Shown here in pieces: positions 1 to 64,000 of a stretch of 64,000 nt of DNA; the first letter of the stretch is position 1; each line of letters begins with the position of its first letter. Origin of the DNA: Rhizobium sp. Q54 (GTDB lineage: Bacteria > Pseudomonadota > Alphaproteobacteria > UBA828); contig CAMDDO010000004.1 of the NCBI GenBank assembly GCA_945892755.1, positions 3,099 through 67,098 of the forward strand. The letters are read 5' to 3'. The position numbers and the translations under genes were made by a program. Below the pieces are notes generated by a model. It made no database searches. It had not been told where the DNA came from and saw only the letters and a program-made list of their open reading frames with translations.

Positions 1-906
1 GGCGGTTTGCTTCGCTCCGCAAAGGCGGCGCCATTTTGGCGAAGGTGCGATAATCGCCGACCGCCGCGTCATTGAGCACGAAATGATGCGGCGCCGCCTC
101 GCACGATACGTTGAGCCCGCGCTTCTTGCCCTGGCGCACGGCGTCAATCGCGAGCGCGGTCGAAATGTGCGCGACGTGATAGCGCCCGCCGGTCAGCTCG
201 ACGAGGCGAATGTCGCGCTCGACCACGATCGCTTCCGAAACATCGGGAATGCCGGGCAGGCCGAGCCGGGTCGCGATTTCACCCTCCGCCATGCAGCCGC
301 AGCCGGTGAGCGAAAGATCCTCGGCATGTTGGCTCACCATCATGTCGAAGGCCCGCGCATAGCTCAGCGCGCGGCGCATCACGAGGCTATCGGCAACCGG
401 CATGCCATCGTCGGTGAAGGCAAGCGCGCCGGCTTCCGCCAACATGCCCATTTCCGTCATTTCCTTGCCGGCGAGCCCGCGCGTGATCGCGGCAAACGGG
501 TAGACCTTGACGAGGCTGGTTTCGCGCGCGCGGCGCTGCACGAACTCGACCAGCGCGACATCGTCGATCACCGGTTTGGTGTTGGGCATGCAGGCGAGCG
601 TGGTCACGCCGCCGACCGCCGCGCTGTAACTTCCGGTCGCGATAGTCTCCTTGTGCTCGTGGCCGGGTTCGCGCAAATGCACGTGCATGTCGATCAGGCC
701 GGGGCAAAGAATCTGCCCGCCGCAATCGACCGTCTCGACGCCTTCGGGCACGCCGTTGTTGAACAAGGCTGGGCCGAAATCGGCGATGATCTTGCCGTCC
801 GTCAGAAGCGCGCCCCTCGCGTCGAGCCGGCTCTCCGGGTCGATCAGCCGCGCATTGATGAAGGCGGTTCGGCCGGGTGGCGAGCGGTCTGGTTTGGGCG
901 TCGGCA
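1..906 (-). CDS. pyrC: dihydroorotase (3' end runs off window)
   Basis: Minus-strand translation from the ATG at 906-904 gives MPTPKPDRS...VDCGGQILCPGLIDMHVHLREPGHEHKETIATGS, the DHOase HxH metal motif. It lies directly downstream of pyrB. The + ORF 83..1012 is its shadow. Confidence 0.8.
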
Positions 907-917
907 TCGGGGGGGGC

Positions 918-1874
918 CTAGCGATTGTGATCGAGGGCGGGCAGGTTGCGCGCCAACACTTCAAGACAAGCCTGGCGCACCGCGACGCCTAGCTCGACCT
1001 GATCGAGAATGACGCTTCGCGTGATGTCATCGGCCACCACCGAATCGATTTCGACGCCCCGATTCATCGGCCCGGGATGCATGATCAGTGCGTCGGGCTT
1101 CGCGAGCGCGAGCTTCTCCTCGTCGAGCCCGTAGAAGTGGAAATATTCGCGCTGCGACGGCACGAAGGTGCCGGCCATGCGCTCCTGCTGGAGCCTGAGC
1201 ATCATGATGATATCAACCCCGGCGAGGCCTTTCCGCATATCGTGGAAGACCTCGACGCCAAAGGTCTCGACCGCGGTTGGCAATAGCGTTGGCGGCGCGA
1301 TCAGGCGCACGCGCGCGCCGAGCTTCTTGAGCAGCAGCATGTTCGAGCGCGCGACGCGGCTGTGCAGAATATCGCCGCAGATCGCGACCGTCAGACCAGC
1401 GATCGGTCCCCTGCGTCGGCGAATGGTGAGTGCGTCCAAGAGCGCCTGGGTCGGGTGCTCATGGCTGCCATCGCCGGCATTGATCACCGCGCAATTGACA
1501 TGACGCGCGAGCAGGTTGACCGCGCCCGCCTCGGGGTGGCGCACCGCAAGCACATCGGGATGCATGGCGTTCAACGTCATCGCGGTGTCGATCAGCGTCT
1601 CGCCCTTTTTGATCGCGCTCATCTGCACGGAGATGTTGATCGTGTCGGCGCCCAGCCGCTTGCCGGCAAGCTCGAACGAGGTGCGTGTGCGCGTCGAGGT
1701 CTCGAAAAACAAGAGGATCAGACTTCGCCCCTTGAGCACGTCCGACTTTTTGTGGGCATGGCGATTGAGCGCGACATAACCCTCAGCCAAATCGAGCATG
1801 TGTTCGATCTCGGCGGCGCTTAATTGTTCGATGCCCAAGAGATGTTGGTGGGCGAAGAGGGCGGCCGGCGGCAT
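918..1874 (-). CDS. pyrB: aspartate carbamoyltransferase catalytic subunit
   Basis: STRTR carbamoyl-phosphate binding motif, HPxQ, overall ATCase/OTCase fold. Operonic with pyrC. Confidence 0.9.
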
Positions 1875-2031
1875 GGGCCAACCTTATCGCAGCCCCTTTA
1901 CGAGCCTGCAAGGGCGCGGCGCGGGGCGTGGCGGAAGCCCGCGAGTCGGCTCGACCGAGCAGGCGCGCGACGGCGCGACTCGGGGGCCGCCGGCCGCGCC
2001 GGTTTGCGCCCGGCGCTGGAAGCGGGCAAGG

Positions 2032-2988
2032 ATGCCGGTCATGACGATCGATCTCGAAGCGCCGGCCGTCGTGCGCGGCACGCTCCATGTTCATGCCTTG
2101 ATGGTGTTCGCTTCGTTCACCGTCGCGGGCTCGTTCGTGGCGAGCGCCGCAATCACGGATCGGCTCGACCCCGGCGTGCTCAATTTGATTCGCTTCACGA
2201 TCGCGGCCATCGCCATGGGCATAGTGGTCGGCTTCAAATACGGCATTCGCTGGCCCGGGTGGCGCTCATTGGGGCGTTACACAGTTCTGAGTTTCCCGCT
2301 GGTCGCGTTCTTTTGGTGCTTGTTCGTCGCCTTGCATACCACCACCGCGCTCAACACCAGCGCGATCCTGACCATCGTGCCGGGGATCGCCGCGCTCATC
2401 GCCGCGGTGCTGATAAAGGAGCGGCTCGGCTGGTCCAAGATCGCGGCGCTATTGATCGGCTTGGTTGGCGCGCTCTGGGTGATCTTCCGCGGCGATCCGG
2501 AGCGCCTCCTGTCGTTTTCCATCACGATCGGCGATGGCATCTACTTCGCCGGCTGCGTCGCCATGGCGTTCTACACGCCGCTCGGCCGTACACTGCATCG
2601 CGGCGAACCGGCGCCGGTTGTGACGTTCTGGGTGCTGGTCACGAGCCTGGTCTGGTTGCTGATCGCCTCGAATGTTCACCTGGCCGAAACCGATTGGGGC
2701 AGCATCTCGCTATCGACCTGGGGCGGCATCGTCTATCTCGCGCTTCTGCCGACCGTGGTGACGTTCTTTGCCTATCAATATGCCACGCTCCGCATCGGGC
2801 CGACCCGCGTGACCGCCTATTACTACATCAACCCAACCCTCGTTGTGCTGCTCGAGGCCGCGCTAGGCCGCGGCTTCCCCTCGGTCATGACGATTCCGGG
2901 GGTCGTCATCGTGATCGCGGCGAGTTTCGTGATCGAACGCGGTGCGGCGACTCCGGCGGCGAGCCTGAATTCGAGACCGGTGACATAG
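2032..2988 (+). CDS. DMT/EamA-family transporter (10 TM)
   Basis: Two EamA-like hydrophobic repeats. The ATG at 2032 is in frame with ORF 1798..2988. Confidence 0.75.
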   Translation: MPVMTIDLEAPAVVRGTLHVHALMVFASFTVAGSFVASAAITDRLDPGVLNLIRFTIAAIAMGIVVGFKYGIRWPGWRSLGRYTVLSFPLVAFFWCLFVALHTTTALNTSAILTIVPGIAALIAAVLIKERLGWSKIAALLIGLVGALWVIFRGDPERLLSFSITIGDGIYFAGCVAMAFYTPLGRTLHRGEPAPVVTFWVLVTSLVWLLIASNVHLAETDWGSISLSTWGGIVYLALLPTVVTFFAYQYATLRIGPTRVTAYYYINPTLVVLLEAALGRGFPSVMTIPGVVIVIAASFVIERGAATPAASLNSRPVT

Positions 2989-3052
2989 GGGTGCAAGCGC
3001 CACCGTCGAGCCCTTTGCGCTCGCGCACGGTTGCAGGCAAGCTGACAAATCA

Positions 3053-4021
3053 ATGTCCTCAATACCGCCCCTTGCGTCTCTCGATGTCCCGCCGGCGCCC
3101 GCTTCACAAAGCACCGCGCATTGGATCGCCTTCGCCGCGATGGTCGTGATCGCCACGACCTTTCCGGTTGGCGACATGATCACCGATGAGATCGACCCCT
3201 TCGTGCTTCAGGCGCTTCGCTTCGTCATCGCGACGGCGATCTTCGCGCCGATCGTAGCGTGGAAGAACGGCCTGCTCTGGCCGGGCCTTTCGGGGCTCGC
3301 GCGCTTCGGTGCGATCGCCTTCTGCATGGATGTGTTCTTCTGGACCATGTATGAGGGCCTGCGCACGACCGACAGTTTGAACACCGGCGTGATCTCGACC
3401 ACCATTCCGGGCTTCACCGCGCTGTTCTCGGCCGTTCTACTGCGCGAGCGGCTTGGCCGAAATCGGCTCTTCGCGCTCGCCCTCGGCATGGTCGGCTCGG
3501 CCTGGGTGATTTTTCGCGGCTCGCCCGAACGGATGCTCGCGCTCGAGTTGCATTACGGCGATGTGTTGTTTCTGGTCGGCTGCGTCGCCATGGGGCTCTA
3601 TGCCACGCTGGTGCGCTTTCTGCATCGGGGCGAGCCGGTCATGCGCATGAGTTTCTGGATCATGGCGATGGCGGGGATTTGGTTTTTGCTCGCCGCCAAT
3701 GTGAAGCTTTGGACCACCGATTATGGCGCCCTTGGAACGGGGGTTTGGGGCGGCATGCTTTGGCTCGCCATCGGCCCGACCGTGATCACCTTCTTCATGA
3801 TCCAATCCTCGACCATCACGATCGGCGCGACGCGGGTGCAGGCCTATTCCTATTTCATTCCCGTCTTCGTGATCTTGATCGACTGGGCCTTGGGGCGCGG
3901 CCTGCCGCCGCTCATGACACTGCCCGGCGTCGCGATCGTGTTGCTCGCGAGCGTCGTGGTGCAGCGCGGCGTGATCGGCCTCGCGCCCGGGTATGGCAGC
4001 CGTGCAAGGCAAGTCGAATGA
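3053..4021 (+). CDS. DMT/EamA-family transporter, tandem paralog of the preceding gene
   Basis: Colinear similarity to 2032..2988 (GDxxxxEIDPxVL..RF, FRGxPERxL, LHRGEP, GPTRV motifs). Confidence 0.75.
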   Translation: MSSIPPLASLDVPPAPASQSTAHWIAFAAMVVIATTFPVGDMITDEIDPFVLQALRFVIATAIFAPIVAWKNGLLWPGLSGLARFGAIAFCMDVFFWTMYEGLRTTDSLNTGVISTTIPGFTALFSAVLLRERLGRNRLFALALGMVGSAWVIFRGSPERMLALELHYGDVLFLVGCVAMGLYATLVRFLHRGEPVMRMSFWIMAMAGIWFLLAANVKLWTTDYGALGTGVWGGMLWLAIGPTVITFFMIQSSTITIGATRVQAYSYFIPVFVILIDWALGRGLPPLMTLPGVAIVLLASVVVQRGVIGLAPGYGSRARQVE

Positions 4022-5190
4022 CTGAATTCGGTCAGGCGCGTCGCGCCGATTTCGGCTTCGAGGAACGCCTCGTATTTCTGAACCACGGCTCGTTCGGCGC
4101 GACGCCGAACATCGTATTGGCGGCGCAAGCCGAGTGGCGCGCGCGGCTCGAGCGCAACCCGCCGCAATTCATGCGCGGTGTGTTGCCCAAGGCGCTCGAT
4201 GACTCACGCGCGGCGCTCGCGGCCTATGTTGGTGCGCGGACTGAGGACATCGGCTTCGTCGACAACGCGACCGCCGGCTGCAACGCGGTCTTGCGCTCGC
4301 TCGCGCTCGAGCCGGGCGATGAGGTGCTCTCGACCAGCCATGTCTATAACGCGGTCAGGAACGCGATTCGTTATGTCTGCCGCCGCGCGGGCGCGCGCTA
4401 TGTCGAGGCCGCGCTCGCGTTCGATCGACCGCGTGTCGACGATGTGGTGGCGGCGTTGACCGAGCGCATGGGCGCCAAGACGCGCCTCGTGGTGGTCGAT
4501 CACATCGCTTCCGATTCGGCGCTGATCTTTCCGCTCGCGCGGATTGCCTCGCTTTGCCGCGAGCGCGGCGTCAGGCTTTTGATCGACGGCGCGCATGGGC
4601 CCGGCCATGTGCCGCTCGCGCTCGACGACCTGGGCGCCGATTATTATGCCGGCAATTGCCATAAATGGCTTTGCGCGCCGAAGGGCGCGGCGTTCCTCTG
4701 GGTGCGGCGCGACCGCCAGATCGGCGTGCACCCGCCGATCGTCTCGCATTTCATGGATCAGGGCTTCGCCCCCGAATTCGGCTGGCAGGGCACGCGCGAC
4801 CCGACCGCCTGGCTCTGTGTGAAAGACGTGCTCGACTGGCGCGCGGGTCTCGGCGAGGCGGCGCTGCGTGATTATTGCGGCGCGCTATTGGGCCGTGCCG
4901 TTGGCACGCTGGAAGCCGCGTGGAACGTCGGCGCGCTGACGCCGAAGGACGCGCGCGCCTTCATGGCGTCGCTGCCCGTGCCGGGCGCTCCACCCGCCAG
5001 CCATGCGTTGGCCGAGAAATTACGCACCGCGCTGCTCGACCATGATCATCTGGAAACGCAAATCAAGGCGGTCGATGGCGTGCTGTTCATCCGCATCACC
5101 GCGTTCGTCTACAATTCGGACGAGGACTATGCGCGCCTCGCCAAGGCGCTGCCCAAGCGGCTGCGTGACATCGGCTCAGACCCGGCCTAG
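4018..5190 (+). CDS. class-V-fold PLP-dependent aminotransferase (isopenicillin-N-epimerase/cysteine-desulfurase-like)
   Basis: NCHKW PLP-lysine motif, fold-type I layout. The ATG at 4018 overlaps the stop of the upstream gene. Confidence 0.7.
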   Translation: MTEFGQARRADFGFEERLVFLNHGSFGATPNIVLAAQAEWRARLERNPPQFMRGVLPKALDDSRAALAAYVGARTEDIGFVDNATAGCNAVLRSLALEPGDEVLSTSHVYNAVRNAIRYVCRRAGARYVEAALAFDRPRVDDVVAALTERMGAKTRLVVVDHIASDSALIFPLARIASLCRERGVRLLIDGAHGPGHVPLALDDLGADYYAGNCHKWLCAPKGAAFLWVRRDRQIGVHPPIVSHFMDQGFAPEFGWQGTRDPTAWLCVKDVLDWRAGLGEAALRDYCGALLGRAVGTLEAAWNVGALTPKDARAFMASLPVPGAPPASHALAEKLRTALLDHDHLETQIKAVDGVLFIRITAFVYNSDEDYARLAKALPKRLRDIGSDPA

Positions 5191-5640
5191 CGCATCGAGC
5201 GCGCCTTGCAAAATGTAGACCGCCGCGAGCTTGTCGACCACTTCGGCGCGGCGCTTGCGCGATAAATCGGCCTCCAACATGGTGCGCGTCACCGCCATGG
5301 TCGAGAGCCGCTCGTCCCAAAAGACGATCGGCAGGTCGATCGCTTTGCCAAGGTCGGTCGCGAACTGACGCACCGATTGGCAGCGCGGCCCCTCGGAGCC
5401 GTCCATGTTGAGCGGCAGGCCGATCACGAGGCCGCCGACGCCATCATCGCTCACCAAGCGCGCCAGCGTGCCGAGGTCCTTTTTTAGCTTTGTCCGCGCG
5501 ATGGTCTGGCGCCCGCTCGCCACCACGCGCCGTTCGTCGGAAATCGCGATGCCGATGGTCTTGCTGCCGACATCGAGCCCAAGCAGACGGGCCTTTGGCC
5601 CGAGCGCGGCGGCGAAGTCCTGTATGTTGCGGAGCAGCAT
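5176..5640 (-). CDS. ruvX: Holliday-junction resolvase-like YqgF/RuvX
   Basis: [15 protein letters not shown] and [14 protein letters not shown] motifs. An internal Met at 5640 gives the typical ~154 aa length; the longest ORF extends to 5679. Confidence 0.8.
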
Positions 5641-5746
5641 GACGGGTGTTAGCTTCGCGTCCTTCGCGCCGGTCGGCAAGGCAATCCAACCATTTGGTCG
5701 TCATGCCCCGGCGAATCAGGCGGCTTCATCGGTTGGGAACGACAGC

Positions 5747-6034
5747 ATGGCGATCGATCGGGCGACGGTGCTCAAGATCGCGCGTTTGGCGCGCATCGAG
5801 GTCAGGCCCGAGGAGTGCGACCATTTGGCGAAGGAAATCTCCGGTATCCTCGCCTGGGTCGAGCAGCTTGGCGAGGTCGATACCCGCAACGTCGAGCCGA
5901 TGACCAGCGTGGTGGCGATGGAATTGCCGCGCCGCGCCGACGAGGTGACCGACGGCAATATCAGGGACGCGATCTTGGCCAATGCGCCCGAGGTTGAAGG
6001 CGGATTTTTCGTGGTGCCCAAGGTGGTCGAATAG
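5747..6034 (+). CDS. gatC: Asp/Glu-tRNA amidotransferase subunit C
   Basis: 95-aa protein with the ARLARI..EE..L..IL.WV..L motif, immediately upstream of gatA. Confidence 0.85.
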
Positions 6035-7518
6035 TGGCCAAGCTCACCGATCTGACATTGAAGGCCGCGCGCGAGGGGCTTGCCGCGCGGAACTTCTCCG
6101 CGCGCGAACTCGCGGAGGCGCACATCAAGGCGTGCGAGGCGGCGCGGCCCTTGAACGCCTATATGGCCGAGACCTTCGATCAAGCGCGCGCCATGGCCGA
6201 TGGCTCCGATCGGCGGCTCAAGGCGGGCGAGGGCGGGCTGCTCGAAGGCATTCCGCTCGCGATCAAGGATTTGTTCTGCACCAAGGGCGTGCTCTCGACC
6301 TCAAGCTCGAAAATCCTGAAAGGCTTCAAGCCGCCCTATGAATCGACGGTCACCGCGAAATTGTGGCAGGCCGGCGCGGTGATGGTCGGCAAGACCGGCA
6401 TGGATGAATTCGCCATGGGCTCGTCCAACATGACGAGCTGCTATGGCGCGGTGACCAATCCCTGGCGCCGCAAGGGCGATAACAAGCCCTTGGTGCCGGG
6501 CGGCTCGTCGGGCGGCTCGGCCGCCGCGGTCGCGGCGCGCACCTGCCTCGGCGCGACCGGCACCGATACCGGCGGCTCGATCCGCCAACCGGCGGCGTTT
6601 TGCGGTTTGGTTGGGTTGAAGCCGACCTATGGCCGCTGTTCGCGCTGGGGCATCATCGCCTTCGCCTCCTCGCTCGATCAGGCCGGGCCGCTCGCGCGCG
6701 ATGTCCACGATACCGCGCTCCTGATGCGCGCCATGGCGGGCTATGATCCGAAGGATTCAACCTCGGTCGATCGTCCCGTGCCCGATTACGCCGCGGCCCT
6801 GAACGGCAGGGTGAAGGGCTTGCGCATCGGCGTGCCCAAGGAATATCGCGTCGATGGCATGCCGGCTGAGATCGAGGCGCTCTGGCAAAAGGGCATTGAA
6901 TGGTTCAAGGCGGCGGGCGCCGAGATCGTCGACATTACCTTGCCGCACACCAAATACGCGCTGCCGACCTATTACGTCATCGCGCCGGCCGAATGTTCGT
7001 CGAACCTCGCGCGCTATGATGGCGTGCGCTACGGCCTGCGCGAGAAGGGCGCTGATTTGGCCGAGCTCTATAGCAAGACGCGCGCCGCCGGCTTCGGCCC
7101 CGAAGTGCGCCGGCGTATTCTGATCGGCACCTATGTGCTCTCGGCCGGCTATTACGACGCTTATTATCTGAAGGCCCAGCAGGTACGCACGCGCATCGCC
7201 GACGATTTTCGCACCGGCTTCGAGCGCGTCGATCTGGTCTTGACGCCGACCGCGCCGTCGCCGGCCTTCGGGATCGGCGAGATGATGGACGATCCGGTCG
7301 CGATGTATTTGAACGATGTCTTCACCGTGCCGGCCTCGCTCGCCGGTCTGCCCGCGATCTCGGTGCCGGCGGGCCTGAGCGCGGACGGTCTGCCGCTCGG
7401 TCTGCAATTGATCGGCCGGCCGTTCGACGAGGAAACCGTGCTGCGTGCCGCCGGCTTCATGGAAGAGGCCGCCGCGTTCAAAGCGGAGCCCGCCTGGCTC
7501 GGCGAGGGCCGCGCATGA
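6034..7518 (+). CDS. gatA: Asp/Glu-tRNA amidotransferase subunit A (amidase)
   Basis: Amidase signature [27 protein letters not shown] start overlaps the gatC stop. Confidence 0.95.
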
Positions 7519-8969
7519 GCGCGATCGTCGAAGGCCGCACCGGGCCGTTCGAAATGGTCATCGGGCTTGAGGTGCATGCCCAGGTGATCTCGAAGGCGAA
7601 GCTGTTCTCCGGCGCCTCGACCGCGTTCGGCGCGGAGCCCAACACGCAGGTCTCGTTCATCGATGCCGGCATGCCGGGCATGCTGCCGGTGATCAACGGC
7701 CTATGCGTCGAACAGGCGGTCAAGACGGGTCTGGCGCTCAACGCCCAAATCAATTTGGTCTCGGTCTTCGATCGCAAGAATTATTTTTATCCCGACCTGC
7801 CGCTCGGCTATCAGATCTCGCAATTCACCAAACCGATCGTGGGCAAGGGCATCGTCACCATCGACCTGCCCGATGGCTCGACCAAGGATATCGGCATCAC
7901 GCGGCTTCACCTCGAAATGGATGCCGGCAAGAGCATTCACGACATTCGCCCCGATGCCACGCACGTCGATCTCAATCGCGCGGGCGTCGCGCTGATGGAA
8001 ATCGTCTCCGAGCCCGATATCCGCACGCCCGAGGAAGCCGGCGCCTATGTGAAAAAACTGCGCTCGCTGCTCCGTTATATCGATACGTGCGACGGCAATA
8101 TGGACGAAGGCTCGATGCGCTGCGATGTCAACGTCTCGGTGCGCCGGCCGGGCGAGGGCTTCGGCACGCGCTGCGAGATCAAGAACGTCAATTCGGTGCG
8201 TTTCGTCATGCGCGCGATCGAATATGAGGCAGCGCGTCAGGTCGGCATCATCGAGGCGGGCGGCACGATCGATCAGGAAACCCGCCTGTTCGATTCGCAG
8301 AAGGGCGAGACGCGCCCCATGCGCTCAAAGGAAGAGGCGCACGACTATCGCTATTTCCCCGATCCCGATCTCTTGCCGCTGAGACTCGATCCCGCCTGGG
8401 TGGCGCGCATCAAGGCGGCGTTGCCTGAGCTCCCCGATGCGCGGAAAGAGCGCTTCGTGCGCGATTTCGGGCTCTCGCCCTATGACGCGAGCGTGCTCGT
8501 CGCCGAGAAGGAGAACGCCGCTTTTTTCGAAACCGTCGCCAAGGGCCGCGATGGCAAGATGGCGGCCAATTGGGTGATGACGGAATTGTTCGGCGCGCTC
8601 AACAAGAAGGGGCTCGATGTCACGCGCTCGCCGGTCAAGGCCGAGGCGCTTGGCGGCCTGATCGACCGCATCAAGGACAACACGATCTCGGGCCGCATCG
8701 CCAAGGAGGTTTTCGAGATCATGGTCGAGACCGGGCGAGATGCCGATGCAATCATCGAAGAGAAGGGCCTGCGCCAGGTGACGGACACCGGCGCGATCGA
8801 GGCCGAGGTGGACAAGGTGATCGCCGCCAACGCCGACAAGGTCGCGCAAATCCGCGCCGGCAAGGAGGCGCTCAAAGGCTGGTTCGTCGGCCAGGTGATG
8901 AAGGCGACCCAAGGCAAGGCCAACCCCGCCGCGGTCAATCAGATTCTCGATAAAAAGCTGAAGGGCTGA
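7515..8969 (+). CDS. gatB: Asp/Glu-tRNA amidotransferase subunit B
   Basis: [22 protein letters not shown] and C-terminal GatB/YqeY domain. ATGA overlap with gatA. Confidence 0.95.
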
Positions 8970-9001
8970 ACCGCGCCTCCCGAGCGAGCCGGGCCTTGCC
9001 A

Positions 9002-9018
9002 GCGCGCGGCCCGCGCGC
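9002..9018 (+). terminator. GC-rich hairpin after gatB (7-bp stem GCGCGCG / CGCGCGC, 3-nt loop), no U-tract
   Basis: Inverted repeat read directly in the gatB-GST intergenic region. Confidence 0.3.
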
Positions 9019-9047
9019 CATCCTGCCCGCCTCCTTAAGGGCAAGCC

Positions 9048-9740
9048 ATGATCGATCTCTATTATTGGCCGACGCCGAATGGCTGGAAGATCTCGATCGC
9101 GCTGGAGGAGCTCGGCCTCGCCTATGAAGTGAAGCCGATCAACATCGCGAAGGGCGAGCAATTCGCGCCCGATTTTCTGAAGATCGCGCCCAACAACCGC
9201 ATCCCCGCGATCGTCGACCATGACGGCCCGCGCGGCGCGCCTTTCGCGCTGTTCGAATCGGGCGCGGTCCTCCTCTATCTCGGCGAGAAGGTCGGAAAAC
9301 TCATCGGCACCACGCCGCGTGCGCGCTATGAGGTGCTGGTCTGGCTGATGTGGCAGATGGGCGGCGTCGGCCCGATGTTCGGCCAAGCCAATCATTTTTC
9401 GCGCTATGCGCCGCAAAAAGTGCCCTATGCGATCGAACGCTATGAGAACGAGGCGCGCCGTCTGACCGGCGTGCTCGATAAACGTCTCGCCGGGCGCGAT
9501 TTTGTCGCGGGCGATTATTCGGTGGCCGATATCGCGATCTTCGGCTGGATGCGGGATTATGCCAGCGGCCGTTCCTTGGCCGATTTCGCCAATGCGCGGC
9601 GCTGGTTCGATGCGCTTTCGGCGCGCCCGGCGGTGCAGCGCGGCGTGGCGCTTGGCGCCGAGCTCCGCGTCGCGCCCGCTCAACTCGATCAGGCGGCGCG
9701 CGACACGCTATTCGGCAAGCGTCAATTGGAACGTCGATAG
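9048..9740 (+). CDS. glutathione S-transferase (Nu-class, YfcG/YghU-like)
   Basis: N-terminal thioredoxin-like fold YxxPTPNGxKISI, NNRIPAI, ESGAILxYL motifs. Confidence 0.85.
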   Translation: MIDLYYWPTPNGWKISIALEELGLAYEVKPINIAKGEQFAPDFLKIAPNNRIPAIVDHDGPRGAPFALFESGAVLLYLGEKVGKLIGTTPRARYEVLVWLMWQMGGVGPMFGQANHFSRYAPQKVPYAIERYENEARRLTGVLDKRLAGRDFVAGDYSVADIAIFGWMRDYASGRSLADFANARRWFDALSARPAVQRGVALGAELRVAPAQLDQAARDTLFGKRQLERR

Positions 9741-9774
9741 AAATTTCGATCTCATAAACAAAGGGAGGTCTCTC

Positions 9775-10482
9775 ATGGCCAAGCAAGCGAAGAAGAGAAA
9801 CGTCGCCGCCAAATCGAAGACCAAGGCGAAGGCAAAAACCAAATCGAAGGCGCAAGCGAAGCAGCCGAAGGTTCACCTCTATGGCGTCTGGCTGTCGCAG
9901 CCGACCCAGCGCGTCGCGCTCATGCTCAATATGGCGAAGGTGCCGCACGCCTATCACCATGTCGATCTGTTCCAGGGCGAGCACAAGAAGCCTGACTATT
10001 TGAAGATCAACCGGTTCGGCCAGGTGCCGGCGCTGGTCTGCAAGGGCGAGGCGATGTGCCAATCGAACCGCATTCTGGAATTCCTCGCGGCGAGCACCGG
10101 CAAGTTCGACGGCGGTTCTCCCAAGGACAAGCGGGCGGTGCGCGAATGGTTGAATTGGTGCGACGATCGGCTGGTCAACGTCAATCGCGCACGGGCGCAA
10201 ATTCGTTTCCAGAAGGGTGGACCCGAAATCGTGGCGTTCTGCCAGGCCAATGCCAGGGCGGCGCTCGATGTGCTGGAGGCGCATATGAAGGGCCGCAAAT
10301 TCATCGTCGGCGCCAAGCCCACCATCGCCGATATCGCGGCCTATGCGCAGATCGCGCTGTTGGATGAGGCGCAGCTCGATATCAAGACCTGGCCGAGCAT
10401 CGCGGAATGGTGCGCGCGCGTGGCGAAACTGCCCGGCTCAAGCCATCCCTATGAGGCGCTGCCGAAGGAATCGCGCGCGTGA
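9775..10482 (+). CDS. glutathione S-transferase with 30-aa Lys/Ala-rich N-terminal tail
   Basis: MAKQAKKRNVAAKSKTKAKAKTKSKAQAKQPK tail, then a GST fold (VPALV, ES..IL.FL). AAAGGGAGG RBS precedes the ATG at 9775. Confidence 0.8.
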   Translation: MAKQAKKRNVAAKSKTKAKAKTKSKAQAKQPKVHLYGVWLSQPTQRVALMLNMAKVPHAYHHVDLFQGEHKKPDYLKINRFGQVPALVCKGEAMCQSNRILEFLAASTGKFDGGSPKDKRAVREWLNWCDDRLVNVNRARAQIRFQKGGPEIVAFCQANARAALDVLEAHMKGRKFIVGAKPTIADIAAYAQIALLDEAQLDIKTWPSIAEWCARVAKLPGSSHPYEALPKESRA

Positions 10483-11099
10483 TCGAGCTTTACACCTGGG
10501 GCACGCCGAATGGCCGCAAGGTCTCCATCATGTTGGAGGAGACCGGGCTGGAATATGGCGTGCACAGCGTGAATATCGGAACCGGCGAGCAGCACAGGCC
10601 TGATTTTCTGGCGCTCAGCCCGAACAATCGTATCCCCGCGATCGTCGATCCCGAAGGGCCGGATGGCGCGCCGATCAGTCTCTTTGAATCGGGCGCCATC
10701 CTGGTCTATCTCGCCAACAAGACCGGCAAGTTCTTGCCCGGCGATCCAGTGCGCCATTATGACGTCATGCAATGGCTGATGTTCCAGATGGGCAATGTCG
10801 GGCCGATGTTCGGCCAGCTCCATCATTTCAAGCGCAACGCGCCCGAGCCTTTGCCCTATCCGCTTGAGCGCTATACGCGCGAGGCGAAGCGGCTCTATGG
10901 CGTGATGAACCAGCGTCTGTCCGAGAGCGCCTATCTTGCTGGCGCTGATTACAGCATCGCCGATATCGCGACCTACCCCTGGGTCGCGCGTCATGATTGG
11001 CAGGAGATCGAGCTCAAGGACTATCCGGCCGTCAAGCGCTGGTACGATGAGATCGGCGCGCGACCCGCAGTGCAGCGGGGCTACAAGGTGCCGGCCTAA
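10479..11099 (+). CDS. glutathione S-transferase (Nu-class), paralog of 9048..9740
   Basis: Near-colinear with the first GST (TPNGRKVSI, NNRIPAIVD, ESGAILVYL, MFGQ). GTG start overlaps the upstream stop. Confidence 0.85.
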   Translation: MIELYTWGTPNGRKVSIMLEETGLEYGVHSVNIGTGEQHRPDFLALSPNNRIPAIVDPEGPDGAPISLFESGAILVYLANKTGKFLPGDPVRHYDVMQWLMFQMGNVGPMFGQLHHFKRNAPEPLPYPLERYTREAKRLYGVMNQRLSESAYLAGADYSIADIATYPWVARHDWQEIELKDYPAVKRWYDEIGARPAVQRGYKVPA

Positions 11100-11112
11100 C
11101 GCGAGGAGGACC

Positions 11113-11604
11113 GTGTCGGCGCTCGACAATCCTTCGGTCCAACGAGTCCAGGCGGCGCTTGAAGCCGCCGGCTCCGCCGCCCGCGTGATCGCCCTGGTCG
11201 ATATTGCGCGCAGCGCCGAAGACGCCGCACGCGCGATCGGCACTGCGCTCGGCAGCATCGTCAAATCGCTTGTGTTCATGGTCGATGGGCAGGCGGTGAT
11301 GGCGCTGATCGCGGGTGACCGGCGTTGCGATATCGCGGCCTTGCCGGCCGCGCTTGGCCTTACGGGCAAGGCCAAACGCGCGGATGCCGAGATCGTGCGC
11401 GCCGCGACCGGTTTTGCCATCGGGGGTGTCGCGCCGGTTGGCCACGTGAACCAGCTGCCCATCGCGATCGATTCCAGCCTCCGGCGTTTTGATGCGATCT
11501 ATGCCGCGGCCGGTCATCCGCATTGCGTGTTTCCGACCAGTGTTGATGAATTGAGACGCCTGACCGGCGGGCGCGAGGTCGTGGGCATTGGCGTCGAGGC
11601 CTGA
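11113..11604 (+). CDS. YbaK/ProX-type aminoacyl-tRNA deacylase domain protein
   Basis: KSLVF...GxxxxAxxxGxRRxD and GGVAPxGH motifs typical of YbaK/EbsC. GAGGAGGA RBS precedes the GTG at 11113. Confidence 0.65.
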   Translation: MSALDNPSVQRVQAALEAAGSAARVIALVDIARSAEDAARAIGTALGSIVKSLVFMVDGQAVMALIAGDRRCDIAALPAALGLTGKAKRADAEIVRAATGFAIGGVAPVGHVNQLPIAIDSSLRRFDAIYAAAGHPHCVFPTSVDELRRLTGGREVVGIGVEA

Positions 11605-11804
11605 GTGGCGACTTGGTCGCGTGCGCCTTCGCGGCGACCGGGTCTTCACGCGGCGTTTAGGCTCTTGGCCTAGAATCCATGGGGTCCGCGCCATTCGCCG
11701 GTCGCGATTGACAGGGCTGGCGGCGGCGGATAGGAAGGCCGGCGCAGGCCGCTAGCGGCCGAAAGGAAGCGTTCCACGCCAGCGACGTGGGCCGAGGCGA
11801 GCAT

Positions 11805-11898
11805 GGACGGGTGGCCGAGCGGCTGAAGGCGGCGGTTTGCTAAACCGTTATACGGGCCTAAACCTGTATCGAGGGTTCGAATCCCTCCCCGTCCGCCA
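11805..11898 (+). tRNA. tRNA-Ser(GCU): tRNA-Ser (anticodon GCU), class II with long variable arm
   Basis: Acceptor GGACGGG/CCCGTCC, D-arm GCCGAGCGGCTGAAGGC, anticodon stem-loop GCGGT-TTGCTAA-ACCGT (anticodon GCT), long variable arm, T-arm GAGGG-TTCGAAT-CCCTC, discriminator G plus encoded CCA. Confidence 0.85.
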
Positions 11899-11964
11899 TC
11901 TCGGGTCTGTCCGGCCCGGAGACATAGGGAACGGAACGTACCCAAGACATGGGCGACAACCCGA

Positions 11965-12574
11965 CTATCCGGTCGCGCTTCGGCGCGCGGCCGCGTGGTA
12001 ATCACGATGACTTGGCGGTCGCGCGCGGCCGTCGACCCAATCCCAGAACTGCGAAGCGTCGCGGGCGAACGGCAACAAGGGCTGAAGCACCTTGCGGGCG
12101 TTCGGCAGTGCTATGGCTGTGCGTCGGTCAAGGTCGGGCCATAATGTCAGAACATCGCCGGACGCGACCAGGCCGCGGCACCTTGGGGCGCCGCATCGGC
12201 ACGCCATCGGCTCGATCAAATTGAGGTGGCCGTACTCGCAGGTGACCTGCTCGTCGGCCGCGATGTCGCGCACGGCGATCTCGAAGTCGCCGCCGACAGC
12301 AAGCATCGCCGGCTCACAGCTGTGATTGACGTAACGGCCATGGTCCCAGCACAAGATCACGCGACCTTCCGCGTCGATGTATGAATACTGCTCGAGGACC
12401 GGCTGATAGGGTGGCGGGAACGCCGCCACTTCCTTGGGCGTAAAAATCATGTCGAGGCGGCACAGCACCCAGAGGATCGTGCCGCGTGGGATCGGCTCGC
12501 GGGCAAAAACACCGTAGCCGATCTCTTCGCTGATGAAGCGCAATTCGGTGGCTGGATGGATCATCGCTCGCTCA
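11965..12574 (-). CDS. SET-domain protein lysine methyltransferase (bacterial)
   Basis: GYGVFA (GxG), RYVNHSCEPA (NHSC), EQVTCEYG (ELxxxY), and a Cys-rich post-SET CRCGAPRCRG. Convergent with the tRNA, 67 bp away. Confidence 0.75.
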
Positions 12575-12817
12575 TATGGTTCCCAGGGTGACAAGGTGGT
12601 CCCGATGCACCGCCTCCATGCGGGCGCGCGGCTCCGGCGCGTGCCGCAACAACAACTCGAACTGACGCCGTTGCAGCGATAGAAGCGTACACGGCATGAG
12701 GGTGCGCACGCTGGTCGTGCGTCGCACGGCGCGCAAAAGCGTGATCTCGCCAAAATGATCGCCCGCCTCAAGAACCGCGACTCGACGGCGGATGCCTTCC
12801 GCCTCGTCCCCCAACAC
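12572..12817 (-). pseudogene. C-terminal half of a cyclic-nucleotide-binding (CAP/Crp-type) domain, likely a remnant
   Basis: GDHFGEITLL..RTTSVRTL...LLSL.RRQFELLL matches the second half of a cNMP-binding domain. The N-terminal beta-strands are absent. It is in frame with the ALDH TGA stop (12854-12856), 36 nt upstream. Confidence 0.45.
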
Positions 12818-12853
12818 CTCGACCGCGCCGCCGACCCGCGGAGGGCAGTGCCC

Positions 12854-14278
12854 TCAGTGCTTGACCATGACGTGGCGGACGACGGTGTAGTCCTCGAGCG
12901 CGTACATCGAGAGGTCCTTGCCATAGCCCGAGTTCTTGATCCCGCCATGCGGCATCTCGTTGATCAGCATGAAGTGGCAATTGACCCAGGTGCAGCCATA
13001 TTGAAGCCGGGCCGCGGTCTGCATCGCCTTGCCGACATCCTTGGTCCAAACCGACGAGGCGAGGCCGTAATCCGAATCATTAGCCCAGCCGATGACCTCC
13101 TCGACGTCCTTGAAGCGCGTGACCGACACGACCGGACCGAACACCTCGCGACGAACGATCTCGTCCTCCTGGCGGGCGCCGGCGATCACGGTCGGCTCAT
13201 AAAAGAAGCCCTTGCCCGAGCTCGGGTGGCCGCCGGCCACGACGCTCATGTGCTTCTGCCCGGCGGCGCGCTCGACGAAGCTCGCGACGCGACTGCGCTG
13301 GCGCGCGCTGATCAAGGAGCCGATCTCGTTCTCGGCGTCCTCCGCCTTGTCGTAGCGGATGGTCTTTACGGCGCTCGCGAGGTCGGCGACGAAATTGTCG
13401 TGGATCTTGTTCGCGACATAGACCCGGCAGGCCGCCGTGCAGTCCTGCCCGGCATTGTAATAGCCAAAGGTCCGGATGCCCTCGACCACGGATTCGAGGT
13501 CGACATCGTCGAACACGATGACCGGCGCCTTGCCGCCGAGCTCGAGATGCGTGCGTTTCAAATTGCGCGAGGCGGCGGCCAGCACCTTCTGCCCGGTCGA
13601 GACATCGCCGGTGAGCGAGACCATGCGCACGCGCGGGTGGCCAACCAGCGCCGCGCCGACCGAGTCGCCACGCCCGACCACCACATTGAGCACGCCTTCG
13701 GGCAGAATGCCGGCCGCGAGCGCGGCGAATTTCAGCGTGGTCAGCGGCGTCTGCTCGGATGGCTTGAGCACCACCGTATTACCAGCGGCAAGCGCCGGCG
13801 CGAGCTTCCACGCAGCCATCATGAGCGGATAATTCCACGGCGCGATCGAACCCACGACGCCGACCGGATCGCGCCTAATCATCGAGGTGTGTCCGGCGAG
13901 ATACTCGCCCGCCGCGCTGCCCGATTGAACGCGCGCCGCGCCAGCGAAGAAGCGATAGCAATCGACCACCGCCGGAATCTCGTCGGCCAAGACCTTGTGA
14001 TAGGGCTTGCCGCAATTTTGCGCCTCGAGCCGGGCGAAGGCCTCGGCATCGGCTTCGATCGCAGCGGCGATTTGGAAGAGCTTTGATGAGCGCTCGGCTG
14101 GCGTGGTGCGCGACCAGCGCGCGAAGGCGTGTTCGGCGGCCGCGACCGCTTCGTCGACCTGCTCGGGGCTCGCCTCCGGCAGCTTGACAATGGTCTGGCC
14201 GGTCGCCGGGTTGAGGATGATCTCTTCGCCCTCGGTTCCGGCGACGAATTTGCCGCCGATCAACATGGCATTTTGCAT
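12854..14278 (-). CDS. NAD(P)-dependent aldehyde dehydrogenase
   Basis: ALDH catalytic motifs ELGGKAP and the GQDCTA Cys site. Start [11 protein letters not shown] is preceded by an AAGGGAGA RBS. Confidence 0.9.
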
Positions 14279-14306
14279 GGCTAGTCTCCCTTCATGGGGC
14301 GGGTGC

Positions 14307-15143
14307 TCAACGGCTCCCGCCGGCAATGTGTTCGCCGCGGCGCGTCAAATAATAGGCGCCGAGAATGGGCAGGGACGTGACCGCGATGATGAAGACCGCG
14401 ACCACGTTGGTGACCGGACGTTGGCGCGGTCTGACCAGCTCGTTCAGCATCCAGATCGGCAGCGTGCTTTGCTGGCCGGCGGTAAAGGTCGTGACGATGA
14501 CCTCGTCGAAGGAGAGCGCGAAGGCGAGCATGCCGCCGGCCAGGAGCGCCGTCGCGATGTTCGGCAGAAGAACGTGGCGGAAGGTCTGGAAGCCGTCCGC
14601 GCCGAGGTCCATCGAGGCCTCGAGCATCGAACCCGAGGTGCGTCGAAAACGCGCGATCACGTTGTTGTAGACGACGACGACGCAGAACGTCGCGTGACCG
14701 AGCACGATGGTCCAGAAGCTGAACGGAATCTCAGCCAGGCTGAACGCCGAACGCAGCGAGATGCCCGTGATGATGCCGGGCAGCGCGATCGGCAAGACGA
14801 GCAGCAGCGAGACCGATTCGCGGCCGAAAAAATTGAAGCGCCAGAGCGCGGCCGAGGCGAGTGTACCCAAGACCAACGCGACCACGGTCGAGATCGCCGC
14901 GACCTTGAGCGAGAGCCCGACCGCCTGCCAGATGTCGGGCCGTTCCCAGACCGCGGCGAACCACTTGGCGGTCAGGCCCGGCGGCGGGAACTGGTACGAC
15001 TTCTCCTCGGTGGTGAAGGCGTAGAGCAGAATGAGCAGGAGCGGGATGTGCAGGAAGGCGAGTCCGGCGATGACCGCCAGCCTCAGCGTCAACGCCGCGG
15101 GCTTCTTTTCCGCTGCCGCGCGCGCCTTGCGTCTAGAGCGCAT
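14307..15143 (-). CDS. ABC transporter permease (PotC/PotI-like)
   Basis: 6-TM permease with an EAA-like loop; part of a potABCD-like operon. Confidence 0.85.
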
Positions 15144-16077
15144 CGAAGGCTCCGAGCTTTTTCGCGCCGAACAAATAGATCGCCATGATCACGATCGGCA
15201 CGACGGTGAACGCCGCGGCGAGCGGGATGTTTCCGGCGGTGCCCTGGTGGATGAAGACCGCCTGGCCGATGAAGATGCGCGACTGACCGATGATCTGCGG
15301 AATGATGTAGTCGCCGAGCGTGAGCGAGAAAGTGAAGATCGAACCCGCGACAACGCCAGGGAAGGCAAGCGGCAGGATCACCTTGCGGAAGGTCTGGCGC
15401 GGTTTGGCGCCAAGATCGGCCGAGGCCTCCAGCAACGAGGCAGGCACGCGCTCGAGCGCGGCCTGAATCGGCAGTATCATGAACGGCAGCCAGATATAGA
15501 CGAAGACGATGAAGGTGCCGATATAGCTGATCGAAAGCGACGGTCCGCCGATCACCGGAATTGCCAGAATGCCGTCGAGCAGCCAGGCGAGCCCAAGTTG
15601 ATCGAAGACCCAGGTGACGATGCCTTCCTTGGCGAGGATCAGCTTCCAGGCATAGACCCGCACCAAATAGCTCGACCATAGCGGCAGCATGACGAGCAAA
15701 TAGAGCACGGCCTTGGTGCGCCCGGTCGCGTGCAACGCCATGTAGCGCGCGATCGGAAACGCGATGGCGGCGGCGGCGATGGTGACGGCGGCGGCCATCA
15801 TCACGGTGCGGCCGATGATGTCGAGATTGGCCGGGTGCGCGAGCTCGCCGTAGGTGCGCAACGTGAACTCGCGATTGACCACGCCGGAAAACTCGTCAAT
15901 CGAGAAGAAGCTTTGCAGCAGGAGCGCGATCAACGAGCCCAGATAGACCACGCCGAGCCAGAGGATTGGCGGCCCGAGCAACGCGAGCAGCAGAAGGTGC
16001 GGGTGGCGATAGAGCACGCCCGAGAGCCGGCGCAGGGGCGAGGTGCGCGGCATGGGCTCGAGCGCCAGCGCAGTCAC
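15133..16077 (-). CDS. ABC transporter permease (PotB/PotH-like)
   Basis: EAAxDLGA EAA loop, polyamine-type permease. Confidence 0.85.
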
Positions 16078-17108
16078 GGCGGCGCCTCCGAATCGGGCCC
16101 AAGTGGCGTCATGTCATCGAGCCGCCAAGCGAGGCGCACCCGACCATCGGCGCTCGCCGCCATGGGCTCGGCCTCGTTCTGACGCTGCGCGATGAGGACC
16201 AAGCCGTCGGTCAGTCTGATTTCATAGCGCGTATGGCTGCCGTGATACTGGGCCGCCACGACTTGGCCGTCGGTCATGGCCCAGCCGGTCTCCGGCATGG
16301 CGCCGCCCGCGGCAAAGCGAATCTTCTCCGGCCTGAGCGCGAAAGTGCCAGCTCGGCCGGCCAGGCGCTGGGCGCTAGCCGGCTCGATGATGTTCGCGTG
16401 GCCGACGAAATCGGCCACGAAGCGCGTGGCGGGGCGGGCATAGATGGTTTCGGGTGTATCGACCTGGGCGATGCGCCCCTTGTTGAACACGGCAACCCGA
16501 TCGCTCATCGAGAGCGCCTCGCCCTGGTCGTGCGTGACAAAGACGAAGGTGATGCCAAGCGAGCGTTGCAAGGTCTTCAACTCGCTCTGCATTTCCTCGC
16601 GCAGCTTAAGGTCAAGCGCGCCGAGCGGCTCGTCCAGCAAGAGCACCTTGGGTTGATTGATCAGCGCGCGCGCGAGCGCGACACGCTGGCGTTGGCCGCC
16701 CGAGAGCTGGCTCGGCCGGCGGGTCTCGAGGCCTTCGAGGCGGACCAGGTTGAGCATTTCGGCGCCGCGGCCATGGCGTTCCCGCCGTGACACGCGCCGC
16801 ACCATCAGCCCGTAGCAGACATTGTCGATGACGTTCATGTGCGGGAACAGCGCGTAGTCTTGGAACACGGTATTGACGTCGCGCTCGAACGGCGGCAGGC
16901 GGTCCGCCTGAACGCCGAAGATTTCGATATGGCCCGCGCTCGGGCGCTCGAAGCCGGCGATTAGCCTAAGACAGGTGGTTTTGCCCGAACCTGACGGGCC
17001 GAGCATGGCGAAGAATTCACCCGCGCGTACCTCGAGGCTGACGTCATCGACCGCGCGCACCTCGCCGAAATGACGCGAGACACGCTCGAAGCGAACGGCG
17101 ATATCCAC
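16074..17108 (-). CDS. ABC transporter ATP-binding protein (PotA/PotG-like)
   Basis: Walker [10 protein letters not shown], signature [15 protein letters not shown], Walker B LLLDEP, C-terminal TOBE domain. Confidence 0.9.
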
Positions 17109-17192
17109 GGCGCGATCCGCGTCACGCTCCCGGCACGAAACCGCGCCGCCGCCCGCTGCGGGCGACGACGCGGCTTCAAGCCGATCGCGATC

Positions 17193-18359
17193 TCAGCGAC
17201 CGCCGAGAACCGCGATGTAGTCGGTCACCCAGCGATAATAGGGCACGCAGGTGCCCTGGCTGGCGCATTTGGAAACCGGCGTGCGCCAGAAGTGGATGCG
17301 CTCGAAATTGTCGAGACCGTTGGTCTTGCAGCCCTCGTCGGTCAGCAGCGCATTGCCCTTACAGGCGTCGAGCACGGCGGGGACCGAGCCAAACCAGGCC
17401 GCAAGGTCGCCCTGGAGCTTCGGGTTGATCGAGTGCTCGAGCCATAGATAGGCGCAGTTCGGATGCGGCGCGTCGGCGTGCATCATGGTGGTATCGGCCC
17501 ACCCCGTGGCGCCCTCTTCGGGGACCGTGCTGCCGACCGGCTTCTTCTGCGAAGCGAGGATGTTGACCTGGAATGGCCAGGACGACGACGCGACCACGCC
17601 TTCGTTGGTGAAATCGTCGATCTGCACGAACGCGTCGTGCCAATAGCGCCCGACGATCTGGCGCTGCTGGCGCAGCAGCGTGAGCGCCGCCTTGTATTGA
17701 TCCTCGTTCAACTCATAGGGGTCCTTGATGCCGAGCTCGGGCTTGTGCTTCATCAGGTACATCGCCGCGTCGGCGATATAGATCGGGCCGTCGAAGGCCT
17801 GCACGCGGCCTTTGTTGGGCTTGCCGTCGGGCAGCGTGGTTTCCTCGAAGACGACCGACCAGCTCTTGGGTGGCTCCTTGAAAATGTTGGTGTTGTACAT
17901 CAGCACGTTCGAGCCCCACTGATAGGGCACGCCATAATGCACGCCGTCGACCGTGTGCCACGGCGCCTTCTGCAAGCGCGGATCCACCTTCTTCCAGCTC
18001 GGGATCAGGTCGACGTTGACGGGCTGCACGCGCTTGCCCGAGATCAGGCGGAGGCTGGCGTCGCCCGAGGCAGTAACCAGGTCGAAGCCGCCTTCGTTCA
18101 TGAGCGCGACCATTTCGTCGGACGTGCCCGCTGTCTTCACGTTGACCTTGCAACTCGTCTTCTTCTCGAAGTCGGTCACCCAGTCGAAATTCTTGTCGGT
18201 CTCGCCGCGCTCGAGATAGCCGGGCCACGCGACGATATCGACCGCGCCTTCGCCGGCGCCAATTTTCTTGACCATATCAGCGGCGTCTGAGGGGCTGGTC
18301 GACGAGACGGCGATGAGGGCCGTAGCGGCCAGCACACCGAACACAGTGCTCCGGAGCAT
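17193..18359 (-). CDS. periplasmic polyamine-type (PotD/PotF family) substrate-binding protein
   Basis: Signal peptide and PotD/PotF-like fold, first gene of the transporter operon. Confidence 0.85.
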   Translation of the reverse strand: MLRSTVFGVLAATALIAVSSTSPSDAADMVKKIGAGEGAVDIVAWPGYLERGETDKNFDWVTDFEKKTSCKVNVKTAGTSDEMVALMNEGGFDLVTASGDASLRLISGKRVQPVNVDLIPSWKKVDPRLQKAPWHTVDGVHYGVPYQWGSNVLMYNTNIFKEPPKSWSVVFEETTLPDGKPNKGRVQAFDGPIYIADAAMYLMKHKPELGIKDPYELNEDQYKAALTLLRQQRQIVGRYWHDAFVQIDDFTNEGVVASSSWPFQVNILASQKKPVGSTVPEEGATGWADTTMMHADAPHPNCAYLWLEHSINPKLQGDLAAWFGSVPAVLDACKGNALLTDEGCKTNGLDNFERIHFWRTPVSKCASQGTCVPYYRWVTDYIAVLGGR

Positions 18360-18467
18360 GAGCGTCCTCCCAATGGTTGTTTGTGGCGCGGCGCGCTGCG
18401 GTCGCGCGCCACTGGGTAAATCCTAGAGAAGCCCGGCTCACTTCGCCATTTCAAAAATCAGAATGGT

Positions 18468-18488
18468 AAATTCGGAAATACCGAATTT
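18468..18488. promoter_or_regulatory. AT-rich palindrome AAATTCGG-N5-CCGAATTT overlapping the LysR stop, upstream of the transporter operon
   Basis: Perfect 8-bp inverted repeat inside an unusually AT-rich stretch. On the minus strand it is followed by a TTTTT run, so it could instead be the lysR terminator. Confidence 0.3.
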
Positions 18489-19413
18489 ATCCTTCGGCCG
18501 AACCTATGTGCCGGGGCTGTGGCCGATGTTCGCGCGCGACCTCCAGGAAATTGGCCGCCGCCAGGGTCAGCGGCGCACCCCGCCGCCATGACAGACCGAC
18601 ATCGAGCGTCGGCAATCTATCGGCGAGTGAGCGGATCTCGAGCCGATCGCCCTCGAGCGACCACGGCCGAAACGCGAGATCGGGCAGGATCGTGACGCCG
18701 GCGCCAGTCGCCACCAGGCTGCGCACCGCCTCGACCGAGCTGGTGCGAAGCGCGATCGGCGGCCTGATGCCCGCGGCGCGTAAATAGGCGGCCGAGGACT
18801 GCTCGAGCTCGTCAACGGCAAGAACGATCAGCGGCTCCTCGCTCAAATCGTGCAGCGGCACGCTGTCGCGCGCCAGCAAGGCATGGCTCGCTGGCAACCA
18901 AAGGCGATAGGACGAAGTGACCAAAACCTCGGATTCGAGCGCCATCTGGTTTGCGAGGTTCGAGACGATGAGAGCCGCGATATCGAGTTCGCCATTGACC
19001 AGGAGATGTTCGACATAGTCGCGGCTGTCCTCGACCACCGTGACCCTTACCTCGGGATAGGCGCGTCGATAACGGGCCAGCAAGTCGGCCAGATAATAGC
19101 CCGCGACCAGGCTCGTCACGCCCAGATTGACCACGCCCTCGACCGGAATGTCGTCGACATGCAGCGCGCGTTCGGCACTGCCGACCGTCGCCAGGATATT
19201 CTCGGCGTGGCGCAAGAACTGGTGGCCCTTGTGAGTGAGCGTGAGGCCCTTTGCCGAGCGATAAAAGAGCGTCGCGCGCAGATGTTCTTGCAGCGCCTTG
19301 AGGGCTTCGGCCACCGTCGAGGGCGAGGCACCGATATCGTGCGCCGCACGGGTCAACGATCCGCGCTCGGCGACCGCGACGAAATAGCGTACTTGTCTTA
19401 GCGAAAGCGCCAT
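18487..19413 (-). CDS. LysR-family transcriptional regulator
   Basis: N-terminal wHTH (LRQVRYFVAVAERGSLTRAA) plus LysR substrate-binding domain. Confidence 0.9.
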   Translation of the reverse strand: MALSLRQVRYFVAVAERGSLTRAAHDIGASPSTVAEALKALQEHLRATLFYRSAKGLTLTHKGHQFLRHAENILATVGSAERALHVDDIPVEGVVNLGVTSLVAGYYLADLLARYRRAYPEVRVTVVEDSRDYVEHLLVNGELDIAALIVSNLANQMALESEVLVTSSYRLWLPASHALLARDSVPLHDLSEEPLIVLAVDELEQSSAAYLRAAGIRPPIALRTSSVEAVRSLVATGAGVTILPDLAFRPWSLEGDRLEIRSLADRLPTLDVGLSWRRGAPLTLAAANFLEVAREHRPQPRHIGSAEG

Positions 19414-19504
19414 CGAACCGCCTCGACCGATCGTCGATCGGCCTCATCGTGGCGGCGCTTCGCGGCGCGGTGCAGTCGCGAAGAGTCGCGCTCACACCGG
19501 CTGT

Positions 19505-19828
19505 TCACAACACGGAACTGTAATCCAAGGGCGAGACTGCTCTGATCGCTTCCCGCCGCTTGTAGCGCTCGACCAGGTTGGAAACCTCGACCACCGAAAG
19601 CGTCAAGAGAAACAGGCGATGTTCCGGCTCCTTCATGGCGTCGATCGGAAACTTGTCGAGATGGGCGACGATCTCTTCCATACGCGGGAACACCGCCTCA
19701 TAGAATGCGCGGACCTCATCCATCGTGCTGGCCTCGCGCTTCTCGGTGCGCTGGCGTTCGCGCTCCAACGACCAGTCGAGGAAAGGCTCGAGGTCGCGAA
19801 ACGGCGCCGGCAATGCATGATCGCTCAT
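19505..19828 (-). CDS. hypothetical 107-aa protein translationally coupled to the Rieske oxygenase
   Basis: ATGA overlap with the oxygenase stop. No recognisable motif. Confidence 0.5.
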   Translation of the reverse strand: MSDHALPAPFRDLEPFLDWSLERERQRTEKREASTMDEVRAFYEAVFPRMEEIVAHLDKFPIDAMKEPEHRLFLLTLSVVEVSNLVERYKRREAIRAVSPLDYSSVL

Positions 19829-21069
19829 CGCGATGCCTCAATCTGCGGAGCCGGTTTGGCGTTCCGGTAGAAGCCCACATGGTCTTCCATAACCTTGTGG
19901 AAATAGCGGATCATGATTTCCTCGTCGCCGAATTGCAGATGCGTCTTGGCCCGCGAGGCCAAGCCTCTATAGAGCGCTTCATGGGCGATTGAATCTTCCT
20001 GTTGCACGTCGCGGATCAGGCACTTGAAGAATTCCTGCGAAATCCGCCGCCCGGCCTTCATCGCCGTCGGAAAATAATAGCGGATCTCCCAAATCGTCCG
20101 ATCGACCGCGAGCGGCCAGAAATTGTAGGTCGCGAAACCGTCTTCGCTTGGACCGTGGAACAGGATGATGACCATGTTGGGGAACAGCACGTAGAAGTCG
20201 AACTCGCCGACGAGCTGCTTGATGCGCAAGCCCTCGGGGCCACGGTCGATCTTGCCGAGCAAGGTCTCAAGCGACGACAGTTTGTATTCGGGTACGAACT
20301 CGCATGACCACAGCGTGTGACGCTCGTAGAGCCTTACGTCCAAGAGCCTGGTATGCTTTTTCTCGTTCAGCAGAAAGGTGTGGCCGATCAAAAGCGGATG
20401 CTGGAACGGCAGGTGATAGACCTCGTTTTGTGCGTCGAGTGCGATCTTCCAGTTGGTGCGTTCTTCGACCTTGTACGTCTGCAACAACGCCATCTCGTTG
20501 AACGGGCAACCCTCCAGCTGATCGGCGACGCCGCCAAGATAGTCACGCAAGCTCTGAGTCGGTTTCGGATCGAGATAAACGAAAATGAAGCCGCCCCAGA
20601 CATCGCTATTGACCGGCGTCAGGCCGTGTTTCGTTTTGTCGATTCCGAAGAAACTCTCCTCGTCGGGCACGCCGACAAGCTCGCCCCTATCGTTGTACTG
20701 CCAATTGTGGAAGGGACAGAACAAGCCAACCGAACATTGGCCGCTTTCCTGCGGGACGACCAAATTTCCCCGGTGCGAACAGACATTGTGGAACACACGG
20801 ATCACATTGTCCTTGCCGCGAATGACCAGCAGAGAGGCCTTGCACACCGCCAGATCGCGCACGAAGAAGCTGCCCGGTTTCGGCACGTCGTCGATTCGGC
20901 AGAGATTGACCCAGGTGCGGCGGAAGACCCGGTCGCGCTCGAGCTCGAAATATTCCGGTGAAATACAAGGCTCGGCCGGGACGGGGCCCTTGCCCAGATC
21001 GGGGTACTTATCGGCCCACTGTGTATTGCGCAGCAGCGTCTTCATCGTGCACCCCTCGAAAAAGGCCAA
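19825..21069 (-). CDS. Rieske [2Fe-2S] non-heme iron oxygenase alpha subunit
   Basis: Rieske motif CSHRG...CPFHNW and a mononuclear iron site N-E-VYH-LPFQH in the catalytic domain. Confidence 0.85.
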   Translation of the reverse strand: MAFFEGCTMKTLLRNTQWADKYPDLGKGPVPAEPCISPEYFELERDRVFRRTWVNLCRIDDVPKPGSFFVRDLAVCKASLLVIRGKDNVIRVFHNVCSHRGNLVVPQESGQCSVGLFCPFHNWQYNDRGELVGVPDEESFFGIDKTKHGLTPVNSDVWGGFIFVYLDPKPTQSLRDYLGGVADQLEGCPFNEMALLQTYKVEERTNWKIALDAQNEVYHLPFQHPLLIGHTFLLNEKKHTRLLDVRLYERHTLWSCEFVPEYKLSSLETLLGKIDRGPEGLRIKQLVGEFDFYVLFPNMVIILFHGPSEDGFATYNFWPLAVDRTIWEIRYYFPTAMKAGRRISQEFFKCLIRDVQQEDSIAHEALYRGLASRAKTHLQFGDEEIMIRYFHKVMEDHVGFYRNAKPAPQIEASR

Positions 21070-21195
21070 TCGGAGAAGCCTGTTGGGCGGAAATCATAGG
21101 TTTTGCCGGGCCCTGACGCCAGTGTGCTCGTGCCGCCGACGCGACCTAGACCGGGCTCCGTGTTCGTTTTCTGAACATTGCGCTTGACTAGCCTC

Positions 21196-21210
21196 GTTCA
21201 CTTCGTGAAC
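21196..21210. promoter_or_regulatory. dyad GTTCAC-TTC-GTGAAC containing a LysR-type T-N11-A box, in the divergent intergenic region
   Basis: Perfect palindrome about 127 bp upstream of the Rieske gene start and about 230 bp upstream of the glycan cluster. A TTGACT -35-like hexamer lies at 21184-21189 in a locally AT-rich stretch. Confidence 0.35.
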
Positions 21211-21439
21211 ATGAAAAATGCTCGGGCGGACAAGGTGATGTCGGCACGCGCGCGCTCGAATAGCAGCCGGGGCCTAGGGCACCCGAACGGCGGTAGCGTG
21301 GCCAGCCGGCGCTGCAACCGCGTAAGTCTTTGACAAATCACCACTACTGACCGGTCCAGCACGCCTCGGCGCACGCCGCTTGGGCGCGGGGCCATGACAT
21401 CGCGCAGGTGACAGGACGGACGATGTCGGCGACAGCGCC

Positions 21440-22153
21440 ATGAACTTGGTCGTGCTGACCACCGACACATTGCATCACCGCCAATTCGTCCGGGCGGTTC
21501 AAGCCTCGAAGCCGATTGCCCGCGTCTTTGTCGAGACCGAAGCGCGCGCGCGCGCCGGCTTCGAAACCGCGCATCCGTTCGAGACCGCGCGCGAGCGGTA
21601 CGAAGCCCTGCATTGGTTTGGCGGCTCGCCGCCAGCGCTGGCTTCATTGGCGCCGAGCGAATCCTTCTCCAATCTGAATGCGCCGGAAGCCGTGCGGGCG
21701 ATCGCCCAGGCAAAGCCTGACGCGCTCATCGTGTTCGGCACTGGGCGATTGAACGAAGCGATCATCACCCTTTGCCCGGAACGCGCACTCAATCTGCACG
21801 GCGGCAACCCCGAGGATTATCGTGGCCTCGATACGCACCTCTGGGCAATTTATCACGGCGACTTCGCGGCGCTGGTCACCACGCTGCATCGACTCGCTTC
21901 CAAGCTCGATACCGGCGATGTCATCCAGATGCTGCCGCTCCCGCTCGTGCGCGACCTGGCGCTTCATGAGCTGCGCCGCGTCAACACCGATATCTGCGTC
22001 AAGCTCACGCTCGATGCGCTGGCCGAACTCGAACGGAATGGGCGATTTTCCGGCCGTGTGCAGCGCCGTGTCGGGCGCTATTACTCGTTCATGCCCGCTG
22101 TTTTGAAAGCGCTTTGCGTCGAGCGCTTTGCCCGCCATACGAGCCGGCTGTGA
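21440..22153 (+). CDS. formyltransferase-domain protein (Fmt N-terminal-domain-like, putative sugar N-formyltransferase)
   Basis: NLHGGNPEDYRGLDTHLWAIYHGD...TGDVIQ matches the N(I/L)H.SLLP.YRG...H..gD..TG formyl_trans_N core. Confidence 0.6.
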   Translation: MNLVVLTTDTLHHRQFVRAVQASKPIARVFVETEARARAGFETAHPFETARERYEALHWFGGSPPALASLAPSESFSNLNAPEAVRAIAQAKPDALIVFGTGRLNEAIITLCPERALNLHGGNPEDYRGLDTHLWAIYHGDFAALVTTLHRLASKLDTGDVIQMLPLPLVRDLALHELRRVNTDICVKLTLDALAELERNGRFSGRVQRRVGRYYSFMPAVLKALCVERFARHTSRL

Positions 22154-23067
22154 CCGAGCCTGAGCCGCAAACTTATGCGTCGCGCCTCGCGGCCGATGCG
22201 TTGACGATCTTTCTGTTTCACGGCGTCGTCGAGCGGCACGTGCACAAGATACGTAATTACACACGCAAACATATTGCGGCCAGGCGTTTCGCCAGCATTC
22301 TCGAGGCGTTGACAGCCGCTGGCACGGCGGTTTCGCTCGACGACGTGATCAAGATCGCGGCTGGGAAGGGGCGGTTGCCCGCGAATGCGTTCGCAATCAC
22401 CTTCGACGACGGGTTCCGGAACAACTTCACCGTCGCGGCGCCCATACTTGAGGCGAGGCAAATTCCAGCGACCTTCTACCTGACCACGGGATTCGTCGAA
22501 CACAATGGCATGTCGTGGATCGACCGCATCGAATACGCCATCGAATGCGTGCCGCAGGGGCGCGTCGCGCTGCCGGTCGGTGAGCGTGACTATCGAGACG
22601 CGGAAGGCGCGCGAGTCTTGCTCGAAGAAATTCGTACGGTGGTGAAAGCGGATCCTGGTATAGATGCCGACCGCTTTGCGAGTGAGGTGCAGCACGGGCT
22701 CGGCGTGCCCGAAACGCATGGCAGCAACGATCCGCTCGATCAAAAGCTCAATTGGGCCGAGGTTCGTGCCCTCGCGGCCGAAGGGCTGTTTCACGTTGGC
22801 GGACATTCCCACCGTCACGTCAATCTCGCTTTCCTGGACGCGGCGAGCCTCGCTCGCGAGATCGAGACCAGCCGCACACTGCTCGCCGAGCGCGCGGGAC
22901 TTAGCTGCCGGCATTATTCCTATCCCGAGGGGACGCCGAACGCCTATTCCGACACAGTCATCGCGGCGTTGAAGGGCATTGGCGTGCAATGTTGCCCCAC
23001 CGCAGAGGACGGTATCAATCCTCCGCCGTTCGATCTGTTTCGGCTCAAGCGCGTCATGGTGGTGTGA
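22114..23067 (+). CDS. polysaccharide deacetylase (NodB homology domain)
   Basis: AITFDDGFRNNF..ILE...IPATFY..TG. An alternative GTG start at 22150 overlaps the upstream stop. Confidence 0.75.
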   Translation: MRRALCPPYEPAVTEPEPQTYASRLAADALTIFLFHGVVERHVHKIRNYTRKHIAARRFASILEALTAAGTAVSLDDVIKIAAGKGRLPANAFAITFDDGFRNNFTVAAPILEARQIPATFYLTTGFVEHNGMSWIDRIEYAIECVPQGRVALPVGERDYRDAEGARVLLEEIRTVVKADPGIDADRFASEVQHGLGVPETHGSNDPLDQKLNWAEVRALAAEGLFHVGGHSHRHVNLAFLDAASLAREIETSRTLLAERAGLSCRHYSYPEGTPNAYSDTVIAALKGIGVQCCPTAEDGINPPPFDLFRLKRVMVV

Positions 23068-24077
23068 TGAAGCTGTTTGGAAAAGATTTGCCGCGCGAAG
23101 TCGCTATCGTCGCCGAGATCGGCGTCAATCACGAGGGCGATCCCGAAGCGGCGTTGAGGCTCATCAGGCTTGCGGCCGAGGCCGGTGCCGACGCGGTCAA
23201 GTTCCAAAGCTATACGCCGGCGCGTTATGCCGCATCGAACGATGCCGAGCGGCTCGCGCGCGTCGGTCGCTTCGCGCTCGACGAGACGACGCATGAGCGC
23301 CTCGCCGCCGAGGCCAAGGCGCGCGGCATTCACTTCTTTTCCACGCCCTTGAGCGAGGATTGGGTGCCGGTGATTGCGCGCTTGGGCGCGGCGATCAAGA
23401 TCGCGAGCGGCGATCTGACGTTCGAGCCCGTGATTCGTGCCGCCGCGCGCACTGGCAAGCCGGTGATCGTCTCGACCGGGCTCGGCACCGATGAGGAGAT
23501 CGACCGCGCGGTCGGCTGGCTCACGGAGGAAATCGGCGCCGGGCAGCTCGGTGAGCGGGTCGTGTTGCTCCATTGCGTGGTTGCCTACCCGACGCCGATC
23601 GAGGAGGCCAATCTCCTGGCGATCCCGTTTCTCGCCGAGCGCTATCGCGTGCCGATCGGCTATTCCAATCATGTCATGGGGCTCGATGCGTGCTTCGGCG
23701 CGGTTGCGCTCGGCGCCTGCGTGCTCGAGGTCCACGTGACGGATCGGCGCGAGGGCCGCACGTTCCGCGATCATCAATTGTCGCTGCTGCCGGACGAGCT
23801 CGCCGAGCTGGTGCGCCGCACGCCGGGTTTCCGCGCGGCGCGCGGCGGCTTCGGCAAGCCGCGCCAACCGAGTGAGCTCGCGGCCCTGCAGGCCGTGCGA
23901 AAAGGCGTCGTCGCGGCGCGTGATCTTGCGGCCGGCACCGTGCTCGCACGCGACGATCTGATGTATGCGCGGCCGGCGACCGAGTTCGCCGCGAGCGAGC
24001 TTGGCACGCTGATCGGCCGTCGACTCAAGGCGGACCTCAAAAGCGGCATGCTCGTGCCGCGTGGTGGTGTCGCCTAG
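23067..24077 (+). CDS. NeuB/LegI-family nonulosonic acid synthase (N-acylneuraminate-9-phosphate synthase fold + SAF domain)
   Basis: IVAEIGVNHEGD (NeuB-type IAEIGxNHxG motif), PIGYSNH, C-terminal SAF domain. Confidence 0.85.
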   Translation: MKLFGKDLPREVAIVAEIGVNHEGDPEAALRLIRLAAEAGADAVKFQSYTPARYAASNDAERLARVGRFALDETTHERLAAEAKARGIHFFSTPLSEDWVPVIARLGAAIKIASGDLTFEPVIRAAARTGKPVIVSTGLGTDEEIDRAVGWLTEEIGAGQLGERVVLLHCVVAYPTPIEEANLLAIPFLAERYRVPIGYSNHVMGLDACFGAVALGACVLEVHVTDRREGRTFRDHQLSLLPDELAELVRRTPGFRAARGGFGKPRQPSELAALQAVRKGVVAARDLAAGTVLARDDLMYARPATEFAASELGTLIGRRLKADLKSGMLVPRGGVA

Positions 24078-24079
24078 GC

Positions 24080-25903
24080 ATGTGCGGGATTGCCGGCGTA
24101 ATCGCCGCCGCGCCGCCCGATCCGGCGCGCGTGCGCGCGGCGCTTGCGACCATGAAACAGCGCGGACCCGATGCCGAGGGCGTGCATCAGGGCCGGCTCG
24201 GCAATCATGCCGTCACGCTCTTGCACACGCGACTCTCGATCATCGATCTCGATCCGCGCGCCAATCAGCCCTTCGTGCGCGATGGGCTCGCGCTTAGCTA
24301 TAATGGCGAGCTCTATAATTACCTCGAAGTGCGCGCCGCGCTCGAAGCGCTTGGCCATCGCTTCACCACGCAATCCGATACCGAGGTGCTCATCGAGGCC
24401 TATCGCGCCTGGGGCGAGGCGTGTCTCAACCGCTTCGAGGGCATGTGGGCGTTCGCGCTGCTCGACGAGGCGAAGGGAAGGCTGTTCCTGAGCCGCGACC
24501 GCTTCGGCGAGAAGCCGCTTTATACGATGCGGAAGGATGGCGCGCTTTATTTCGCCTCCGAAGTGAAGGCGCTGGCCGCGCTCGCCGGCTCATGGCCCGC
24601 GCCCGATCGCGCGCAAATCAGGCGCTATCTGGTGAACGGCTATAAGGCGCTCTACAAACAACCGGCGAGCTGGTTCGAGGGCGTGCGCGAGCTGCCGGCG
24701 GCGCATTATGCCGCGATCACCGAGCCGCTCAGGGTCGAGCCCAAGCGCTATTGGAGGCTCAGCTATTCGCCCGAGGCCATGTCGCTCGCCGACGCGCGGG
24801 ATGGCGCGCGCGAGCGCCTGTTCGAGGCGGTGAAACTGCGTCTTCGCGCCGACGTGCCGATCGCGTTTTGTCTGTCCGGCGGCATCGATTCGAGCGCGCT
24901 CGCCGGCATCGCGGCCAAGCATTTCGGGCAAGAGCTGCACGCCTTCTCGGTGGTCGATTCCGATCCGCGCTATGACGAGCGCGACAACATGACCGCGACG
25001 GTCGATTTTCTGGGCTGCGCGCATCATGTCGCTCATACCTCGACCGAAGGCTTCTTCGACCGGCTTGACCGCCAGATCGCCTATCACGACGCCCCGGTCG
25101 CCACCATCACCTATTACATGCACGCCTTCCTTTCCGAGGCGATTCACCAAGCGGGCTTCAAGGTGGCGATCTCGGGCACCGCGGCCGATGAGATGTTCAC
25201 CGGCTACTACGACCATTATGGCTTCTGGCTCGCCGAGATGAGCGCGCGGCGGGATTTTCCCGCGCTGCTCGACGATTGGCGCGGGAGTTACGGCCGATAT
25301 GTCCGAAACCCGGTGCTGCAAGACCCGCTCGTCTTCCAAAACAACCCCGATGAGCGCGGTCATATTTTTCTCAATGCCGAATTGTTCACCGGTTTTCTGG
25401 CCGCGCCGTTCGACGAGGGCTTCGAGGAAGCGCCCTATGGCGACAACCTCTTGCGCAAGCGCATGCTGAACGAGCTGTTCCACGAGTGCGTGCCGGTCAT
25501 CCTGCACGAGGACGATCTGAATTCGATGATGGTCTCGGTCGAGAATCGCTCGCCCTATCTCGATCGCGCGCTGACCGAGTTTCTGTTCCGCGTGCCGGCC
25601 GAACACCTGATCAAGGATGGCTATGTCAAGTTCCTGCTGCGCGCGGCGGTCGACGGGCTGGTGCCGGATTCGGTCCGGCTCGACAAGAGGAAGCGCGGCT
25701 TCAACGCCTCGATCGATTCATTGATCGACAGAAAAAACCCGGACACGCGCGCGCGGCTGCTCGATGGCAGCCCGATTTTCGATCTGGTGCGGCGCGAGGC
25801 GGTCGAACGCTTTCTTGACGCCGATATGACCGATAACTCGTTCTCGAAATTCCTGTTCAGCTTCGTCTCGGCCAAGATCTTCATGGACCGGCACGCGGCC
25901 TGA
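24080..25903 (+). CDS. asparagine-synthetase-family (AsnB-like) glutamine amidotransferase
   Basis: MCGIAG N-terminal nucleophile and SGGIDSS PP-loop. Typical of PseA-like amidotransferases in nonulosonate loci. Confidence 0.85.
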   Translation: MCGIAGVIAAAPPDPARVRAALATMKQRGPDAEGVHQGRLGNHAVTLLHTRLSIIDLDPRANQPFVRDGLALSYNGELYNYLEVRAALEALGHRFTTQSDTEVLIEAYRAWGEACLNRFEGMWAFALLDEAKGRLFLSRDRFGEKPLYTMRKDGALYFASEVKALAALAGSWPAPDRAQIRRYLVNGYKALYKQPASWFEGVRELPAAHYAAITEPLRVEPKRYWRLSYSPEAMSLADARDGARERLFEAVKLRLRADVPIAFCLSGGIDSSALAGIAAKHFGQELHAFSVVDSDPRYDERDNMTATVDFLGCAHHVAHTSTEGFFDRLDRQIAYHDAPVATITYYMHAFLSEAIHQAGFKVAISGTAADEMFTGYYDHYGFWLAEMSARRDFPALLDDWRGSYGRYVRNPVLQDPLVFQNNPDERGHIFLNAELFTGFLAAPFDEGFEEAPYGDNLLRKRMLNELFHECVPVILHEDDLNSMMVSVENRSPYLDRALTEFLFRVPAEHLIKDGYVKFLLRAAVDGLVPDSVRLDKRKRGFNASIDSLIDRKNPDTRARLLDGSPIFDLVRREAVERFLDADMTDNSFSKFLFSFVSAKIFMDRHAA

Positions 25904-27027
25904 TGCGTTATTGCACGCGCTGCATTCTGCCCGACACGCGGCCCGGCATCACGCTCGATGGTTCAGGCGTGTGTTCGGCCTGTCGCGGCCATGACGACAA
26001 GGAACATCGCATCGATTGGGCGGCGCGGCGCGCGGCGTTCGAGCGCCTCGTGGCGGAGACCAAGGCGCACAACGCCGCCTATGACTGCGTGGTGCCGGTC
26101 TCGGGCGGCAAGGATAGCTGGTATCAAGTGATCACCGCGCGGCGCCACGGCCTGAAGCCGCTCGGCGTGACTTGGAAGCCGCCCGGGCGAACTCCACTCG
26201 GGCAAAAAAATCTCGATGCCATGATCGCCGCGCTCGGCATCGATCATATCGACTACACGATCTCGCCCGACATCGAGCGGCGTTTCATGAAAGCCGCGTT
26301 CGAGCGCAAGGGCGCCTCGGCGATCCCGATGCACATGGCGCTGTTCGCGATTCCAATTCGGCTCGCCACGCAATTCGGTATTCCGCTCATGGTCTGGGGC
26401 GAAAACCCGCAACTCGAATTCGGCGGCGCGGAGGCTGATCGGCTCGCCACTGATCTCGACCTCGACTGGGTGCGCCGCCATGGCGTGACCAACGGCACCG
26501 CGGTCGATGATTGGATCGGCGCCGAAGGCCTCGGCGTCGAGGATCTCGCCGCCTTTCGTCTGCCAGCGGCCGATTCGTTCAAATCGGGCGTGCGCTCGAT
26601 CTTCCTCGGGTCTTATTTCAAATGGAGCAGCTTCGAAAACGCGCGCCTCGCCGCCGAGCACGGCTTCACGCTGGGCGACGCGCCGGCGACGGGGGCGTGG
26701 AACTTCGCCGATCTCGACGACCGCTTCATCTCGATCCATCACTTTCTCAAGTGGCACAAATTCGGCCTGACGCGCGCCTTCGATAATCTCTCCGTGCAAA
26801 TCCGCTTCGGCCGGACGACGCGCGACGAGGCGATCAAGACGCTGAGGTCTCTCGGCGTGCAGGAGCCGCGCGAGGATATCGAGGCGTTTTGCGAATTCGT
26901 GCGGCAACCGCTTCCTTGGTTCCATGAGATCGCCGAGCGCCACCGCAATCCGGCGATCTGGCAAAAGCGCGGCAATAATTGGGTGATCGACGGCTTCCTG
27001 ATCGAGGATTGGGACTGGTCGCAATGA
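25903..27027 (+). CDS. N-acetyl sugar amidotransferase (WbuX/LPS-biosynthesis PP-loop family)
   Basis: N-terminal CxxC...CxxC zinc ribbon (CTRCILPDT...GVCSAC) and PP-loop VPVSGGKDSWYQ. Confidence 0.75.
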   Translation: MRYCTRCILPDTRPGITLDGSGVCSACRGHDDKEHRIDWAARRAAFERLVAETKAHNAAYDCVVPVSGGKDSWYQVITARRHGLKPLGVTWKPPGRTPLGQKNLDAMIAALGIDHIDYTISPDIERRFMKAAFERKGASAIPMHMALFAIPIRLATQFGIPLMVWGENPQLEFGGAEADRLATDLDLDWVRRHGVTNGTAVDDWIGAEGLGVEDLAAFRLPAADSFKSGVRSIFLGSYFKWSSFENARLAAEHGFTLGDAPATGAWNFADLDDRFISIHHFLKWHKFGLTRAFDNLSVQIRFGRTTRDEAIKTLRSLGVQEPREDIEAFCEFVRQPLPWFHEIAERHRNPAIWQKRGNNWVIDGFLIEDWDWSQ

Positions 27028-27821
27028 GTGAGGCCTGCCCGATGTGCGACGGCGCGGCGCTTGCGCTCCTTCATCGGTTCGACGCGCGGCCCGAGGGCGA
27101 AAACGATTTCGGCTTCATGCCCTATCGGCGCGAATTATGGCGCTGCGGGGCCTGCGGGCATGTCATCAACCGGCATGATTTTCCGCTCGATCGGCTCTAT
27201 GCCGCGAGCTATGTCGACGCGGTCTATGGCGCGCGCATGGAACAGGATTTCGCGCGCATCATGGCGTTGCCGCCCGAGCGCTCCGACAATCGCCAGCGCC
27301 TGAATCGCGTCGAGGCCTATGTCGCGGCGCGCGGCCCCGGCCTGCCGCGCCGCGCGCTCGATGTCGGCGCGGGCCTCGGCGTGTTTCCCGCCGCGCTCGT
27401 CGAAGCGGGATGGGACTGCCTCGCGATCGACCCCGACCCGCGCGCGACCGCCCATATCGAGACGCATACGCGCGCCACGGCGCGCTGCGGCGATTTCGCC
27501 GCTTTGCCGCCCGAGCGGCGCTTCGCGCTGGTGAGTTTCAACAAGGTGCTCGAGCATGTGCGCCCGATGGTCACGATGCTCGCGCGCTCGAAGGAGTGGC
27601 TGTTGCCCAGGGGTCTCGTCTATGTCGAATTGCCCGATGGCGAAGCCGCGCTCGAGGCCGGCCCCGCGCGCGAGGAATTCTTCGTCGAGCATTTTTGCGC
27701 CTTCAGCCTGGCGTCCTTCGCGCTGCTCGCCTTGAAGGCGGGCTTTCGCGCCGAGCGCGTGGAGCGCATTCGCGAGCCGAGCGGCAAATACACGCTCTTT
27801 GGGTTTCTGTCGGCGGCATGA
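27024..27821 (+). CDS. class I SAM-dependent methyltransferase with N-terminal Cys4 zinc ribbon
   Basis: CPMCDG...CGACGH, then a LDVGAGLGVF glycine-rich SAM motif. Confidence 0.7.
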   Translation: MSEACPMCDGAALALLHRFDARPEGENDFGFMPYRRELWRCGACGHVINRHDFPLDRLYAASYVDAVYGARMEQDFARIMALPPERSDNRQRLNRVEAYVAARGPGLPRRALDVGAGLGVFPAALVEAGWDCLAIDPDPRATAHIETHTRATARCGDFAALPPERRFALVSFNKVLEHVRPMVTMLARSKEWLLPRGLVYVELPDGEAALEAGPAREEFFVEHFCAFSLASFALLALKAGFRAERVERIREPSGKYTLFGFLSAA

Positions 27822-28570
27822 GCGAAGCGGCACGCAAGGACGTGGAAAGCGCCGTGTTGGAGCCGCAGCCCTTCGAGGCGGAATTTCTGGGCGGGCCGTG
27901 CTTTCGGCTCGTCACGTCAGCCGAGGCAGGCGCCAAGGAGATTGGACGCGCCATGACCGGCTTGATGGCGCGGCCGGAAATTCGTGGCGCGAAACTGATC
28001 ACGGCGCGCGTGCCGGGGCCCGATGCGGGCACGATCGGCGCGCTGGAGCGCGCGGGCTTTCGGCGCATCGAAACATTGATCACCTTCGAGCGCGCGCTGA
28101 ACGACTCCGATACGCCGGAGGCGGGCGATGTCGTGCGCCAGGCGCGACCCGACGATGCCGCCGCCTGCATCGAGATCGGCCGCTCGGCGTTTCATACCGA
28201 CCGCTTCCACGCCGATCCGCGCATCCCGAAGGCGGCGGCCGATGCGCTCAAGGCGCGCTGGGTCGCCAATGATCTGAACGGCCGGGCCGATGCCGCGTTC
28301 GTCGCTCTGGCCGAGGGGCGCCCGGCCGGTTTCAACCTGTGCCTGAAGCGCCAATCGGTCGCCGTGATCGATTTGATCGCCGTGGACCAGGCGCGGCGCG
28401 GGCGGGGCCTCGGCGCCGCCTTGGTCGCGGCGAGTCTCGCTCATTATGCGAAGAGCGCGCGCACCATGCAGGTTGGCACCCAGGCCAATAACGCCGCCTC
28501 GATCGCGCTTTATCGGCGCTTCGGCTTCGCGCCCATCGCCGAAGCCGTGACCTTGCATTGGATGGCATGA
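27818..28570 (+). CDS. GNAT-family N-acetyltransferase (WecD/PseH-like)
   Basis: C-terminal GNAT core VDQARRGRGLGAALV...ALYRRFGF. Confidence 0.7.
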   Translation: MSEAARKDVESAVLEPQPFEAEFLGGPCFRLVTSAEAGAKEIGRAMTGLMARPEIRGAKLITARVPGPDAGTIGALERAGFRRIETLITFERALNDSDTPEAGDVVRQARPDDAAACIEIGRSAFHTDRFHADPRIPKAAADALKARWVANDLNGRADAAFVALAEGRPAGFNLCLKRQSVAVIDLIAVDQARRGRGLGAALVAASLAHYAKSARTMQVGTQANNAASIALYRRFGFAPIAEAVTLHWMA

Positions 28571-29571
28571 TGCGCGCGCTCAAGGCCGGCGTGATCGGGC
28601 TCGGGGTCGGCGAGCGCCATGGCGCCGCCTATCAGGCCGAGCCCGGCTGCGAGCTGGTCGCGCTCTGCGATCTCGATGAGAAGCGCCTGAAAGAGGTCGG
28701 CGACCGGCTCGGCGTCGCGGAACGCCACACCGATTGGCGCCGCATCACCGAGCATCCCGAGCTCGATGTCATCTCGATCTGCTCCTATGACGATTGCCAT
28801 GCCGAGCAAGCGGTTTCCGCGTTTCGTCATGGCAAGCACGTCATGGTCGAAAAGCCGGCGGCGCTGCACCGCGCCGAGGCCGAGGCGATGCTGCGCGCCA
28901 TGACCGACAGCAAACGTCTGATCACTTCGAATTTGATCCTGCGCAAGAGCCCGCGCTTCATCGCCGTGCGCGACATGATTCGTGACGGGCGTTTCGGTGA
29001 AATCTTCTATCTCGAAGGCGATTACATCCACGAGATTCTGTGGAAGATCGTCACGGGCTGGCGCGGCCGCATGCCGTTCTACTGCGTTACCTATGGCGGC
29101 GGCATTCATTTGATCGACCTGATGCGCTGGCTGATGGGGCAGGAGATCGTCGAGGTTTCCGGCATGGGTAACAAGCTGGCCTCGCGCGGCGCCGACTTTC
29201 CCTATCCTGACACCATCGTCAATCTCATGCGCTTCGAGGGCGGCGCGCTGGCCAAGAGCCTCACCACCTTCGCGCCGCAACGCCCGCAAATTCACGCGCT
29301 CTCGATCTATGGCTCGCGCGCGACCTTCGTCAACGACATGCCCAACGCCAAATTGTTCGGCGGCAGCAAGCCGGAAGACGAAACCCCGATGCGCGCGCCC
29401 TATCCGGCGATCGAGAAGGGCGCGCTGCTGCCCGATTTTCTCGCCGCAATCCGCGAGGGGCGCGAGCCCGAAATCGGCGCGCGAGATATTTTTCGCGTCA
29501 TGGATGTGTGCTTCGCGGCCTGGGAATCGGTCGAGGCCGGGCACACGGTCAAGGTGAGCTATCTGATCTGA
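28567..29571 (+). CDS. Gfo/Idh/MocA-family NAD(P)-dependent oxidoreductase
   Basis: KAGVIGLGVGERHGAAY Rossmann start and EKP motif (VMVEKPAA). Confidence 0.8.
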   Translation: MMRALKAGVIGLGVGERHGAAYQAEPGCELVALCDLDEKRLKEVGDRLGVAERHTDWRRITEHPELDVISICSYDDCHAEQAVSAFRHGKHVMVEKPAALHRAEAEAMLRAMTDSKRLITSNLILRKSPRFIAVRDMIRDGRFGEIFYLEGDYIHEILWKIVTGWRGRMPFYCVTYGGGIHLIDLMRWLMGQEIVEVSGMGNKLASRGADFPYPDTIVNLMRFEGGALAKSLTTFAPQRPQIHALSIYGSRATFVNDMPNAKLFGGSKPEDETPMRAPYPAIEKGALLPDFLAAIREGREPEIGARDIFRVMDVCFAAWESVEAGHTVKVSYLI

Positions 29572-30731
29572 TGAGCGAGCCCAGGATCATTCCGTTCGGC
29601 CGGCCGATGATCGGCGCGGAGGAACAGGCGGCGGTCGCGCGCGTGCTCGCCGGCCCGCAGCTCGTGCACGGGCCGGCCGCCCATGATTTCGAGACCCGCT
29701 TCGCCGCCCGGGCCGGCGTCGCGCACGCCGTTTCGGTGTCATCCTGCACGGCGGGACTGCATCTTGCGTTGCATGTTCATGGCATCGGGCCGGGCGATGA
29801 GGTGATCGTGCCGGCCATGACCCATGTCGCGACCGCGCACGCGGTCGAATATTGCCGGGCGAGGCCGGTCTTCGTCGATGTCGATCCCACGAGCGGTAAT
29901 CTCGATCTCGAGGCGCTCGAGGCGGCGATCGGACCGAACACGCGCGCCATCATGGTGGTGCATTTTCTCGGCCTGCCGCCCGACATGACGCGGCTGCGCG
30001 CGATCGCGAAAAAGCACGATTTGCTCGTGGTCGAGGATGCCGCGCTCGCGCTTGATGCGAGCTATGATGGCGTCAAGGCCGGCGGACTTGGCGATGTGGC
30101 GAGTTTCTCGTTTTACCCGACCAAGCACATGACGACCTCCGAAGGCGGCATGGTGACGACCAACGATGCCGAAATCGCCCGGCGTGTCGCCGCGATGAAG
30201 GCGTTCGGCTATGACAAGACGCTCGACGAGCGCACCCGCCCCGGCATCTATGACGTGACCGCGCTCGGCTACAACTACCGCATGAGCGAGGCCCACGCGG
30301 CGATCGGGCTGGCGCAATTGGCGAAGCTCGATGGCTTTCAGGCCGCGCGCGCCGCGAACTTCAAGGCGCTCAGCGACGGCCTCGCCGATTGCGCCGAGCT
30401 CATGGTGTTCGCGCCCGCGCAAGGCAAGGGGCGCTCGTCGCATTATTGCCTGAACGCGATGCTGCCGCGCGATGGCGGGATCGCGCGCGACGATGTGGTG
30501 GCGCAGCTAAAAGCCAAGGGCATCGGCACCAGCGTGCATTATCCGAGCGCGGTGCCGCTATTCGCCTATTATCGCGAGAAATATGGCTACCGCGCGGGTC
30601 AGTTTCCGGTCGCCGAATGGCTCGCCCGGGCGACCATCTCGCTGCCGGTCGGACCGCATCTCGAACCGGGCGATCCGGCGCGCATCGCCAATTCGCTCAA
30701 GGCCGCGGTCGCGGTCGCCGAGGCGCGCTAG
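29571..30731 (+). CDS. DegT/DnrJ/EryC1/StrS-family PLP sugar aminotransferase
   Basis: SFSFYPTKHMTTSEGG with PLP lysine; fold-type I sugar aminotransferase. Confidence 0.85.
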   Translation: MSEPRIIPFGRPMIGAEEQAAVARVLAGPQLVHGPAAHDFETRFAARAGVAHAVSVSSCTAGLHLALHVHGIGPGDEVIVPAMTHVATAHAVEYCRARPVFVDVDPTSGNLDLEALEAAIGPNTRAIMVVHFLGLPPDMTRLRAIAKKHDLLVVEDAALALDASYDGVKAGGLGDVASFSFYPTKHMTTSEGGMVTTNDAEIARRVAAMKAFGYDKTLDERTRPGIYDVTALGYNYRMSEAHAAIGLAQLAKLDGFQAARAANFKALSDGLADCAELMVFAPAQGKGRSSHYCLNAMLPRDGGIARDDVVAQLKAKGIGTSVHYPSAVPLFAYYREKYGYRAGQFPVAEWLARATISLPVGPHLEPGDPARIANSLKAAVAVAEAR

Positions 30732-30738
30732 GCGCGCC

Positions 30739-31845
30739 ATGAGACAGGAGACAAGAACCGCCGTGATCGATCCGTCCTATCAAGCCGCGCTCGACCGCCT
30801 GAAGCCGCATCGCATTCTGTTGGTCGGCGGGGCCGGCTTCATCGGACACAATCTCGCGCTCGAACTCGGCCGCCATGGCCAGAGCGTCATGGTCGCCGAC
30901 AATCTGATGGTGAACAATCTGGTGCAGAACGTGTCGTCGGCGCAAATGGCGCCGGTGCAACGCAGGCTCTATCAGAATTTCCTGCTCGACCGATTCATCT
31001 TGATGCGCGACGGCGGCGTCAATTTTCGCAATGTCGATGCGCGCAATTCGATTGAGATCGCGCGCGTGTTCGACGAGTTTCAGCCGACCAAGATTGTCCA
31101 TCTGGCTGCCATCGCGAGCGCGGTGGAGGCACGGAAGGATCCCGGCCTGGCTTTCGATCTTCAGCTCGTCACGTTTAGGAACGTGCTCGAGCAAGCGCGA
31201 CTGAGCCATGGCCGGGTCAACCAGGTCATGTTCATGAGTTCGAGCACGGTCTATGGCGATTTCGAGGGGGCGGAAGTTGACGAGATGACCCGGCCGCAGC
31301 CTGAGGGCATTTATGCCAATGGCAAGTATATGGGTGAACGATTAGCCCGCACCTATGCGACGCAACACAATGTTCCTTCGATCATTGTGCGACCTTCGGC
31401 GCTTTATGGCGAGCGCTGTGTGAGCCGTCGGGTCTCACAAGTCTTTGTCGAGAATGCATTGTCGGGTAAGCCCTTGCTGCTCGAAGGCGGCGGCGATGGC
31501 CGTCTCGACTTCACTTACATCAAGGACCTTGTCGATGGGATGGTGCGCGGCTTGGCTATTGATTGCCAAGCCGGGTACACCAACACCTACAATCTGACTT
31601 ATGGCAACGCTCGCACGGTGGCGGACCTGGCCGCGGTGGTAAAAAGCGTGGTGCCGGAAGCTAAGCTCGAGGAACGGCCGCGCGCCGCCGATAAGCCGAT
31701 TCGCGGCACGCTTTCGACCCAACGCGCCGCGCAAGAACTCGGCTTCCGCGCGGCTTGGCCGCTCGAAACCGGATACCGTCGATACTGTGAATGGTACGTC
31801 GCTGAGTGGCGCAAGGCGGAGGCTCAGTGCCGCTCGGCCTCGTAG
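30739..31845 (+). CDS. NAD-dependent epimerase/dehydratase (extended SDR)
   Basis: ILLVGGAGFIGHNL Rossmann motif, YxxxK region (YANGKY). Visibly lower GC than neighbours. Confidence 0.8.
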   Translation: MRQETRTAVIDPSYQAALDRLKPHRILLVGGAGFIGHNLALELGRHGQSVMVADNLMVNNLVQNVSSAQMAPVQRRLYQNFLLDRFILMRDGGVNFRNVDARNSIEIARVFDEFQPTKIVHLAAIASAVEARKDPGLAFDLQLVTFRNVLEQARLSHGRVNQVMFMSSSTVYGDFEGAEVDEMTRPQPEGIYANGKYMGERLARTYATQHNVPSIIVRPSALYGERCVSRRVSQVFVENALSGKPLLLEGGGDGRLDFTYIKDLVDGMVRGLAIDCQAGYTNTYNLTYGNARTVADLAAVVKSVVPEAKLEERPRAADKPIRGTLSTQRAAQELGFRAAWPLETGYRRYCEWYVAEWRKAEAQCRSAS

Positions 31846-32552
31846 TTTTCGCGCGCATGGATTCGCGCCGGCTGCCTGGCAAGGCGTTGTGCGATATCGC
31901 CGGTCGGCCATTATTGGGACGCGTGCTCGACCGCGTACGCGCGGTTCACTCCGCGCCGCCGATTGTCGTGGCCACTTCGGCGCGCGCGGTCGACGATCCG
32001 ATCGCGCGCTTCGCCAAGGCGGAGGGTGTGGGATTGTTCAGGGGTGATGCCGCGGATGTGCTCGGCCGCGCTCTGGCCTGCGCGGATCATTTCGCATTTT
32101 CGGCGATCATCCGCATCTCAGGCGATAGTCCTTTCATAGACCCCGGCCTGATCAAGCAGTGCGTCACCCGCTTCGAGGCCGTGCCGGAGATCGATTTGGT
32201 GACCAATGCCATGCCCAAGACATTCGCACCCGGATTGAGCGTCGAGGTGATCGCGACCGAGGCTCTGCGCCGCGCTTCAAGAGAGGCCACCGCAACCGAT
32301 GAGCGGGAGCATGTGACGCTATATTTGTATCGGCACGCGGCACGGTTTCGAATCGAGAATATCGCGGCGCCCGATGAGCGTTACCTTGGCATCACGCTCA
32401 CCATCGATGAACCGGGCGATCTTGACCGCGCGACCTGGATCGCCCAGGCGCTCGGGCCACGCGCCGCGAGCGCGCCGCTCGACGAGGTGGTCGCCCTCGC
32501 GCGCCGCTTCGGTGCCGAACGCTCGCCGGAGGTCGTGCATGGACGTGCGTGA
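31806..32552 (+). CDS. acylneuraminate cytidylyltransferase-family protein (SpsF/PseF-like), copy 1
   Basis: VVFARMDSRRLPGKAL motif of the CTP_transf_3 family. An alternative GTG start lies at 31825. Confidence 0.75.
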   Translation: MAQGGGSVPLGLVVFARMDSRRLPGKALCDIAGRPLLGRVLDRVRAVHSAPPIVVATSARAVDDPIARFAKAEGVGLFRGDAADVLGRALACADHFAFSAIIRISGDSPFIDPGLIKQCVTRFEAVPEIDLVTNAMPKTFAPGLSVEVIATEALRRASREATATDEREHVTLYLYRHAARFRIENIAAPDERYLGITLTIDEPGDLDRATWIAQALGPRAASAPLDEVVALARRFGAERSPEVVHGRA

Positions 32553-32916
32553 GCGAAAACCACCCCGTCGGTTTGCGGTCGGTCCGAAGGGGGCACAGGC
32601 GACGCTCGCCCATTGTGCCGACGTCGCGCTCGAGCCTGACGAGATGGTCAGCTTCGTTACCGCGAGCGGCACCGAGTTCGACGTGGTGCGCAAGGCCTGG
32701 GGCTATTACGCGACGCCCTCGCTCAATGCGCGACTGCCCGAGAAGGGCCTGCGGCCGGCCCTGGTCGGCAGCACGACGCGGCGTTATGTATTGCTGGCCG
32801 AACCCGCCAGGCTCGATGAATTCCACGCCTATCTGAAGAGTCAGCACATGACGGTCATCGCCTGGCTCGATGTCGACGAGGTGGTGTCGGTGAAATCGGC
32901 CAGTGAGCATTCCTGA
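32539..32916 (+). CDS. small (125-aa) uncharacterised protein, tandem paralog A
   Basis: GGAGG RBS 7 nt upstream, 14-nt overlap with the upstream gene. No known motif. Confidence 0.5.
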   Translation: MDVRERKPPRRFAVGPKGAQATLAHCADVALEPDEMVSFVTASGTEFDVVRKAWGYYATPSLNARLPEKGLRPALVGSTTRRYVLLAEPARLDEFHAYLKSQHMTVIAWLDVDEVVSVKSASEHS

Positions 32917-32940
32917 CATGAGCCGGCATGGAGATCGTGG

Positions 32941-33297
32941 ATGAAGGCCAAGCTGAGAAGCGAGCCGCGCCGCTTCACGCCGCTTGTGGGCCTCGAGATC
33001 CGCGACTGCGGCGCTATCGAGCTCGGTATCGACGAGCAGATCACGGTTACGACCGAGACGGGCATCGGCAACGACATCGTCCGCAAGGAGTGGGGCTTCT
33101 ACCTCTCGAACTCGCTGAACGCCAATCTCACCGCCAAGGGTTTCAAGACCGCGCTCGTCGTGAGCCATGCCAGCACCCCGCCGCGCACTTATCTCAACCT
33201 CGTCGAGCGCGACAAGATGGCGGCATTCGAGGCGTATCTGCGCGCGTTCAACGCGCGTGTCGCCTGTTGGCTCGACGAATGGCCGACCTCTGGTTGA
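32941..33297 (+). CDS. small (118-aa) uncharacterised protein, tandem paralog B
   Basis: Aligns colinearly with paralog A (VRKxWGxYxxxSLNAxLxxKG..xALV.....RxYxxLxE...xxxFxAYL.....xxxWLD). Confidence 0.5.
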   Translation: MKAKLRSEPRRFTPLVGLEIRDCGAIELGIDEQITVTTETGIGNDIVRKEWGFYLSNSLNANLTAKGFKTALVVSHASTPPRTYLNLVERDKMAAFEAYLRAFNARVACWLDEWPTSG

Positions 33298-33311
33298 GTT
33301 TGTAGAGAGAC

Positions 33312-35147
33312 ATGACACGCATCGCCGGAATCGCAAGCGGCGCCCCGCCAGACATCGCGGCTGCCATGGTATCGCGTATGACGGTGGGGAGTACCGCATG
33401 CGTGAGCCTATGTGTTGCACAGATCGGGCTGGCCTCCAGCGATGCCAAGAATGGCTGGTTCGATGACGGCCACGTCGTCGTTGCTTTCGATGGGCTGGTC
33501 TATAACCGTGACGAGTTCGACGCGCTTGAAACGATGTCCGATGCCGCCGTGCTCGCCGCGCTCTACCGGCGCTACGGCATGCCCGGCGCGCTTCACCGAC
33601 TGAACGCGGATTTTGCCTGTGCGCTCTTCGATCGCGCGCAACGGAGGCTCTACCTGGCGCGCGATCGCTTCGGCGTGAAGCCGATGTACTACGTTGCGAG
33701 CGGCGCATTGGTCGCGTTCGCGTCGCGGCTTGCGGGGCTGTTTTGCCTGCCGGGCGTCGATCTTGCCCCCCGTCCGGACTATCTGGCCACGATGGCGGCC
33801 GGACACTATCGCTTTTTCGACAATCCGCCCGAGGCCACGCCCTATCGCGGACTCGCCCAATTGGCCCCCGGCATGGTGCTCACCATCGCCAATGGCTCGG
33901 CGTCATTGTCGCGTTGGTACGCGCTTGAGGATCAAGGTGACGATCCGCGTTCGTTCCAAGATTTGACGGAAGCCTATCGGGTGTTGTTTTTCGACTCGGT
34001 CAAGCGTCGCCTGGCGCGCGTCGATCGGCCTGCCTTCTCGCTTTCGGGCGGTCTCGATTCGAGCTCGGTCGCGACCAGTGCGGCGCTTATCTCGGGGACG
34101 CCGTCACGGGCCTATTCGACTGTCTATGATGGCGCCGCCTATGACGAGACGGCCGAGATTCGCGATGTTCTTGAAGGCGGCAGGATCGAGTGGCAACCAA
34201 TCGAACTCGGCACCTTCGATCTCTTTGCCGAGGTCGCACGCCTTACGGCGCGGCACGATCAGCCGCTCTCGACCGTCACCTGGCTGGCGCACGCGGTGCT
34301 CTGCGAAAAAATCAAAGCGTCGGGTCATGGCGGGATCTTGGGTGGTCTCGGTGGCGATGAGCAACACGCCGGCGAGTATGATTATTTTTTCTATTTCTTC
34401 GCTGATTTGAAGGCCGCCGGTGATGAGGCGCGACTTGCCCACGAAATCGCGTGTTGGCAGCGCCATCACGATCACCCGGTCTGGCGCAAGACGCCGGGGG
34501 TGGCCGCGATGAAGATGGCACGGTTGACCGATTGCTCCGTGCCCGGCCGGGTGATCGCGGACGTCGATTTGCTGGCACGCTATCAAGAAGCGCTGTCGCC
34601 GGATGCGCGCTCGGCGGTCGCGCCGACGCTTGAAAACCCATTCCAGAGCTACCTCAAGAGCCACGCCTACAACGAAATCTATCGCGAGACGATGCCCTGT
34701 TGCTTACGCGCCTCGGAGCGCAACACCGAAGCACTCGGGCTCACCGACGCATTTCCGTTTTTCGATCACCGACTGGTCGAGCTCGCCTTTCGTGTGCCAA
34801 GTGTGCTCAAGATCAGGGACGGCGTGACGAAGCAACTCTTGCGCACCGCGATGAAGGGGACGCTACCGGAGAAAACGCGCACGCGGATCGCCAAGACAGG
34901 GTGGAATGCGCCGCTCCATCAGTGGCTGGCGGCGCGCTATAAGGCGCCCCTGCTCGATCTGGTGCGCAGCCGCGCCTTCCGCGAGCGCGGACTCTATCGG
35001 GCGAACGTCGTCGAACATTTGATCGAGGAGCATGCCACGATCGTTGAAAGCGGTGCGCCGCGCGACAACCACATGATGTTCTTGTGGCAGTTGATCGGCC
35101 TCGAGCTTTGGCTGAACGGCTTGGCCCAGGCCAGAAAGGCAGCCTAG
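33312..35147 (+). CDS. AsnB-like amidotransferase paralog lacking the N-terminal Cys nucleophile
   Basis: Starts MTRIAGI instead of MCGIAG; the PP-loop LSGGLDSS is retained. Confidence 0.8.
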   Translation: MTRIAGIASGAPPDIAAAMVSRMTVGSTACVSLCVAQIGLASSDAKNGWFDDGHVVVAFDGLVYNRDEFDALETMSDAAVLAALYRRYGMPGALHRLNADFACALFDRAQRRLYLARDRFGVKPMYYVASGALVAFASRLAGLFCLPGVDLAPRPDYLATMAAGHYRFFDNPPEATPYRGLAQLAPGMVLTIANGSASLSRWYALEDQGDDPRSFQDLTEAYRVLFFDSVKRRLARVDRPAFSLSGGLDSSSVATSAALISGTPSRAYSTVYDGAAYDETAEIRDVLEGGRIEWQPIELGTFDLFAEVARLTARHDQPLSTVTWLAHAVLCEKIKASGHGGILGGLGGDEQHAGEYDYFFYFFADLKAAGDEARLAHEIACWQRHHDHPVWRKTPGVAAMKMARLTDCSVPGRVIADVDLLARYQEALSPDARSAVAPTLENPFQSYLKSHAYNEIYRETMPCCLRASERNTEALGLTDAFPFFDHRLVELAFRVPSVLKIRDGVTKQLLRTAMKGTLPEKTRTRIAKTGWNAPLHQWLAARYKAPLLDLVRSRAFRERGLYRANVVEHLIEEHATIVESGAPRDNHMMFLWQLIGLELWLNGLAQARKAA

Positions 35148-35151
35148 CGCG

Positions 35152-36702
35152 ATGAGCCAGGAATCGCGGCGCGACCGACCGGTGGTCATCATCCAGATGA
35201 TGAACCAATATGCCGATCTCCTGAGCGCGCTCGCCAAGGCACTGAGCGAGAATTACGGCATCGGCTCGATCCTGATCCATCGCGGGCCGGGCGATCTGCC
35301 CAACCCGAAGCGCTATCATTTTGACAAGACGGCGTTCGATGAGTTGCTCGACATCGAATCTATCCTCGCGCCACGCGCCATTGAAAATTTACCCCGCACC
35401 GCCGCGCTCGCGGCCGAGATCGCGACGGTCGAGCAGAGGCTTTCGATCAAATTGCTTGAAGCGGTGCGCGCGGATCGCCATCTCGGTCGCGGCTTTGTCG
35501 TCGGCGCGGTCTATGCGCGTTCGCGCTATGGTATTTCAGTCGATTTCGATCAGAGCCTCGATATCGCGCTCCGCCTCGCATGTCGATTCGAAGAGCTTTA
35601 TCGCTCCCGCGAGGTCGTGGCGGTGATCGGCGCGATATCTTCGATCCATGGCAATCTGATGGTCAGCGTGGCCGAGGGCCTCGGCCTGCCGGTGCGGCAG
35701 CCCAATTTGACGAACAACACGCGGCTTTATTGGGCGGTCGATCGCCATTTCCGGCCGCTTGATTTCGAGGCCTCGCTGGCGCGCGCGCTGCAACAAGGCA
35801 ATGCGCGCGCCGAACTCGGCACCACCGCGCGCGCGGCCGGCGTGATCGCGAGCCTGCCTCGGCAAACCACCTGGCGCTATCTCGCGCGAGCCATCTATCG
35901 CGCGACGCGGCGCGAACTCGGCCATCGGCTCAAGCGGCGCGATCAGGTCTATGGCAAATATCTCTGGGGCGATCTGCTGAAGACGATCATCGGCACATGG
36001 CGGCTGCGTCGTGCCGCGCGCAAGGCGACGCCCGTATTGCCGACGCTGCCCGCCGGCCTGCCCTATGTGTTTCTGCCGTTTTCGGTCGAGCCCGAATCGA
36101 CCCTGATGGCCGAATCGCCGACCTGCGACAATCAACTTGCCTTGATCGATTGGGTCGCCAAGGCGATGCCGAGCGGCTGGCGCCTCCTCGTCAAGGAACA
36201 CCCGGCCTTCACCGCGCCCCGCCCCGCGGGCTTCTGGGAGCGGGTGCGCGCCTACCCGAACGTGGTCGTGTTAGCGCCGCTCGAGCGCGGCGAAGATGCC
36301 ATGCGCGGCGCCAAGGCGCTCGCGATCATCCGCAGTTCGCTCGGCTTCCAGGCCGCCGCGCTCGGCATTCCGGTCGTCACGCCGCATCCGGCCTATTATG
36401 GCGCGAGCCTGCCGCACGTCTTCATCGTCGAATCCTATCGCGCGATGGAAGCGGCCTTGCGCAAGATCGCGCGCGACGAGCTGCCGCCGATCGCGCTGCG
36501 AATCCAAGCGTTTCAGGCCTTGCACACTGTCTTCGACGAGGCGAGCCTGCCGATCGCCGATCCGAACCTGATTCGCGGCGTGGCCGGCGGGCGGGAGATC
36601 GACCCGGGCGAGGTGGGCCTAATCGTCCGATCGCTCGCCGAGAGTCTGAACCTCGGGTCCGGCGAAGTGGCGCGCGCGCTTCTGCTAAAGGGTGTCAGAT
36701 GA
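35152..36702 (+). CDS. capsule-polysaccharide-biosynthesis (KpsC/KpsS/LpsZ/RkpZ-like) putative glycosyltransferase
   Basis: LLVKEHP motif and surrounding GT-B-like C-terminal half resemble the Capsule_synth family. Assignment is from memory of the motif. Confidence 0.5.
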   Translation: MSQESRRDRPVVIIQMMNQYADLLSALAKALSENYGIGSILIHRGPGDLPNPKRYHFDKTAFDELLDIESILAPRAIENLPRTAALAAEIATVEQRLSIKLLEAVRADRHLGRGFVVGAVYARSRYGISVDFDQSLDIALRLACRFEELYRSREVVAVIGAISSIHGNLMVSVAEGLGLPVRQPNLTNNTRLYWAVDRHFRPLDFEASLARALQQGNARAELGTTARAAGVIASLPRQTTWRYLARAIYRATRRELGHRLKRRDQVYGKYLWGDLLKTIIGTWRLRRAARKATPVLPTLPAGLPYVFLPFSVEPESTLMAESPTCDNQLALIDWVAKAMPSGWRLLVKEHPAFTAPRPAGFWERVRAYPNVVVLAPLERGEDAMRGAKALAIIRSSLGFQAAALGIPVVTPHPAYYGASLPHVFIVESYRAMEAALRKIARDELPPIALRIQAFQALHTVFDEASLPIADPNLIRGVAGGREIDPGEVGLIVRSLAESLNLGSGEVARALLLKGVR

Positions 36703-36745
36703 TTCCTTTCGCGCCAATCGATGCGTCCCTCCAAGAGATTACGTC

Positions 36746-37555
36746 GTGAGAACCGCCATCGTCGTCGAATCTCGACTGAGCTCGCGCCGCTTGCCGGGGA
36801 AGGCGCTGCGCCCGATCGCCGGCGAGCCCATGTTGGGCGTGCTGCTTGATCGGCTCAAGCGTTCGCGCCTTGCCGACGTGATCTGCGTCGCCACCTCGAC
36901 CGAGCCCAATGACGCCGCCATCGCGGCGCTCGCGCGCGCCAAGGGCGTCGAGGCCTTTCTCGGCTCTCTTGACGACGTCCTTGGTCGCGTGTTGGGCGCG
37001 CTTGATTTTGTGGCCGCCGATTTGATCGTCGAGATCACAGGCGATTGCCCGCTCGTGGACCCGCTCCTCATCGATCAGGCCATTGCGCGTTACCTCGCGG
37101 GGGGCGCCGACTACCTCGCCAACATGCTCAATCGGCTGACCTACCCGATCGGCATGGATGTGCAAATTTATTCCCGCGCGCTGCTCGCCAGTGTCGATCT
37201 TCTGTGCCTCGAGCCGGACATGCGCGTCGACGTGACGCCCTATATTTATCGTCATGGCGAACGGTTCCGCTTGCTCAATATTCTGGCGCCGCCGCCCCTG
37301 AGCCGGCCGAATTACCGGTTGTGTGTCGATGTCAAGGAAGATTTCGAGTTGATCGAAGCGGTGCACCACGCGCTCGGCCGTCGTGGAACGGCCTACGGTC
37401 TCGCCGAGATCGTCGCCTTCCTCGATGCAAACCCTGCGCTCGCACGTCACAATCTGAACCAGCCCGACGCCTTCGCCTGTCCACGCACTGTCGGGCCGCT
37501 GCGCGAGGAAGAAATGCCACTTCCGGCCGACGATCCGAGGCTCGCCGCCGCATGA
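36746..37555 (+). CDS. acylneuraminate cytidylyltransferase-family protein (SpsF/PseF-like), copy 2
   Basis: AIVVESRLSSRRLPGKAL, colinear with copy 1. GTG start at 36746. Confidence 0.75.
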   Translation: MRTAIVVESRLSSRRLPGKALRPIAGEPMLGVLLDRLKRSRLADVICVATSTEPNDAAIAALARAKGVEAFLGSLDDVLGRVLGALDFVAADLIVEITGDCPLVDPLLIDQAIARYLAGGADYLANMLNRLTYPIGMDVQIYSRALLASVDLLCLEPDMRVDVTPYIYRHGERFRLLNILAPPPLSRPNYRLCVDVKEDFELIEAVHHALGRRGTAYGLAEIVAFLDANPALARHNLNQPDAFACPRTVGPLREEEMPLPADDPRLAAA

Positions 37556-38535
37556 CGCGCGCGCTGATCATTGGCTGTGGCCAAATCGCCGGTGGCTTTA
37601 ATGAGAGCGACGAGACCAGCACTTTGAGCCATGTCGTGGCGCTGCGGCACGCGGGGGCCGACGTGATCGGGTGCATGGATCATGATCCCACCCGCGCGCG
37701 CCGCTTTGCCGAGCGCTGGAACATTGGCGAACACGGCACAGTGCTTGCTGCGATGCTGGAGCGCCTGGCGCCCGACCTTGTGGTCGATTGCACGCCGCCC
37801 AGCGTACGCCTCAGCATTGTCTCGGCTGCGCTCGTCGCGCCGAGCGTGCGCGCACTCTTGATCGAGAAGCCGTTGGCGAGCAGTGCCGCCGAGGCGGTCG
37901 CGATGCGTAGCCGTGTTCGCTCGGCCAACAAACCAGTGATCGTCGCCTATCAACGTGCTTTCGACGCGTGCTATGTCGCGGCCGAGACGATGGTGCGGCA
38001 GGGCGGACTCGGGCGATTGGTTCGTATTACTGCGATCGCTTATGGCGGCGCGCTCGCCAATATGTCGCATCTGCTCGAGCGCACGTTCGCGATGGCCGGT
38101 TGGCCACGCGAGGCCGCCCTAATTGGTGCACCGATTCTCGAAGACGCCAACGATCCCGGTCTTAGCTTCCGCGCCAGCTTCGCTGATGAGGTAGAGGGTG
38201 TCTTTCTCGCCGTGCCGCGCGCCGGGCCCGCCGTGATTGAACTCGAACTAATCGGCAGCGAGGGCCGGCTGCGCATCCTCGATTCCGAGCGGCGCGTCGA
38301 ATTGAGCCGTGCGTTGCCCTCGCGCGATGGCGTGGCGCGGCTTGTCGAGTCCGTAGCACCCACACCCCTGCCGGCCCCTGATTGGGAGGCGATTCGTCAC
38401 GTCGCCAAGGCCGCAATTGCCGCGTCCAGCGGAGCGATGCTCGATGTCGCCATGATCGAGCGCGCGACCGAGGCCGTGATCTTGATCGACAGCTTAAGAC
38501 ATACCGGCGTTTTCGCACGGAAGAACGCGGCGTGA
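37552..38535 (+). CDS. Gfo/Idh/MocA-family oxidoreductase, copy 2
   Basis: LIIGCGQIAGG Rossmann start, EKP motif (LLIEKPLA). Confidence 0.7.
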   Translation: MTRALIIGCGQIAGGFNESDETSTLSHVVALRHAGADVIGCMDHDPTRARRFAERWNIGEHGTVLAAMLERLAPDLVVDCTPPSVRLSIVSAALVAPSVRALLIEKPLASSAAEAVAMRSRVRSANKPVIVAYQRAFDACYVAAETMVRQGGLGRLVRITAIAYGGALANMSHLLERTFAMAGWPREAALIGAPILEDANDPGLSFRASFADEVEGVFLAVPRAGPAVIELELIGSEGRLRILDSERRVELSRALPSRDGVARLVESVAPTPLPAPDWEAIRHVAKAAIAASSGAMLDVAMIERATEAVILIDSLRHTGVFARKNAA

Positions 38536-39800
38536 TGCGAAACACCACACTTGCCATCAATGGTGGCGCGCCGACCATAGATCGATCGTTCCCGCCCTAT
38601 CGAACAATCGGTGAGGCCGAAGAGCGCGCGGCGCAACGCGTGCTACGCTCTGGCGTGTTGAGCGCGTTCTATGGTTCGATCGGCGATAATTTTCTCGGTG
38701 GCCCTGAGGTTAAACGCTTCGAGGCGGCCTGGGCGGCGCATTTTCAAGTGCGCCATGCGGTCTCGATGAACAGCGCGACGAGCGGGTTGATTGCGGCCGT
38801 GCAGGCACTCGGGCTTGGGCCGGGCGATGAGATGATCGTGCCGCCTTTTAGCATGATCGCGTCGGCCACGGCGGCGACGATCAACGGCGCGACACCGGTC
38901 TTCGTCGATATCCGCCCTGATATTTTCACGCTTGATCCAGCCATGGTCGAAGCCGCCATCACGCCACGCACCAAGGCGATCATGGTGGTCAATCTATTTG
39001 GCCAGCCGGCGGATCTCGATGCGCTGATCGCACTGGCCCGGCCGCGCGGCATCCGCGTGATCGAGGACAACGCGCAAGCCCCCGGCGCGCTCTATCACGG
39101 CCGTCAGGCTGGCACGATCGCCGATATCGGCATTTTCTCGCTCAATTGCCACAAAACGATCCAGACCGGCGAAGGGGGCTTTGCCTGCACCAATGACGAT
39201 GACCTGGCGTTGCGGCTTCAACTGATTCGCAATCACGGCGAGGCGGTGGTACGCGAGCTTGGCTATCGCAACGCGCCGGAGCGGATCACCGGATATAACT
39301 TCCGTCTGGGCGAGATCGAAGCCGCGATTGGCTATGAGCAATTGGCGAAGCTCGATGCCCTCACGCGGCCGCGCCAGCGTCTTGCCGCCTTCTTTGCCGA
39401 GCGCCTCGCGGCTCTGCCAGGCCTTTCCGTCCCCAAGGTCGAAACCGGGCGCAGTCACGTCTATTACGTCCATGCGCTGAAGCTTGATTCAAGGCGCGCG
39501 GGTTTCTCGCGGCGTTCCTTGGTTCGCGCGCTCGGCGCGGAGGGGCTCGAGGCCTATGAGGGCTATTGCAAGCCGCTCTATCTCGAACCGTTATTTTCGA
39601 ACAACGCGCGCAATCACGCCGGCCTTTGTCCGGTCACCGAACGGCTCCATGAGAGCGAATTGTTCTTTCATCCCTGGCTCTATGAGGCGATCGAGCCAAA
39701 GGCCGAATTGATCGTGCGAGCGTTCGAGAAAGTTTGGGATAATGCGACCGCGCTCGCCGCGCTTGATGATGATGGACGACGTGCTGTTCGCCGCCGCTGA
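38535..39800 (+). CDS. DegT/DnrJ/EryC1-family PLP sugar aminotransferase, copy 2
   Basis: FSLNCHKTIQTGEGG PLP-lysine region. Confidence 0.85.
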   Translation: MRNTTLAINGGAPTIDRSFPPYRTIGEAEERAAQRVLRSGVLSAFYGSIGDNFLGGPEVKRFEAAWAAHFQVRHAVSMNSATSGLIAAVQALGLGPGDEMIVPPFSMIASATAATINGATPVFVDIRPDIFTLDPAMVEAAITPRTKAIMVVNLFGQPADLDALIALARPRGIRVIEDNAQAPGALYHGRQAGTIADIGIFSLNCHKTIQTGEGGFACTNDDDLALRLQLIRNHGEAVVRELGYRNAPERITGYNFRLGEIEAAIGYEQLAKLDALTRPRQRLAAFFAERLAALPGLSVPKVETGRSHVYYVHALKLDSRRAGFSRRSLVRALGAEGLEAYEGYCKPLYLEPLFSNNARNHAGLCPVTERLHESELFFHPWLYEAIEPKAELIVRAFEKVWDNATALAALDDDGRRAVRRR

Positions 39801-40872
39801 ACCCGGTGGCGCCAATGTGCTGGCGAGCTTCCACGCCGGCGCGAAGCGTCGCTATCGGGCGTGTCCGGCATGGGCAACGCCGGGCGCAAGCCCCGTGTTC
39901 GAGGCCGCGGGCCTCAAAGTCGAGCGGCTCGAGGCCTTGCCGTCGGTCGCGGAGGTCGAACGGCGCTGGGCCGCGATCGAGAAGCCGGGCGCGGTTGTCA
40001 CGGGCACCTCGCTCGATGGCACGCTCGAAGCCACGCTCTGGCGCCTCGCCGCGCGCGATGGCGTTCCCGCGCTTGCCTGGATCGATCAATGGATGAACCT
40101 CGATCATCGATTTCGAAAGGGCCGCCCGGCCTGGGTCGCCGCGCTCGACGCGGCACAGCGCGATGCGCTGATCGCAATAGGCTTTGAGCATGACCGCGTC
40201 ATTTTGGGCGGCCATCCGCATCTTCACGCCATGATGTCGTGCCCGCTCGACGCCGCGCCTCATACCGATCGAGAAGGCATACAAACCGTCCTCTTTGTGA
40301 GCGAGTCCTATACCGAGGACTATCGCCTCGGCAGACTAAGCCCGCTTGGCTATGACGAACATGAGGTGTTCGACATCGTGGCCCATGGGATTGAGGCCGC
40401 CAAGCGCGCAGACCCAGACCGGCGCATCGATCTCGTGGTCAAATTTCATCCGCTCGAAGGCGAGCCGCGTCGGTTCATCGAACGCCTGGAATCAAGGCCG
40501 TGGCCCAAGAATGTTACCGCGCGTTGGTTGCCGGGCCCGGCATCGGGGCGTGAGGCCGCGGCGGCGGCTGATCTCGTCATCGGAATGAGTTCGATCTTGT
40601 TGCTTGAGGCGCTCCTAATGGAGCGACCTGTGCTCAGCCTGACGCCGGGGCATGAGGGCGAGGATCCCTTCATCGCGAGCCGGCTTGGCGCGGTGCATGC
40701 CGCTCATGAACGCGAGGCCGGGATTGTTCTTGTGCGCCGCGCCCTTGTCGAACCGGGCTTTCGTGCCGCGGCGCTTGAGCGCCAAAAGCGCTTCCTCGAT
40801 GCTATGCCCGAAGATGGCTCGGCCCTGGTCGTTGCTTGGCTCGATCGCGCGGGAACCCATGCCGGCGGCTGA
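39766..40872 (+). CDS. GT-B-like protein with K.HP motif (KpsC/KpsS/TagF-like), copy 2
   Basis: DLVVKFHPLEG then IGMSSILLLEALLMERPVL, resembling the C-terminal half of Capsule_synth/TagF transferases. Low certainty. Confidence 0.4.
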   Translation: MMMDDVLFAAAEPGGANVLASFHAGAKRRYRACPAWATPGASPVFEAAGLKVERLEALPSVAEVERRWAAIEKPGAVVTGTSLDGTLEATLWRLAARDGVPALAWIDQWMNLDHRFRKGRPAWVAALDAAQRDALIAIGFEHDRVILGGHPHLHAMMSCPLDAAPHTDREGIQTVLFVSESYTEDYRLGRLSPLGYDEHEVFDIVAHGIEAAKRADPDRRIDLVVKFHPLEGEPRRFIERLESRPWPKNVTARWLPGPASGREAAAAADLVIGMSSILLLEALLMERPVLSLTPGHEGEDPFIASRLGAVHAAHEREAGIVLVRRALVEPGFRAAALERQKRFLDAMPEDGSALVVAWLDRAGTHAGG

Positions 40873-41398
40873 ACCTATCGAAACCGCACGCTTGCGCCTC
40901 GAACCGTTCGGCGAGGCGCACTTGACCGAGATTTATGTTGCTTGGCTGAATGATCCCGAGATCGTGCGCTATAGCGAGCAACGCCATCGGCGGCACAATC
41001 TCGAAGGCAGTCGCCTTTGGGTTCAGTCCATGCGTGCGGGTGGCCATCCGCTCTGGGCGATCGAGGCAAAGAATCCACCGCTTGGTCATATCGGCAATAT
41101 TGCGGCCTATGTTGATGCGCCCAACCGGCTTGCGGATGTCAGCATTTTGATCGGCGCGCGCGCGGCGTGGGGCAAGGGCCTTGGCGCGGAGGCCTGGCGC
41201 GCGGCGTGTGACTGGCTGCTCGACTGCGCGCTCTTGCGTAAAGTCACCGGCGGTACCATGGCAGCCAATCGCGCGATGGTGCGCGTGATGGAACGCACCG
41301 GCATGCGCCCCGATGGCATGCGCGCCGGGCAATTTCTCCTCGATGGCGAAGCCGTCGATCTCGTGCACTATGCGCGCTTCGCGCCCAATCAAAGCTAG
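40859..41398 (+). CDS. GNAT-family acetyltransferase (RimL-like)
   Basis: RLEPFGEAHLTEIYVAWLNDPEIVRYSE N-terminus paralogous to the GNAT at 45741. GNAT core WGKGLGAEA. Confidence 0.7.
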   Translation: MPAAEPIETARLRLEPFGEAHLTEIYVAWLNDPEIVRYSEQRHRRHNLEGSRLWVQSMRAGGHPLWAIEAKNPPLGHIGNIAAYVDAPNRLADVSILIGARAAWGKGLGAEAWRAACDWLLDCALLRKVTGGTMAANRAMVRVMERTGMRPDGMRAGQFLLDGEAVDLVHYARFAPNQS

Positions 41399-41448
41399 AT
41401 CTCTCGGTCGCGATACGCCGCGGCCCGCCCAAACATCGGAGCATCCTT

Positions 41449-42522
41449 TTGTCGCCCAGGACGTCTGAGAACAAGCCGCGCCAAGCCAGCCAATTCGGAG
41501 CGCGTCGCTTCGATGCGCCGACACCAGAGCTCGATGGCAAAACCATCCTTGTTACCGGCGGCACGGGCTCGTTCGGCAAGGCCTTTGTGCGCCATGTGCT
41601 CAGTCATCATCGGCCGCGCAAGGTGATCGTGTTCTCGCGCGATGAGTTCCGCCAATACGAGATGGCGCAGACCATCGGTACCGAGCCGGGTCCGGCGATC
41701 CGCTATTTTATCGGCGACGTGCGCGACGGCGACCGGCTCGAATTCGCCATGCGCGATGTCGATCATGTGATCCACGCCGCGGCGCTCAAACATGTGCCGA
41801 CCGCCGAGTACAATCCGTTCGAATGTATCCAGACCAATATTCACGGCGCCGAAAATGTCGTGAAGGCGGCGATCCGTACCGGCGTGACGCGCGTCGTCGC
41901 GCTTTCGACCGACAAGGCGGCAAATCCAATCAATCTCTATGGCGCAAGCAAGCTCGCCTCTGACAAGATCTTCGTTGCCGCGAACAGCCTTGCCGGGCGG
42001 AGCCCGACGCGGTTCTCGGTCGTTCGTTATGGCAATGTGCTCGGTTCGCGCGGCAGCGTGATCCCGTTCTTCGAGAAGCTCATCGCCGACGGGGCCACGG
42101 CGCTGCCGATCACCGATCCGCGCATGACGCGATTCTGGATCACGCTGAGCCAAGGCGTGCGTTTCGTGTTGTCGTCGCTCGCCATGACCAGCGGTGGCGA
42201 GATTTTTGTGCCGCGCATACCGAGCATGAAGATGGTCGATGTCGCGTCGGCGCTCGCGCCTAACCTGAAGCACGACATCATCGGCATTCGTCCGGGTGAG
42301 AAGCTCCATGAGATGATGATCGGCGAAGATGACGGACGCACCACATTGGCGCTCGATGATCGCTATGTGATCGAACCGGCCTTTTCCTATTGGACGCGCG
42401 AATCCGCCGCCAAATATGGCGGTCGCCCGGTCGAAAGCGGGTTCTGCTATGCCAGCGACAGCAATGATGAATGGCTCGGCGCCGAGGCCTTGCGCACGCT
42501 CCTGAAGGAGCCGCGCACCTGA
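41449..42522 (+). CDS. pseB: UDP-GlcNAc 4,6-dehydratase (inverting), PseB/FlaA1/CapD family
   Basis: ILVTGGTGSFGKAF, short-chain dehydratase layout with the characteristic C-terminal extension. Probable TTG start. Confidence 0.85.
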   Translation: MSPRTSENKPRQASQFGARRFDAPTPELDGKTILVTGGTGSFGKAFVRHVLSHHRPRKVIVFSRDEFRQYEMAQTIGTEPGPAIRYFIGDVRDGDRLEFAMRDVDHVIHAAALKHVPTAEYNPFECIQTNIHGAENVVKAAIRTGVTRVVALSTDKAANPINLYGASKLASDKIFVAANSLAGRSPTRFSVVRYGNVLGSRGSVIPFFEKLIADGATALPITDPRMTRFWITLSQGVRFVLSSLAMTSGGEIFVPRIPSMKMVDVASALAPNLKHDIIGIRPGEKLHEMMIGEDDGRTTLALDDRYVIEPAFSYWTRESAAKYGGRPVESGFCYASDSNDEWLGAEALRTLLKEPRT

Positions 42523-42547
42523 GCGCATCGATGTCGAAGCAACTCCA

Positions 42548-43771
42548 ATGACGTTTCTGCCCTATGGTCGCCAGCAGATCGATGACGACGATATCGCCGC
42601 CGTCACGGCGGTGCTGCGCGGCGATTGGCTCACCACCGGCCCAGCGGTCGAGGCCTTCGAGCGCGCGTTTGCTGAAAGAGTGGGCGCGCCTTATGCCGTC
42701 GCCTGCTCGAGCGGCACAGCGGCACTGCACCTTGCAATGCTCGCGCTTGGGTTCGGCCCGGGCGACATCGCGATCGTGCCCGCACTTACCTTTGTCGCGA
42801 CCGCTAATGCCGCGCGCTATGTTGGCGCAGACGTGGTCTTCGCCGATGTCGAGCCCGCGACCGGGCTGATGGGGCCGGCACATTTGAGCGACGCCATAGC
42901 GCAAGCGCACCGCATCTTTCCGACGAGTCGTGTCCGGATCGCGCTGCCCGTGCATCTGAATGGCCAAGCGTGCGACATGGCGGGCCTCGCGCGCATTGCA
43001 GATGCCGAGGGAATTGCGCTGGTCGAGGACGCTTGCCATGCCCTGGGCGGCATGGCGGGCGCTGCGCCGGAGGATCGTATTGGCGCGTGCCGACACAGCG
43101 CCATGGCCACCTTTTCGGGACATCCGGTCAAAACGATTGCGATGGGTGAAGGTGGTGTGGTGACCACGCGAGACGGGGCGATCGCCGCAAAACTACTCCG
43201 ACTGCGCGCGCATGGCATTACGCGCGAGTCGTCGCGCTTCACTGAACGGGTACAGGCCTTTGACGGCGACGGGCAGGTGAATGCCTGGTATCACGAGCAG
43301 GTCGAGCTGGGCTTCAATTATCGGGCGAGCGACCTGCATTGTGCCCTCGGCCTGAGCCAGCTCAAGAAGCTCGATCGTTTCATCGCGGCGCGTGATCGGT
43401 TGGTCGGGCACTATCGAAAAGCGCTGGCGCCTTTTGCACCTATTGTCCGACCACTCGGTCTCGCCGGTCACGGAACGCCGGCTTGGCATTTGTTCGTCGC
43501 GCTGATCAATTTCGATGCCGCCGGCATCTCACGCAACACGACGATGGCGCGACTGAAGGCCAAGGGAATTGGCACGCAGGTTCATTATTTGCCGGTCAAT
43601 CGCCAGCCTTATTACCGCGCGCGCTATGGCGTGACCACGTTGCCGGGCGCCGATGCCTATTATGCCCAAGCGCTCTCTCTGCCGCTTCATGCAGAAATGA
43701 CAGAAAACGACGTCGACCGCGTGCTCGTTGCGCTGGGCGAGATACTTGGGCAATCGGGGCGATCGACATGA
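42548..43771 (+). CDS. pseC: UDP-4-keto-6-deoxy-sugar aminotransferase (PseC/DegT family)
   Basis: DegT fold, TFSGHPVKTIAMGEGG PLP lysine region, immediately after pseB. Confidence 0.85.
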   Translation: MTFLPYGRQQIDDDDIAAVTAVLRGDWLTTGPAVEAFERAFAERVGAPYAVACSSGTAALHLAMLALGFGPGDIAIVPALTFVATANAARYVGADVVFADVEPATGLMGPAHLSDAIAQAHRIFPTSRVRIALPVHLNGQACDMAGLARIADAEGIALVEDACHALGGMAGAAPEDRIGACRHSAMATFSGHPVKTIAMGEGGVVTTRDGAIAAKLLRLRAHGITRESSRFTERVQAFDGDGQVNAWYHEQVELGFNYRASDLHCALGLSQLKKLDRFIAARDRLVGHYRKALAPFAPIVRPLGLAGHGTPAWHLFVALINFDAAGISRNTTMARLKAKGIGTQVHYLPVNRQPYYRARYGVTTLPGADAYYAQALSLPLHAEMTENDVDRVLVALGEILGQSGRST

Positions 43772-45744
43772 CGGCCGCAGACCAGAATCGGGTCGGGGCG
43801 ATTGTCGAGTCCGCCTTGGGTATGGACCACGCGATTGCCCGATTTGGCGAGGCCAATACGCTGATCTCGACAACGTCGCCGTTCGTGCTTGAGAAATGCC
43901 GAATTCTTGGGCGCCGCTGCTTCGCGATCGATGGTTCATTGCCGCAAGCCAAGGCCGATTCGATCGGTTACGCATCACTGCGCGCGACGAGCGATATCAC
44001 GGATCTCGTGGATTCCGCCGCGACAAGTGATGAGCCGCCCTTTGGTTGGGCCTTGCTGCCCCAGCTGCACCGGATGCTGACTGCCTTTCTTTACAAGGCC
44101 CATCTACTTGATCACGTGATGCGGGAGTGCGCGAATGACGGACGCTTGTGGACCGTCGGTCATTCCGAAGCGCGAGCGGTGCGCGGCTTCAACGTCATGA
44201 TCAACCGTTTCGACACGCTTTTTACAGTGCTGGGTGCACGGCGTGGCATTCCACATATCGGACTAGAAGCGCCAGAGCCGTCGGGCGCTGCTGAAACCGG
44301 CGATTTTATGCGGCCATCAATCTGGACTCGGATGGTCACTGTGATGAATGCGCCGGCGACGAGCGTGTTCTATCGGCTGTGGCGCGGGCCTCTGAAGGGT
44401 CGTGCCTTGGCGCTTGTGCCGGGGTGGAACCGTAATCCGATCGTTGTCGTGCACCGTGGCAACGAAATGATCGAAGAAATCCTACCGAGGCTTCTCTTGC
44501 GCGGCTGTGAAATTCGCCGCTTGCCGCGCTTGCATTCTACGTCCGACGAGGTTGATGCGCCCCCGACGGTCAGCCTCGAAGCCATCACGGCTCGGATTAA
44601 ACGCCGCTGTGTCGATGCCGAGTTAGGCTGGAGCGATACCCTCCAGATCGCGGCGATGCAGGCTGGGGAGCGCCTGCGCACGGCGTTGCGTCATGGTCCG
44701 AGCTTGTGGCGCTCCACCGAGGTTTGTGTCGAAGAATTGAAGCGCGACGCGCGCGGTCGGCCGCTCGGTCTTTTGACCAATGCCATGGCCAGTGGGCAAG
44801 AGCGCCTGCTGCGCCATGCGCTCGACCGACATGGTATTCAATCGTTCGTTGCAGAGCACGGCGTTGCGCCAGGTTTGAGCCCGATGCATGAAGCGCTCTA
44901 CGCCATCGACAAGGTGGCAAGCCTGCGGCGTACGCTGCTCTATACGCCGGCGCAACACCGTCTTTATGAGCGATCCATCGGCGTGGCGGAGGCGGCCAAT
45001 TGTCCGGTGGTTGGTGTGCCGCGCCTGGTTCGCAAAATCGGCATGCGGCCAATTCAGCGCGTCGCGGTGCGTGCCGCGCTCGGTGCCAAAGGTCGCCTCG
45101 CGATATGGTGCACCGCGCTTTATCCGAACAATTTTCAGTTTCTGCCGCATTATTGGCGTGACACGCCGTACCACGAAATAAGGCGTCGCGTGGTCACCGA
45201 CGTCTTTGGCAAAATTTCCGACCATGTCGTGCTCAAGCTCTACCCAACCTATCGCTATGTCGATCCTGATCCGCTTGCTGGGCTTATGACTCTACCGCCC
45301 AATTGTCGGGTCGAGCAATTCACCGATTTTCGCAATCTGCGCGCAGCGGCGGACCTGATTGTCGTCGATGGCCCCGGCAGTGTGATGGCGTGGGCGTGGA
45401 GCACGAATGTGCCGTTCATCTACCTCGAAACCGGCATGTATGGGCTCGACGCAACGGTGCGACAGGCGCTAGAACGCAGTGCCTTTGTGGTGGACGTCGC
45501 CGACCAGGATTGGGCGGACCGATTCTTGGCGTTGCTTCGGCTCGACCATAGGGCGCTGGTGGCGCGTTTCGCGGCAAAAAGCGCGGAGCGCGAGAGTTTC
45601 GCGACGGAATATGCGCTTGGTCCCAAGGGCGGGGCCGGCCGGCTGGGCAGTGCCTACATTCATGCGAGCTTGACGAAGCGAGAAGGACAGGGCGTGCAAA
45701 CGGTCGCGCTCAGCAACGAACCGCGCGCGGAACCGCGGTCATGA
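43768..45744 (+). CDS. large (658-aa) uncharacterised protein, possibly TagF/Capsule_synth-like transferase
   Basis: C-terminal LKLYPTYRYVD...IVVDGPGSVMAWAWSTNVPFIYLETG resembles the LYAPTWR region of CDP-glycerol glycerophosphotransferase-like GT-B enzymes. Weak. Confidence 0.4.
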   Translation: MTAADQNRVGAIVESALGMDHAIARFGEANTLISTTSPFVLEKCRILGRRCFAIDGSLPQAKADSIGYASLRATSDITDLVDSAATSDEPPFGWALLPQLHRMLTAFLYKAHLLDHVMRECANDGRLWTVGHSEARAVRGFNVMINRFDTLFTVLGARRGIPHIGLEAPEPSGAAETGDFMRPSIWTRMVTVMNAPATSVFYRLWRGPLKGRALALVPGWNRNPIVVVHRGNEMIEEILPRLLLRGCEIRRLPRLHSTSDEVDAPPTVSLEAITARIKRRCVDAELGWSDTLQIAAMQAGERLRTALRHGPSLWRSTEVCVEELKRDARGRPLGLLTNAMASGQERLLRHALDRHGIQSFVAEHGVAPGLSPMHEALYAIDKVASLRRTLLYTPAQHRLYERSIGVAEAANCPVVGVPRLVRKIGMRPIQRVAVRAALGAKGRLAIWCTALYPNNFQFLPHYWRDTPYHEIRRRVVTDVFGKISDHVVLKLYPTYRYVDPDPLAGLMTLPPNCRVEQFTDFRNLRAAADLIVVDGPGSVMAWAWSTNVPFIYLETGMYGLDATVRQALERSAFVVDVADQDWADRFLALLRLDHRALVARFAAKSAERESFATEYALGPKGGAGRLGSAYIHASLTKREGQGVQTVALSNEPRAEPRS

Positions 45745-46328
45745 GCGAGAAGCTTTATGCCGAACGTCTGGTCGGCGAACGGGTCGTGCTCAAGCGCCTG
45801 CACGAAGCGGCGGTTGACGAGGCCTATTTGCGCTGGATGAACGATCCCGAGGTAACACGCTATCTCCAGGCGCGCTTCGAGCCGCGTGACATGGCGAATT
45901 TGCGCGCCTTCGTGGCGGGATTCGATCATCGCGATCGCTTTATCTTCGGCGTCCACGCCGATGACCGATTCATCGGAACCGGCACGCTCCGAGTCAATCC
46001 GAACCATCGCTTCTCGAGTATCGGCTATTTGATCGGTGAAACGGACTATTGGCGCGGCGAGATCTCGCTGGATGTCTGCCGCACACTGCTCGATTTCGTC
46101 TTCTTCGAACGCAATGTAAGGAAAGTGGTCGAACCGACCACCGAGAATCACGTCGCCTCGAACTTCAATTTCAAGCGCCTGGGGTTCACGCTGACCGCGC
46201 GCATTCCTGACCTATACTGGGGCGGTGACCGCTATCACGCAGCGATCTATTGGTCGATGGCGATTGAGGAATGGGCGCGGCTGCGTGGTCGCGGAGTTCC
46301 AACGATACCCCATCCGGCCGTGGCATGA
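45741..46328 (+). CDS. GNAT-family acetyltransferase (RimL/PseH-like)
   Basis: GNAT fold, paralogous to 40859..41398. Confidence 0.7.
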   Translation: MSEKLYAERLVGERVVLKRLHEAAVDEAYLRWMNDPEVTRYLQARFEPRDMANLRAFVAGFDHRDRFIFGVHADDRFIGTGTLRVNPNHRFSSIGYLIGETDYWRGEISLDVCRTLLDFVFFERNVRKVVEPTTENHVASNFNFKRLGFTLTARIPDLYWGGDRYHAAIYWSMAIEEWARLRGRGVPTIPHPAVA

Positions 46329-47512
46329 CAGTTCTGCCAGCCCTTGGCACAAGGCGAGAGCTTGCGGTTGAGGTGACCGAAGCGCTGATCGAGCGTTTCG
46401 GTGCGCTGACCGGCGATCGCAACCCAATGCATTTCGATGATGCGTTCGCGCGTGCCCATGGCCTGCCGGGCCGGGTGGCGCACGGTATGGCCTACGTGTC
46501 TTTTCTTTCAACCCTCGTCGGAATGCATCTGCCGGGTCCGGGTGCGTTGTGGGCGTCGCAGACCTTACGATTTCTGAAACCGGTGCGTCCTGGCGACCGA
46601 GTCGTACTTAGTGGCGTCGTGACGCGACGCTCCGAGCGAACCGGCGCGCTGGCGATCGAGATCACGGGCGTCGATCAAGGCGGCATAGCTGTATTCTCCG
46701 GTGAAGCGGAGGTGCTGGTACCGACGGCCGCAGCGGCACCGACCATGACCGAGAGCAACGCGGCTGCGAAGGATCGAAGCGACCCGCGCGCGGCCTATGT
46801 CTTCGGCGCCTCGGGCGCGCTTGGCAGCGCCATCGCGACGCGGCTCGCGCGTGCCGGTCATCCGGTCGGTTTGGTTGGCCGGCGGCTTGATGTCTTGGAG
46901 CGGCTGGGCGCCGATCTGCGCGGTCCTTCCATGGCGGTTTACGGTGATTTGGCCGATGCGGCGAGTATCGGTTCCGCCGCGACCGAGCTCACCGCGCGGC
47001 TCGGGGCACCGGTCATCGTGGTGCATTGCGCGAGCGCGCCGTTACGCCGCCAAGGCATGGAGGACGTCGGTTGGGCCGATTTGGCGCCACACTTCGCCGT
47101 GCAGGCCGGTGGTCTGGTCAATCTCGTCCAAGCCTTCCAGGCCCCAATGCGTGATGCCGGCGGTGGTGTCTTTATCTATGTCGGTAGCGTCGCGACGCAT
47201 GGCACCCCGCCGGCCAAGCTCGCCGCCTATGCCGCCGCAAAGGCGGCGGGCGCCTCGCTGCTACGCTCGATGGCGCTCGAGTTCGCGCCATTCGGGATTC
47301 GCGCCAACATCGTCTCCCCAAGTTTTCTGGCGACGGACCTGAACGCGCATGTCGATGAACGCACGCGCAAGCTGGTCGCCGCCCAGACTCCGATGCGGCG
47401 CCTCGCCGCGCTCGATGAGATTGCCGCGGCGGTCGCCTTCCTCGCCGGGGCCGACGGTTCGTTCGTCAACGGCCACGACCTCGTGGTCGATGGCGGCGTG
47501 GCGATGCAATGA
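46325..47512 (+). CDS. MaoC-like (R-hydratase hot-dog) :: SDR (FabG-like reductase) fusion
   Basis: N-terminal GDRNPMHFD...VAHGM hot-dog motif. C-terminal SDR with GASGALGSAIA and a YxxxK region (AAYAAAKAA). Confidence 0.75.
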   Translation: MTVLPALGTRRELAVEVTEALIERFGALTGDRNPMHFDDAFARAHGLPGRVAHGMAYVSFLSTLVGMHLPGPGALWASQTLRFLKPVRPGDRVVLSGVVTRRSERTGALAIEITGVDQGGIAVFSGEAEVLVPTAAAAPTMTESNAAAKDRSDPRAAYVFGASGALGSAIATRLARAGHPVGLVGRRLDVLERLGADLRGPSMAVYGDLADAASIGSAATELTARLGAPVIVVHCASAPLRRQGMEDVGWADLAPHFAVQAGGLVNLVQAFQAPMRDAGGGVFIYVGSVATHGTPPAKLAAYAAAKAAGASLLRSMALEFAPFGIRANIVSPSFLATDLNAHVDERTRKLVAAQTPMRRLAALDEIAAAVAFLAGADGSFVNGHDLVVDGGVAMQ

Positions 47513-49284
47513 TTGACCCGATGGCGCTAACCGCTGCCGCGCGTTCGGCGTTTCGGAGCGAGCTGCGCCATGACGCGAGGCTGATGAGCTATCTCAAGGC
47601 GCTCAAGCGCCTGCCTGAAGCGGGCGCCGCGCGCCGGGTGCTATTCGCGTCGTCCTACAGCGTGCGACCGCTCGAGCCCTATTTGTGCGTCGAGGCGGCC
47701 CTCGCGGGCTGGCGACTTGAGCCGCGATTTGTTGAATACGGCCAATGGCAGCAGGCGCTGATTGCGGGCTCGGGTGGGGCAGAGCCCGACGCCTATGTGC
47801 TCATGCTCCACCCGGAGAGTTTGCTCGCCGCCGCCGGCAACATGGCGACGCACATTGACGCTGCTGAAACTTCGATCGCCGCCGTGTTCCGCTCCTTCCG
47901 CGCACGCTCGAGGACGCCGTTCTTTGTGCTTCATCTGCCTCCGCCTCGACCGCTCGGCGCCATTGGTTTCGGCCAAGGCGGCACGCCGCGGCGTATCGAT
48001 GCGGCGACTGAGCTCTGCCATCGGATCGCGACGCTCGCGAAGAATCTTGATGCAACCTACGTGATCGATCTCTCGGCCACGCCAAAGGTTGCCGGCGCAT
48101 GGCAAGACGATAAGGGGCTTCAGGCCTCGTTATCACCCGTAGCGAGCCATGCCGCGCCCCTGATCGCCGAGGCTATTGCTCGCTCGGTCGCACCTTTGTT
48201 CCGGCCGCGCCGCAAGATTCTGGTTGTCGACCTCGACAACACGCTTTGGGGCGGCGTTGTCGGCGAAGTCGGCAGTGAGGGCGTGAGCCTCGGCGCGGGT
48301 TGGCCCGGGGCCGCCTATTTAGCGTTTCAGCGGATCATCCGTGAGCTCGGGGAAAGTGGCGTCTTGCTGGCGCTTAACAGCAAGAACAATGAATCCGATG
48401 CGCGCGCGGTGTTCGAAACGCGCACCGAGATGGTCCTGCAATGGAACGATTTCGCGGCGCGCCGTGTGAATTGGTGTGATAAGGCCGAAAATCTCGCGAG
48501 TATCGCCGATGAATTGTCGCTCGGGATCGAGAGTTTTGTGTTCGCCGACGATAGCCCCGTCGAATGCGCACGAATTCGAGCAGCATTTCCCGATGTCGAG
48601 GTGATCCAATTGTCCGACGACCCGACGGGGTTGGTCGAAGCATTGTTAGGCTGTCCGGGTTTTGACATGCTGAGCGTGACCGACGAAGACCGGGGGCGCA
48701 CGGAGAGCTACCGTTCGGAATCCGAACGAAGCGCGCTGCGCCAAACGACAGGAGATTACCGCGCGTTCCTGCGCTCCCTGTCCCTGGAGATCGACATCAC
48801 ACCCTGTGACGGTAGTTCATTGGAGCGTCTGCATCAGCTTTTGCTCAAGACGAATCAGTTCCATTTCACGCTCGAGCGACCGGCCAAAACCGAACTGGGC
48901 GCGCGGGCCAATCGGCTCTTCTCGGTACGTTTGCGCGATCGCTTTGGTGACTATGGCATCATCGGCGTGCTGGAGACCGCCGTGCGGCGCGATGCGGTCG
49001 AGATCGTCAATCTCGCGCTCAGCTGTCGCGCGTTGGGGCGTCTGGTCGAGGAAACGGTACTGGCGTTCGTCGCCGAAATCGCGCGTGCGACCGGTGTTGC
49101 GGCGCTCAGCGCCAGATCGGTGGTCGGGCCGCGCAACCAGCCGGCCCTCGATTTTCTCGACAAAGCCGGCTTCCGTCCGCACGGACCGGTACTTCGGCTA
49201 CCGATCGGTCCGGACGCTCCGGCCTATCCCGCCGAGGCGATGGTAAGCCGGCCCGAGCCGGTAATCTTGGAGCGTACATGTTAG
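47509..49284 (+). CDS. FkbH-like protein (HAD-superfamily IIIC phosphatase domain)
   Basis: KILVVDLDNTLWGGVVGEVG signature of the FkbH domain (glyceryl-ACP forming enzymes). Confidence 0.75.
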   Translation: MIDPMALTAAARSAFRSELRHDARLMSYLKALKRLPEAGAARRVLFASSYSVRPLEPYLCVEAALAGWRLEPRFVEYGQWQQALIAGSGGAEPDAYVLMLHPESLLAAAGNMATHIDAAETSIAAVFRSFRARSRTPFFVLHLPPPRPLGAIGFGQGGTPRRIDAATELCHRIATLAKNLDATYVIDLSATPKVAGAWQDDKGLQASLSPVASHAAPLIAEAIARSVAPLFRPRRKILVVDLDNTLWGGVVGEVGSEGVSLGAGWPGAAYLAFQRIIRELGESGVLLALNSKNNESDARAVFETRTEMVLQWNDFAARRVNWCDKAENLASIADELSLGIESFVFADDSPVECARIRAAFPDVEVIQLSDDPTGLVEALLGCPGFDMLSVTDEDRGRTESYRSESERSALRQTTGDYRAFLRSLSLEIDITPCDGSSLERLHQLLLKTNQFHFTLERPAKTELGARANRLFSVRLRDRFGDYGIIGVLETAVRRDAVEIVNLALSCRALGRLVEETVLAFVAEIARATGVAALSARSVVGPRNQPALDFLDKAGFRPHGPVLRLPIGPDAPAYPAEAMVSRPEPVILERTC

Positions 49285-49553
49285 TGGCACCTCCGCGGGA
49301 AGAAGTACGGCGAACTCTCGTCGATATATTCGTCACGGTTCTCGGCCTTCCGGAATCCGCAATCAGGGACGGGCTCTCGCCGGACAATTGCACGACGTGG
49401 GATTCGCTCCGCCATATCCAGCTGTGCACTGCGATCGATCAAAGCTTCGGCATTGCGCTCGATATCGCGCAGCAGGTCGAGATGCTGAATTTCGGCTTGG
49501 CGCTCGATACGGTGCTCCGCGCGCTGGAGCCGGCCGGTCCGAGGGAAAGGTGA
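49278..49553 (+). CDS. acyl carrier protein
   Basis: 91 aa, acidic, with DSL phosphopantetheine attachment motif (WDSLRHIQL). Confidence 0.65.
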   Translation: MLVAPPREEVRRTLVDIFVTVLGLPESAIRDGLSPDNCTTWDSLRHIQLCTAIDQSFGIALDIAQQVEMLNFGLALDTVLRALEPAGPRER

Positions 49554-49557
49554 TCGC

Positions 49558-50232
49558 ATGAGGCAGAGCGCCAACGCCGATGAGTTGATGTGGCGGATCT
49601 TCAATCAGTTCCACTATCACTGCGACACGCACAGATTCCAAAAGCTTCTGGCGCGCGCCGAGATGGTGCGACGTGTCGCCGACGTGCCGGGTGACATCGT
49701 CGATTGCGGCACGTTCAAGGGCATCAGCACGATCCAGTTCGCCCACTTTCTCGAGATTTATCGGCCGCATGGCCTCGCCAAAGTGGTCAGCTTCGATACC
49801 TTCGAAGCAATGTTCCCGCGCGTGCGCGCTGACGAAACGAAGAGCGCCAAGGAGCACATGGACAAGCTCTACGAAGAGCGTGCGCTCGATCAAATCACCG
49901 AGGCCGTTGGGCGGCTCAGCCTCGGCCATCGCGTCGAGATCATCAAGGGCGATATCGTCGAGACCCTGCCGGCATTCCTGGCCGACAAGCCGGGTTTCCG
50001 CATCAGCCTCCTGCATTGCGATCTCGACGTCTATGAGGCGACCAAGACGGTGCTCAAACTGGCCTGGCCGCGCGTCTCGCGCGGCGGTGTCGTGTTGTTC
50101 GACGAATATGCCGTGCGCAATTGGGGCGAATCGGACGCGGCGGACGAGTTCCTCGCCACGCTGCCCAATCCGCCGCGGCTGCGCACGCTCGACCGCACGC
50201 CGACCCCGACCGCCTATCTGATCAAGGAATAG
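49558..50232 (+). CDS. class I SAM-dependent O-methyltransferase (TylF/MycF macrocin-O-MT-like)
   Basis: GDIVDCGTFKGIST glycine motif and GGVVLFDEY acidic motif. Confidence 0.7.
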   Translation: MRQSANADELMWRIFNQFHYHCDTHRFQKLLARAEMVRRVADVPGDIVDCGTFKGISTIQFAHFLEIYRPHGLAKVVSFDTFEAMFPRVRADETKSAKEHMDKLYEERALDQITEAVGRLSLGHRVEIIKGDIVETLPAFLADKPGFRISLLHCDLDVYEATKTVLKLAWPRVSRGGVVLFDEYAVRNWGESDAADEFLATLPNPPRLRTLDRTPTPTAYLIKE

Positions 50233-50248
50233 AGGTCGAACGCCAGCG

Positions 50249-51751
50249 ATGAAGTGGTTCAAGCAGGTCGAGGCCGGGCGGCGCGCCTATCACGCGGACG
50301 CCACGCTCAATAGCGTGCACCGCTCCTCGCTCCTTGTGCCGAGGCTCGATGGCGCGGCGGTCGATATCAGTTTCCTCAACCACTTCCTCCTGAAACGCGG
50401 CTATGGCGAGGTCGCCTGCCGCGTGACCAAAATCGACGGCGCCGGCAAGCGCATTCAATCTCGGTTTATCAAGGTCGACGCGCCAAGGGCGTATACGTTC
50501 GCACTCGGCGACGAGGCGCATGACGAGGCGGCCGACTTCATGGTCGAGTTTTTCGCCGCCGACAATCTGTTCATCCCGTTTCCCGCCGTGATGGTGAACC
50601 ATCGCGGCCCGCGCTTCCTCAACACCGTGCATGCCTATAATCGCGTGCTGAATGACGTGTTCGAGGACGACAGCATCAACACGAAGCCGCAGCTTGAGGC
50701 CGCGATCGATGTGCGCCTCGATGACGCGGCGTCGACCATGCTGGTGGTCCAGGCCGGGCAACAGCGCTGCGCGGGCGCGCTCGATATCCGGCTCAAACAG
50801 GGCGCGGCGGAGCATCGCAAGGACGTGCCGATCGATGTGCCGCGCTTCGGCCATCGGGAGATCGCGCTCGGCGATTTGTTCGCGCATCTGGGCACGATAC
50901 AGGGCGGCATTCTCACGGTCGGACAGCCCCAACAGACGATGTTTTTCGGGCGTCTTCTGGTTGGCCAGCGCGCGCGCGACGGCGCGTTCTCGGCCAATCA
51001 CAGTTATTATGATTCATCCGATGTCGCCGAATATTGGGACGATTCGCGACCCTCGATCAGGCTCTACCCCTATATCGCCGAGCTTGAGACCTTGATCCGG
51101 TTCTACCCGATCCAATCGCCCGGCCGGCTCAATATCGAGATCGTCGCTCATGGCGCGGATGGCGCGCGCCTGTCGACCCACGAGGCCGGCGAATTGGTTT
51201 CGCCCGGCACGCGCCATCTCGACCTATCGGTCAGCGGGCTTTTGCGCCGGCAGGGCGCGCGCGCCGCCGATGTCTCGGCCTTCGCCGTCAGCGCGCGCCC
51301 GATCGATGGCAAGACGCCGACACGCATCAACCATCAGCTCGTCTATCGCGATGGCGGGCTTGAATCATCGATCAACATGTCGCTGACCAATCCGAATATT
51401 TTCGCCCCCGCCGGCAAACGCGGCTATGCCTGGGGTCAGTTGCCGGTCGGGACGGCGATCGATTCGTGGCTCGGCATCACCACCAACACGCCCGAGGGCG
51501 AGGCGTGCGCCGTCGCGCTCTCGATCTATGACGAGAGCGGGCTCCGCGCGCGGCGCGACCTCTCCTTGCGTCCGGGCGCCGCCCATGTCCTCCGCCTGCA
51601 TGACATCTTGCCCGATGGCGCGCTCGCGCGCGCGGACACCGCGCTCGATTATCTCTGGTTCACGCTGGAATCAGCCCGGGCGGATGTGTTCGGCTATGCC
51701 GTCACCAGGCACAAGCTGTCGCGGCAATGCTCGGGCGAGCATGCGTTCTGA
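50249..51751 (+). CDS. hypothetical 500-aa protein, no recognisable domain
   Basis: Tightly packed between the O-MT and pseG; no known motifs. Confidence 0.5.
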   Translation: MKWFKQVEAGRRAYHADATLNSVHRSSLLVPRLDGAAVDISFLNHFLLKRGYGEVACRVTKIDGAGKRIQSRFIKVDAPRAYTFALGDEAHDEAADFMVEFFAADNLFIPFPAVMVNHRGPRFLNTVHAYNRVLNDVFEDDSINTKPQLEAAIDVRLDDAASTMLVVQAGQQRCAGALDIRLKQGAAEHRKDVPIDVPRFGHREIALGDLFAHLGTIQGGILTVGQPQQTMFFGRLLVGQRARDGAFSANHSYYDSSDVAEYWDDSRPSIRLYPYIAELETLIRFYPIQSPGRLNIEIVAHGADGARLSTHEAGELVSPGTRHLDLSVSGLLRRQGARAADVSAFAVSARPIDGKTPTRINHQLVYRDGGLESSINMSLTNPNIFAPAGKRGYAWGQLPVGTAIDSWLGITTNTPEGEACAVALSIYDESGLRARRDLSLRPGAAHVLRLHDILPDGALARADTALDYLWFTLESARADVFGYAVTRHKLSRQCSGEHAF

Positions 51752-51769
51752 GATCGTCGAAATTGCGCG

Positions 51770-52789
51770 ATGAACGCGCCGCTCGCGTTGTTTCGGCTTG
51801 ATGCGACGCCTTCGCTCGGCGTCGGCCATTTGGCGCGCTGCCACGTGCTGGCCGAGGCGTTGAAGGGAGAGGGCTGGCGCACGCGCTTCGCGGTCTCGGC
51901 CGAAACCGCGTCGAGCGTCGGCGCGCCGCGTGACGCGATCATCGTGCCACCCGAATCGATGGACGAGCCGCGCGCGCTTGGCGACGCGGAGCCAAAGGGA
52001 TGCGATCTTCTGGTGGTCGATCATTATGGCCGCGACGCGGCGTTCGAACGCGCCTGCCGGCCCTGGGCGCGGCATATTCTCGTGCTCGACGATCTGGCCG
52101 ATCGGGCCCACGACGCCGACGCTCTGCTCGACCCCACACCAGGCCGGAATCCGGCGGATTACGCCAACCTCGTGCGGACCGACACGCGCCTCCTGCTCGG
52201 GCCGAGCCATGCACTGCTCGACGCGCGCTTTGCCGCCGCCCGACCCATGGCGCTGGCGCGGCGTCGCGCGGGCGGTGCGGCCGCGCGCGTTCTCATCAGC
52301 CCGGGCGGCACCGATCCGGCCGATGTGGCGAGCCTCGCGCTCGATGCCCTTGTCGGCCTGGAGCCGGCGCTCGTCGCCGACGTGGCGCTGCTGCCGAGCG
52401 CGCCGCATCTTGCGCGCACGCGCGCACGCGTCGGACCGCGCGTCACCTTGCATTGTCCCGCCGAGGACATGGCGGCTTTGATGGTCGAGGCCGATGTCGC
52501 GATCGGCGCAGCGGGCGGCAGCGCCTGGGAGCGTTGCTGCCTCGGCCTGCCAATGCTGCTCGTCATCACGGCCGAGAATCAGCGGCTCAATGCGCGACGC
52601 CTGGAAGACGCAGGCGCCGCTCTTGTCGTTGGTGAGGCAAGCCACGTGACGGTTGAGAGCTTTCGCCGAGAGATCGTCGAGTTGGTGAGCGATGCGAGTC
52701 GCCGTCGACGCATGGCCGAAGCGGCGGCATTATTATGCGATGGCGAAGGCGTACGCCGCGTGCTCTCGATCATCAAGGAAGGCGTATGA
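51770..52789 (+). CDS. pseG: UDP-2,4-diacetamido-2,4,6-trideoxy-beta-L-altropyranose hydrolase
   Basis: FRLDATPSLGVGHLARCHVLAEAL N-terminus typical of PseG. MurG-like GT-B fold. Confidence 0.8.
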   Translation: MNAPLALFRLDATPSLGVGHLARCHVLAEALKGEGWRTRFAVSAETASSVGAPRDAIIVPPESMDEPRALGDAEPKGCDLLVVDHYGRDAAFERACRPWARHILVLDDLADRAHDADALLDPTPGRNPADYANLVRTDTRLLLGPSHALLDARFAAARPMALARRRAGGAAARVLISPGGTDPADVASLALDALVGLEPALVADVALLPSAPHLARTRARVGPRVTLHCPAEDMAALMVEADVAIGAAGGSAWERCCLGLPMLLVITAENQRLNARRLEDAGAALVVGEASHVTVESFRREIVELVSDASRRRRMAEAAALLCDGEGVRRVLSIIKEGV

Positions 52790-53847
52790 GCCTACCCTCG
52801 CTGCAGCCAGTCGCCATTGCCGGCCGCACCATCGGGCCCGGTTCGCCGCCTTACGTTGTTGCCGAACTCTCGGCCAACCACAAGGGCACGCTCGATCACG
52901 CCATCGCGATCATGCGCGCGGCCAAGGCGGCCGGGGCGGATGCGATCAAGCTGCAAACCTATACCGCGGATACCATCACGATCGCGCACAATGGCCCTGG
53001 CTTCCGCATCGAGCAGGGCCTATGGCGCGGCCGCACGCTGCATGAGCTTTATCAAGAGGCTCACACGCCATGGGTGTGGCATGACGCGCTGTTCGCGGAA
53101 GGCCGCGCGCTCGGCCTGCCGGTGTTCTCGACACCGTTCGATGCTAGCGCGATCGCCTTTCTCGAGCCTTTCGATCCGCCGGCCTACAAGATCGCGAGCT
53201 TCGAGCTGATCGATCTCGGTCTTATTCGCGCCGTCGCGGTGACTGGCAGGCCGCTCATCCTATCGACCGGCATGGCGAGTTATGCCGAAATCGAGGAAGC
53301 GGTCGGCGCTGCGCGCGGCGCGGGCGCGCGCCAGATCGTGCTTTTGCATTGCACCAGCGGTTATCCTACGCCGCCCGATGAGGCCAATCTCCGCACCATT
53401 CCGCATCTCGCCGAGAGCTTTGGCGTGCCGATCGGCCTGTCTGACCACACGCTCGGCATCGGCGTCGCGCTCGCCGCGGTGGCGCTCGGCGCCTGCCTGA
53501 TCGAGAAGCATTTGACGCTCCGCCGCGCCGATGGCGGGCCGGATGCCGCGTTCTCGCTCGAACCCGACGAACTCAAGAGCCTGGTCGACAATGCGCGCCT
53601 CGCTCATGCCGCGCTCGGCATGGTTACCTATGAGCGGCGCGCGAGCGAAGCCGGCAATATAGAATTTCGCCGCTCGCTCTATATCGTGCGCGACATGAAG
53701 GCCGGTGAACCGCTGACGCCCGAGACGCTGCGCTCGATCCGCCCGGGCCATGGCCTCCATCCGCGCCATTACGAGGCATTGCTCGGCAAGCGCGTGACGC
53801 GCGATGTCGCGCGCGGCACGCCGATGGCATGGGAATTGATCCGCTGA
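52786..53847 (+). CDS. pseI: pseudaminic acid synthase
   Basis: VVAELSANHKGTLDHA (PseI-type ELSANH motif), GLSDHT, C-terminal SAF domain. Confidence 0.9.
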   Translation: MSLPSLQPVAIAGRTIGPGSPPYVVAELSANHKGTLDHAIAIMRAAKAAGADAIKLQTYTADTITIAHNGPGFRIEQGLWRGRTLHELYQEAHTPWVWHDALFAEGRALGLPVFSTPFDASAIAFLEPFDPPAYKIASFELIDLGLIRAVAVTGRPLILSTGMASYAEIEEAVGAARGAGARQIVLLHCTSGYPTPPDEANLRTIPHLAESFGVPIGLSDHTLGIGVALAAVALGACLIEKHLTLRRADGGPDAAFSLEPDELKSLVDNARLAHAALGMVTYERRASEAGNIEFRRSLYIVRDMKAGEPLTPETLRSIRPGHGLHPRHYEALLGKRVTRDVARGTPMAWELIR

Positions 53848-54593
53848 TGGGCAAGACCGTCGCGATCATCCAGGCGCGCATGACCTCGAGCCGCCTACCC
53901 GGCAAGGTGCTGGCCGATCTCGGCGGCAAGCCGCTGATCGAGCGCATGATCGCGCGCGTGCGCCGCGCCCGCGCGCTGGACGCGATCTGGCTCGCTACCA
54001 CCGCCAAGACGACCGACGATCCGCTCGCGACCTTGTGCGACCGGCTCGGCGTACCCGTTCATCGCGGCGATGAGCATGATGTTCTGGCGCGCTTTCTCGG
54101 CGCCGCGCGGGCCGCCGAGGCCGATATCGTGGTCCGGCTCACGGCGGATTGTCCGATGAGCGACCCGGCGCTGATCGACGAGATCGTCGCCGATTATGGG
54201 AAGGGTGGCGCCGATTACGTCTCCAACGTGTTGGTGCGCACCTATCCCGATGGCCTCGACGTCGAGGTATTTTCATGCGCCGCGCTCGAAGACGCGGCGG
54301 CCAACGCGACGGAGCCGTTTCATCGCGAGCACGTCACGCCCTGGTTGCAAACCGGCTTTCGGCCCGGCTTGGCGACCGGGCGCTTTCGCGTGCGTCATGT
54401 CGTGAACGACATCGATCTCGGCGTCATGCGTTGGACGGTCGATGAGGCCGAGGATCTCGACTTAATTCGAAAGTTGTTCGCGGCCCTGCCCGAGGGCTTC
54501 GCCTGGCGCGACGCGCTCGCGCTGGTCAGCGTCAATGGCGAATTGGCCCGCCGCTCGCGCGTGCCCGAGGCTTATCTGAAGGCGGCGTCATGA
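53847..54593 (+). CDS. pseF: pseudaminic acid cytidylyltransferase-family protein (copy 3 of SpsF/PseF-like)
   Basis: VAIIQARMTSSRLPGKVL, directly after pseI. Confidence 0.7.
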   Translation: MGKTVAIIQARMTSSRLPGKVLADLGGKPLIERMIARVRRARALDAIWLATTAKTTDDPLATLCDRLGVPVHRGDEHDVLARFLGAARAAEADIVVRLTADCPMSDPALIDEIVADYGKGGADYVSNVLVRTYPDGLDVEVFSCAALEDAAANATEPFHREHVTPWLQTGFRPGLATGRFRVRHVVNDIDLGVMRWTVDEAEDLDLIRKLFAALPEGFAWRDALALVSVNGELARRSRVPEAYLKAAS

Positions 54594-56377
54594 AGGTCCG
54601 AGCGGTCATATGCGAGGACGCCGAGCGGCTCTTCGCCTGGTTGAACGCGCCCGATCGGCAAGCGGCGAGCCTGGCGACGAACGCGCCGGTCGCTTGGGCC
54701 GATCATCTGGCGTGGCTCGAGGCCCGGCTCGACGATCCGTGTAGCGCGCTCTGGATGGCGGAGATCGACGACAAGCCGGTCGGCCAGGCGCGATTGCAGT
54801 GGGTGGAGCCCGGGCTCGAAGTTTCGCTCTATGTCGCGCCTGAGGCACGCCGGCAGGGTGTCGGCCGCGCGTTGCTCAATCACGCGGCGCGGGCCGGGGC
54901 GCGTCTTTGGCCGGGCCGGGCGCTGCGTGCCAAGGTGCGTCCCGAGAACGCGGACTCGCTCGCGCTATTTCATCGCGCGGGCTATCGGGAAATCGCGCGC
55001 CCGCCCGATCATGTTTTGCTGAGCCTCGACCCCGCGCTCGATAACATGCCAATGCCAGCGCGCCGGTTCGGGCGTTCGCTCGCGCTGCATCAACGCGCGC
55101 TCGACACCATCCCGACCGGCTCGCAGACCTTCTCGAAATCGTCGTGGAATTTCGTCAAGGGCGCGACGCCTTTGATGCTCGAGCGCGGCGTGGGCGCGCG
55201 CGTGTGGGATGTGGACGGCAATGACTATGTCGATCATGTGCTTGGCCTGCTCGCGATCGTGCTCGGCTATCGCGATGCGACGGTCGATGGCGCGATCCGC
55301 GCGCAACTTGAGCGCGGCATCTCGTTCTCGCTCGCGACCGAGCTCGAAGCCGCGCTGGCCGAGCGCCTGCGCGCGCTCATTCCCTGCGCTGAAATGGCGC
55401 GCTTCGGCAAGAACGGGTCGGATGCCACCTCTGGGGCGGTTCGCCTCGCGCGCGCCCATACCGGGCGCGACAAGATCGCGTTGTCGGGCTATCACGGCTG
55501 GCATGATTGGTATATCGGCACCACCGCGCGCCGGCTCGGCGTGCCCGACGCGGTCCAGGCGCTTTCGACCAGCTTTCCCTTCAACGACGCCGATGCGCTT
55601 GAGCGGCTCTTGGTCGCCGAACCGAACGCCTATGCCGCGGTCATTCTCGAACCCGCCGGTATCGAGGCGCCGGCGCCAGGCTTTCTCGAACGCGTGCGCG
55701 CGCTGACCGAGCGTTTTGGCGTGGTCTTGGTATTCGACGAGATCATCACCGGCTTTCGCGTCGCGCTCGGCGGCGCGCAAAAGCATTACAATGTAGTGCC
55801 CGATCTCGCCTGTGTCGGCAAGGCGATGGGCAATGGCATGCCGATCTCGGCGGTGGTCGGTCGCAAGGCGATCATGCGGCGCATGGAGGATATCTTCTTC
55901 TCCGGCACGTTCGGCGGCGAGACGCTCTCGCTCGCCGCCGCGCTCGCCACCATCGATGCGCTCGAACGCCAAGACGGCATCGCGCGGATGCACGCGCTTG
56001 GCGCACGATTGCGCGCTGCGCTTGGCGCTCTCTTGACGCGGCATGGGCTGAGCCAGGCATTCAAGGCGACCGGTCCCGATTGGTGGCCGCGCCTCGCCGT
56101 CATGCCCGACGAGCGTACGCCGGGGCCCGTTCTGCAAAGCTTGATGCAACAGGAATTGGCCGAGGACGGTGTCCTGATCGGCGCCGGGCTCACGCTCAAC
56201 CTCTGCCTCGCCCACGATCACCCGGCGATCGAGGCGATGACGCTCGCGTCCTTCGATCGCGCCATGGCGCGCTGCGCCGAGGCGTTGGCGCGGCCCGATC
56301 CGGCGACGGCGCTACGCGGCGAACCCATCCGGCCGATCTTCCAGGTGCGGCCGATCCGACCGGCGACGCGCGCCTGA
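54590..56377 (+). CDS. GNAT acetyltransferase :: class-III aminotransferase (glutamate-1-semialdehyde aminomutase/HemL-like) fusion
   Basis: N-terminal ~140 aa GNAT (RRQGVGRALL). C-terminal FGKNGSDATSGAVRLARAHTGRDKI, VFDEIITGFRV, DLACVGKAMGNGMPISAV match the HemL family. Confidence 0.8.
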   Translation: MKVRAVICEDAERLFAWLNAPDRQAASLATNAPVAWADHLAWLEARLDDPCSALWMAEIDDKPVGQARLQWVEPGLEVSLYVAPEARRQGVGRALLNHAARAGARLWPGRALRAKVRPENADSLALFHRAGYREIARPPDHVLLSLDPALDNMPMPARRFGRSLALHQRALDTIPTGSQTFSKSSWNFVKGATPLMLERGVGARVWDVDGNDYVDHVLGLLAIVLGYRDATVDGAIRAQLERGISFSLATELEAALAERLRALIPCAEMARFGKNGSDATSGAVRLARAHTGRDKIALSGYHGWHDWYIGTTARRLGVPDAVQALSTSFPFNDADALERLLVAEPNAYAAVILEPAGIEAPAPGFLERVRALTERFGVVLVFDEIITGFRVALGGAQKHYNVVPDLACVGKAMGNGMPISAVVGRKAIMRRMEDIFFSGTFGGETLSLAAALATIDALERQDGIARMHALGARLRAALGALLTRHGLSQAFKATGPDWWPRLAVMPDERTPGPVLQSLMQQELAEDGVLIGAGLTLNLCLAHDHPAIEAMTLASFDRAMARCAEALARPDPATALRGEPIRPIFQVRPIRPATRA

Positions 56378-57282
56378 TGGACGAGCCTCGCCCGACCTGG
56401 CTCAGCCTCGGCACGGCCGGGCTCGGCATGGATTACGGCGTTGTCGCGCCGACCAGGCAACCTTCCGATGCGACGGCGCACGCATTGCTTGAGCGCGCCT
56501 GGGCCCTCGGTATTCGCTCGATCGACACCGCGCGCGCCTATGGCGAGGCCGAGGCTCGCATTGGGTCGTGGAGTGGGCGTTCGGGGAATCGGCCCTTCAT
56601 CGTGACCAAGATTCCCGCCCTCCCTGACAACGGCGGCGAACGCATCATCGAGCAATCGCTGCAGGCCTCACTCGCGGCGTTGCGCGCCGATCGGGTTGAG
56701 CTCTGCCTGCTGCACCGCGCGGGTGACCTCCATCGACCCGGCATCGCCGCCAAACTGCGTGAGATTGCCAGCAATGACCTCATCGGCGGTTTCGGTGTAT
56801 CCATCTATGAAGGCGCTGAGATTGAAGCAGCCCTCAGTATTGAAGGGCTCGCCGCGGTTCAGGCGCCGGTCAGCCTCTTGGACCGCCGGCTTGTCGAGTC
56901 GGGAGTGCTGGGGCGGGCCAAGGCGCGTGGCGTTCTCGTTTTCGCGCGCAGCGTGTTTCTCCAGGGGGCCTTGTTTGTCGCTCCAGAAAAATTGCCCTCG
57001 TTCCTCCGCCCGCTCGCCGAACCCTTGTCGCGCTTGACCACGCTTGCCGAGAGCTCGGGCGTCTCACCCATGGCCTTGTCACTTGCCTATTTGCGCGCAA
57101 GCGGCGTGATCGACTCGCTGGTGATCGGCGCGACGACATCCGAAGAGCTCGAAGCGGATGTGCGGCTGGCGAACCAATCCTTAGACCCAGAGCTGATTGA
57201 AAGGGCGTGCGCCATCGTACAGATCGTTGACCCTGCCTGCCTCGACCCGCGCCGCTGGCCGGCGTCGATCGCCGTCCCATGA
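56377..57282 (+). CDS. aldo/keto reductase
   Basis: LDTARAYG, AKR TIM-barrel layout. Confidence 0.8.
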   Translation: MDEPRPTWLSLGTAGLGMDYGVVAPTRQPSDATAHALLERAWALGIRSIDTARAYGEAEARIGSWSGRSGNRPFIVTKIPALPDNGGERIIEQSLQASLAALRADRVELCLLHRAGDLHRPGIAAKLREIASNDLIGGFGVSIYEGAEIEAALSIEGLAAVQAPVSLLDRRLVESGVLGRAKARGVLVFARSVFLQGALFVAPEKLPSFLRPLAEPLSRLTTLAESSGVSPMALSLAYLRASGVIDSLVIGATTSEELEADVRLANQSLDPELIERACAIVQIVDPACLDPRRWPASIAVP

Positions 57283-57289
57283 ATCGGCA

Positions 57290-57304
57290 CCGTACTGAGT
57301 ACGG
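57290..57304. promoter_or_regulatory. palindrome CCGTAC-TGA-GTACGG between AKR and sulfotransferase::ABC genes
   Basis: Perfect 6-bp inverted repeat in the 34-bp intergenic gap. Confidence 0.2.
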
Positions 57305-57316
57305 GCTCGTGATGCC

Positions 57317-60300
57317 ATGCGATCAAACATGAAGACGAATTTGACGCCCCTGCCGCCCGAAGTCCGAAACATGTCGATTCCGTCCGCCGATGTGCTTGGT
57401 CGGCTGGTCTATGTCGTCGGCAGCGCGCGCGGCGGTACCACCATGCTCGGCGAATGTGTCGCACTCCACGATCGCATTCTCGCTTTGCCGGAGAACAGTA
57501 ATTTTCTCGGCCAAGTCTGGCGTTATGCGCGCAAAGTGGACGACCGCATGCTACGCCTGCTCATCGCGCAGCCGCGTTACTATAAGCGGCGAGAAGCGAT
57601 GGCACGGCTTGGCGACAGCGCGGGTCGCGCGCTTCTGGGTCACATTACGCGCTTGGTCAGGCAACGCGACCTCGCCGGCCTCTACACGCTGTACCCGATC
57701 GTCCATGCGCTTGTCGGCGAGGAAGGTCGCGATATCGGCGCGCTCCGTGCCTGGGCAGACAAAGCGACGGATACCAGGGGCCTAGGCGCGCTCGAGCGGG
57801 CCTTCCCCGAGCTTCGCGTCGTCTTTATCGTGCGTGACCCGAGAGCCTGCGTCGCTTCTTTGACGGCGAGAGCCTTCGCACGCGAGGCGCGCGAGCAGGG
57901 GTCCGACCGGCTCGACCTCCTCGTGGACCAGGCCCTTCATTGGCGCCGGGTAACCCAGGACATGCTTCACCATGCGCGCCGTCTTGGCTCGCGCGCCATT
58001 ACAGTGCGCTACGAAGATTTCGTTCGAGAGCCGGTCGAGCAGCTTAACCGTATCTTCGAGTTCGCCGTCGGCGAGAGACTATCGGCCGCCGAGCTGGAAC
58101 GGCAGCTCGGCGGTATCCCTTATTTCGCCAGCGCCAGCGGCGGCGCCTGCGCGACAGGCATCAGGACCGACTCGATCGACCGCTGGCGTAAGACCCTGCA
58201 GGACGATGAGCAGGGCCTGATCGAGGCGCTCTGCGGGCGCCTCGCGCGCCAACTTGGTTACGACACGTCCTCGGTCTCGCCGCTCGTCACGGCAGTTCGA
58301 CTGGGCCGAGTCGAGCAGTCACGCCGGCAAAAGCTCCTTGCTTTCGCCAGACTCGGCTATCTGGCTATCAGCGTGCCGATCAAGCTCCGAAGCCCGCTTC
58401 GGGCCGACACGTTCGCCATGCTGCCTTTGCCCGATCGAAAGCCGCGCCCGGCCGAGCAACCTCAGCCACCACGAAATGTCCGTGAGTCGAGCCCGGTGTC
58501 GCCCGCCGCTCCGCCGCCCGAAACGGCGGCTCGCGAACGCCCGTCTATCCGTCGGATCTTGGACTTTGCTAACGATATCGGATTGCCCCGAGCCCGCGTC
58601 GCCGTCCTCCTGCTGTTTCATTTGGTCGGAACTTTGTTCGAGAGTTTCGGTCTTGGCATGTTGCTGCCGGTCTTTGATCTAATCCAGAAAGGCGGCGACG
58701 CGTCCGCGCTTGCGGCACAGTCGAGCCTTTGGCGCGTGATCGTTGGCGTCTATGGCGCCTTCGGGCTCGACGCTAGCCTGCTGGCGCTACTGATTACGAG
58801 TTTCCTTGCCATCTTGGCGCGCCAGGCGATGTTTTATGTCCGGATGCTCTACACCGCAAGGGCATCCCTCGCAATTGGGCGCACCATCCGGACACGTGTG
58901 TTTGGCGGTATCCTTGGCGCACGCTTGGCGGTTCTTGAAGGCGATCGGCGCGGTCATATTTTGAACGACATCACGACCGAGGCCGATCGAACCACGCAAT
59001 ATGCCATCAGTGTCATTGCGCTGGGCGGCCATCTGGTTTTGGGATTGGTCTATTTCGTCATGATGCTGCTGCTGTCGCCATCGATGACCGGCGCCGCAGT
59101 CGCCGTCCTGGCGGTCGCCGCCCTGCCGGCGGTACGGTTGACGCGGCATTCCGCGACGGTGAGCCGCGACATCGTCGATGCCAATCGCGCGCTAATCGAC
59201 TTCTTCGCCCAGCGATTAAGTGCCATTCGTTTCGTTCGGCTCAGTGGCGCCGAGACCGCCGAACGGGCGGAGCTCGACCGTCGAGTGACCCGTCAGAACA
59301 AGCGCGTCTATCAAAGCAACGTACTGCTTGCCCGCACCAAGGTGGTGATCGAGCCGATCGTTGTTGCCGCAGCTTTCGTCTTCCTGTTTGTCGGATATTC
59401 CGTGTTTGGTGTCGGCCTCGAAGAGCTCGGGCTGTTCTTACTAATCCTGCTCCGATTGGTGCCAGTCATGCGCGAGGTAATGATCTTGCGTAGTGGCATG
59501 GCGCTGACTCGACATAGTCTAGTGACGCTGCAGCGTCGTTTCAGCGCGCTGGATCAGTCTCCCGAGGACGCGGGCGGCACGCGTGCGCTTGGCGTGCTCC
59601 GCCAAGGCATCCGCTTTGAGCACGTATCGTTCAGCTATGGGACCACCGCCGCGCCCGCGCTTAATGACGTCAGCGTGACCCTACCTGCGCGGCGCTTGAC
59701 CGCCCTGGTCGGTCCCTCGGGCAGCGGCAAGTCGACCTTGATCGATTTGTTGCCGCGCTTGCGCGAGCCGACCGGGGGCGTCGTGCTGTTCGATGGCATC
59801 CCCGCGTCGGAGTTTTCGTTACAGAGCCTTCGCGCGGGGATCGCCTATGCGCCGCAATCGCCGCAACTGTTCGATACCACGGTCATTGAGCATATCCGCT
59901 ATGGTCGGCCTGACGCGAGCGTTGCCGACATTGAACAGGCGGCCCGGCATGCGGGCGCTCATGATTTCATCGCCGCCCTGCCAATGGGCTATGAGACCAG
60001 GCTTGGCGAGAGCGGTGGTTTGCTTTCGGGCGGGCAGCGCCAGCGCGTCGATCTCGCGCGCGCGCTGGTCAAGAACGCGAGCGTGCTCATTCTCGACGAG
60101 CCGACCAGCCAGCTCGACGCCGAATCGGAGGAAATCTTCAAGGCCAGCATTCGGCGCCTTCGTGACGCCGGCCAGCACACGATCGTCATGGTCGCGCATC
60201 GCCTGTCGACCGCGGCGATTGCCGATCAAATCGTCGTCCTGATCCGGGGCTGTGTCGTCGATGTCGGATCGCACCGCGAATTGCTGGTGCGTGGCGGCTG

Positions 60301-60409
60301 GTATGCCGAAGCCAACCGCCTACAGCAGAATGACAATTTCGGAGAGCTTGGTGCTTCGGCGGAATTTGGCGGCGCGGCCGGCATTGGCCGAGGCCGTCCG
60401 TTTCTATAG
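57317..60409 (+). CDS. sulfotransferase :: ABC exporter (6 TM + ATPase) fusion protein
   Basis: N-terminal 5'-PSB VVGSARGGTTML and 3'-PB RDPRACVAS PAPS-binding motifs, Pro-rich linker, TM domain. Then Walker [36 protein letters not shown]. Confidence 0.8.
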   Translation: MRSNMKTNLTPLPPEVRNMSIPSADVLGRLVYVVGSARGGTTMLGECVALHDRILALPENSNFLGQVWRYARKVDDRMLRLLIAQPRYYKRREAMARLGDSAGRALLGHITRLVRQRDLAGLYTLYPIVHALVGEEGRDIGALRAWADKATDTRGLGALERAFPELRVVFIVRDPRACVASLTARAFAREAREQGSDRLDLLVDQALHWRRVTQDMLHHARRLGSRAITVRYEDFVREPVEQLNRIFEFAVGERLSAAELERQLGGIPYFASASGGACATGIRTDSIDRWRKTLQDDEQGLIEALCGRLARQLGYDTSSVSPLVTAVRLGRVEQSRRQKLLAFARLGYLAISVPIKLRSPLRADTFAMLPLPDRKPRPAEQPQPPRNVRESSPVSPAAPPPETAARERPSIRRILDFANDIGLPRARVAVLLLFHLVGTLFESFGLGMLLPVFDLIQKGGDASALAAQSSLWRVIVGVYGAFGLDASLLALLITSFLAILARQAMFYVRMLYTARASLAIGRTIRTRVFGGILGARLAVLEGDRRGHILNDITTEADRTTQYAISVIALGGHLVLGLVYFVMMLLLSPSMTGAAVAVLAVAALPAVRLTRHSATVSRDIVDANRALIDFFAQRLSAIRFVRLSGAETAERAELDRRVTRQNKRVYQSNVLLARTKVVIEPIVVAAAFVFLFVGYSVFGVGLEELGLFLLILLRLVPVMREVMILRSGMALTRHSLVTLQRRFSALDQSPEDAGGTRALGVLRQGIRFEHVSFSYGTTAAPALNDVSVTLPARRLTALVGPSGSGKSTLIDLLPRLREPTGGVVLFDGIPASEFSLQSLRAGIAYAPQSPQLFDTTVIEHIRYGRPDASVADIEQAARHAGAHDFIAALPMGYETRLGESGGLLSGGQRQRVDLARALVKNASVLILDEPTSQLDAESEEIFKASIRRLRDAGQHTIVMVAHRLSTAAIADQIVVLIRGCVVDVGSHRELLVRGGWYAEANRLQQNDNFGELGASAEFGGAAGIGRGRPFL

Positions 60410-61402
60410 ATCGCGGAACCGAATCAGGCGCTGGCGATCTTCGCACCAAAGGGCGAGGGCCGCACATTTCAAAGTCCCCACCATGTCGAGTCGGCGCGCC
60501 CCTTGCGACAACTCCGGAAATCCATCGATGCAGGCCTGCAGCCGATAGTTCGGAATGCGGCTCGATAGATGGTGGACATGGTGCAGCCCAATATTGGCGG
60601 TCAGCCATTGCAGCGGCTTCGGCAATTTGAGGTAGGAGCTGCCCTGAAGCGCAGCTTCCTCGAAGTCCCACTGCTCTGGGGTGCGCCAGTAGCCGTCTTC
60701 GAATTGGTGCTGAACAAAAAAGAGCCAGACCCCGATCGTCGAGGCGACCACCATGATCGGCAACTGGATCTTCACAAGATCAGTCGGGCCGATGAGAGCG
60801 ATCATCGCCGTGATCAGACCTGCGAGCGCAAGATTGGTCGCTAGGATGCTGATCAGGGCGCTTCGCCGCTGTGCCGGGCGTTCGATCGGCAAGCGTCGCA
60901 GGATGACGAACAGGATCGTCGGCACCACCACAAACAACATGACCGGATTGCGATAGAGCCGATAGGCGCGTCTGCGCCAGGGCGAAAGCGCAAGGTATTC
61001 GCGAACCGTGAGCGTCTTGATGTCGCCGACGCCCCGACGACCGAGGTTGCCCGAGGTCGCGTGATGGGCGGCATGGGTGCTGCGCCAATAGTCATAGGGC
61101 GTCAGCGTCAAGACGCTTAGCGCGCGGCCGACCAGGTCATTGGCCGAACGCGTGGCGAAGTAAGAACCGTGGCCGCAATCATGCTGGAGGACAAAAAGCC
61201 GGATAAGAAAGGCGGCCGCCGGTATGGAGAGCAAAAGCGTCATCCAATAGGCGAGATCCAATGTCAGCCACATCGCCGTCCACAGAGCGCCGAACGCGAC
61301 CAAGGTGACCAGCAATTGGGCGACGCTTTGACCTAAGGTCGGGACGGCATAGGCCTTCAGGCGTGCCGAGAGGCCGACTGTTCGATCGACAGTCGGGCCC
61401 AT
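60404..61402 (-). CDS. membrane fatty acid desaturase
   Basis: Three His boxes HDCGH, HAAHH, HHVHH. Confidence 0.85.
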   Translation of the reverse strand: MGPTVDRTVGLSARLKAYAVPTLGQSVAQLLVTLVAFGALWTAMWLTLDLAYWMTLLLSIPAAAFLIRLFVLQHDCGHGSYFATRSANDLVGRALSVLTLTPYDYWRSTHAAHHATSGNLGRRGVGDIKTLTVREYLALSPWRRRAYRLYRNPVMLFVVVPTILFVILRRLPIERPAQRRSALISILATNLALAGLITAMIALIGPTDLVKIQLPIMVVASTIGVWLFFVQHQFEDGYWRTPEQWDFEEAALQGSSYLKLPKPLQWLTANIGLHHVHHLSSRIPNYRLQACIDGFPELSQGARRLDMVGTLKCAALALWCEDRQRLIRFRDL

Positions 61403-61518
61403 ATTCGGCCAATCAGCCGGGGCGGCAATGTTTTGGATGGGGGGCTCTCTTCAGATGTCTTGCGAAGCTGGAGGGCTCGCTTTCAGCGAGCCCTTGCAGC
61501 CTCGATCGCGGCCCTTCT

Positions 61519-61731
61519 TCAGTCGGCCAGCTTCAGGTTCTCTGCCGAGACCTTGCCATTTTGGCCGCGCTGCAGCTCGAAGGAGACGCGAGCGCCTTCG
61601 TTCAGCGTGGTCAATCCGGCGCGCTGCACCGCCGAAATGTGAACGAACGCATCTTTCGAGCCATCATCAGGCGCGATGAAGCCGAAGCCCTTGGTCGGGT
61701 TGAACCATTTGACGGTTCCAGTGGTCATATC
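61519..61731 (-). CDS. cspA: cold-shock protein CspA family
   Basis: [36 protein letters not shown]1/RNP2 motifs. Long 5' UTR region upstream. Confidence 0.85.
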
Positions 61732-61987
61732 GTGTGTCCTTGTCACGTGTTGCGAGCCACCGGCACACCCCGTGCCTGTGGGTATCAGCGCGCGAAAACC
61801 TGAGGTGCCTGGGCCTACCCACGCGGCGCTTAACGACATTGAATAGGCGCCGGGTCCTCGAAAGCTGATAGTCAACATATGGCATTGAACGGAAGGTTCT
61901 GCAAAGGGAAAGGCAGCCGCCCCGCCGGGCCCAGCGACACCAAGCGGCGTTTGAGTAGCCTACCCGGGCGCTCCGGACAGGCGGGAT

Positions 61988-63442
61988 TCAGCCTGCCAGT
62001 CCGGCCGAGAGATGGCGCGCGCTGACACCGTCATCCAGCCCGAGCACGAGCGAGCGAATACGCTCGGCGCGCGCCGAGGAGATCGCGCGTGTCGCGTTGG
62101 CGTGAAACTTCGCCTCTATTTCGGTGGCACTCAACGGTCGTTCGGCGCAACCTCGGTTCATCTGCTCGCGGTGGCGCAGCGTTCGGCCATCCGTCAATGT
62201 CACCACGACCTCGCCCGAGAAGTATTTCGGATAGGGTGAGTTCGGGTCGATCGAATAACACACCCGCTCGGCAAGCGCCTGAACCGCTGTATCGGCAATC
62301 GCCGCCGGCTCGATGTCGGCCAGCGTGAAACGCTGGCGGATCAAAGCGGCTGCGACGATATAGGGAATGCTAAACTGTGCCTCGTAGGGGCTGGTCGGGC
62401 GTTTCTTCTGGGCCGCCGGCTCGCAAACCACCGGCACGATCTCACGCGGCACGATGACCTCGACGCGCGCAATCCGATCGGCAGCAAGATCGTGGGTACG
62501 GCTCAGGATCATCGCCGCATCGGCCGCGGCGTGGGTCAGGTGGCAGGCCGGTAGCGGCTTCACGGCGACCGCCTCGGTTTGCCATATCGTGCTCAGGCCA
62601 GCGGTCGCGAGCGTGAGATCGCAGCCTTCGAAAAGTGCGCCGAGATGCGCCCGGTAGAGTCCATGCCGGCCCTCATAGGCCTGCCGCGCCCCCTCAAAGC
62701 CGTTCTTGGCGAGTGTCGCGGCCGTAATGCCTGAAAGCGCCGCCCAGCCGGGATGCAGCCGCTTGGTCCAAGCGCCGTCCTCGAGGAACTCCAGCGTACC
62801 GGCGCCCAAGCTCAACGCTATGCCTTGCGCATGAGCAAGCTGGGCCTCGGTCAGGCCAAGCAACGTTCCGGCGCCGACGGCGCACGAGTACGCGCCGAGC
62901 AAGCCGGTCGGGTGAAACCCCGCCTTGTGAAATCCGCCCTTCGCCGCCGTGCCGAGCCGGCAGGCAATTTCGACCGCAACCACATAGCCAAGCAAAAGCG
63001 CCCGACCATCGAGATCGAACCGGCTCGCCAAGCCGAGTGCGCACGGCAAGGCGCTCGCGGTGGCGTGGACAACGCCCTCGACATGGGTGTCGTCGAAATC
63101 GAGGCCGTGCACCAACACGCCATTCGCAACAATCGCATCGCGCCAGGGCAGTCCGGGCGAAATGCCGATCACGGTGCCGGCGTTCCCTTCGGTCGGATCG
63201 GAAAGCGCGCGCAGACCCGAGAGCGTACGGTGCGCGAAATCATACTGCGTGGAGGCGAAGGCAATGCCGATGGCATCGAGCATCAACAGCTTGGCGCGTT
63301 CGCGTGTTGAATCCGGCAGCGTTTCGAAGCTCGACCGATTGGCGAACGCCGCATAGGTCTCGGCGATCGTCGCTGCCTTCTCGTGTAGGGGCGCCTCTTG
63401 CTCGGTCACTTTGCGGAAGATCGGAGTGACGCGCTCGGCCAT
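61988..63442 (-). CDS. MmgE/PrpD-family protein (2-methylcitrate dehydratase-like)
   Basis: Full-length MmgE/PrpD fold with the N-terminal LLMLDAIG region. Confidence 0.8.
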   Translation of the reverse strand: MAERVTPIFRKVTEQEAPLHEKAATIAETYAAFANRSSFETLPDSTRERAKLLMLDAIGIAFASTQYDFAHRTLSGLRALSDPTEGNAGTVIGISPGLPWRDAIVANGVLVHGLDFDDTHVEGVVHATASALPCALGLASRFDLDGRALLLGYVVAVEIACRLGTAAKGGFHKAGFHPTGLLGAYSCAVGAGTLLGLTEAQLAHAQGIALSLGAGTLEFLEDGAWTKRLHPGWAALSGITAATLAKNGFEGARQAYEGRHGLYRAHLGALFEGCDLTLATAGLSTIWQTEAVAVKPLPACHLTHAAADAAMILSRTHDLAADRIARVEVIVPREIVPVVCEPAAQKKRPTSPYEAQFSIPYIVAAALIRQRFTLADIEPAAIADTAVQALAERVCYSIDPNSPYPKYFSGEVVVTLTDGRTLRHREQMNRGCAERPLSATEIEAKFHANATRAISSARAERIRSLVLGLDDGVSARHLSAGLAG

Positions 63443-63539
63443 GGACTGGCTCCTATGGGGCGGTTTTGGTTTGGACGCCCAGCTTGTAGAATCCGCGCAC
63501 AGGAGCGGCAGGTCAATGGGTGGTTCGGTGTCGGGCCCG

Positions 63540-64000
63540 TCAAAGGAAGGGCTTGAGCAACCGCGCGACGCCGTCGCGTAGGCGGCGCAAGAAGCCGCGA
63601 GCGCGCAGCCCCTCGAGCGTGATGGGTCGTGCGCGCGCGATCTTTGCGTCGACCAGCGCGCCGATTTCCTGCGCGAGCGCCGGGTCGACGCACTCGCAAT
63701 CCAGCTCGAAATTCAATCTCAAGCTGCGCGCATCCCAGTTCGATGAGCCGAACAAGATCCATTGACCGTCCGCCAAGGCGATCTTGGCGTGGTCGAATGG
63801 AGGCGCTTCGAGCCAGATTCGGCAACCGGCGCCGAGCAGGCGCGGAAATGCGGCCGCCTCGGCCCATTTCATGTAGAACTGGTTGCTCCTTTCTGGAAGC
63901 ACGATGTCGACCGCGACGCCCCTTAGCGCGGCGACCGCAAGCAGGCTGGTGATTTCCTCATCGGGCAGGAAATAGGGCGTCGCGATCCGCAAACTATGGC
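63540..64000 (-). CDS. phospholipase-D-family / cardiolipin synthase, C-terminal part (5' end beyond window)
   Basis: HKD motif HAKIALADGQWILFGSSNWD. Confidence 0.75.
   Translation of the reverse strand, partial: HSLRIATPYFLPDEEITSLLAVAALRGVAVDIVLPERSNQFYMKWAEAAAFPRLLGAGCRIWLEAPPFDHAKIALADGQWILFGSSNWDARSLRLNFELDCECVDPALAQEIGALVDAKIARARPITLEGLRARGFLRRLRDGVARLLKPFL

Follow-up and report, generated by a model that had tools for sequence, protein, structure and literature searches.

A fused PseH-like acetyltransferase and class III aminotransferase in a pseudaminic-acid operon, and its possible role in adding a third amino group to nonulosonic acids

The pseudaminic-acid (Pse) operon in the 64-kb stretch of DNA analysed here, called the window below, contains a gene in which a GNAT acetyltransferase is joined to a class III aminotransferase that depends on pyridoxal phosphate (PLP). 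What could such a protein do in this operon? Our proposal, which we judge to be evenly balanced, is that it is a bifunctional enzyme: the aminotransferase would act with an oxidoreductase to aminate a hydroxyl of the nine-carbon sugar, and a GNAT would acylate the product. The identities of the domains, the distinction from glutamate-1-semialdehyde aminomutase (HemL), the conserved neighbourhood and the fusion partners were directly established. Judged from its sequence, the aminotransferase belongs to a conserved, uncharacterised class III family specific to nonulosonic-acid loci.

The gene occupies positions 54590..56377 of the forward strand, on which all features given here lie, and is a single open reading frame from an ATG at 54590 to a TGA at 56375-56377, encoding 595 amino acids. 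Its third-position GC content is 0.81, typical for real genes in the window. The N-terminal domain (aa 1-150, 54590..55039) is a PseH-like GNAT with Pfam matches to Acetyltransf_1 (aa 34-132, E 1e-14), Acetyltransf_3 (spanning aa 4-133) and Acetyltransf_7, and with the acetyl-CoA motif RRQGVGRA at aa 87-94 (54848-54871). The C-terminal domain (aa 158-595, 55061..56374) matches Aminotran_3 (PF00202) over aa 193-485 with E 8e-49 and 166.8 bits against a cutoff of 30.5. Between them lies a linker of about aa 151-157 (55040..55060). In an AlphaFold model of the protein both domains are folded, with a mean pLDDT of 83.8 that falls below 50 at aa 151-154. The single frame and the Pfam domains bear out the earlier note, which had described a GNAT fused to a HemL-type class III PLP aminotransferase. 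An artefact of frameshift or misassembly was rejected, since the identical protein occurs on six contigs (the four shown are from four different samples) and 21 homologous protein clusters of 53-84% identity have the same GNAT and Aminotran_3 architecture. In one related locus, L008, the counterparts of the two domains are encoded by two genes with a 4-nt overlap.

The context of the fusion in the window is exclusively sugar biosynthesis. PseB (41449-42522; TIGR03589, 514 bits, cutoff 408), PseC (42548-43771; TIGR03588, 464 bits, cutoff 424), PseG (51770-52789; TIGR03590, 206 bits, cutoff 154) and PseI (52786-53847; TIGR03586, 475 bits, cutoff 340) were all recognised above the cutoffs of their models. 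For two further conserved proteins, encoded at 43768-45744 and at 50249-51751, Pfam, NCBIfam and PDB gave no match. Immediately upstream of the fusion is a CTP_transf_3 cytidylyltransferase (53847..54593; Pfam, 108 bits), presumed to be a CMP-nonulosonate synthetase, whose closest subfamilies in NCBIfam are KdsB/SpsF-like. The gene had earlier been called pseF, but the PseF model TIGR03584 gives only 21.5 bits against a cutoff of 205.7, and thus it is not a canonical PseF. It probably does the job of PseF, as its context and the genetic evidence on SpsF (PMC7439481) suggest. Downstream is an aldo/keto reductase (AKR; 56377..57282; Aldo_ket_red, PF00248, 99 bits against 24) with an intact Asp-Tyr-Lys-His tetrad, for which IDTARAYG, VTK and LLHR were read from the sequence. 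The fused gene is translationally coupled to both neighbours: its ATG overlaps the stop of the cytidylyltransferase gene by 4 nt (ATGA), and its stop overlaps the ATG of the AKR gene by 1 nt (TGATG). An AKR is also adjacent or nearby in 7 of the 14 species-level Pse-context loci, plus L008, and a fusion of cytidylyltransferase and AKR has been described in a Vibrio cluster. This recurrence in about half of the related Pse loci, together with the Vibrio fusion, supports the tailoring cassette that the earlier note had proposed.

Is the aminotransferase simply a HemL? The two belong to the same fold-type I class III PLP superfamily, as the Aminotran_3 match, a Schiff-base lysine and an aspartate for the PLP pyridine show in the fused protein. 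The catalytic residues of HemL align with K411 (55820-55822), which lies in GKAMGNG, and with D383, which lies in FDEIITGFR; HemL and the fused protein share the PLP lysine, the aspartate of FDE(I/V)xTGFR and the YHG motif. The closest solved structures are HemL crystal structures (3k28, 203 bits), the best NCBIfam matches of this part of the protein are 'glutamate-1-semialdehyde aminomutase' models, and relatives are named 'glutamate-1-semialdehyde 2,1-aminomutase' in many databases, all in favour of a housekeeping HemL that was fortuitously fused to an acetyltransferase. However, every HemL model scored below its cutoff: 250.1 bits against 527.3 for TIGR00713, 250.4 against 398 for PRK00062, 216.7 against 637 for PRK12389 and 357.6 against 486 for PRK06209. 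Identity to E. coli HemL is 32%. In that alignment the loop that follows YHG lacks 11 residues (YHGWHDWYIGTTARRLGVP, where HemL has 28 letters), and the NSPVRAF of HemL becomes TQTFSKS, with Arg replaced by Lys. Note that in HemL this Arg binds the substrate carboxylate and the lid loop is needed for retaining the diamine intermediate. Because the HemL lid loop is missing, the isomerisation or aminomutase chemistry considered in the earlier note is unlikely. The fused aminotransferase carries the family motifs SQTFSKS at aa 178-184 and YHGWHDWY at aa 301-308, and a C-terminal extension of about 35 aa absent from HemL. A family-specific motif, LRGEPIRPIFQVR (56312..56350), lies within this extension; E. 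coli HemL ends before the segment, and R576, G577, F584 and R587 in the tail are invariant across the fused homologues. In a neighbour-joining tree HemL stands apart on a long, separate branch, while the window aminotransferase groups with alphaproteobacterial members from Pse loci (L005-L008).

The genomic context of the relatives leads to the same answer. Among 80 species-level loci, 51 have a cassette of cytidylyltransferase, aminotransferase, SDR and NeuB, and 14 are PseB/PseC loci, with NeuB in 13 and a cytidylyltransferase in 10 of these 14. Heme genes were noticed in none of the loci examined. The closest relatives are alphaproteobacterial, and alphaproteobacteria generally make 5-aminolevulinate through ALA synthase and do not need HemL. 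We therefore give a housekeeping heme role a negligible probability, and the earlier expectation that a HemL paralogue in a sugar locus would not be a heme enzyme holds with the scores, the shortened loop, the tree and the sugar context.

We define the family by the motifs (T/S)QT(F/L)(S/A)K and YHGWHDW(Y/F), a shortened lid loop, a C-terminal tail of the form L(R/K)GxP(I/V)xP(I/V)F, and the presence next to it of a NeuB-type synthase and a CTP_transf_3 gene. The window aminotransferase has all of these motifs and both types of neighbour. The family spans more than 10 phyla, always in a sugar context, and adjoins NeuB-type synthases and SpsF-like cytidylyltransferases. Its fusion partners were counted in the best 150 representatives at 50% identity. 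The dominant one is the cytidylyltransferase, with which the pathway ends, in about 29 of the 150 (28 plus one whose aminotransferase match is split in two). Others are dehydrogenases of the GFO/Idh/MocA type (P0250, P0260, P0289; with a cytidylyltransferase in between in P0261), an SDR (P0303), NeuB (P0253) and a PseB-like protein (P0292). The GNAT-aminotransferase form is rare, with 3 of the 150 representing two GNAT subtypes (P0005 and P0244; P0282), and one further protein joins GNAT, cytidylyltransferase and aminotransferase (P0335). The aminotransferases of the SDR-linked cassette form a separate clade in the neighbour-joining tree, and this cassette may have a different substrate. In the literature searched, the family is mentioned only as an unknown gene, in gene lists without an assigned function. 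Rhizobial K-antigen loci were considered as relatives and set aside, as tblastn of a plasmid collection gave only 36-44% matches; the match in Sinorhizobium fredii NGR234 is a distant paralogue whose neighbourhood contains no Pse genes.

What reaction would fit these partners? We infer the reaction, the position on the sugar and the timing of amination as follows. An oxidoreductase would oxidise a hydroxyl of the nine-carbon sugar to a ketone, which the aminotransferase would transaminate to an amine. In the window the oxidoreductase would be the translationally coupled AKR, and elsewhere a GFO/Idh/MocA or SDR enzyme. Amination would roughly coincide with activation of the sugar by the SpsF-like cytidylyltransferase. 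C8, where oxidation of the 9-deoxy sugar would give a methyl ketone, would be the most likely position, with C4 as the alternative. By pathway chemistry, the C4 and C8 hydroxyls would be free and exocyclic, or newly formed, only after the NeuB condensation; this availability fits fusions to NeuB and the cytidylyltransferase, not to PseB, PseC or PseG. The product would be a 5,7,8-triamino sugar, subsequently N-acylated by a GNAT. The N-terminal PseH-type GNAT might have the newly made amine as its substrate, or it might carry out the canonical PseH reaction, for which the substrate is the 4-amino UDP-sugar. The combination of a dehydrogenase and an aminotransferase is the standard logic for turning a hydroxyl into an amine, as in WbpB/WbpE, NtdC/NtdA and KdnB/KdnA. 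Fusions of the aminotransferase to GFO and SDR dehydrogenases give support to the amination role that had been suggested earlier. In its favour too are the intact tetrad and the translational coupling of the AKR, and the presence of a second N-acyl or N-formyl transferase, besides a PseH candidate, in 13/20 Pse-context loci with the aminotransferase. Against it, AKRs are normally reductases and their use as oxidants is atypical, and no recognisable oxidoreductase was found near the aminotransferase in the alphaproteobacterial loci L005, L006 and L009.

Known sugars also bear on the proposed amination. A precedent is the 8-amino-3,5,7,8,9-pentadeoxynonulosonic acid in the O-antigen of Tenacibaculum maritimum (PMC3210612), and Magnetospirillum makes CMP-ulosonic acids that have three nitrogens and release ammonia when fragmented (preprint 10.64898/2026.04.20.719630). 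The three nitrogens follow from formulas that we computed from the masses in the preprint; a form with acetimidoyl plus O-acetyl groups would be isobaric, which goes against the tri-amino reading, and the authors themselves interpret the masses by a C10 backbone. On the flagellin of Aeromonas hydrophila AH-1 there is a 403-Da Pse derivative whose fragment ions differ by one mass unit from those of acetylated Pse. We set this strain aside as a link to a tri-amino sugar, as it is classified only as 'Group I or III' and the sugar composition is ambiguous, and regard it as suggestive. The literature search yielded no organism in which a structurally defined tri-amino sugar is tied to the aminotransferase gene, and the paper on the T. 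maritimum O-antigen cluster has no nonulosonic-acid gene detail.

Could the aminotransferase act earlier, on a nucleotide-linked or free hexose? Its role would then be that of a PseC alternative or paralogue, or amination at a different carbon of the hexose. The AKR and aminotransferase directly follow PseB and PseC in L021, L046 and Aeromonas, and the fusion to a PseB-like protein also speaks for this scenario. But a canonical PseC is present in the window, the family is fused most often to the enzyme with which the pathway ends, and one member is fused to NeuB. Moreover, by pathway chemistry hexose C3 would become C6 of the nonulosonic acid, through which the ring closes, and an amine there would block formation of the pyranose. 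We consider an action on the hexose quite improbable.

The preference of AKRs for reduction points to another scenario, in which the aminotransferase catalyses deamination or is a PLP-dependent epimerase. It would remove or invert the amine at C5 or C7 after N-deacetylation, the AKR would reduce the resulting ketone to yield a hydroxy sugar or an epimer, and re-acetylation would fall to the GNAT. PIG-L deacetylases do adjoin the aminotransferase in L005, L006, L007, L010, L014 and L026, and the PDB matches include the GenB-type 6'-epimerase 9au3 and isoleucine 2-epimerase. Yet there is no deacetylase near the fusion in the window, the SDR-linked cassette contains nothing else that would supply an amine for removal, and a hydroxy sugar could be made without a route through PseC followed by deamination. 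The probability of deamination or epimerisation is in our estimate low.

There is a further question of what the fused GNAT does. Its best NCBIfam match is PseH, TIGR03585, with 41.2 bits over model positions 9-137 of 156, below the cutoff of 93.1. Of the aligned members of its type (the fusion domain and 16 homologues), 17/17 match this model, with a best E of 5.9e-12, and a profile of the type matches C. jejuni PseH (Cj1313, 4xpk) with 40.5 bits. PseH is the UDP-4-amino-4,6-dideoxy-N-acetyl-beta-L-altrosamine N-acetyltransferase, and the fused domain resembles it in being a small GNAT of about 150 aa encoded with PseB, PseC, PseG and PseI. It differs in its score and in being fused to an aminotransferase, an arrangement that to our knowledge has not been described for PseH, and also in that the operon has a second PseH-like GNAT, GNAT2 (45741..46328; Pfam Acetyltransf_3), which adjoins acyl-donor genes (MaoC::SDR, FkbH, ACP). 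In related loci the GNAT2 type directly follows PseC. The PseH model is matched by 6/9 aligned members of this type, although the window copy itself has no NCBIfam family at E <= 0.001, and its profile matches H. pylori PseH (HP0327, 4ri1) with 36 bits. Both types match the PseH model below its cutoff, and each a different PseH crystal structure, so that either may perform the PseH step.

The coupled amination and N-acylation put forward in the earlier note is possible. Two different GNAT subtypes have been fused to the aminotransferase independently, which speaks for it. Against it, the fused GNAT is PseH-like and is found elsewhere as the sole GNAT or with other partners: it is the only GNAT in 3 of the 4 sampled Pse-like loci without the aminotransferase (L091-L093), and it is fused to PseG in L010 and to the cytidylyltransferase in L006 and L016. 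It was not detected in 9 of 22 Pse-context loci, nor in any of the 51 SDR-cassette loci. Given its role as sole GNAT where the aminotransferase is absent, the fusion may link steps that are not consecutive. One explanation along these lines is that the GNAT is the PseH of the pathway, acting on UDP-4-amino-4,6-dideoxy-L-AltNAc, while the aminotransferase serves to make or alter an N-acyl side chain and leaves the backbone as it is, for example by converting a keto-acyl group or keto acid to an amino-acyl group, or by making an unusual amino acid for an ATP-grasp ligase. The distribution of the GNAT, including its fusion to PseG, is consistent with this, as are the ATP-grasp ligases and PIG-L deacetylases alongside the aminotransferase in L005, L006, L007, L009 and L014 and the acyl-donor genes of the window. 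However, all 51 SDR-cassette loci are without ATP-grasp, deacetylase or GNAT genes and have a single aminotransferase, which makes amination of the backbone the simplest conserved role. Fusions to GFO, SDR, NeuB and the cytidylyltransferase likewise point to the sugar itself as the substrate, and the deacetylase and formyltransferase genes can be explained separately by tailoring at the level of the CMP-sugar, as in Kuenenia. We hold the side-chain function to be rather unlikely; for the amino-acyl substituent that had been given as an example earlier, specific support was not found.

If the backbone is aminated, a general scenario follows, on which we place slightly less than even confidence. 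NeuB, an oxidoreductase, the class III aminotransferase, a GNAT and an SpsF-like cytidylyltransferase, in this order, would form a module that makes tri-amino nonulosonic acids, such as 5,7,8-triamino-3,5,7,8,9-pentadeoxy forms. Such a module would account both for the 8-amino sugar of Tenacibaculum, an orphan at present, and for the CMP-ulosonic acids with three nitrogens in Magnetospirillum. The product of a sister clade of the aminotransferase, which is spread over more than 50 species in Bacteroidota, Ignavibacteriota, Chloroflexota and other groups, would be another amino-ulosonic acid, possibly for a lipid head group. Flagella, capsules and lipopolysaccharides bear pseudaminic and legionaminic acids, which shape motility, phage attachment and immune recognition, and the known diversity of these sugars lies in the acyl groups on two nitrogens. 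An enzyme set for a third amino group would be a new axis of this diversity, because it would change the charge of the sugar and create an extra site for acylation. A YHGWHDW aminotransferase beside NeuB could then serve as a genetic marker to predict such sugars from genomes. The frequent source annotation of relatives as 'glutamate-1-semialdehyde aminomutase' is misleading for reconstruction of heme pathways.

How does the proposed module compare with known systems? WbpB-WbpE-WbpD, NtdC-NtdA and KdnB-KdnA share with it the logic of oxidation, transamination and N-acetylation, and GFO-family dehydrogenases fused to an aminotransferase of the window type (P0250, P0261, P0289) strengthen the likeness. 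KdnB and KdnA make 8-amino-Kdo in Shewanella and so act on the tail of a ulosonic acid. The difference is that the aminotransferase here would work with an AKR, presumably on a nine-carbon 5,7-diamino acid, and that WbpE, NtdA and KdnA are, as far as is known, of the DegT/aspartate-aminotransferase type, not class III. No structure named KdnA or WbpE is among the 60 best PDB matches listed. Class III, HemL-like enzymes that aminate carbonyls of sugars or polyols are known in the gentamicin C-6' aminotransferases GenB (7lm0, 7lld) and the aminopentol aminotransferase FumI (6hbs). At 145-170 bits these structures are among the better PDB matches, but they come from secondary-metabolite pathways with another context and are without the family-specific motifs. 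The closest published gene sets are in glycosylation loci of pathogens, where they were listed without function. Aeromonas group I flagellin islands contain pseB, pseC, an AKR, a cytidylyltransferase, an aminotransferase, pseG and pseI, the unnamed genes being described as 'class III aminotransferase' and 'alpha/keto reductase' (PMC7874193). The O-antigen cluster of Legionella pneumophila serogroup 6/12 contains a GNAT, PseG, a gene called 'glutamate-1-semialdehyde aminomutase', a cytidylyltransferase and an aryl-alcohol dehydrogenase (PMC3694923). As matched by these published descriptions, the gene set and the kind of locus are the same as in the window, while the GNAT and the aminotransferase are separate genes there and one polypeptide here.

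The gene at 54590-56377 does encode a GNAT acetyltransferase fused to a HemL-type (glutamate-1-semialdehyde aminomutase-type) aminotransferase, as the earlier note had claimed. It is one plus-strand open reading frame of 595 residues, its third-position GC is 0.81 as in genuine genes of the window (window GC 64%), and Pfam finds both domains: Acetyltransf_1 (E 1e-14) and Acetyltransf_3 (residues 4-133) in the N-terminal part, Aminotran_3 (residues 193-485, E 8e-49) in the C-terminal part. The identical protein occurs on six contigs, the four shown being from four different samples, and a database search found the same two-domain architecture in 21 clusters at 53-84% identity; an assembly artefact is therefore ruled out as the source of the fusion. 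An AlphaFold model with 20 fused homologues as input folds both domains confidently (mean pLDDT 83.8), with a low-confidence linker at residues 151-154 and the last 11 residues disordered.

The gene is close to the 3' end of an island of 37 kb (about 22989-60409, all on the plus strand) flanked by housekeeping genes, namely pyrB, gatA and gatB upstream and a fatty-acid desaturase and PrpD downstream. The distal part of the island is a pseudaminic acid (Pse) operon with four core enzymes above cutoff: PseB (514 bits vs 408), PseC (464 vs 424), PseG (206 vs 154) and PseI (475 vs 340). From PseB to an ABC exporter the genes are tightly packed, overlapping or almost abutting. The start of the fusion overlaps the stop of the upstream gene (ATGA), and its stop overlaps the start of an aldo/keto reductase (AKR) at 56377-57282 (TGATG), in which the catalytic tetrad is intact; the tailoring cassette proposed for this pair is borne out. 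The upstream gene (53847-54593), formerly called pseF, is not a canonical PseF, with 21.5 bits on the PseF model against a cutoff of 205.7. It encodes a CTP_transf_3 protein resembling SpsF/KdsB-like subfamilies. Because B. subtilis genetics supports SpsF as an enzyme that activates nonulosonates (PMC7439481), this gene probably does the job of PseF all the same.

Is the aminotransferase (AT) domain a heme enzyme? All HemL-type NCBIfam models fall below cutoff on it (TIGR00713, 250 vs 527; PRK06209, 358 vs 486). The nearest solved structures are HemL at about 200 bits, followed by the FumI and GenB C-6' aminotransferases, class III enzymes whose amination targets are carbonyls of sugar or polyol scaffolds. 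With 32% identity to E. coli HemL, the domain has the same PLP lysine (K411) and aspartate (D383), but its loop after YHG is 11 residues shorter, TQTFSKS stands where HemL has NSPVRAF, and it carries a conserved tail of roughly 35 residues ending LRGEPIRPIFQVR. The post-YHG loop of HemL serves as a lid, keeping the diamine intermediate in place. The phylogeny called for in the earlier note sets HemL apart, on a long branch outside the entire AT family in a neighbor-joining tree. The closest relatives of the domain are alphaproteobacterial, and Alphaproteobacteria generally use ALA synthase and have no need of HemL. The sub-cutoff HemL scores, the shortened lid loop and the sugar-locus context bear out the view that this is not a heme enzyme. 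A paralogue on the Sinorhizobium fredii NGR234 plasmid pNGR234b (L089, 14001-15293; 38% identity) also has the short lid loop, together with some of the C-terminal tail, yet lies outside any nonulosonic-acid context, so the sugar-locus family is only part of a wider non-HemL 'PRK06209-like' group.

The database search returned hundreds of stand-alone AT proteins of about 435 residues (60-67% identity) and forms of about 690 residues fused to CTP_transf_3, and a scan of species-representative genomes gave 598 confirmed relatives. Cultured carriers include Agaricicola taiwanensis, Roseobacter sp. HKCCD7870 and Hymenobacter. The best 80 of these span Alphaproteobacteria, Bacteroidota, Ignavibacteriota, Chloroflexota, Acidobacteriota, Actinomycetota, Planctomycetota, Spirochaetota, Thaumarchaeota and Aenigmatarchaeota, and their loci were used for neighbourhood analysis. 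A Pse context (PseB/PseC) was found in 14 of the 80 loci, with NeuB in 13, a cytidylyltransferase in 10 (4 fused to the AT) and an AKR in 7. An SDR-linked cassette was found in 51, with a NeuB-type synthase in 48, a cytidylyltransferase in 41, a GT-B-like protein in 40, a HAD phosphatase in 38, a fatty-acid-hydroxylase-family protein in 33 and a split transketolase in 32; neither PseB/PseC, nor the GNAT type fused in the window, nor an AKR was detected in these 51 loci. The remaining 15, many of them on short contigs, could be assigned to neither context. In the tree the SDR-linked cassette forms a single tight clade, and the AT domain of the window groups with alphaproteobacterial Pse-locus members (L005-L008). 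By these neighbourhoods the AT family is widespread, uncharacterised and specific to nonulosonic-acid loci.

The SDR-linked cassette (51 of the 80 loci L009-L088; seen at L027 8142-16294, L050 7095-14300 and also L090 8198-18739) has a stereotyped make-up that recurs in Bacteroidota, Ignavibacteriota, Chloroflexota, Myxococcota and other groups: a GT-B-like protein, an SpsF-like cytidylyltransferase, a split transketolase/DXS-like pair, the AT, an SDR, a SAF-less NeuB homologue, a HAD-IIIA phosphatase and a protein of the fatty-acid-hydroxylase family. Its neighbours on a Methylomagnum plasmid are LplT, a GNAT N-acyltransferase and a lysophospholipid acyltransferase. The product may be an amino-ulosonic acid destined for a lipid head group.

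To which proteins is the AT fused? When 1.84 billion 50%-identity representatives were searched exhaustively, the best 150 matches included 94 with AT alone and 28 with cytidylyltransferase::AT, and one more of the latter kind in which the AT match is in two pieces. Others are GFO/Idh/MocA::AT (P0250, P0260, P0289), GFO::cytidylyltransferase::AT (P0261), AT::SDR (P0303), NeuB::AT (P0253) and PseB-like::AT (P0292). The GNAT type of the window is fused to AT in two (P0005, the cluster of the window protein, and P0244), the other GNAT type in one (P0282), and the other type with cytidylyltransferase and AT in one (P0335). GNAT::AT is thus a rare architecture. The same parts are rearranged among close loci: cytidylyltransferase::AT followed by GNAT in L005, cytidylyltransferase::GNAT with a separate AT in L006, cytidylyltransferase followed by GNAT::AT in L007 and the window, and AKR, cytidylyltransferase, GNAT and AT all separate in L008, where GNAT and AT overlap by 4 nt. 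Taken together, the partners spell out a pathway of synthase, dehydrogenase, aminotransferase, acyltransferase and activating enzyme. In its architecture the fusion is an uncommon variant of this module, which is itself widespread and uncharacterised, and its chemistry falls among the kinds already known for sugars.

What reaction might this module carry out? The amination role suggested in the earlier note is well supported by comparative genomics, while the isomerisation suggested with it is unlikely. A dehydrogenase paired with an aminotransferase is the standard route from a sugar hydroxyl to an amine, as in WbpB/WbpE/WbpD, NtdC/NtdA and KdnB/KdnA (8-amino-Kdo). The AT and an oxidoreductase would convert a Pse hydroxyl to an amine, the convertible hydroxyls being those at C4 and C8. 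These would be available only after NeuB condensation, which fits the fusions of AT to NeuB and cytidylyltransferase, not to early enzymes. C8 is favoured as the site, because oxidation there in a 9-deoxy sugar would give a methyl ketone for transamination, and methyl ketones are a favoured substrate type of class III transaminases. A weak point of the amination model is the AKR as oxidant; AKRs usually reduce.

Sugars that might serve as precedents for a tri-amino product are known. The Tenacibaculum maritimum O-antigen contains 5-acetamido-7-(3-hydroxybutyramido)-8-amino-3,5,7,8,9-pentadeoxynonulosonic acid (PMC3210612). When fragmented, CMP-ulosonic acids of Magnetospirillum gryphiswaldense lose ammonia as well as two N-acetyl groups; the backbone proposed by the authors is C10 (preprint 10.64898/2026.04.20.719630). 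We computed formulas of C15-17H25-29N3O8 that fit their masses; the smallest minus Pse5Ac7Ac is exactly C2H3N, the OH-to-NHAc difference, and the mass of this smallest one is isobaric with an acetimidoyl plus O-acetyl form. If amination by the AT is confirmed, the route to tri-amino nonulosonic acids would be explained. In the searchable literature genes of this kind are mentioned only as unknowns, and no biochemical characterisation was found there. The flagellin glycosylation islands of Aeromonas group I have a 'class III aminotransferase' and an 'alpha/keto reductase' between their pse genes (PMC7874193). In the O-antigen cluster of Legionella pneumophila serogroup 6/12 there is a 'glutamate-1-semialdehyde aminomutase' next to GNAT, PseG, cytidylyltransferase and aryl-alcohol dehydrogenase genes (PMC3694923), and a Vibrio Pse cluster has an SpsF-like cytidylyltransferase::AKR fusion (PMC7371886).

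There is a further question, which amine does the fused GNAT acylate? By sequence it is PseH-like: its best family is TIGR03585 (PseH; 41 bits vs a cutoff of 93), 17 of 17 aligned GNATs of its type, its own domain included, match that family, and the profile of the type matches C. jejuni PseH at 40.5 bits. It might plausibly be the ordinary PseH of the pathway, since four stand-alone GNATs of this type directly follow NeuB in Pse-like loci where no Aminotran_3 occurs within 9 kb, and in three of these loci it is the sole GNAT; the type is also fused to PseG in L010, and in 9 of 22 Pse-context loci and all 51 SDR-linked loci no GNAT of this type was detected. However, both GNAT types are independently fused to the AT, and 13 of 20 Pse-context loci with an AT have an extra N-acyl or N-formyl transferase. 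Acylation of the AT product by the fused GNAT is plausible too, and of the coupled amination and N-acylation proposed in the earlier note the amination is the part that is well supported. The second GNAT type (45741-46328 in the window) directly follows PseC in related loci. The PseH model matches 6 of its 9 aligned members, and the profile built on this type reaches H. pylori PseH with 36 bits, although the window copy matched no NCBIfam family.

Adjoining this second GNAT is an acyl-donor cassette (45741-50232) with a MaoC dehydratase::SDR fusion, acetoacetyl-CoA-reductase-like (46325-47512), an FkbH-domain protein (47509-49284), a 91-residue ACP with a DSL motif (49278-49553) and a TylF-like O-methyltransferase (49558-50232). 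These genes suggest that the sugar bears 3-hydroxybutyryl and (O-methyl)glyceroyl groups as N-acyl substituents. Pse loci L005, L006, L007, L009, L010, L011, L014 and L026 carry genes for a PIG-L deacetylase, a formyltransferase or both. As the same gene pair in Kuenenia has been tied to CMP-nonulosonic acids with one free and one formylated amine (2026 preprint), these loci may make N-formyl or free-amine Pse variants.

Directly 3' of the AKR, at 57329-60409, a 1026-residue protein joins a Sulfotransfer_3 sulfotransferase and an entire MsbA/HepA-like ABC exporter; L008 has them as adjacent separate genes. It may point to a sulfated, exported glycoconjugate rather than flagellin glycosylation, and no flagellar genes were seen among the scanned ORFs of the window. 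Two conserved proteins recurring in related Pse loci, of 658 residues (43768-45744; after PseC or PseG in L005, L006, L009 and L016) and 500 residues (50249-51751; in L012), have no Pfam, NCBIfam or PDB match; they are candidates for the glycosyltransferase or polymerase of the Pse-containing product.

The same island holds, upstream of the Pse operon, a second nonulosonic-acid pathway at 22989-41398. Its NeuB-like synthase (22989-24077) cannot clearly be called either NeuB or PseI (260 and 198 bits, each under its cutoff), and with it are two AsnB-type amidotransferases (24080, 33312), two further SpsF/KdsB-like cytidylyltransferases (31806, 36692), a methyltransferase, a WecD-like GNAT, two GFO oxidoreductases, two DegT aminotransferases and an epimerase/dehydratase. 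A module of cytidylyltransferase, GFO oxidoreductase, DegT aminotransferase, a protein of about 370 residues with no assigned function and GNAT recurs at 36692-41398 and in L026 and L046, the cytidylyltransferase and GFO domains being in one protein in L026. The module looks like a second, non-homologous set to oxidise, transaminate and acetylate, tied to a CMP-sugar synthetase.

Follow-up and report, generated by a model that had tools for sequence, protein, structure and literature searches.

We found that the last gene of a nonulosonate cluster in Rhizobium sp. Q54 (57317..60409, + strand, as are all features given below) joins what looks like a catalytically competent PAPS-type sulfotransferase (ST) domain to what looks like an equally competent ABCB-type half-transporter. 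The two lie in one uninterrupted open reading frame (ORF) of 1030 amino acids with matches to domain HMMs for both parts; positions refer to the window, i.e., the whole 64-kb stretch of DNA that was analysed. We consider it probable, at roughly 0.6, that the protein is a dedicated half-transporter or flippase for the product of the cluster, with a tethered PAPS sulfotransferase that would act before export. A tailoring enzyme fused to an ABC exporter is a known kind of arrangement, and a sulfotransferase as the fused enzyme is a new variant of it. No description of a sulfotransferase-ABC exporter fusion was found in a full-text literature search.

The single 1030-aa ORF had been proposed in an earlier note made from the sequence, and it proved to be continuous. 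We weighed the alternative that two separate genes had been falsely joined by a sequencing or assembly error, such as a frameshift or a missed stop. The nearest outgroup (L005–L007), which has two separate genes, would fit such an error; however, an identical fused protein is encoded on a separate 28.8-kb ENA contig from an independent assembly (L092), and continuous fused ORFs with 70–78% identity occur in L001 and L002 (two assemblies), L012 and L093, which come from different projects. That is, the fusion is present in five other independent assemblies and in four lineages. The linkers of these relatives differ in length and sequence, and the reading frame is kept in all of them. In addition, codon-position GC (~0.70/0.47/0.73) has a coding signature in the ST part that continues across the linker into the ABC part. 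Because the assemblies are independent and the diverged linkers remain in frame, the fusion is not an assembly artefact but real, and the false-join explanation is effectively refuted. Gene callers elsewhere chose an alternative start at 57329, a Met four codons downstream, which gives 1026 aa (P0001). In a set of 1.84 billion representative proteins, the architecture is limited to a single cluster at 50% identity. An exhaustive phmmer search with the ST domain gave 3639 matches, of which the best 150 were considered; none of the 15 long proteins (at least 450 aa) among the retrieved matches contained an ABC domain when compared locally with the ABC half.

The ST domain spans aa 10–352 (57344..58372). 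It matched Pfam Sulfotransfer_3 (PF13469) at aa 31–250 with an E value of 4.1e-22 and 79.9 bits against a cut-off of 27, and its AF2 model (pLDDT 81, pTM 0.83) adopts the sulfotransferase fold. The first 50 Foldseek matches listed, which include all 26 with E ≤ 0.001, were all of the PAPS-dependent sulfotransferase fold (TM 0.53–0.67), and the best among them were TPST1/2 and the CurM/OLS ST. The nearest structural relatives are protein-tyrosine and polyketide sulfotransferases, not carbohydrate ones, which speaks against the reading proposed below. Both cofactor motifs named in the note, GGTT and RDPR, are present. The 5'-phosphosulfate-binding loop (G35-SARGGTT-M43, 57419..57445) aligns with the corresponding loops of CurM ST and TPST, and the 3'-phosphate-binding motif (R173-D-P-R176 to S181, 57833..57859) aligns with 'vRhPysvieS' of CurM ST and 'vRDgRasvhS' of TPST1. 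In a family alignment, G35, A37, R38, G39, G40, R173, D174, P175, R176 and S181 were invariant in 14 of 14 members, so that the PAPS-binding residues, whose lack would have spoken against the assignment, are all in place. Further invariant polar residues (R69, K149, E233 and R289) are shared by fused and standalone members alike. These motifs and the fold indicate that the N-terminal domain is a genuine PAPS-type sulfotransferase that looks catalytically competent.

We also considered whether this domain could be a recognition or gating module instead of an active enzyme, i.e., one that binds an already sulfated glycan or PAP(S) and thereby licenses export. The carbohydrate-binding module of Wzt and the inactive C39-like domain of HlyB would be analogues, and there is precedent for ABC exporters with an accessory recognition domain at either terminus. 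Glu59 aligns with the Glu of the CurM 'PPE' sequence, the proposed base of CurM ST, and is not conserved across the family; 12 of 14 members have Gly or Tyr at this position and a His three residues further on. However, the invariance of the PAPS-binding residues and of R69, K149, E233 and R289 in fused and standalone proteins argues against this alternative, and there is no second sulfotransferase in the 64-kb window. We therefore regard a purely recognising domain as quite improbable and take the ST domain to be a probable enzyme.

A Pro/Ala/Arg-rich tether of 53 residues (aa 356–408, 58382..58540) connects the two halves. It was disordered in the full-length model (pLDDT < 50), and 16 of the 85 residues at aa 346–430 are Pro, in agreement with the Pro-rich linker described earlier. 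The tether is poorly conserved among fused relatives and absent from the split gene pair of L005. Hydropathy revealed no transmembrane (TM) segment in aa 1–420, and the ST domain has no signal segment.

The transmembrane domain (aa 411–745, 58547..59551) consists of an elbow helix (411–420) and six long TM helices, as judged by Pfam, hydropathy, AF2 and Foldseek; six hydrophobic segments lie between aa 428 and 726, and Pfam ABC_membrane (PF00664) matched at aa 465–706 (E 6e-14). The nucleotide-binding domain (aa 764–1012, 59606..60352, pLDDT > 90) matched ABC_tran (PF00005) at aa 782–931 (E 4.4e-31). A motif scan located an intact Walker A (GPSGSGKS, 799–806), Q-loop (APQ, 845–847), LSGGQ signature (903–907), Walker B with the catalytic Glu (VLILDE, 923–928) and H-loop (AHR, 960–962). 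The six TM helices place the N-terminus, and hence the ST domain, on the ATPase side, i.e., in the cytoplasm, where PAPS is found. Judged by these features, the ABC half is a genuine ABCB-type (type IV) half-transporter that looks catalytically competent.

The same half had been called MsbA-like, which stood for the fold and did not stand for the family. The best Foldseek matches were MsbA, ABCB8 and Sav1866 (TMt ~0.65), and MsbA was the best solved half-transporter both by sequence (E 3e-67) and by structure, with the same six TM helices and nucleotide-binding domain. However, the scores were far under the curated cut-offs: 324.7 against 602 bits and 256.9 against 867 bits for the MsbA equivalog models TIGR02203 and NF008381, 327.5 against 725 bits for the HepA-family model NF045513 (the alignment spanning 38–604 of 610 profile positions), and 170.2 against 1000 bits for the PglK model NF050066. 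Both PglK and HepA are exporters whose genes belong to glycan clusters. The protein shares the type IV exporter fold with MsbA, PglK and HepA; in contrast to those exporters, it carries an enzyme domain, and its exporter clade goes specifically with alphaproteobacterial nonulosonate clusters.

The fused gene lies 34 bp after the preceding gene on the same strand, is overlapped by the gene 3' of it, and is the only membrane or transport gene within a 39-kb cluster. Immediately 5' is a conserved six-gene cassette (50249..57282; Pfam and NCBIfam) encoding, in order, an unknown 500-aa protein, a PseG-like protein, NeuB, a cytidylyltransferase, a GNAT fused to a GSA-aminomutase-like domain, and an aldo-keto reductase. 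The cassette is always 5' of the exporter, with the same gene order and 66–90% identity, in L001, L003 and L012. The remainder of the cluster (21440..50232), assigned by Pfam/NCBIfam and by recurrence beside the ST family, encodes a second NeuB, two more cytidylyltransferases, PseB, PseC, DegT aminotransferases, AsnB-like amidotransferases, FkbH, a MaoC-SDR fusion, GNATs, methyltransferases and recurring unknown proteins. At the level of Pfam families, a Pse-type pathway is represented by Polysacc_synt_2 at 41449, DegT at 42548, GNAT at 45741, Glyco_tran_28_C at 51770, NeuB at 52735 and CTP_transf_3 at 53829. That is, PseB-, PseC-, PseH-, PseG-, PseI- and PseF-like enzymes are encoded together, at a family level that fits pseudaminic (Pse), legionaminic (Leg) and other stereochemistries alike. 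When the recurring unknowns (374, 376, 500, 516 and ~650 aa) were searched against Pfam (E ≤ 1), NCBIfam and PDB sequences, the single signal was a weak one to KpsC/Capsule_synth, from the 516-aa protein (35152–36702). This protein is a candidate glycosyltransferase only, because the 'QxxxKD' motif of KpsC was not seen in it.

Several export and assembly routes were examined against this content. Genes for an initiating phosphoglycosyltransferase, a polymerase, a ligase/oligosaccharyltransferase, an outer-membrane exporter and APS kinase or PAPS synthesis are absent from the 64-kb window, a point against the reading proposed below. Group 2 capsule and Wzx/Wzy routes were rejected, as the window lacks genes for KpsMT, KpsED, Wzx, Wzy, Wza and Wzc. 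A flagellin-glycosylation island was weighed because Pse-type genes are present, and it was likewise rejected: neither flagellar nor Maf (PF01973) genes occur in the window, and flagellin glycosylation, being cytoplasmic, would not be expected to come with an ABC exporter of its own.

The secretion of a sulfated, RiPP-like peptide was another candidate, in which a tyrosine sulfotransferase of the TPST/RaxST type would be fused to its peptide exporter. In Xanthomonas, raxST-raxA-raxB makes and secretes sulfated RaxX (bioRxiv 10.1101/442517; PMC4216712), RaxST partners an ABC exporter of the same superfamily, and tyrosylprotein sulfotransferases are the closest solved structures of our ST domain (Foldseek E 1e-9, TM 0.53–0.65). 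However, identity to TPSTs is only 17–21%, and polyketide sulfotransferases score equally. The exporter lacks a C39 peptidase domain (no match to PF03412 at E ≤ 0.1 on the fused protein), no HlyD-type adaptor gene is in the cluster, and the 34-bp upstream gap and the overlapping downstream gene leave no space for an adjacent precursor-peptide gene. In addition, all informative loci of the ST family are sugar clusters. A peptide cargo is therefore very improbable, and a product of the glycan cluster is the cargo we prefer.

Comparison of related loci linked the ST with the exporter. The closest standalone ST (P0121, 56% identical) lies directly 5' of an ABC exporter in locus L005; this exporter is 56% identical to the ABC half, and the two genes share a GTGA stop/start overlap. 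A homologous exporter was found within 10 kb at 8 of 14 non-fused ST-family loci. Both gene orders were seen (ST then ABC in L005, ABC then ST in L013), and the neighbouring and fused exporters form one clade apart from generic ABC outgroups. NeuB, a cytidylyltransferase or a recurring cluster protein accompanied the ST at 13 of the 14 loci, the exception being the short contig L017. Outside nonulosonate clusters of uncultured Alphaproteobacteria, the ST family is almost absent. Since relatives have ST and exporter as adjacent genes, sulfation just before export is the most likely order of events.

The earlier note had further proposed that sulfation is coupled to export, and this claim held in part. 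The split pair with its overlap and the recurrent ST-exporter neighbours provide a comparative link; however, the exporter also occurs without the ST. In a close relative (P0004; ABC-only locus L003), both the cassette and the exporter are present, and tblastn over 13 kb of its contig (SHWD01000014.1) detected no separate ST gene. Therefore, sulfation is an add-on to a dedicated exporter and no general or intrinsic requirement for export. These loci also bear on the alternative that the two domains are merely co-localised, i.e., that the substrate of the ST is a soluble precursor, such as CMP-nonulosonate or a nucleotide-activated sugar, or another molecule altogether, and that the fusion ensures co-expression or stoichiometry with no mechanistic coupling. 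Besides the ST-free P0004, the remaining 6 of the 14 loci, with the ST inside nonulosonate biosynthesis genes and no exporter within 10 kb, would agree with it; in L008 and L010, the ST sits among NeuB, PIG-L and methyltransferase genes. On the other side, covalent tethering to a membrane transporter has been kept in four diverged lineages, the ancestral pair has an overlapping stop and start, and the ST neighbours this exporter clade in both gene orders; membrane anchoring would give an enzyme for soluble precursors little gain. We regard mere co-localisation as unlikely, although less so than the other alternatives, and favour a tethered ST that acts on the cargo of the exporter.

We propose that the protein would function as a homodimer of ABCB-type half-transporters, by analogy with established half-transporters such as MsbA and Sav1866, each subunit bearing a cytoplasmic PAPS-dependent sulfotransferase on its disordered tether of ~53 residues. 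The fusion probably originated from an ancestral, translationally coupled sulfotransferase-exporter gene pair. The exporter or flippase would serve solely the product made by the upstream glycan cluster, which is of the nonulosonic-acid (pseudaminic/legionaminic) type, and the substrate would be a sulfated nonulosonate glycan or a lipid-linked intermediate. A nonulosonate-containing glycoconjugate, most likely lipid-anchored, would be built at the inner face of the cytoplasmic membrane and O-sulfated there by the tethered sulfotransferase; ATP hydrolysis by the same polypeptide would then move the more anionic product across the membrane. More tentatively, the ST family might sulfate the nonulosonic acid residue itself, yielding sulfated pseudaminic or legionaminic acids; this is a possibility to which we give less than even weight, with the fused transporter as the end station of an assembly line that sulfates and then flips the lipid-linked product. 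To our knowledge, sulfated nonulosonic acids are known only as eukaryotic sialic acids, and a full-text literature search found no description of sulfated Pse or Leg.

Known sulfotransferases resemble the N-terminal domain in part. CurM/OLS ST and the TPSTs belong to the same Pfam family, Sulfotransfer_3, and have the closest solved folds, and CurM ST is also embedded as a domain of a larger multifunctional protein; they differ in the low identity given above for the TPSTs (17–21% for CurM/OLS ST as well), in their acceptors (a beta-hydroxyacyl-ACP or a peptide tyrosine) and, for CurM, in the fusion partner, which is a PKS module and not a transporter. Rhizobial carbohydrate sulfation is represented by NodH, LpsS and the sulfated KPS of Mesorhizobium loti. 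As in our proposal, an alphaproteobacterium there uses PAPS to sulfate a glycoconjugate destined for export (Nod factor, LPS or capsule), whereas the rhizobial enzymes are standalone proteins. None of them is known to share a polypeptide with its exporter or to serve nonulosonate clusters specifically.

Among transport systems, WbdD-Wzm/Wzt of E. coli O8/O9a includes a cytoplasmic enzyme that modifies lipid-linked O-antigen, coupled to ABC export. The likeness lies in the addition of an anionic or small terminal group to a lipid-linked glycan, with a functional tie between this addition and export through an ABC transporter. However, the kinase/methyltransferase that modifies the glycan is there a protein of its own, apart from the transporter, in place of a covalent fusion and sulfate; Wzm/Wzt has the ABC-2 (type V) fold with recognition by a C-terminal carbohydrate-binding module, in place of a type IV fold; and chain termination by sulfation is not indicated for the fused protein. 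PCATs (RaxB, PCAT1 and CvaB) are also ABCB-type half-transporters with an N-terminal cytoplasmic enzyme that modifies cargo immediately before translocation, and PCAT1 was among the structural matches of the ABC half. In contrast, their fused enzyme is a C39 peptidase and not a PAPS sulfotransferase, their cargo is a peptide and not the probable glycoconjugate, and here no adaptor or outer-membrane partner is nearby. RaxB likewise acts downstream of a sulfotransferase, RaxST (10.1101/442517). The only adjacent sulfotransferase/ABC case found in the literature, of unrelated architecture, is an unexplained small sulfotransferase ORF beside wzt in Aeromonas salmonicida (PMC4483657).

Few bacterial surface glycans are sulfated, and little is known of the genes behind this modification. 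One study of sludge EPS detected sulfate together with nonulosonates and was unable to find the sulfotransferases (PMC10483923). The present locus offers a candidate, namely a distinct sulfotransferase family genomically tied to nonulosonate biosynthesis, and the fusion is unusually direct genomic evidence linking sulfation with a specific exporter. With enzyme and flippase on one polypeptide, the fused protein is also a compact system in which structural work could follow the transfer of a lipid-linked glycan from the one to the other. If our reading is true, sulfotransferases would join the PCAT peptidase as a new cargo-tailoring domain for ABC exporters. Bacterial surface sugars with two kinds of anionic group, carboxylate and sulfate, would then be expected as a new class, and these could bear on how bacteria mimic their hosts, on recognition by phages and lectins, and on the chemistry of the biofilm matrix.

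The gene at 57317..60409 (+) is a single 1030-codon frame without interruption, as an earlier note had claimed for a sulfotransferase (ST) joined to an MsbA-like ABC exporter. Pfam matched both halves of the product (Sulfotransfer_3 at aa 31-250, E 4.1e-22; ABC_membrane at 465-706; ABC_tran at 782-931). The PAPS motifs that the note had picked out by eye, namely the 5'-phosphosulfate loop G35-SARGGTT-M43 and the 3'-phosphate motif R173-DPR...S181, did not vary across 14 aligned family members, and they aligned with the corresponding loops of the CurM ST and TPST1 in HMMER. It is improbable that this domain is a non-catalytic recognition module. The remaining features that the note described were also present: the ATPase motifs are intact (Walker A 799-806, LSGGQ 903-907, Walker B 923-928, H-loop 960-962), six hydrophobic segments lie within aa 428-726, with none found in aa 1-420, and the linker is Pro-rich (16 Pro within aa 346-430). 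The full-length AlphaFold model (mean pLDDT 81) comprises two confident modules, aa 10-352 and 411-1012, and the pLDDT is <50 for residues 356-408 between them; we read these 53 residues, predicted to be disordered, as a flexible tether.

The fusion is genuine. A separate 28.8-kb ENA contig (L092) carries a gene for the identical protein, and the search of other genomes for the same architecture, which the note had proposed, also recovered fused ORFs of 1008-1039 aa, 70-78% identical, at loci L001 and L002 (two assemblies), L093 and L012. The linkers of these relatives vary in length and sequence, and the reading frame is kept in all; diverged but in-frame linkers in independent assemblies exclude a frameshift for practical purposes, leaving an assembly artefact a negligible probability. 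The architecture is rare, forming one 50%-identity cluster from six assemblies, the window included. At its stop codon, the gene shares 6 bp (60404-60409) with the 3' end of a convergent fatty-acid desaturase gene (60404-61402, -), leaving no room for a terminator, and this arrangement is kept in L001, L002 and L092.

For the ST-domain model (pLDDT 81, pTM 0.83), the Foldseek matches listed were exclusively PAPS-dependent sulfotransferase-fold proteins, the closest among them being TPST1/2 and the CurM/OLS ST domains (17-21% identity, TM 0.53-0.67). For the predicted structure, these matches establish a PAPS sulfotransferase fold and do not thereby establish the acceptor. Glu59, which aligns with the Glu of the CurM ST 'PPE', occurs in the 14-member alignment A2 only in the fused clade and in P0121, the closest standalone member (56% identical); the remaining 12 members carry Gly or Tyr at 59 and His62 three residues on. 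That is, the region around aa 59-62 (window 57491-57502) reads LPENSNF in the former versus LPGMTHF or LPYMTHF in the latter, and the catalytic base may possibly have migrated within the family. The ABC half, an ABCB-type half-transporter, has MsbA as its best solved half-transporter match, both by sequence (E 3e-67) and by structure, but the scores of the fused protein lie far under the curated MsbA, HepA and PglK cut-offs; 'MsbA-like' is thus sound as a description of fold and fails as family membership. P0025, a 973-aa JGI protein 30% identical to the ABC half, has ABC_membrane and ABC_tran together with an APH-type kinase domain (PF01636), and may be another fusion of a tailoring enzyme with an ABC exporter.

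The ST domain was run exhaustively with phmmer against 1.84 billion representatives and yielded 3639 matches, 40 of them at E < 1e-30. The best 150 of the 3639 were almost all standalone proteins of 340-385 aa, with only one representative of the ST-ABC fusion (P0003), and no ABC domain was found in 15 retrieved ST-domain matches of 450 aa or more. Among GTDB genomes, nearly all carriers of the family are alphaproteobacterial MAGs. In three JGI contigs, a 614-aa ABC exporter lies immediately 3' of P0121, the stop and start overlapping as GTGA, and shares 56% identity with the ABC half over 616 residues; this pair and the fused gene make a textbook split/fused ('Rosetta stone') pair. When the window's cluster proteins were compared by tblastn with 14 non-fused ST-family loci, nonulosonate genes were detected at 13 (the exception is one short contig), and a homologous exporter lay within 10 kb of the ST in eight, in both gene orders. 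In an NJ tree, exporters near non-fused STs grouped with the fused ones, generic ABC exporters stood apart, and the split L005 pair was the immediate outgroup to the fused clade. The analysis shows the architecture, the topology, intact motifs and, for the link between sulfation and export suggested in the earlier note, genomic coupling (split pair, exporter neighbourhood); ST activity, its acceptor, the order of events and dimerisation are what we infer.

Housekeeping genes fill the left-hand 21 kb of the window (pyrB, gatCAB, GSTs, an ABC importer, a LysR regulator and a Rieske oxygenase), with three glutathione S-transferase genes in a row (9048-11099) among them. A SET-domain protein (11965-12948, -), a putative lysine methyltransferase in a bacterial genome, is also encoded there, ~9 kb from the glycan cluster. 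From 21440 to 60409, all genes are on the + strand and form a ~39-kb sugar cluster, whose content is unusually rich over 21440-57282. It contains two NeuB-type synthases (22989, 52735), three cytidylyltransferases (31806, 36692, 53829), PseB, PseC, a PseG-like protein, GNATs, four DegT-type aminotransferases, two AsnB-like amidotransferases, FkbH (47509), a MaoC-SDR fusion (46271), methyltransferases, a formyltransferase (21440) and a deacetylase (22114). This content suggests that genes 21440-57282 make at least two differently N-acylated nonulosonates. The fused gene ends the cluster, 34 bp after an aldo-keto reductase gene, and no other gene of the cluster is a membrane or transport gene. 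Genes for flagella, Wzx/Wzy, KpsMT, Wza/Wzc, an initiating transferase, a ligase or an APS kinase are absent from the window, and 21440-57282 holds no classical glycosyltransferase, the PseG-like protein aside.

A 516-aa protein (35152-36702) is a candidate CMP-ulosonate transferase. It resembles KpsC/Capsule_synth weakly, with Pfam (E 0.0095) and the PDB entry for KpsC (E 0.1) matching one and the same region. Its family conserves the motifs 'F.F/YPL..EPE' and 'VKEH', and homologues lie beside the ST family in L005, L010, L013, L016, L018, L020 and L021. Proteins of 374 aa (25903-27027), 376 aa (39742-40872), about 650 aa (43768-45744) and 500 aa (50249-51751), which matched nothing in Pfam, NCBIfam or the PDB where tested, all recur at related ST/nonulosonate loci and are uncharacterised families tied to the nonulosonate pathway; in L010, a ~636-aa homologue of the third is directly 5' of the ST. 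Two further ORFs within the cluster, 32374-32916 and 32941-33297, show strong coding GC3 (0.78 and 0.85) without a Pfam match. The cassette ahead of the exporter holds a second conserved fusion (54590-56377, 595 aa), an N-terminal GNAT with a glutamate-1-semialdehyde-aminomutase-like class III aminotransferase, 80-82% identical in L001, L003 and L012.

The six TM helices place the N-terminal ST in the cytoplasm, the site of PAPS synthesis and the side on which the ATPase lies. The tether could in principle let it reach around the transporter's cytoplasmic face, membrane interface included. The best-supported reading, to which we give a probability of about 0.6, is that one homodimeric protein sulfates and then flips or exports a nonulosonate glycoconjugate. 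A nonulosonate-containing, probably lipid-anchored glycoconjugate would be assembled at the inner leaflet, sulfated by the tethered enzyme, and flipped or exported by the fused protein as a homodimer. It is rather unlikely that the ST acts on soluble precursors and is co-localised with the exporter without mechanistic coupling. A system for sulfated peptides, such as RaxST/RaxB (10.1101/442517; PMC4216712), is very improbable, as there is no C39 domain, adaptor or adjacent precursor gene and the context is uniformly glycan. P0004 (L003 10001-11938), a close relative at 74% identity, shares the cassette and the exporter and lacks the ST domain, and export is therefore unlikely to require sulfate as an obligatory signal; more likely, the fusion makes modification efficient and stoichiometric where export takes place. 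The position of P0004 within the fused clade (NJ tree without bootstraps) and its linker-like N-terminus are suggestive, and only suggestive, of secondary ST loss.

Fusions of an enzyme with an ABC exporter are already known in PCATs; here, the fused enzyme is a sulfotransferase tied to nonulosonate clusters, which is new. Full-text literature searches found no account of a sulfotransferase-ABC exporter fusion, nor of sulfated pseudaminic or legionaminic acids. A study of sludge EPS reports that nonulosonates and sulfate occur together, and that the sulfotransferases behind this could not be found (PMC10483923). The fused protein offers a compact system for hand-off from enzyme to flippase, and it makes a sulfated bacterial nonulosonate glycoconjugate a testable prediction.
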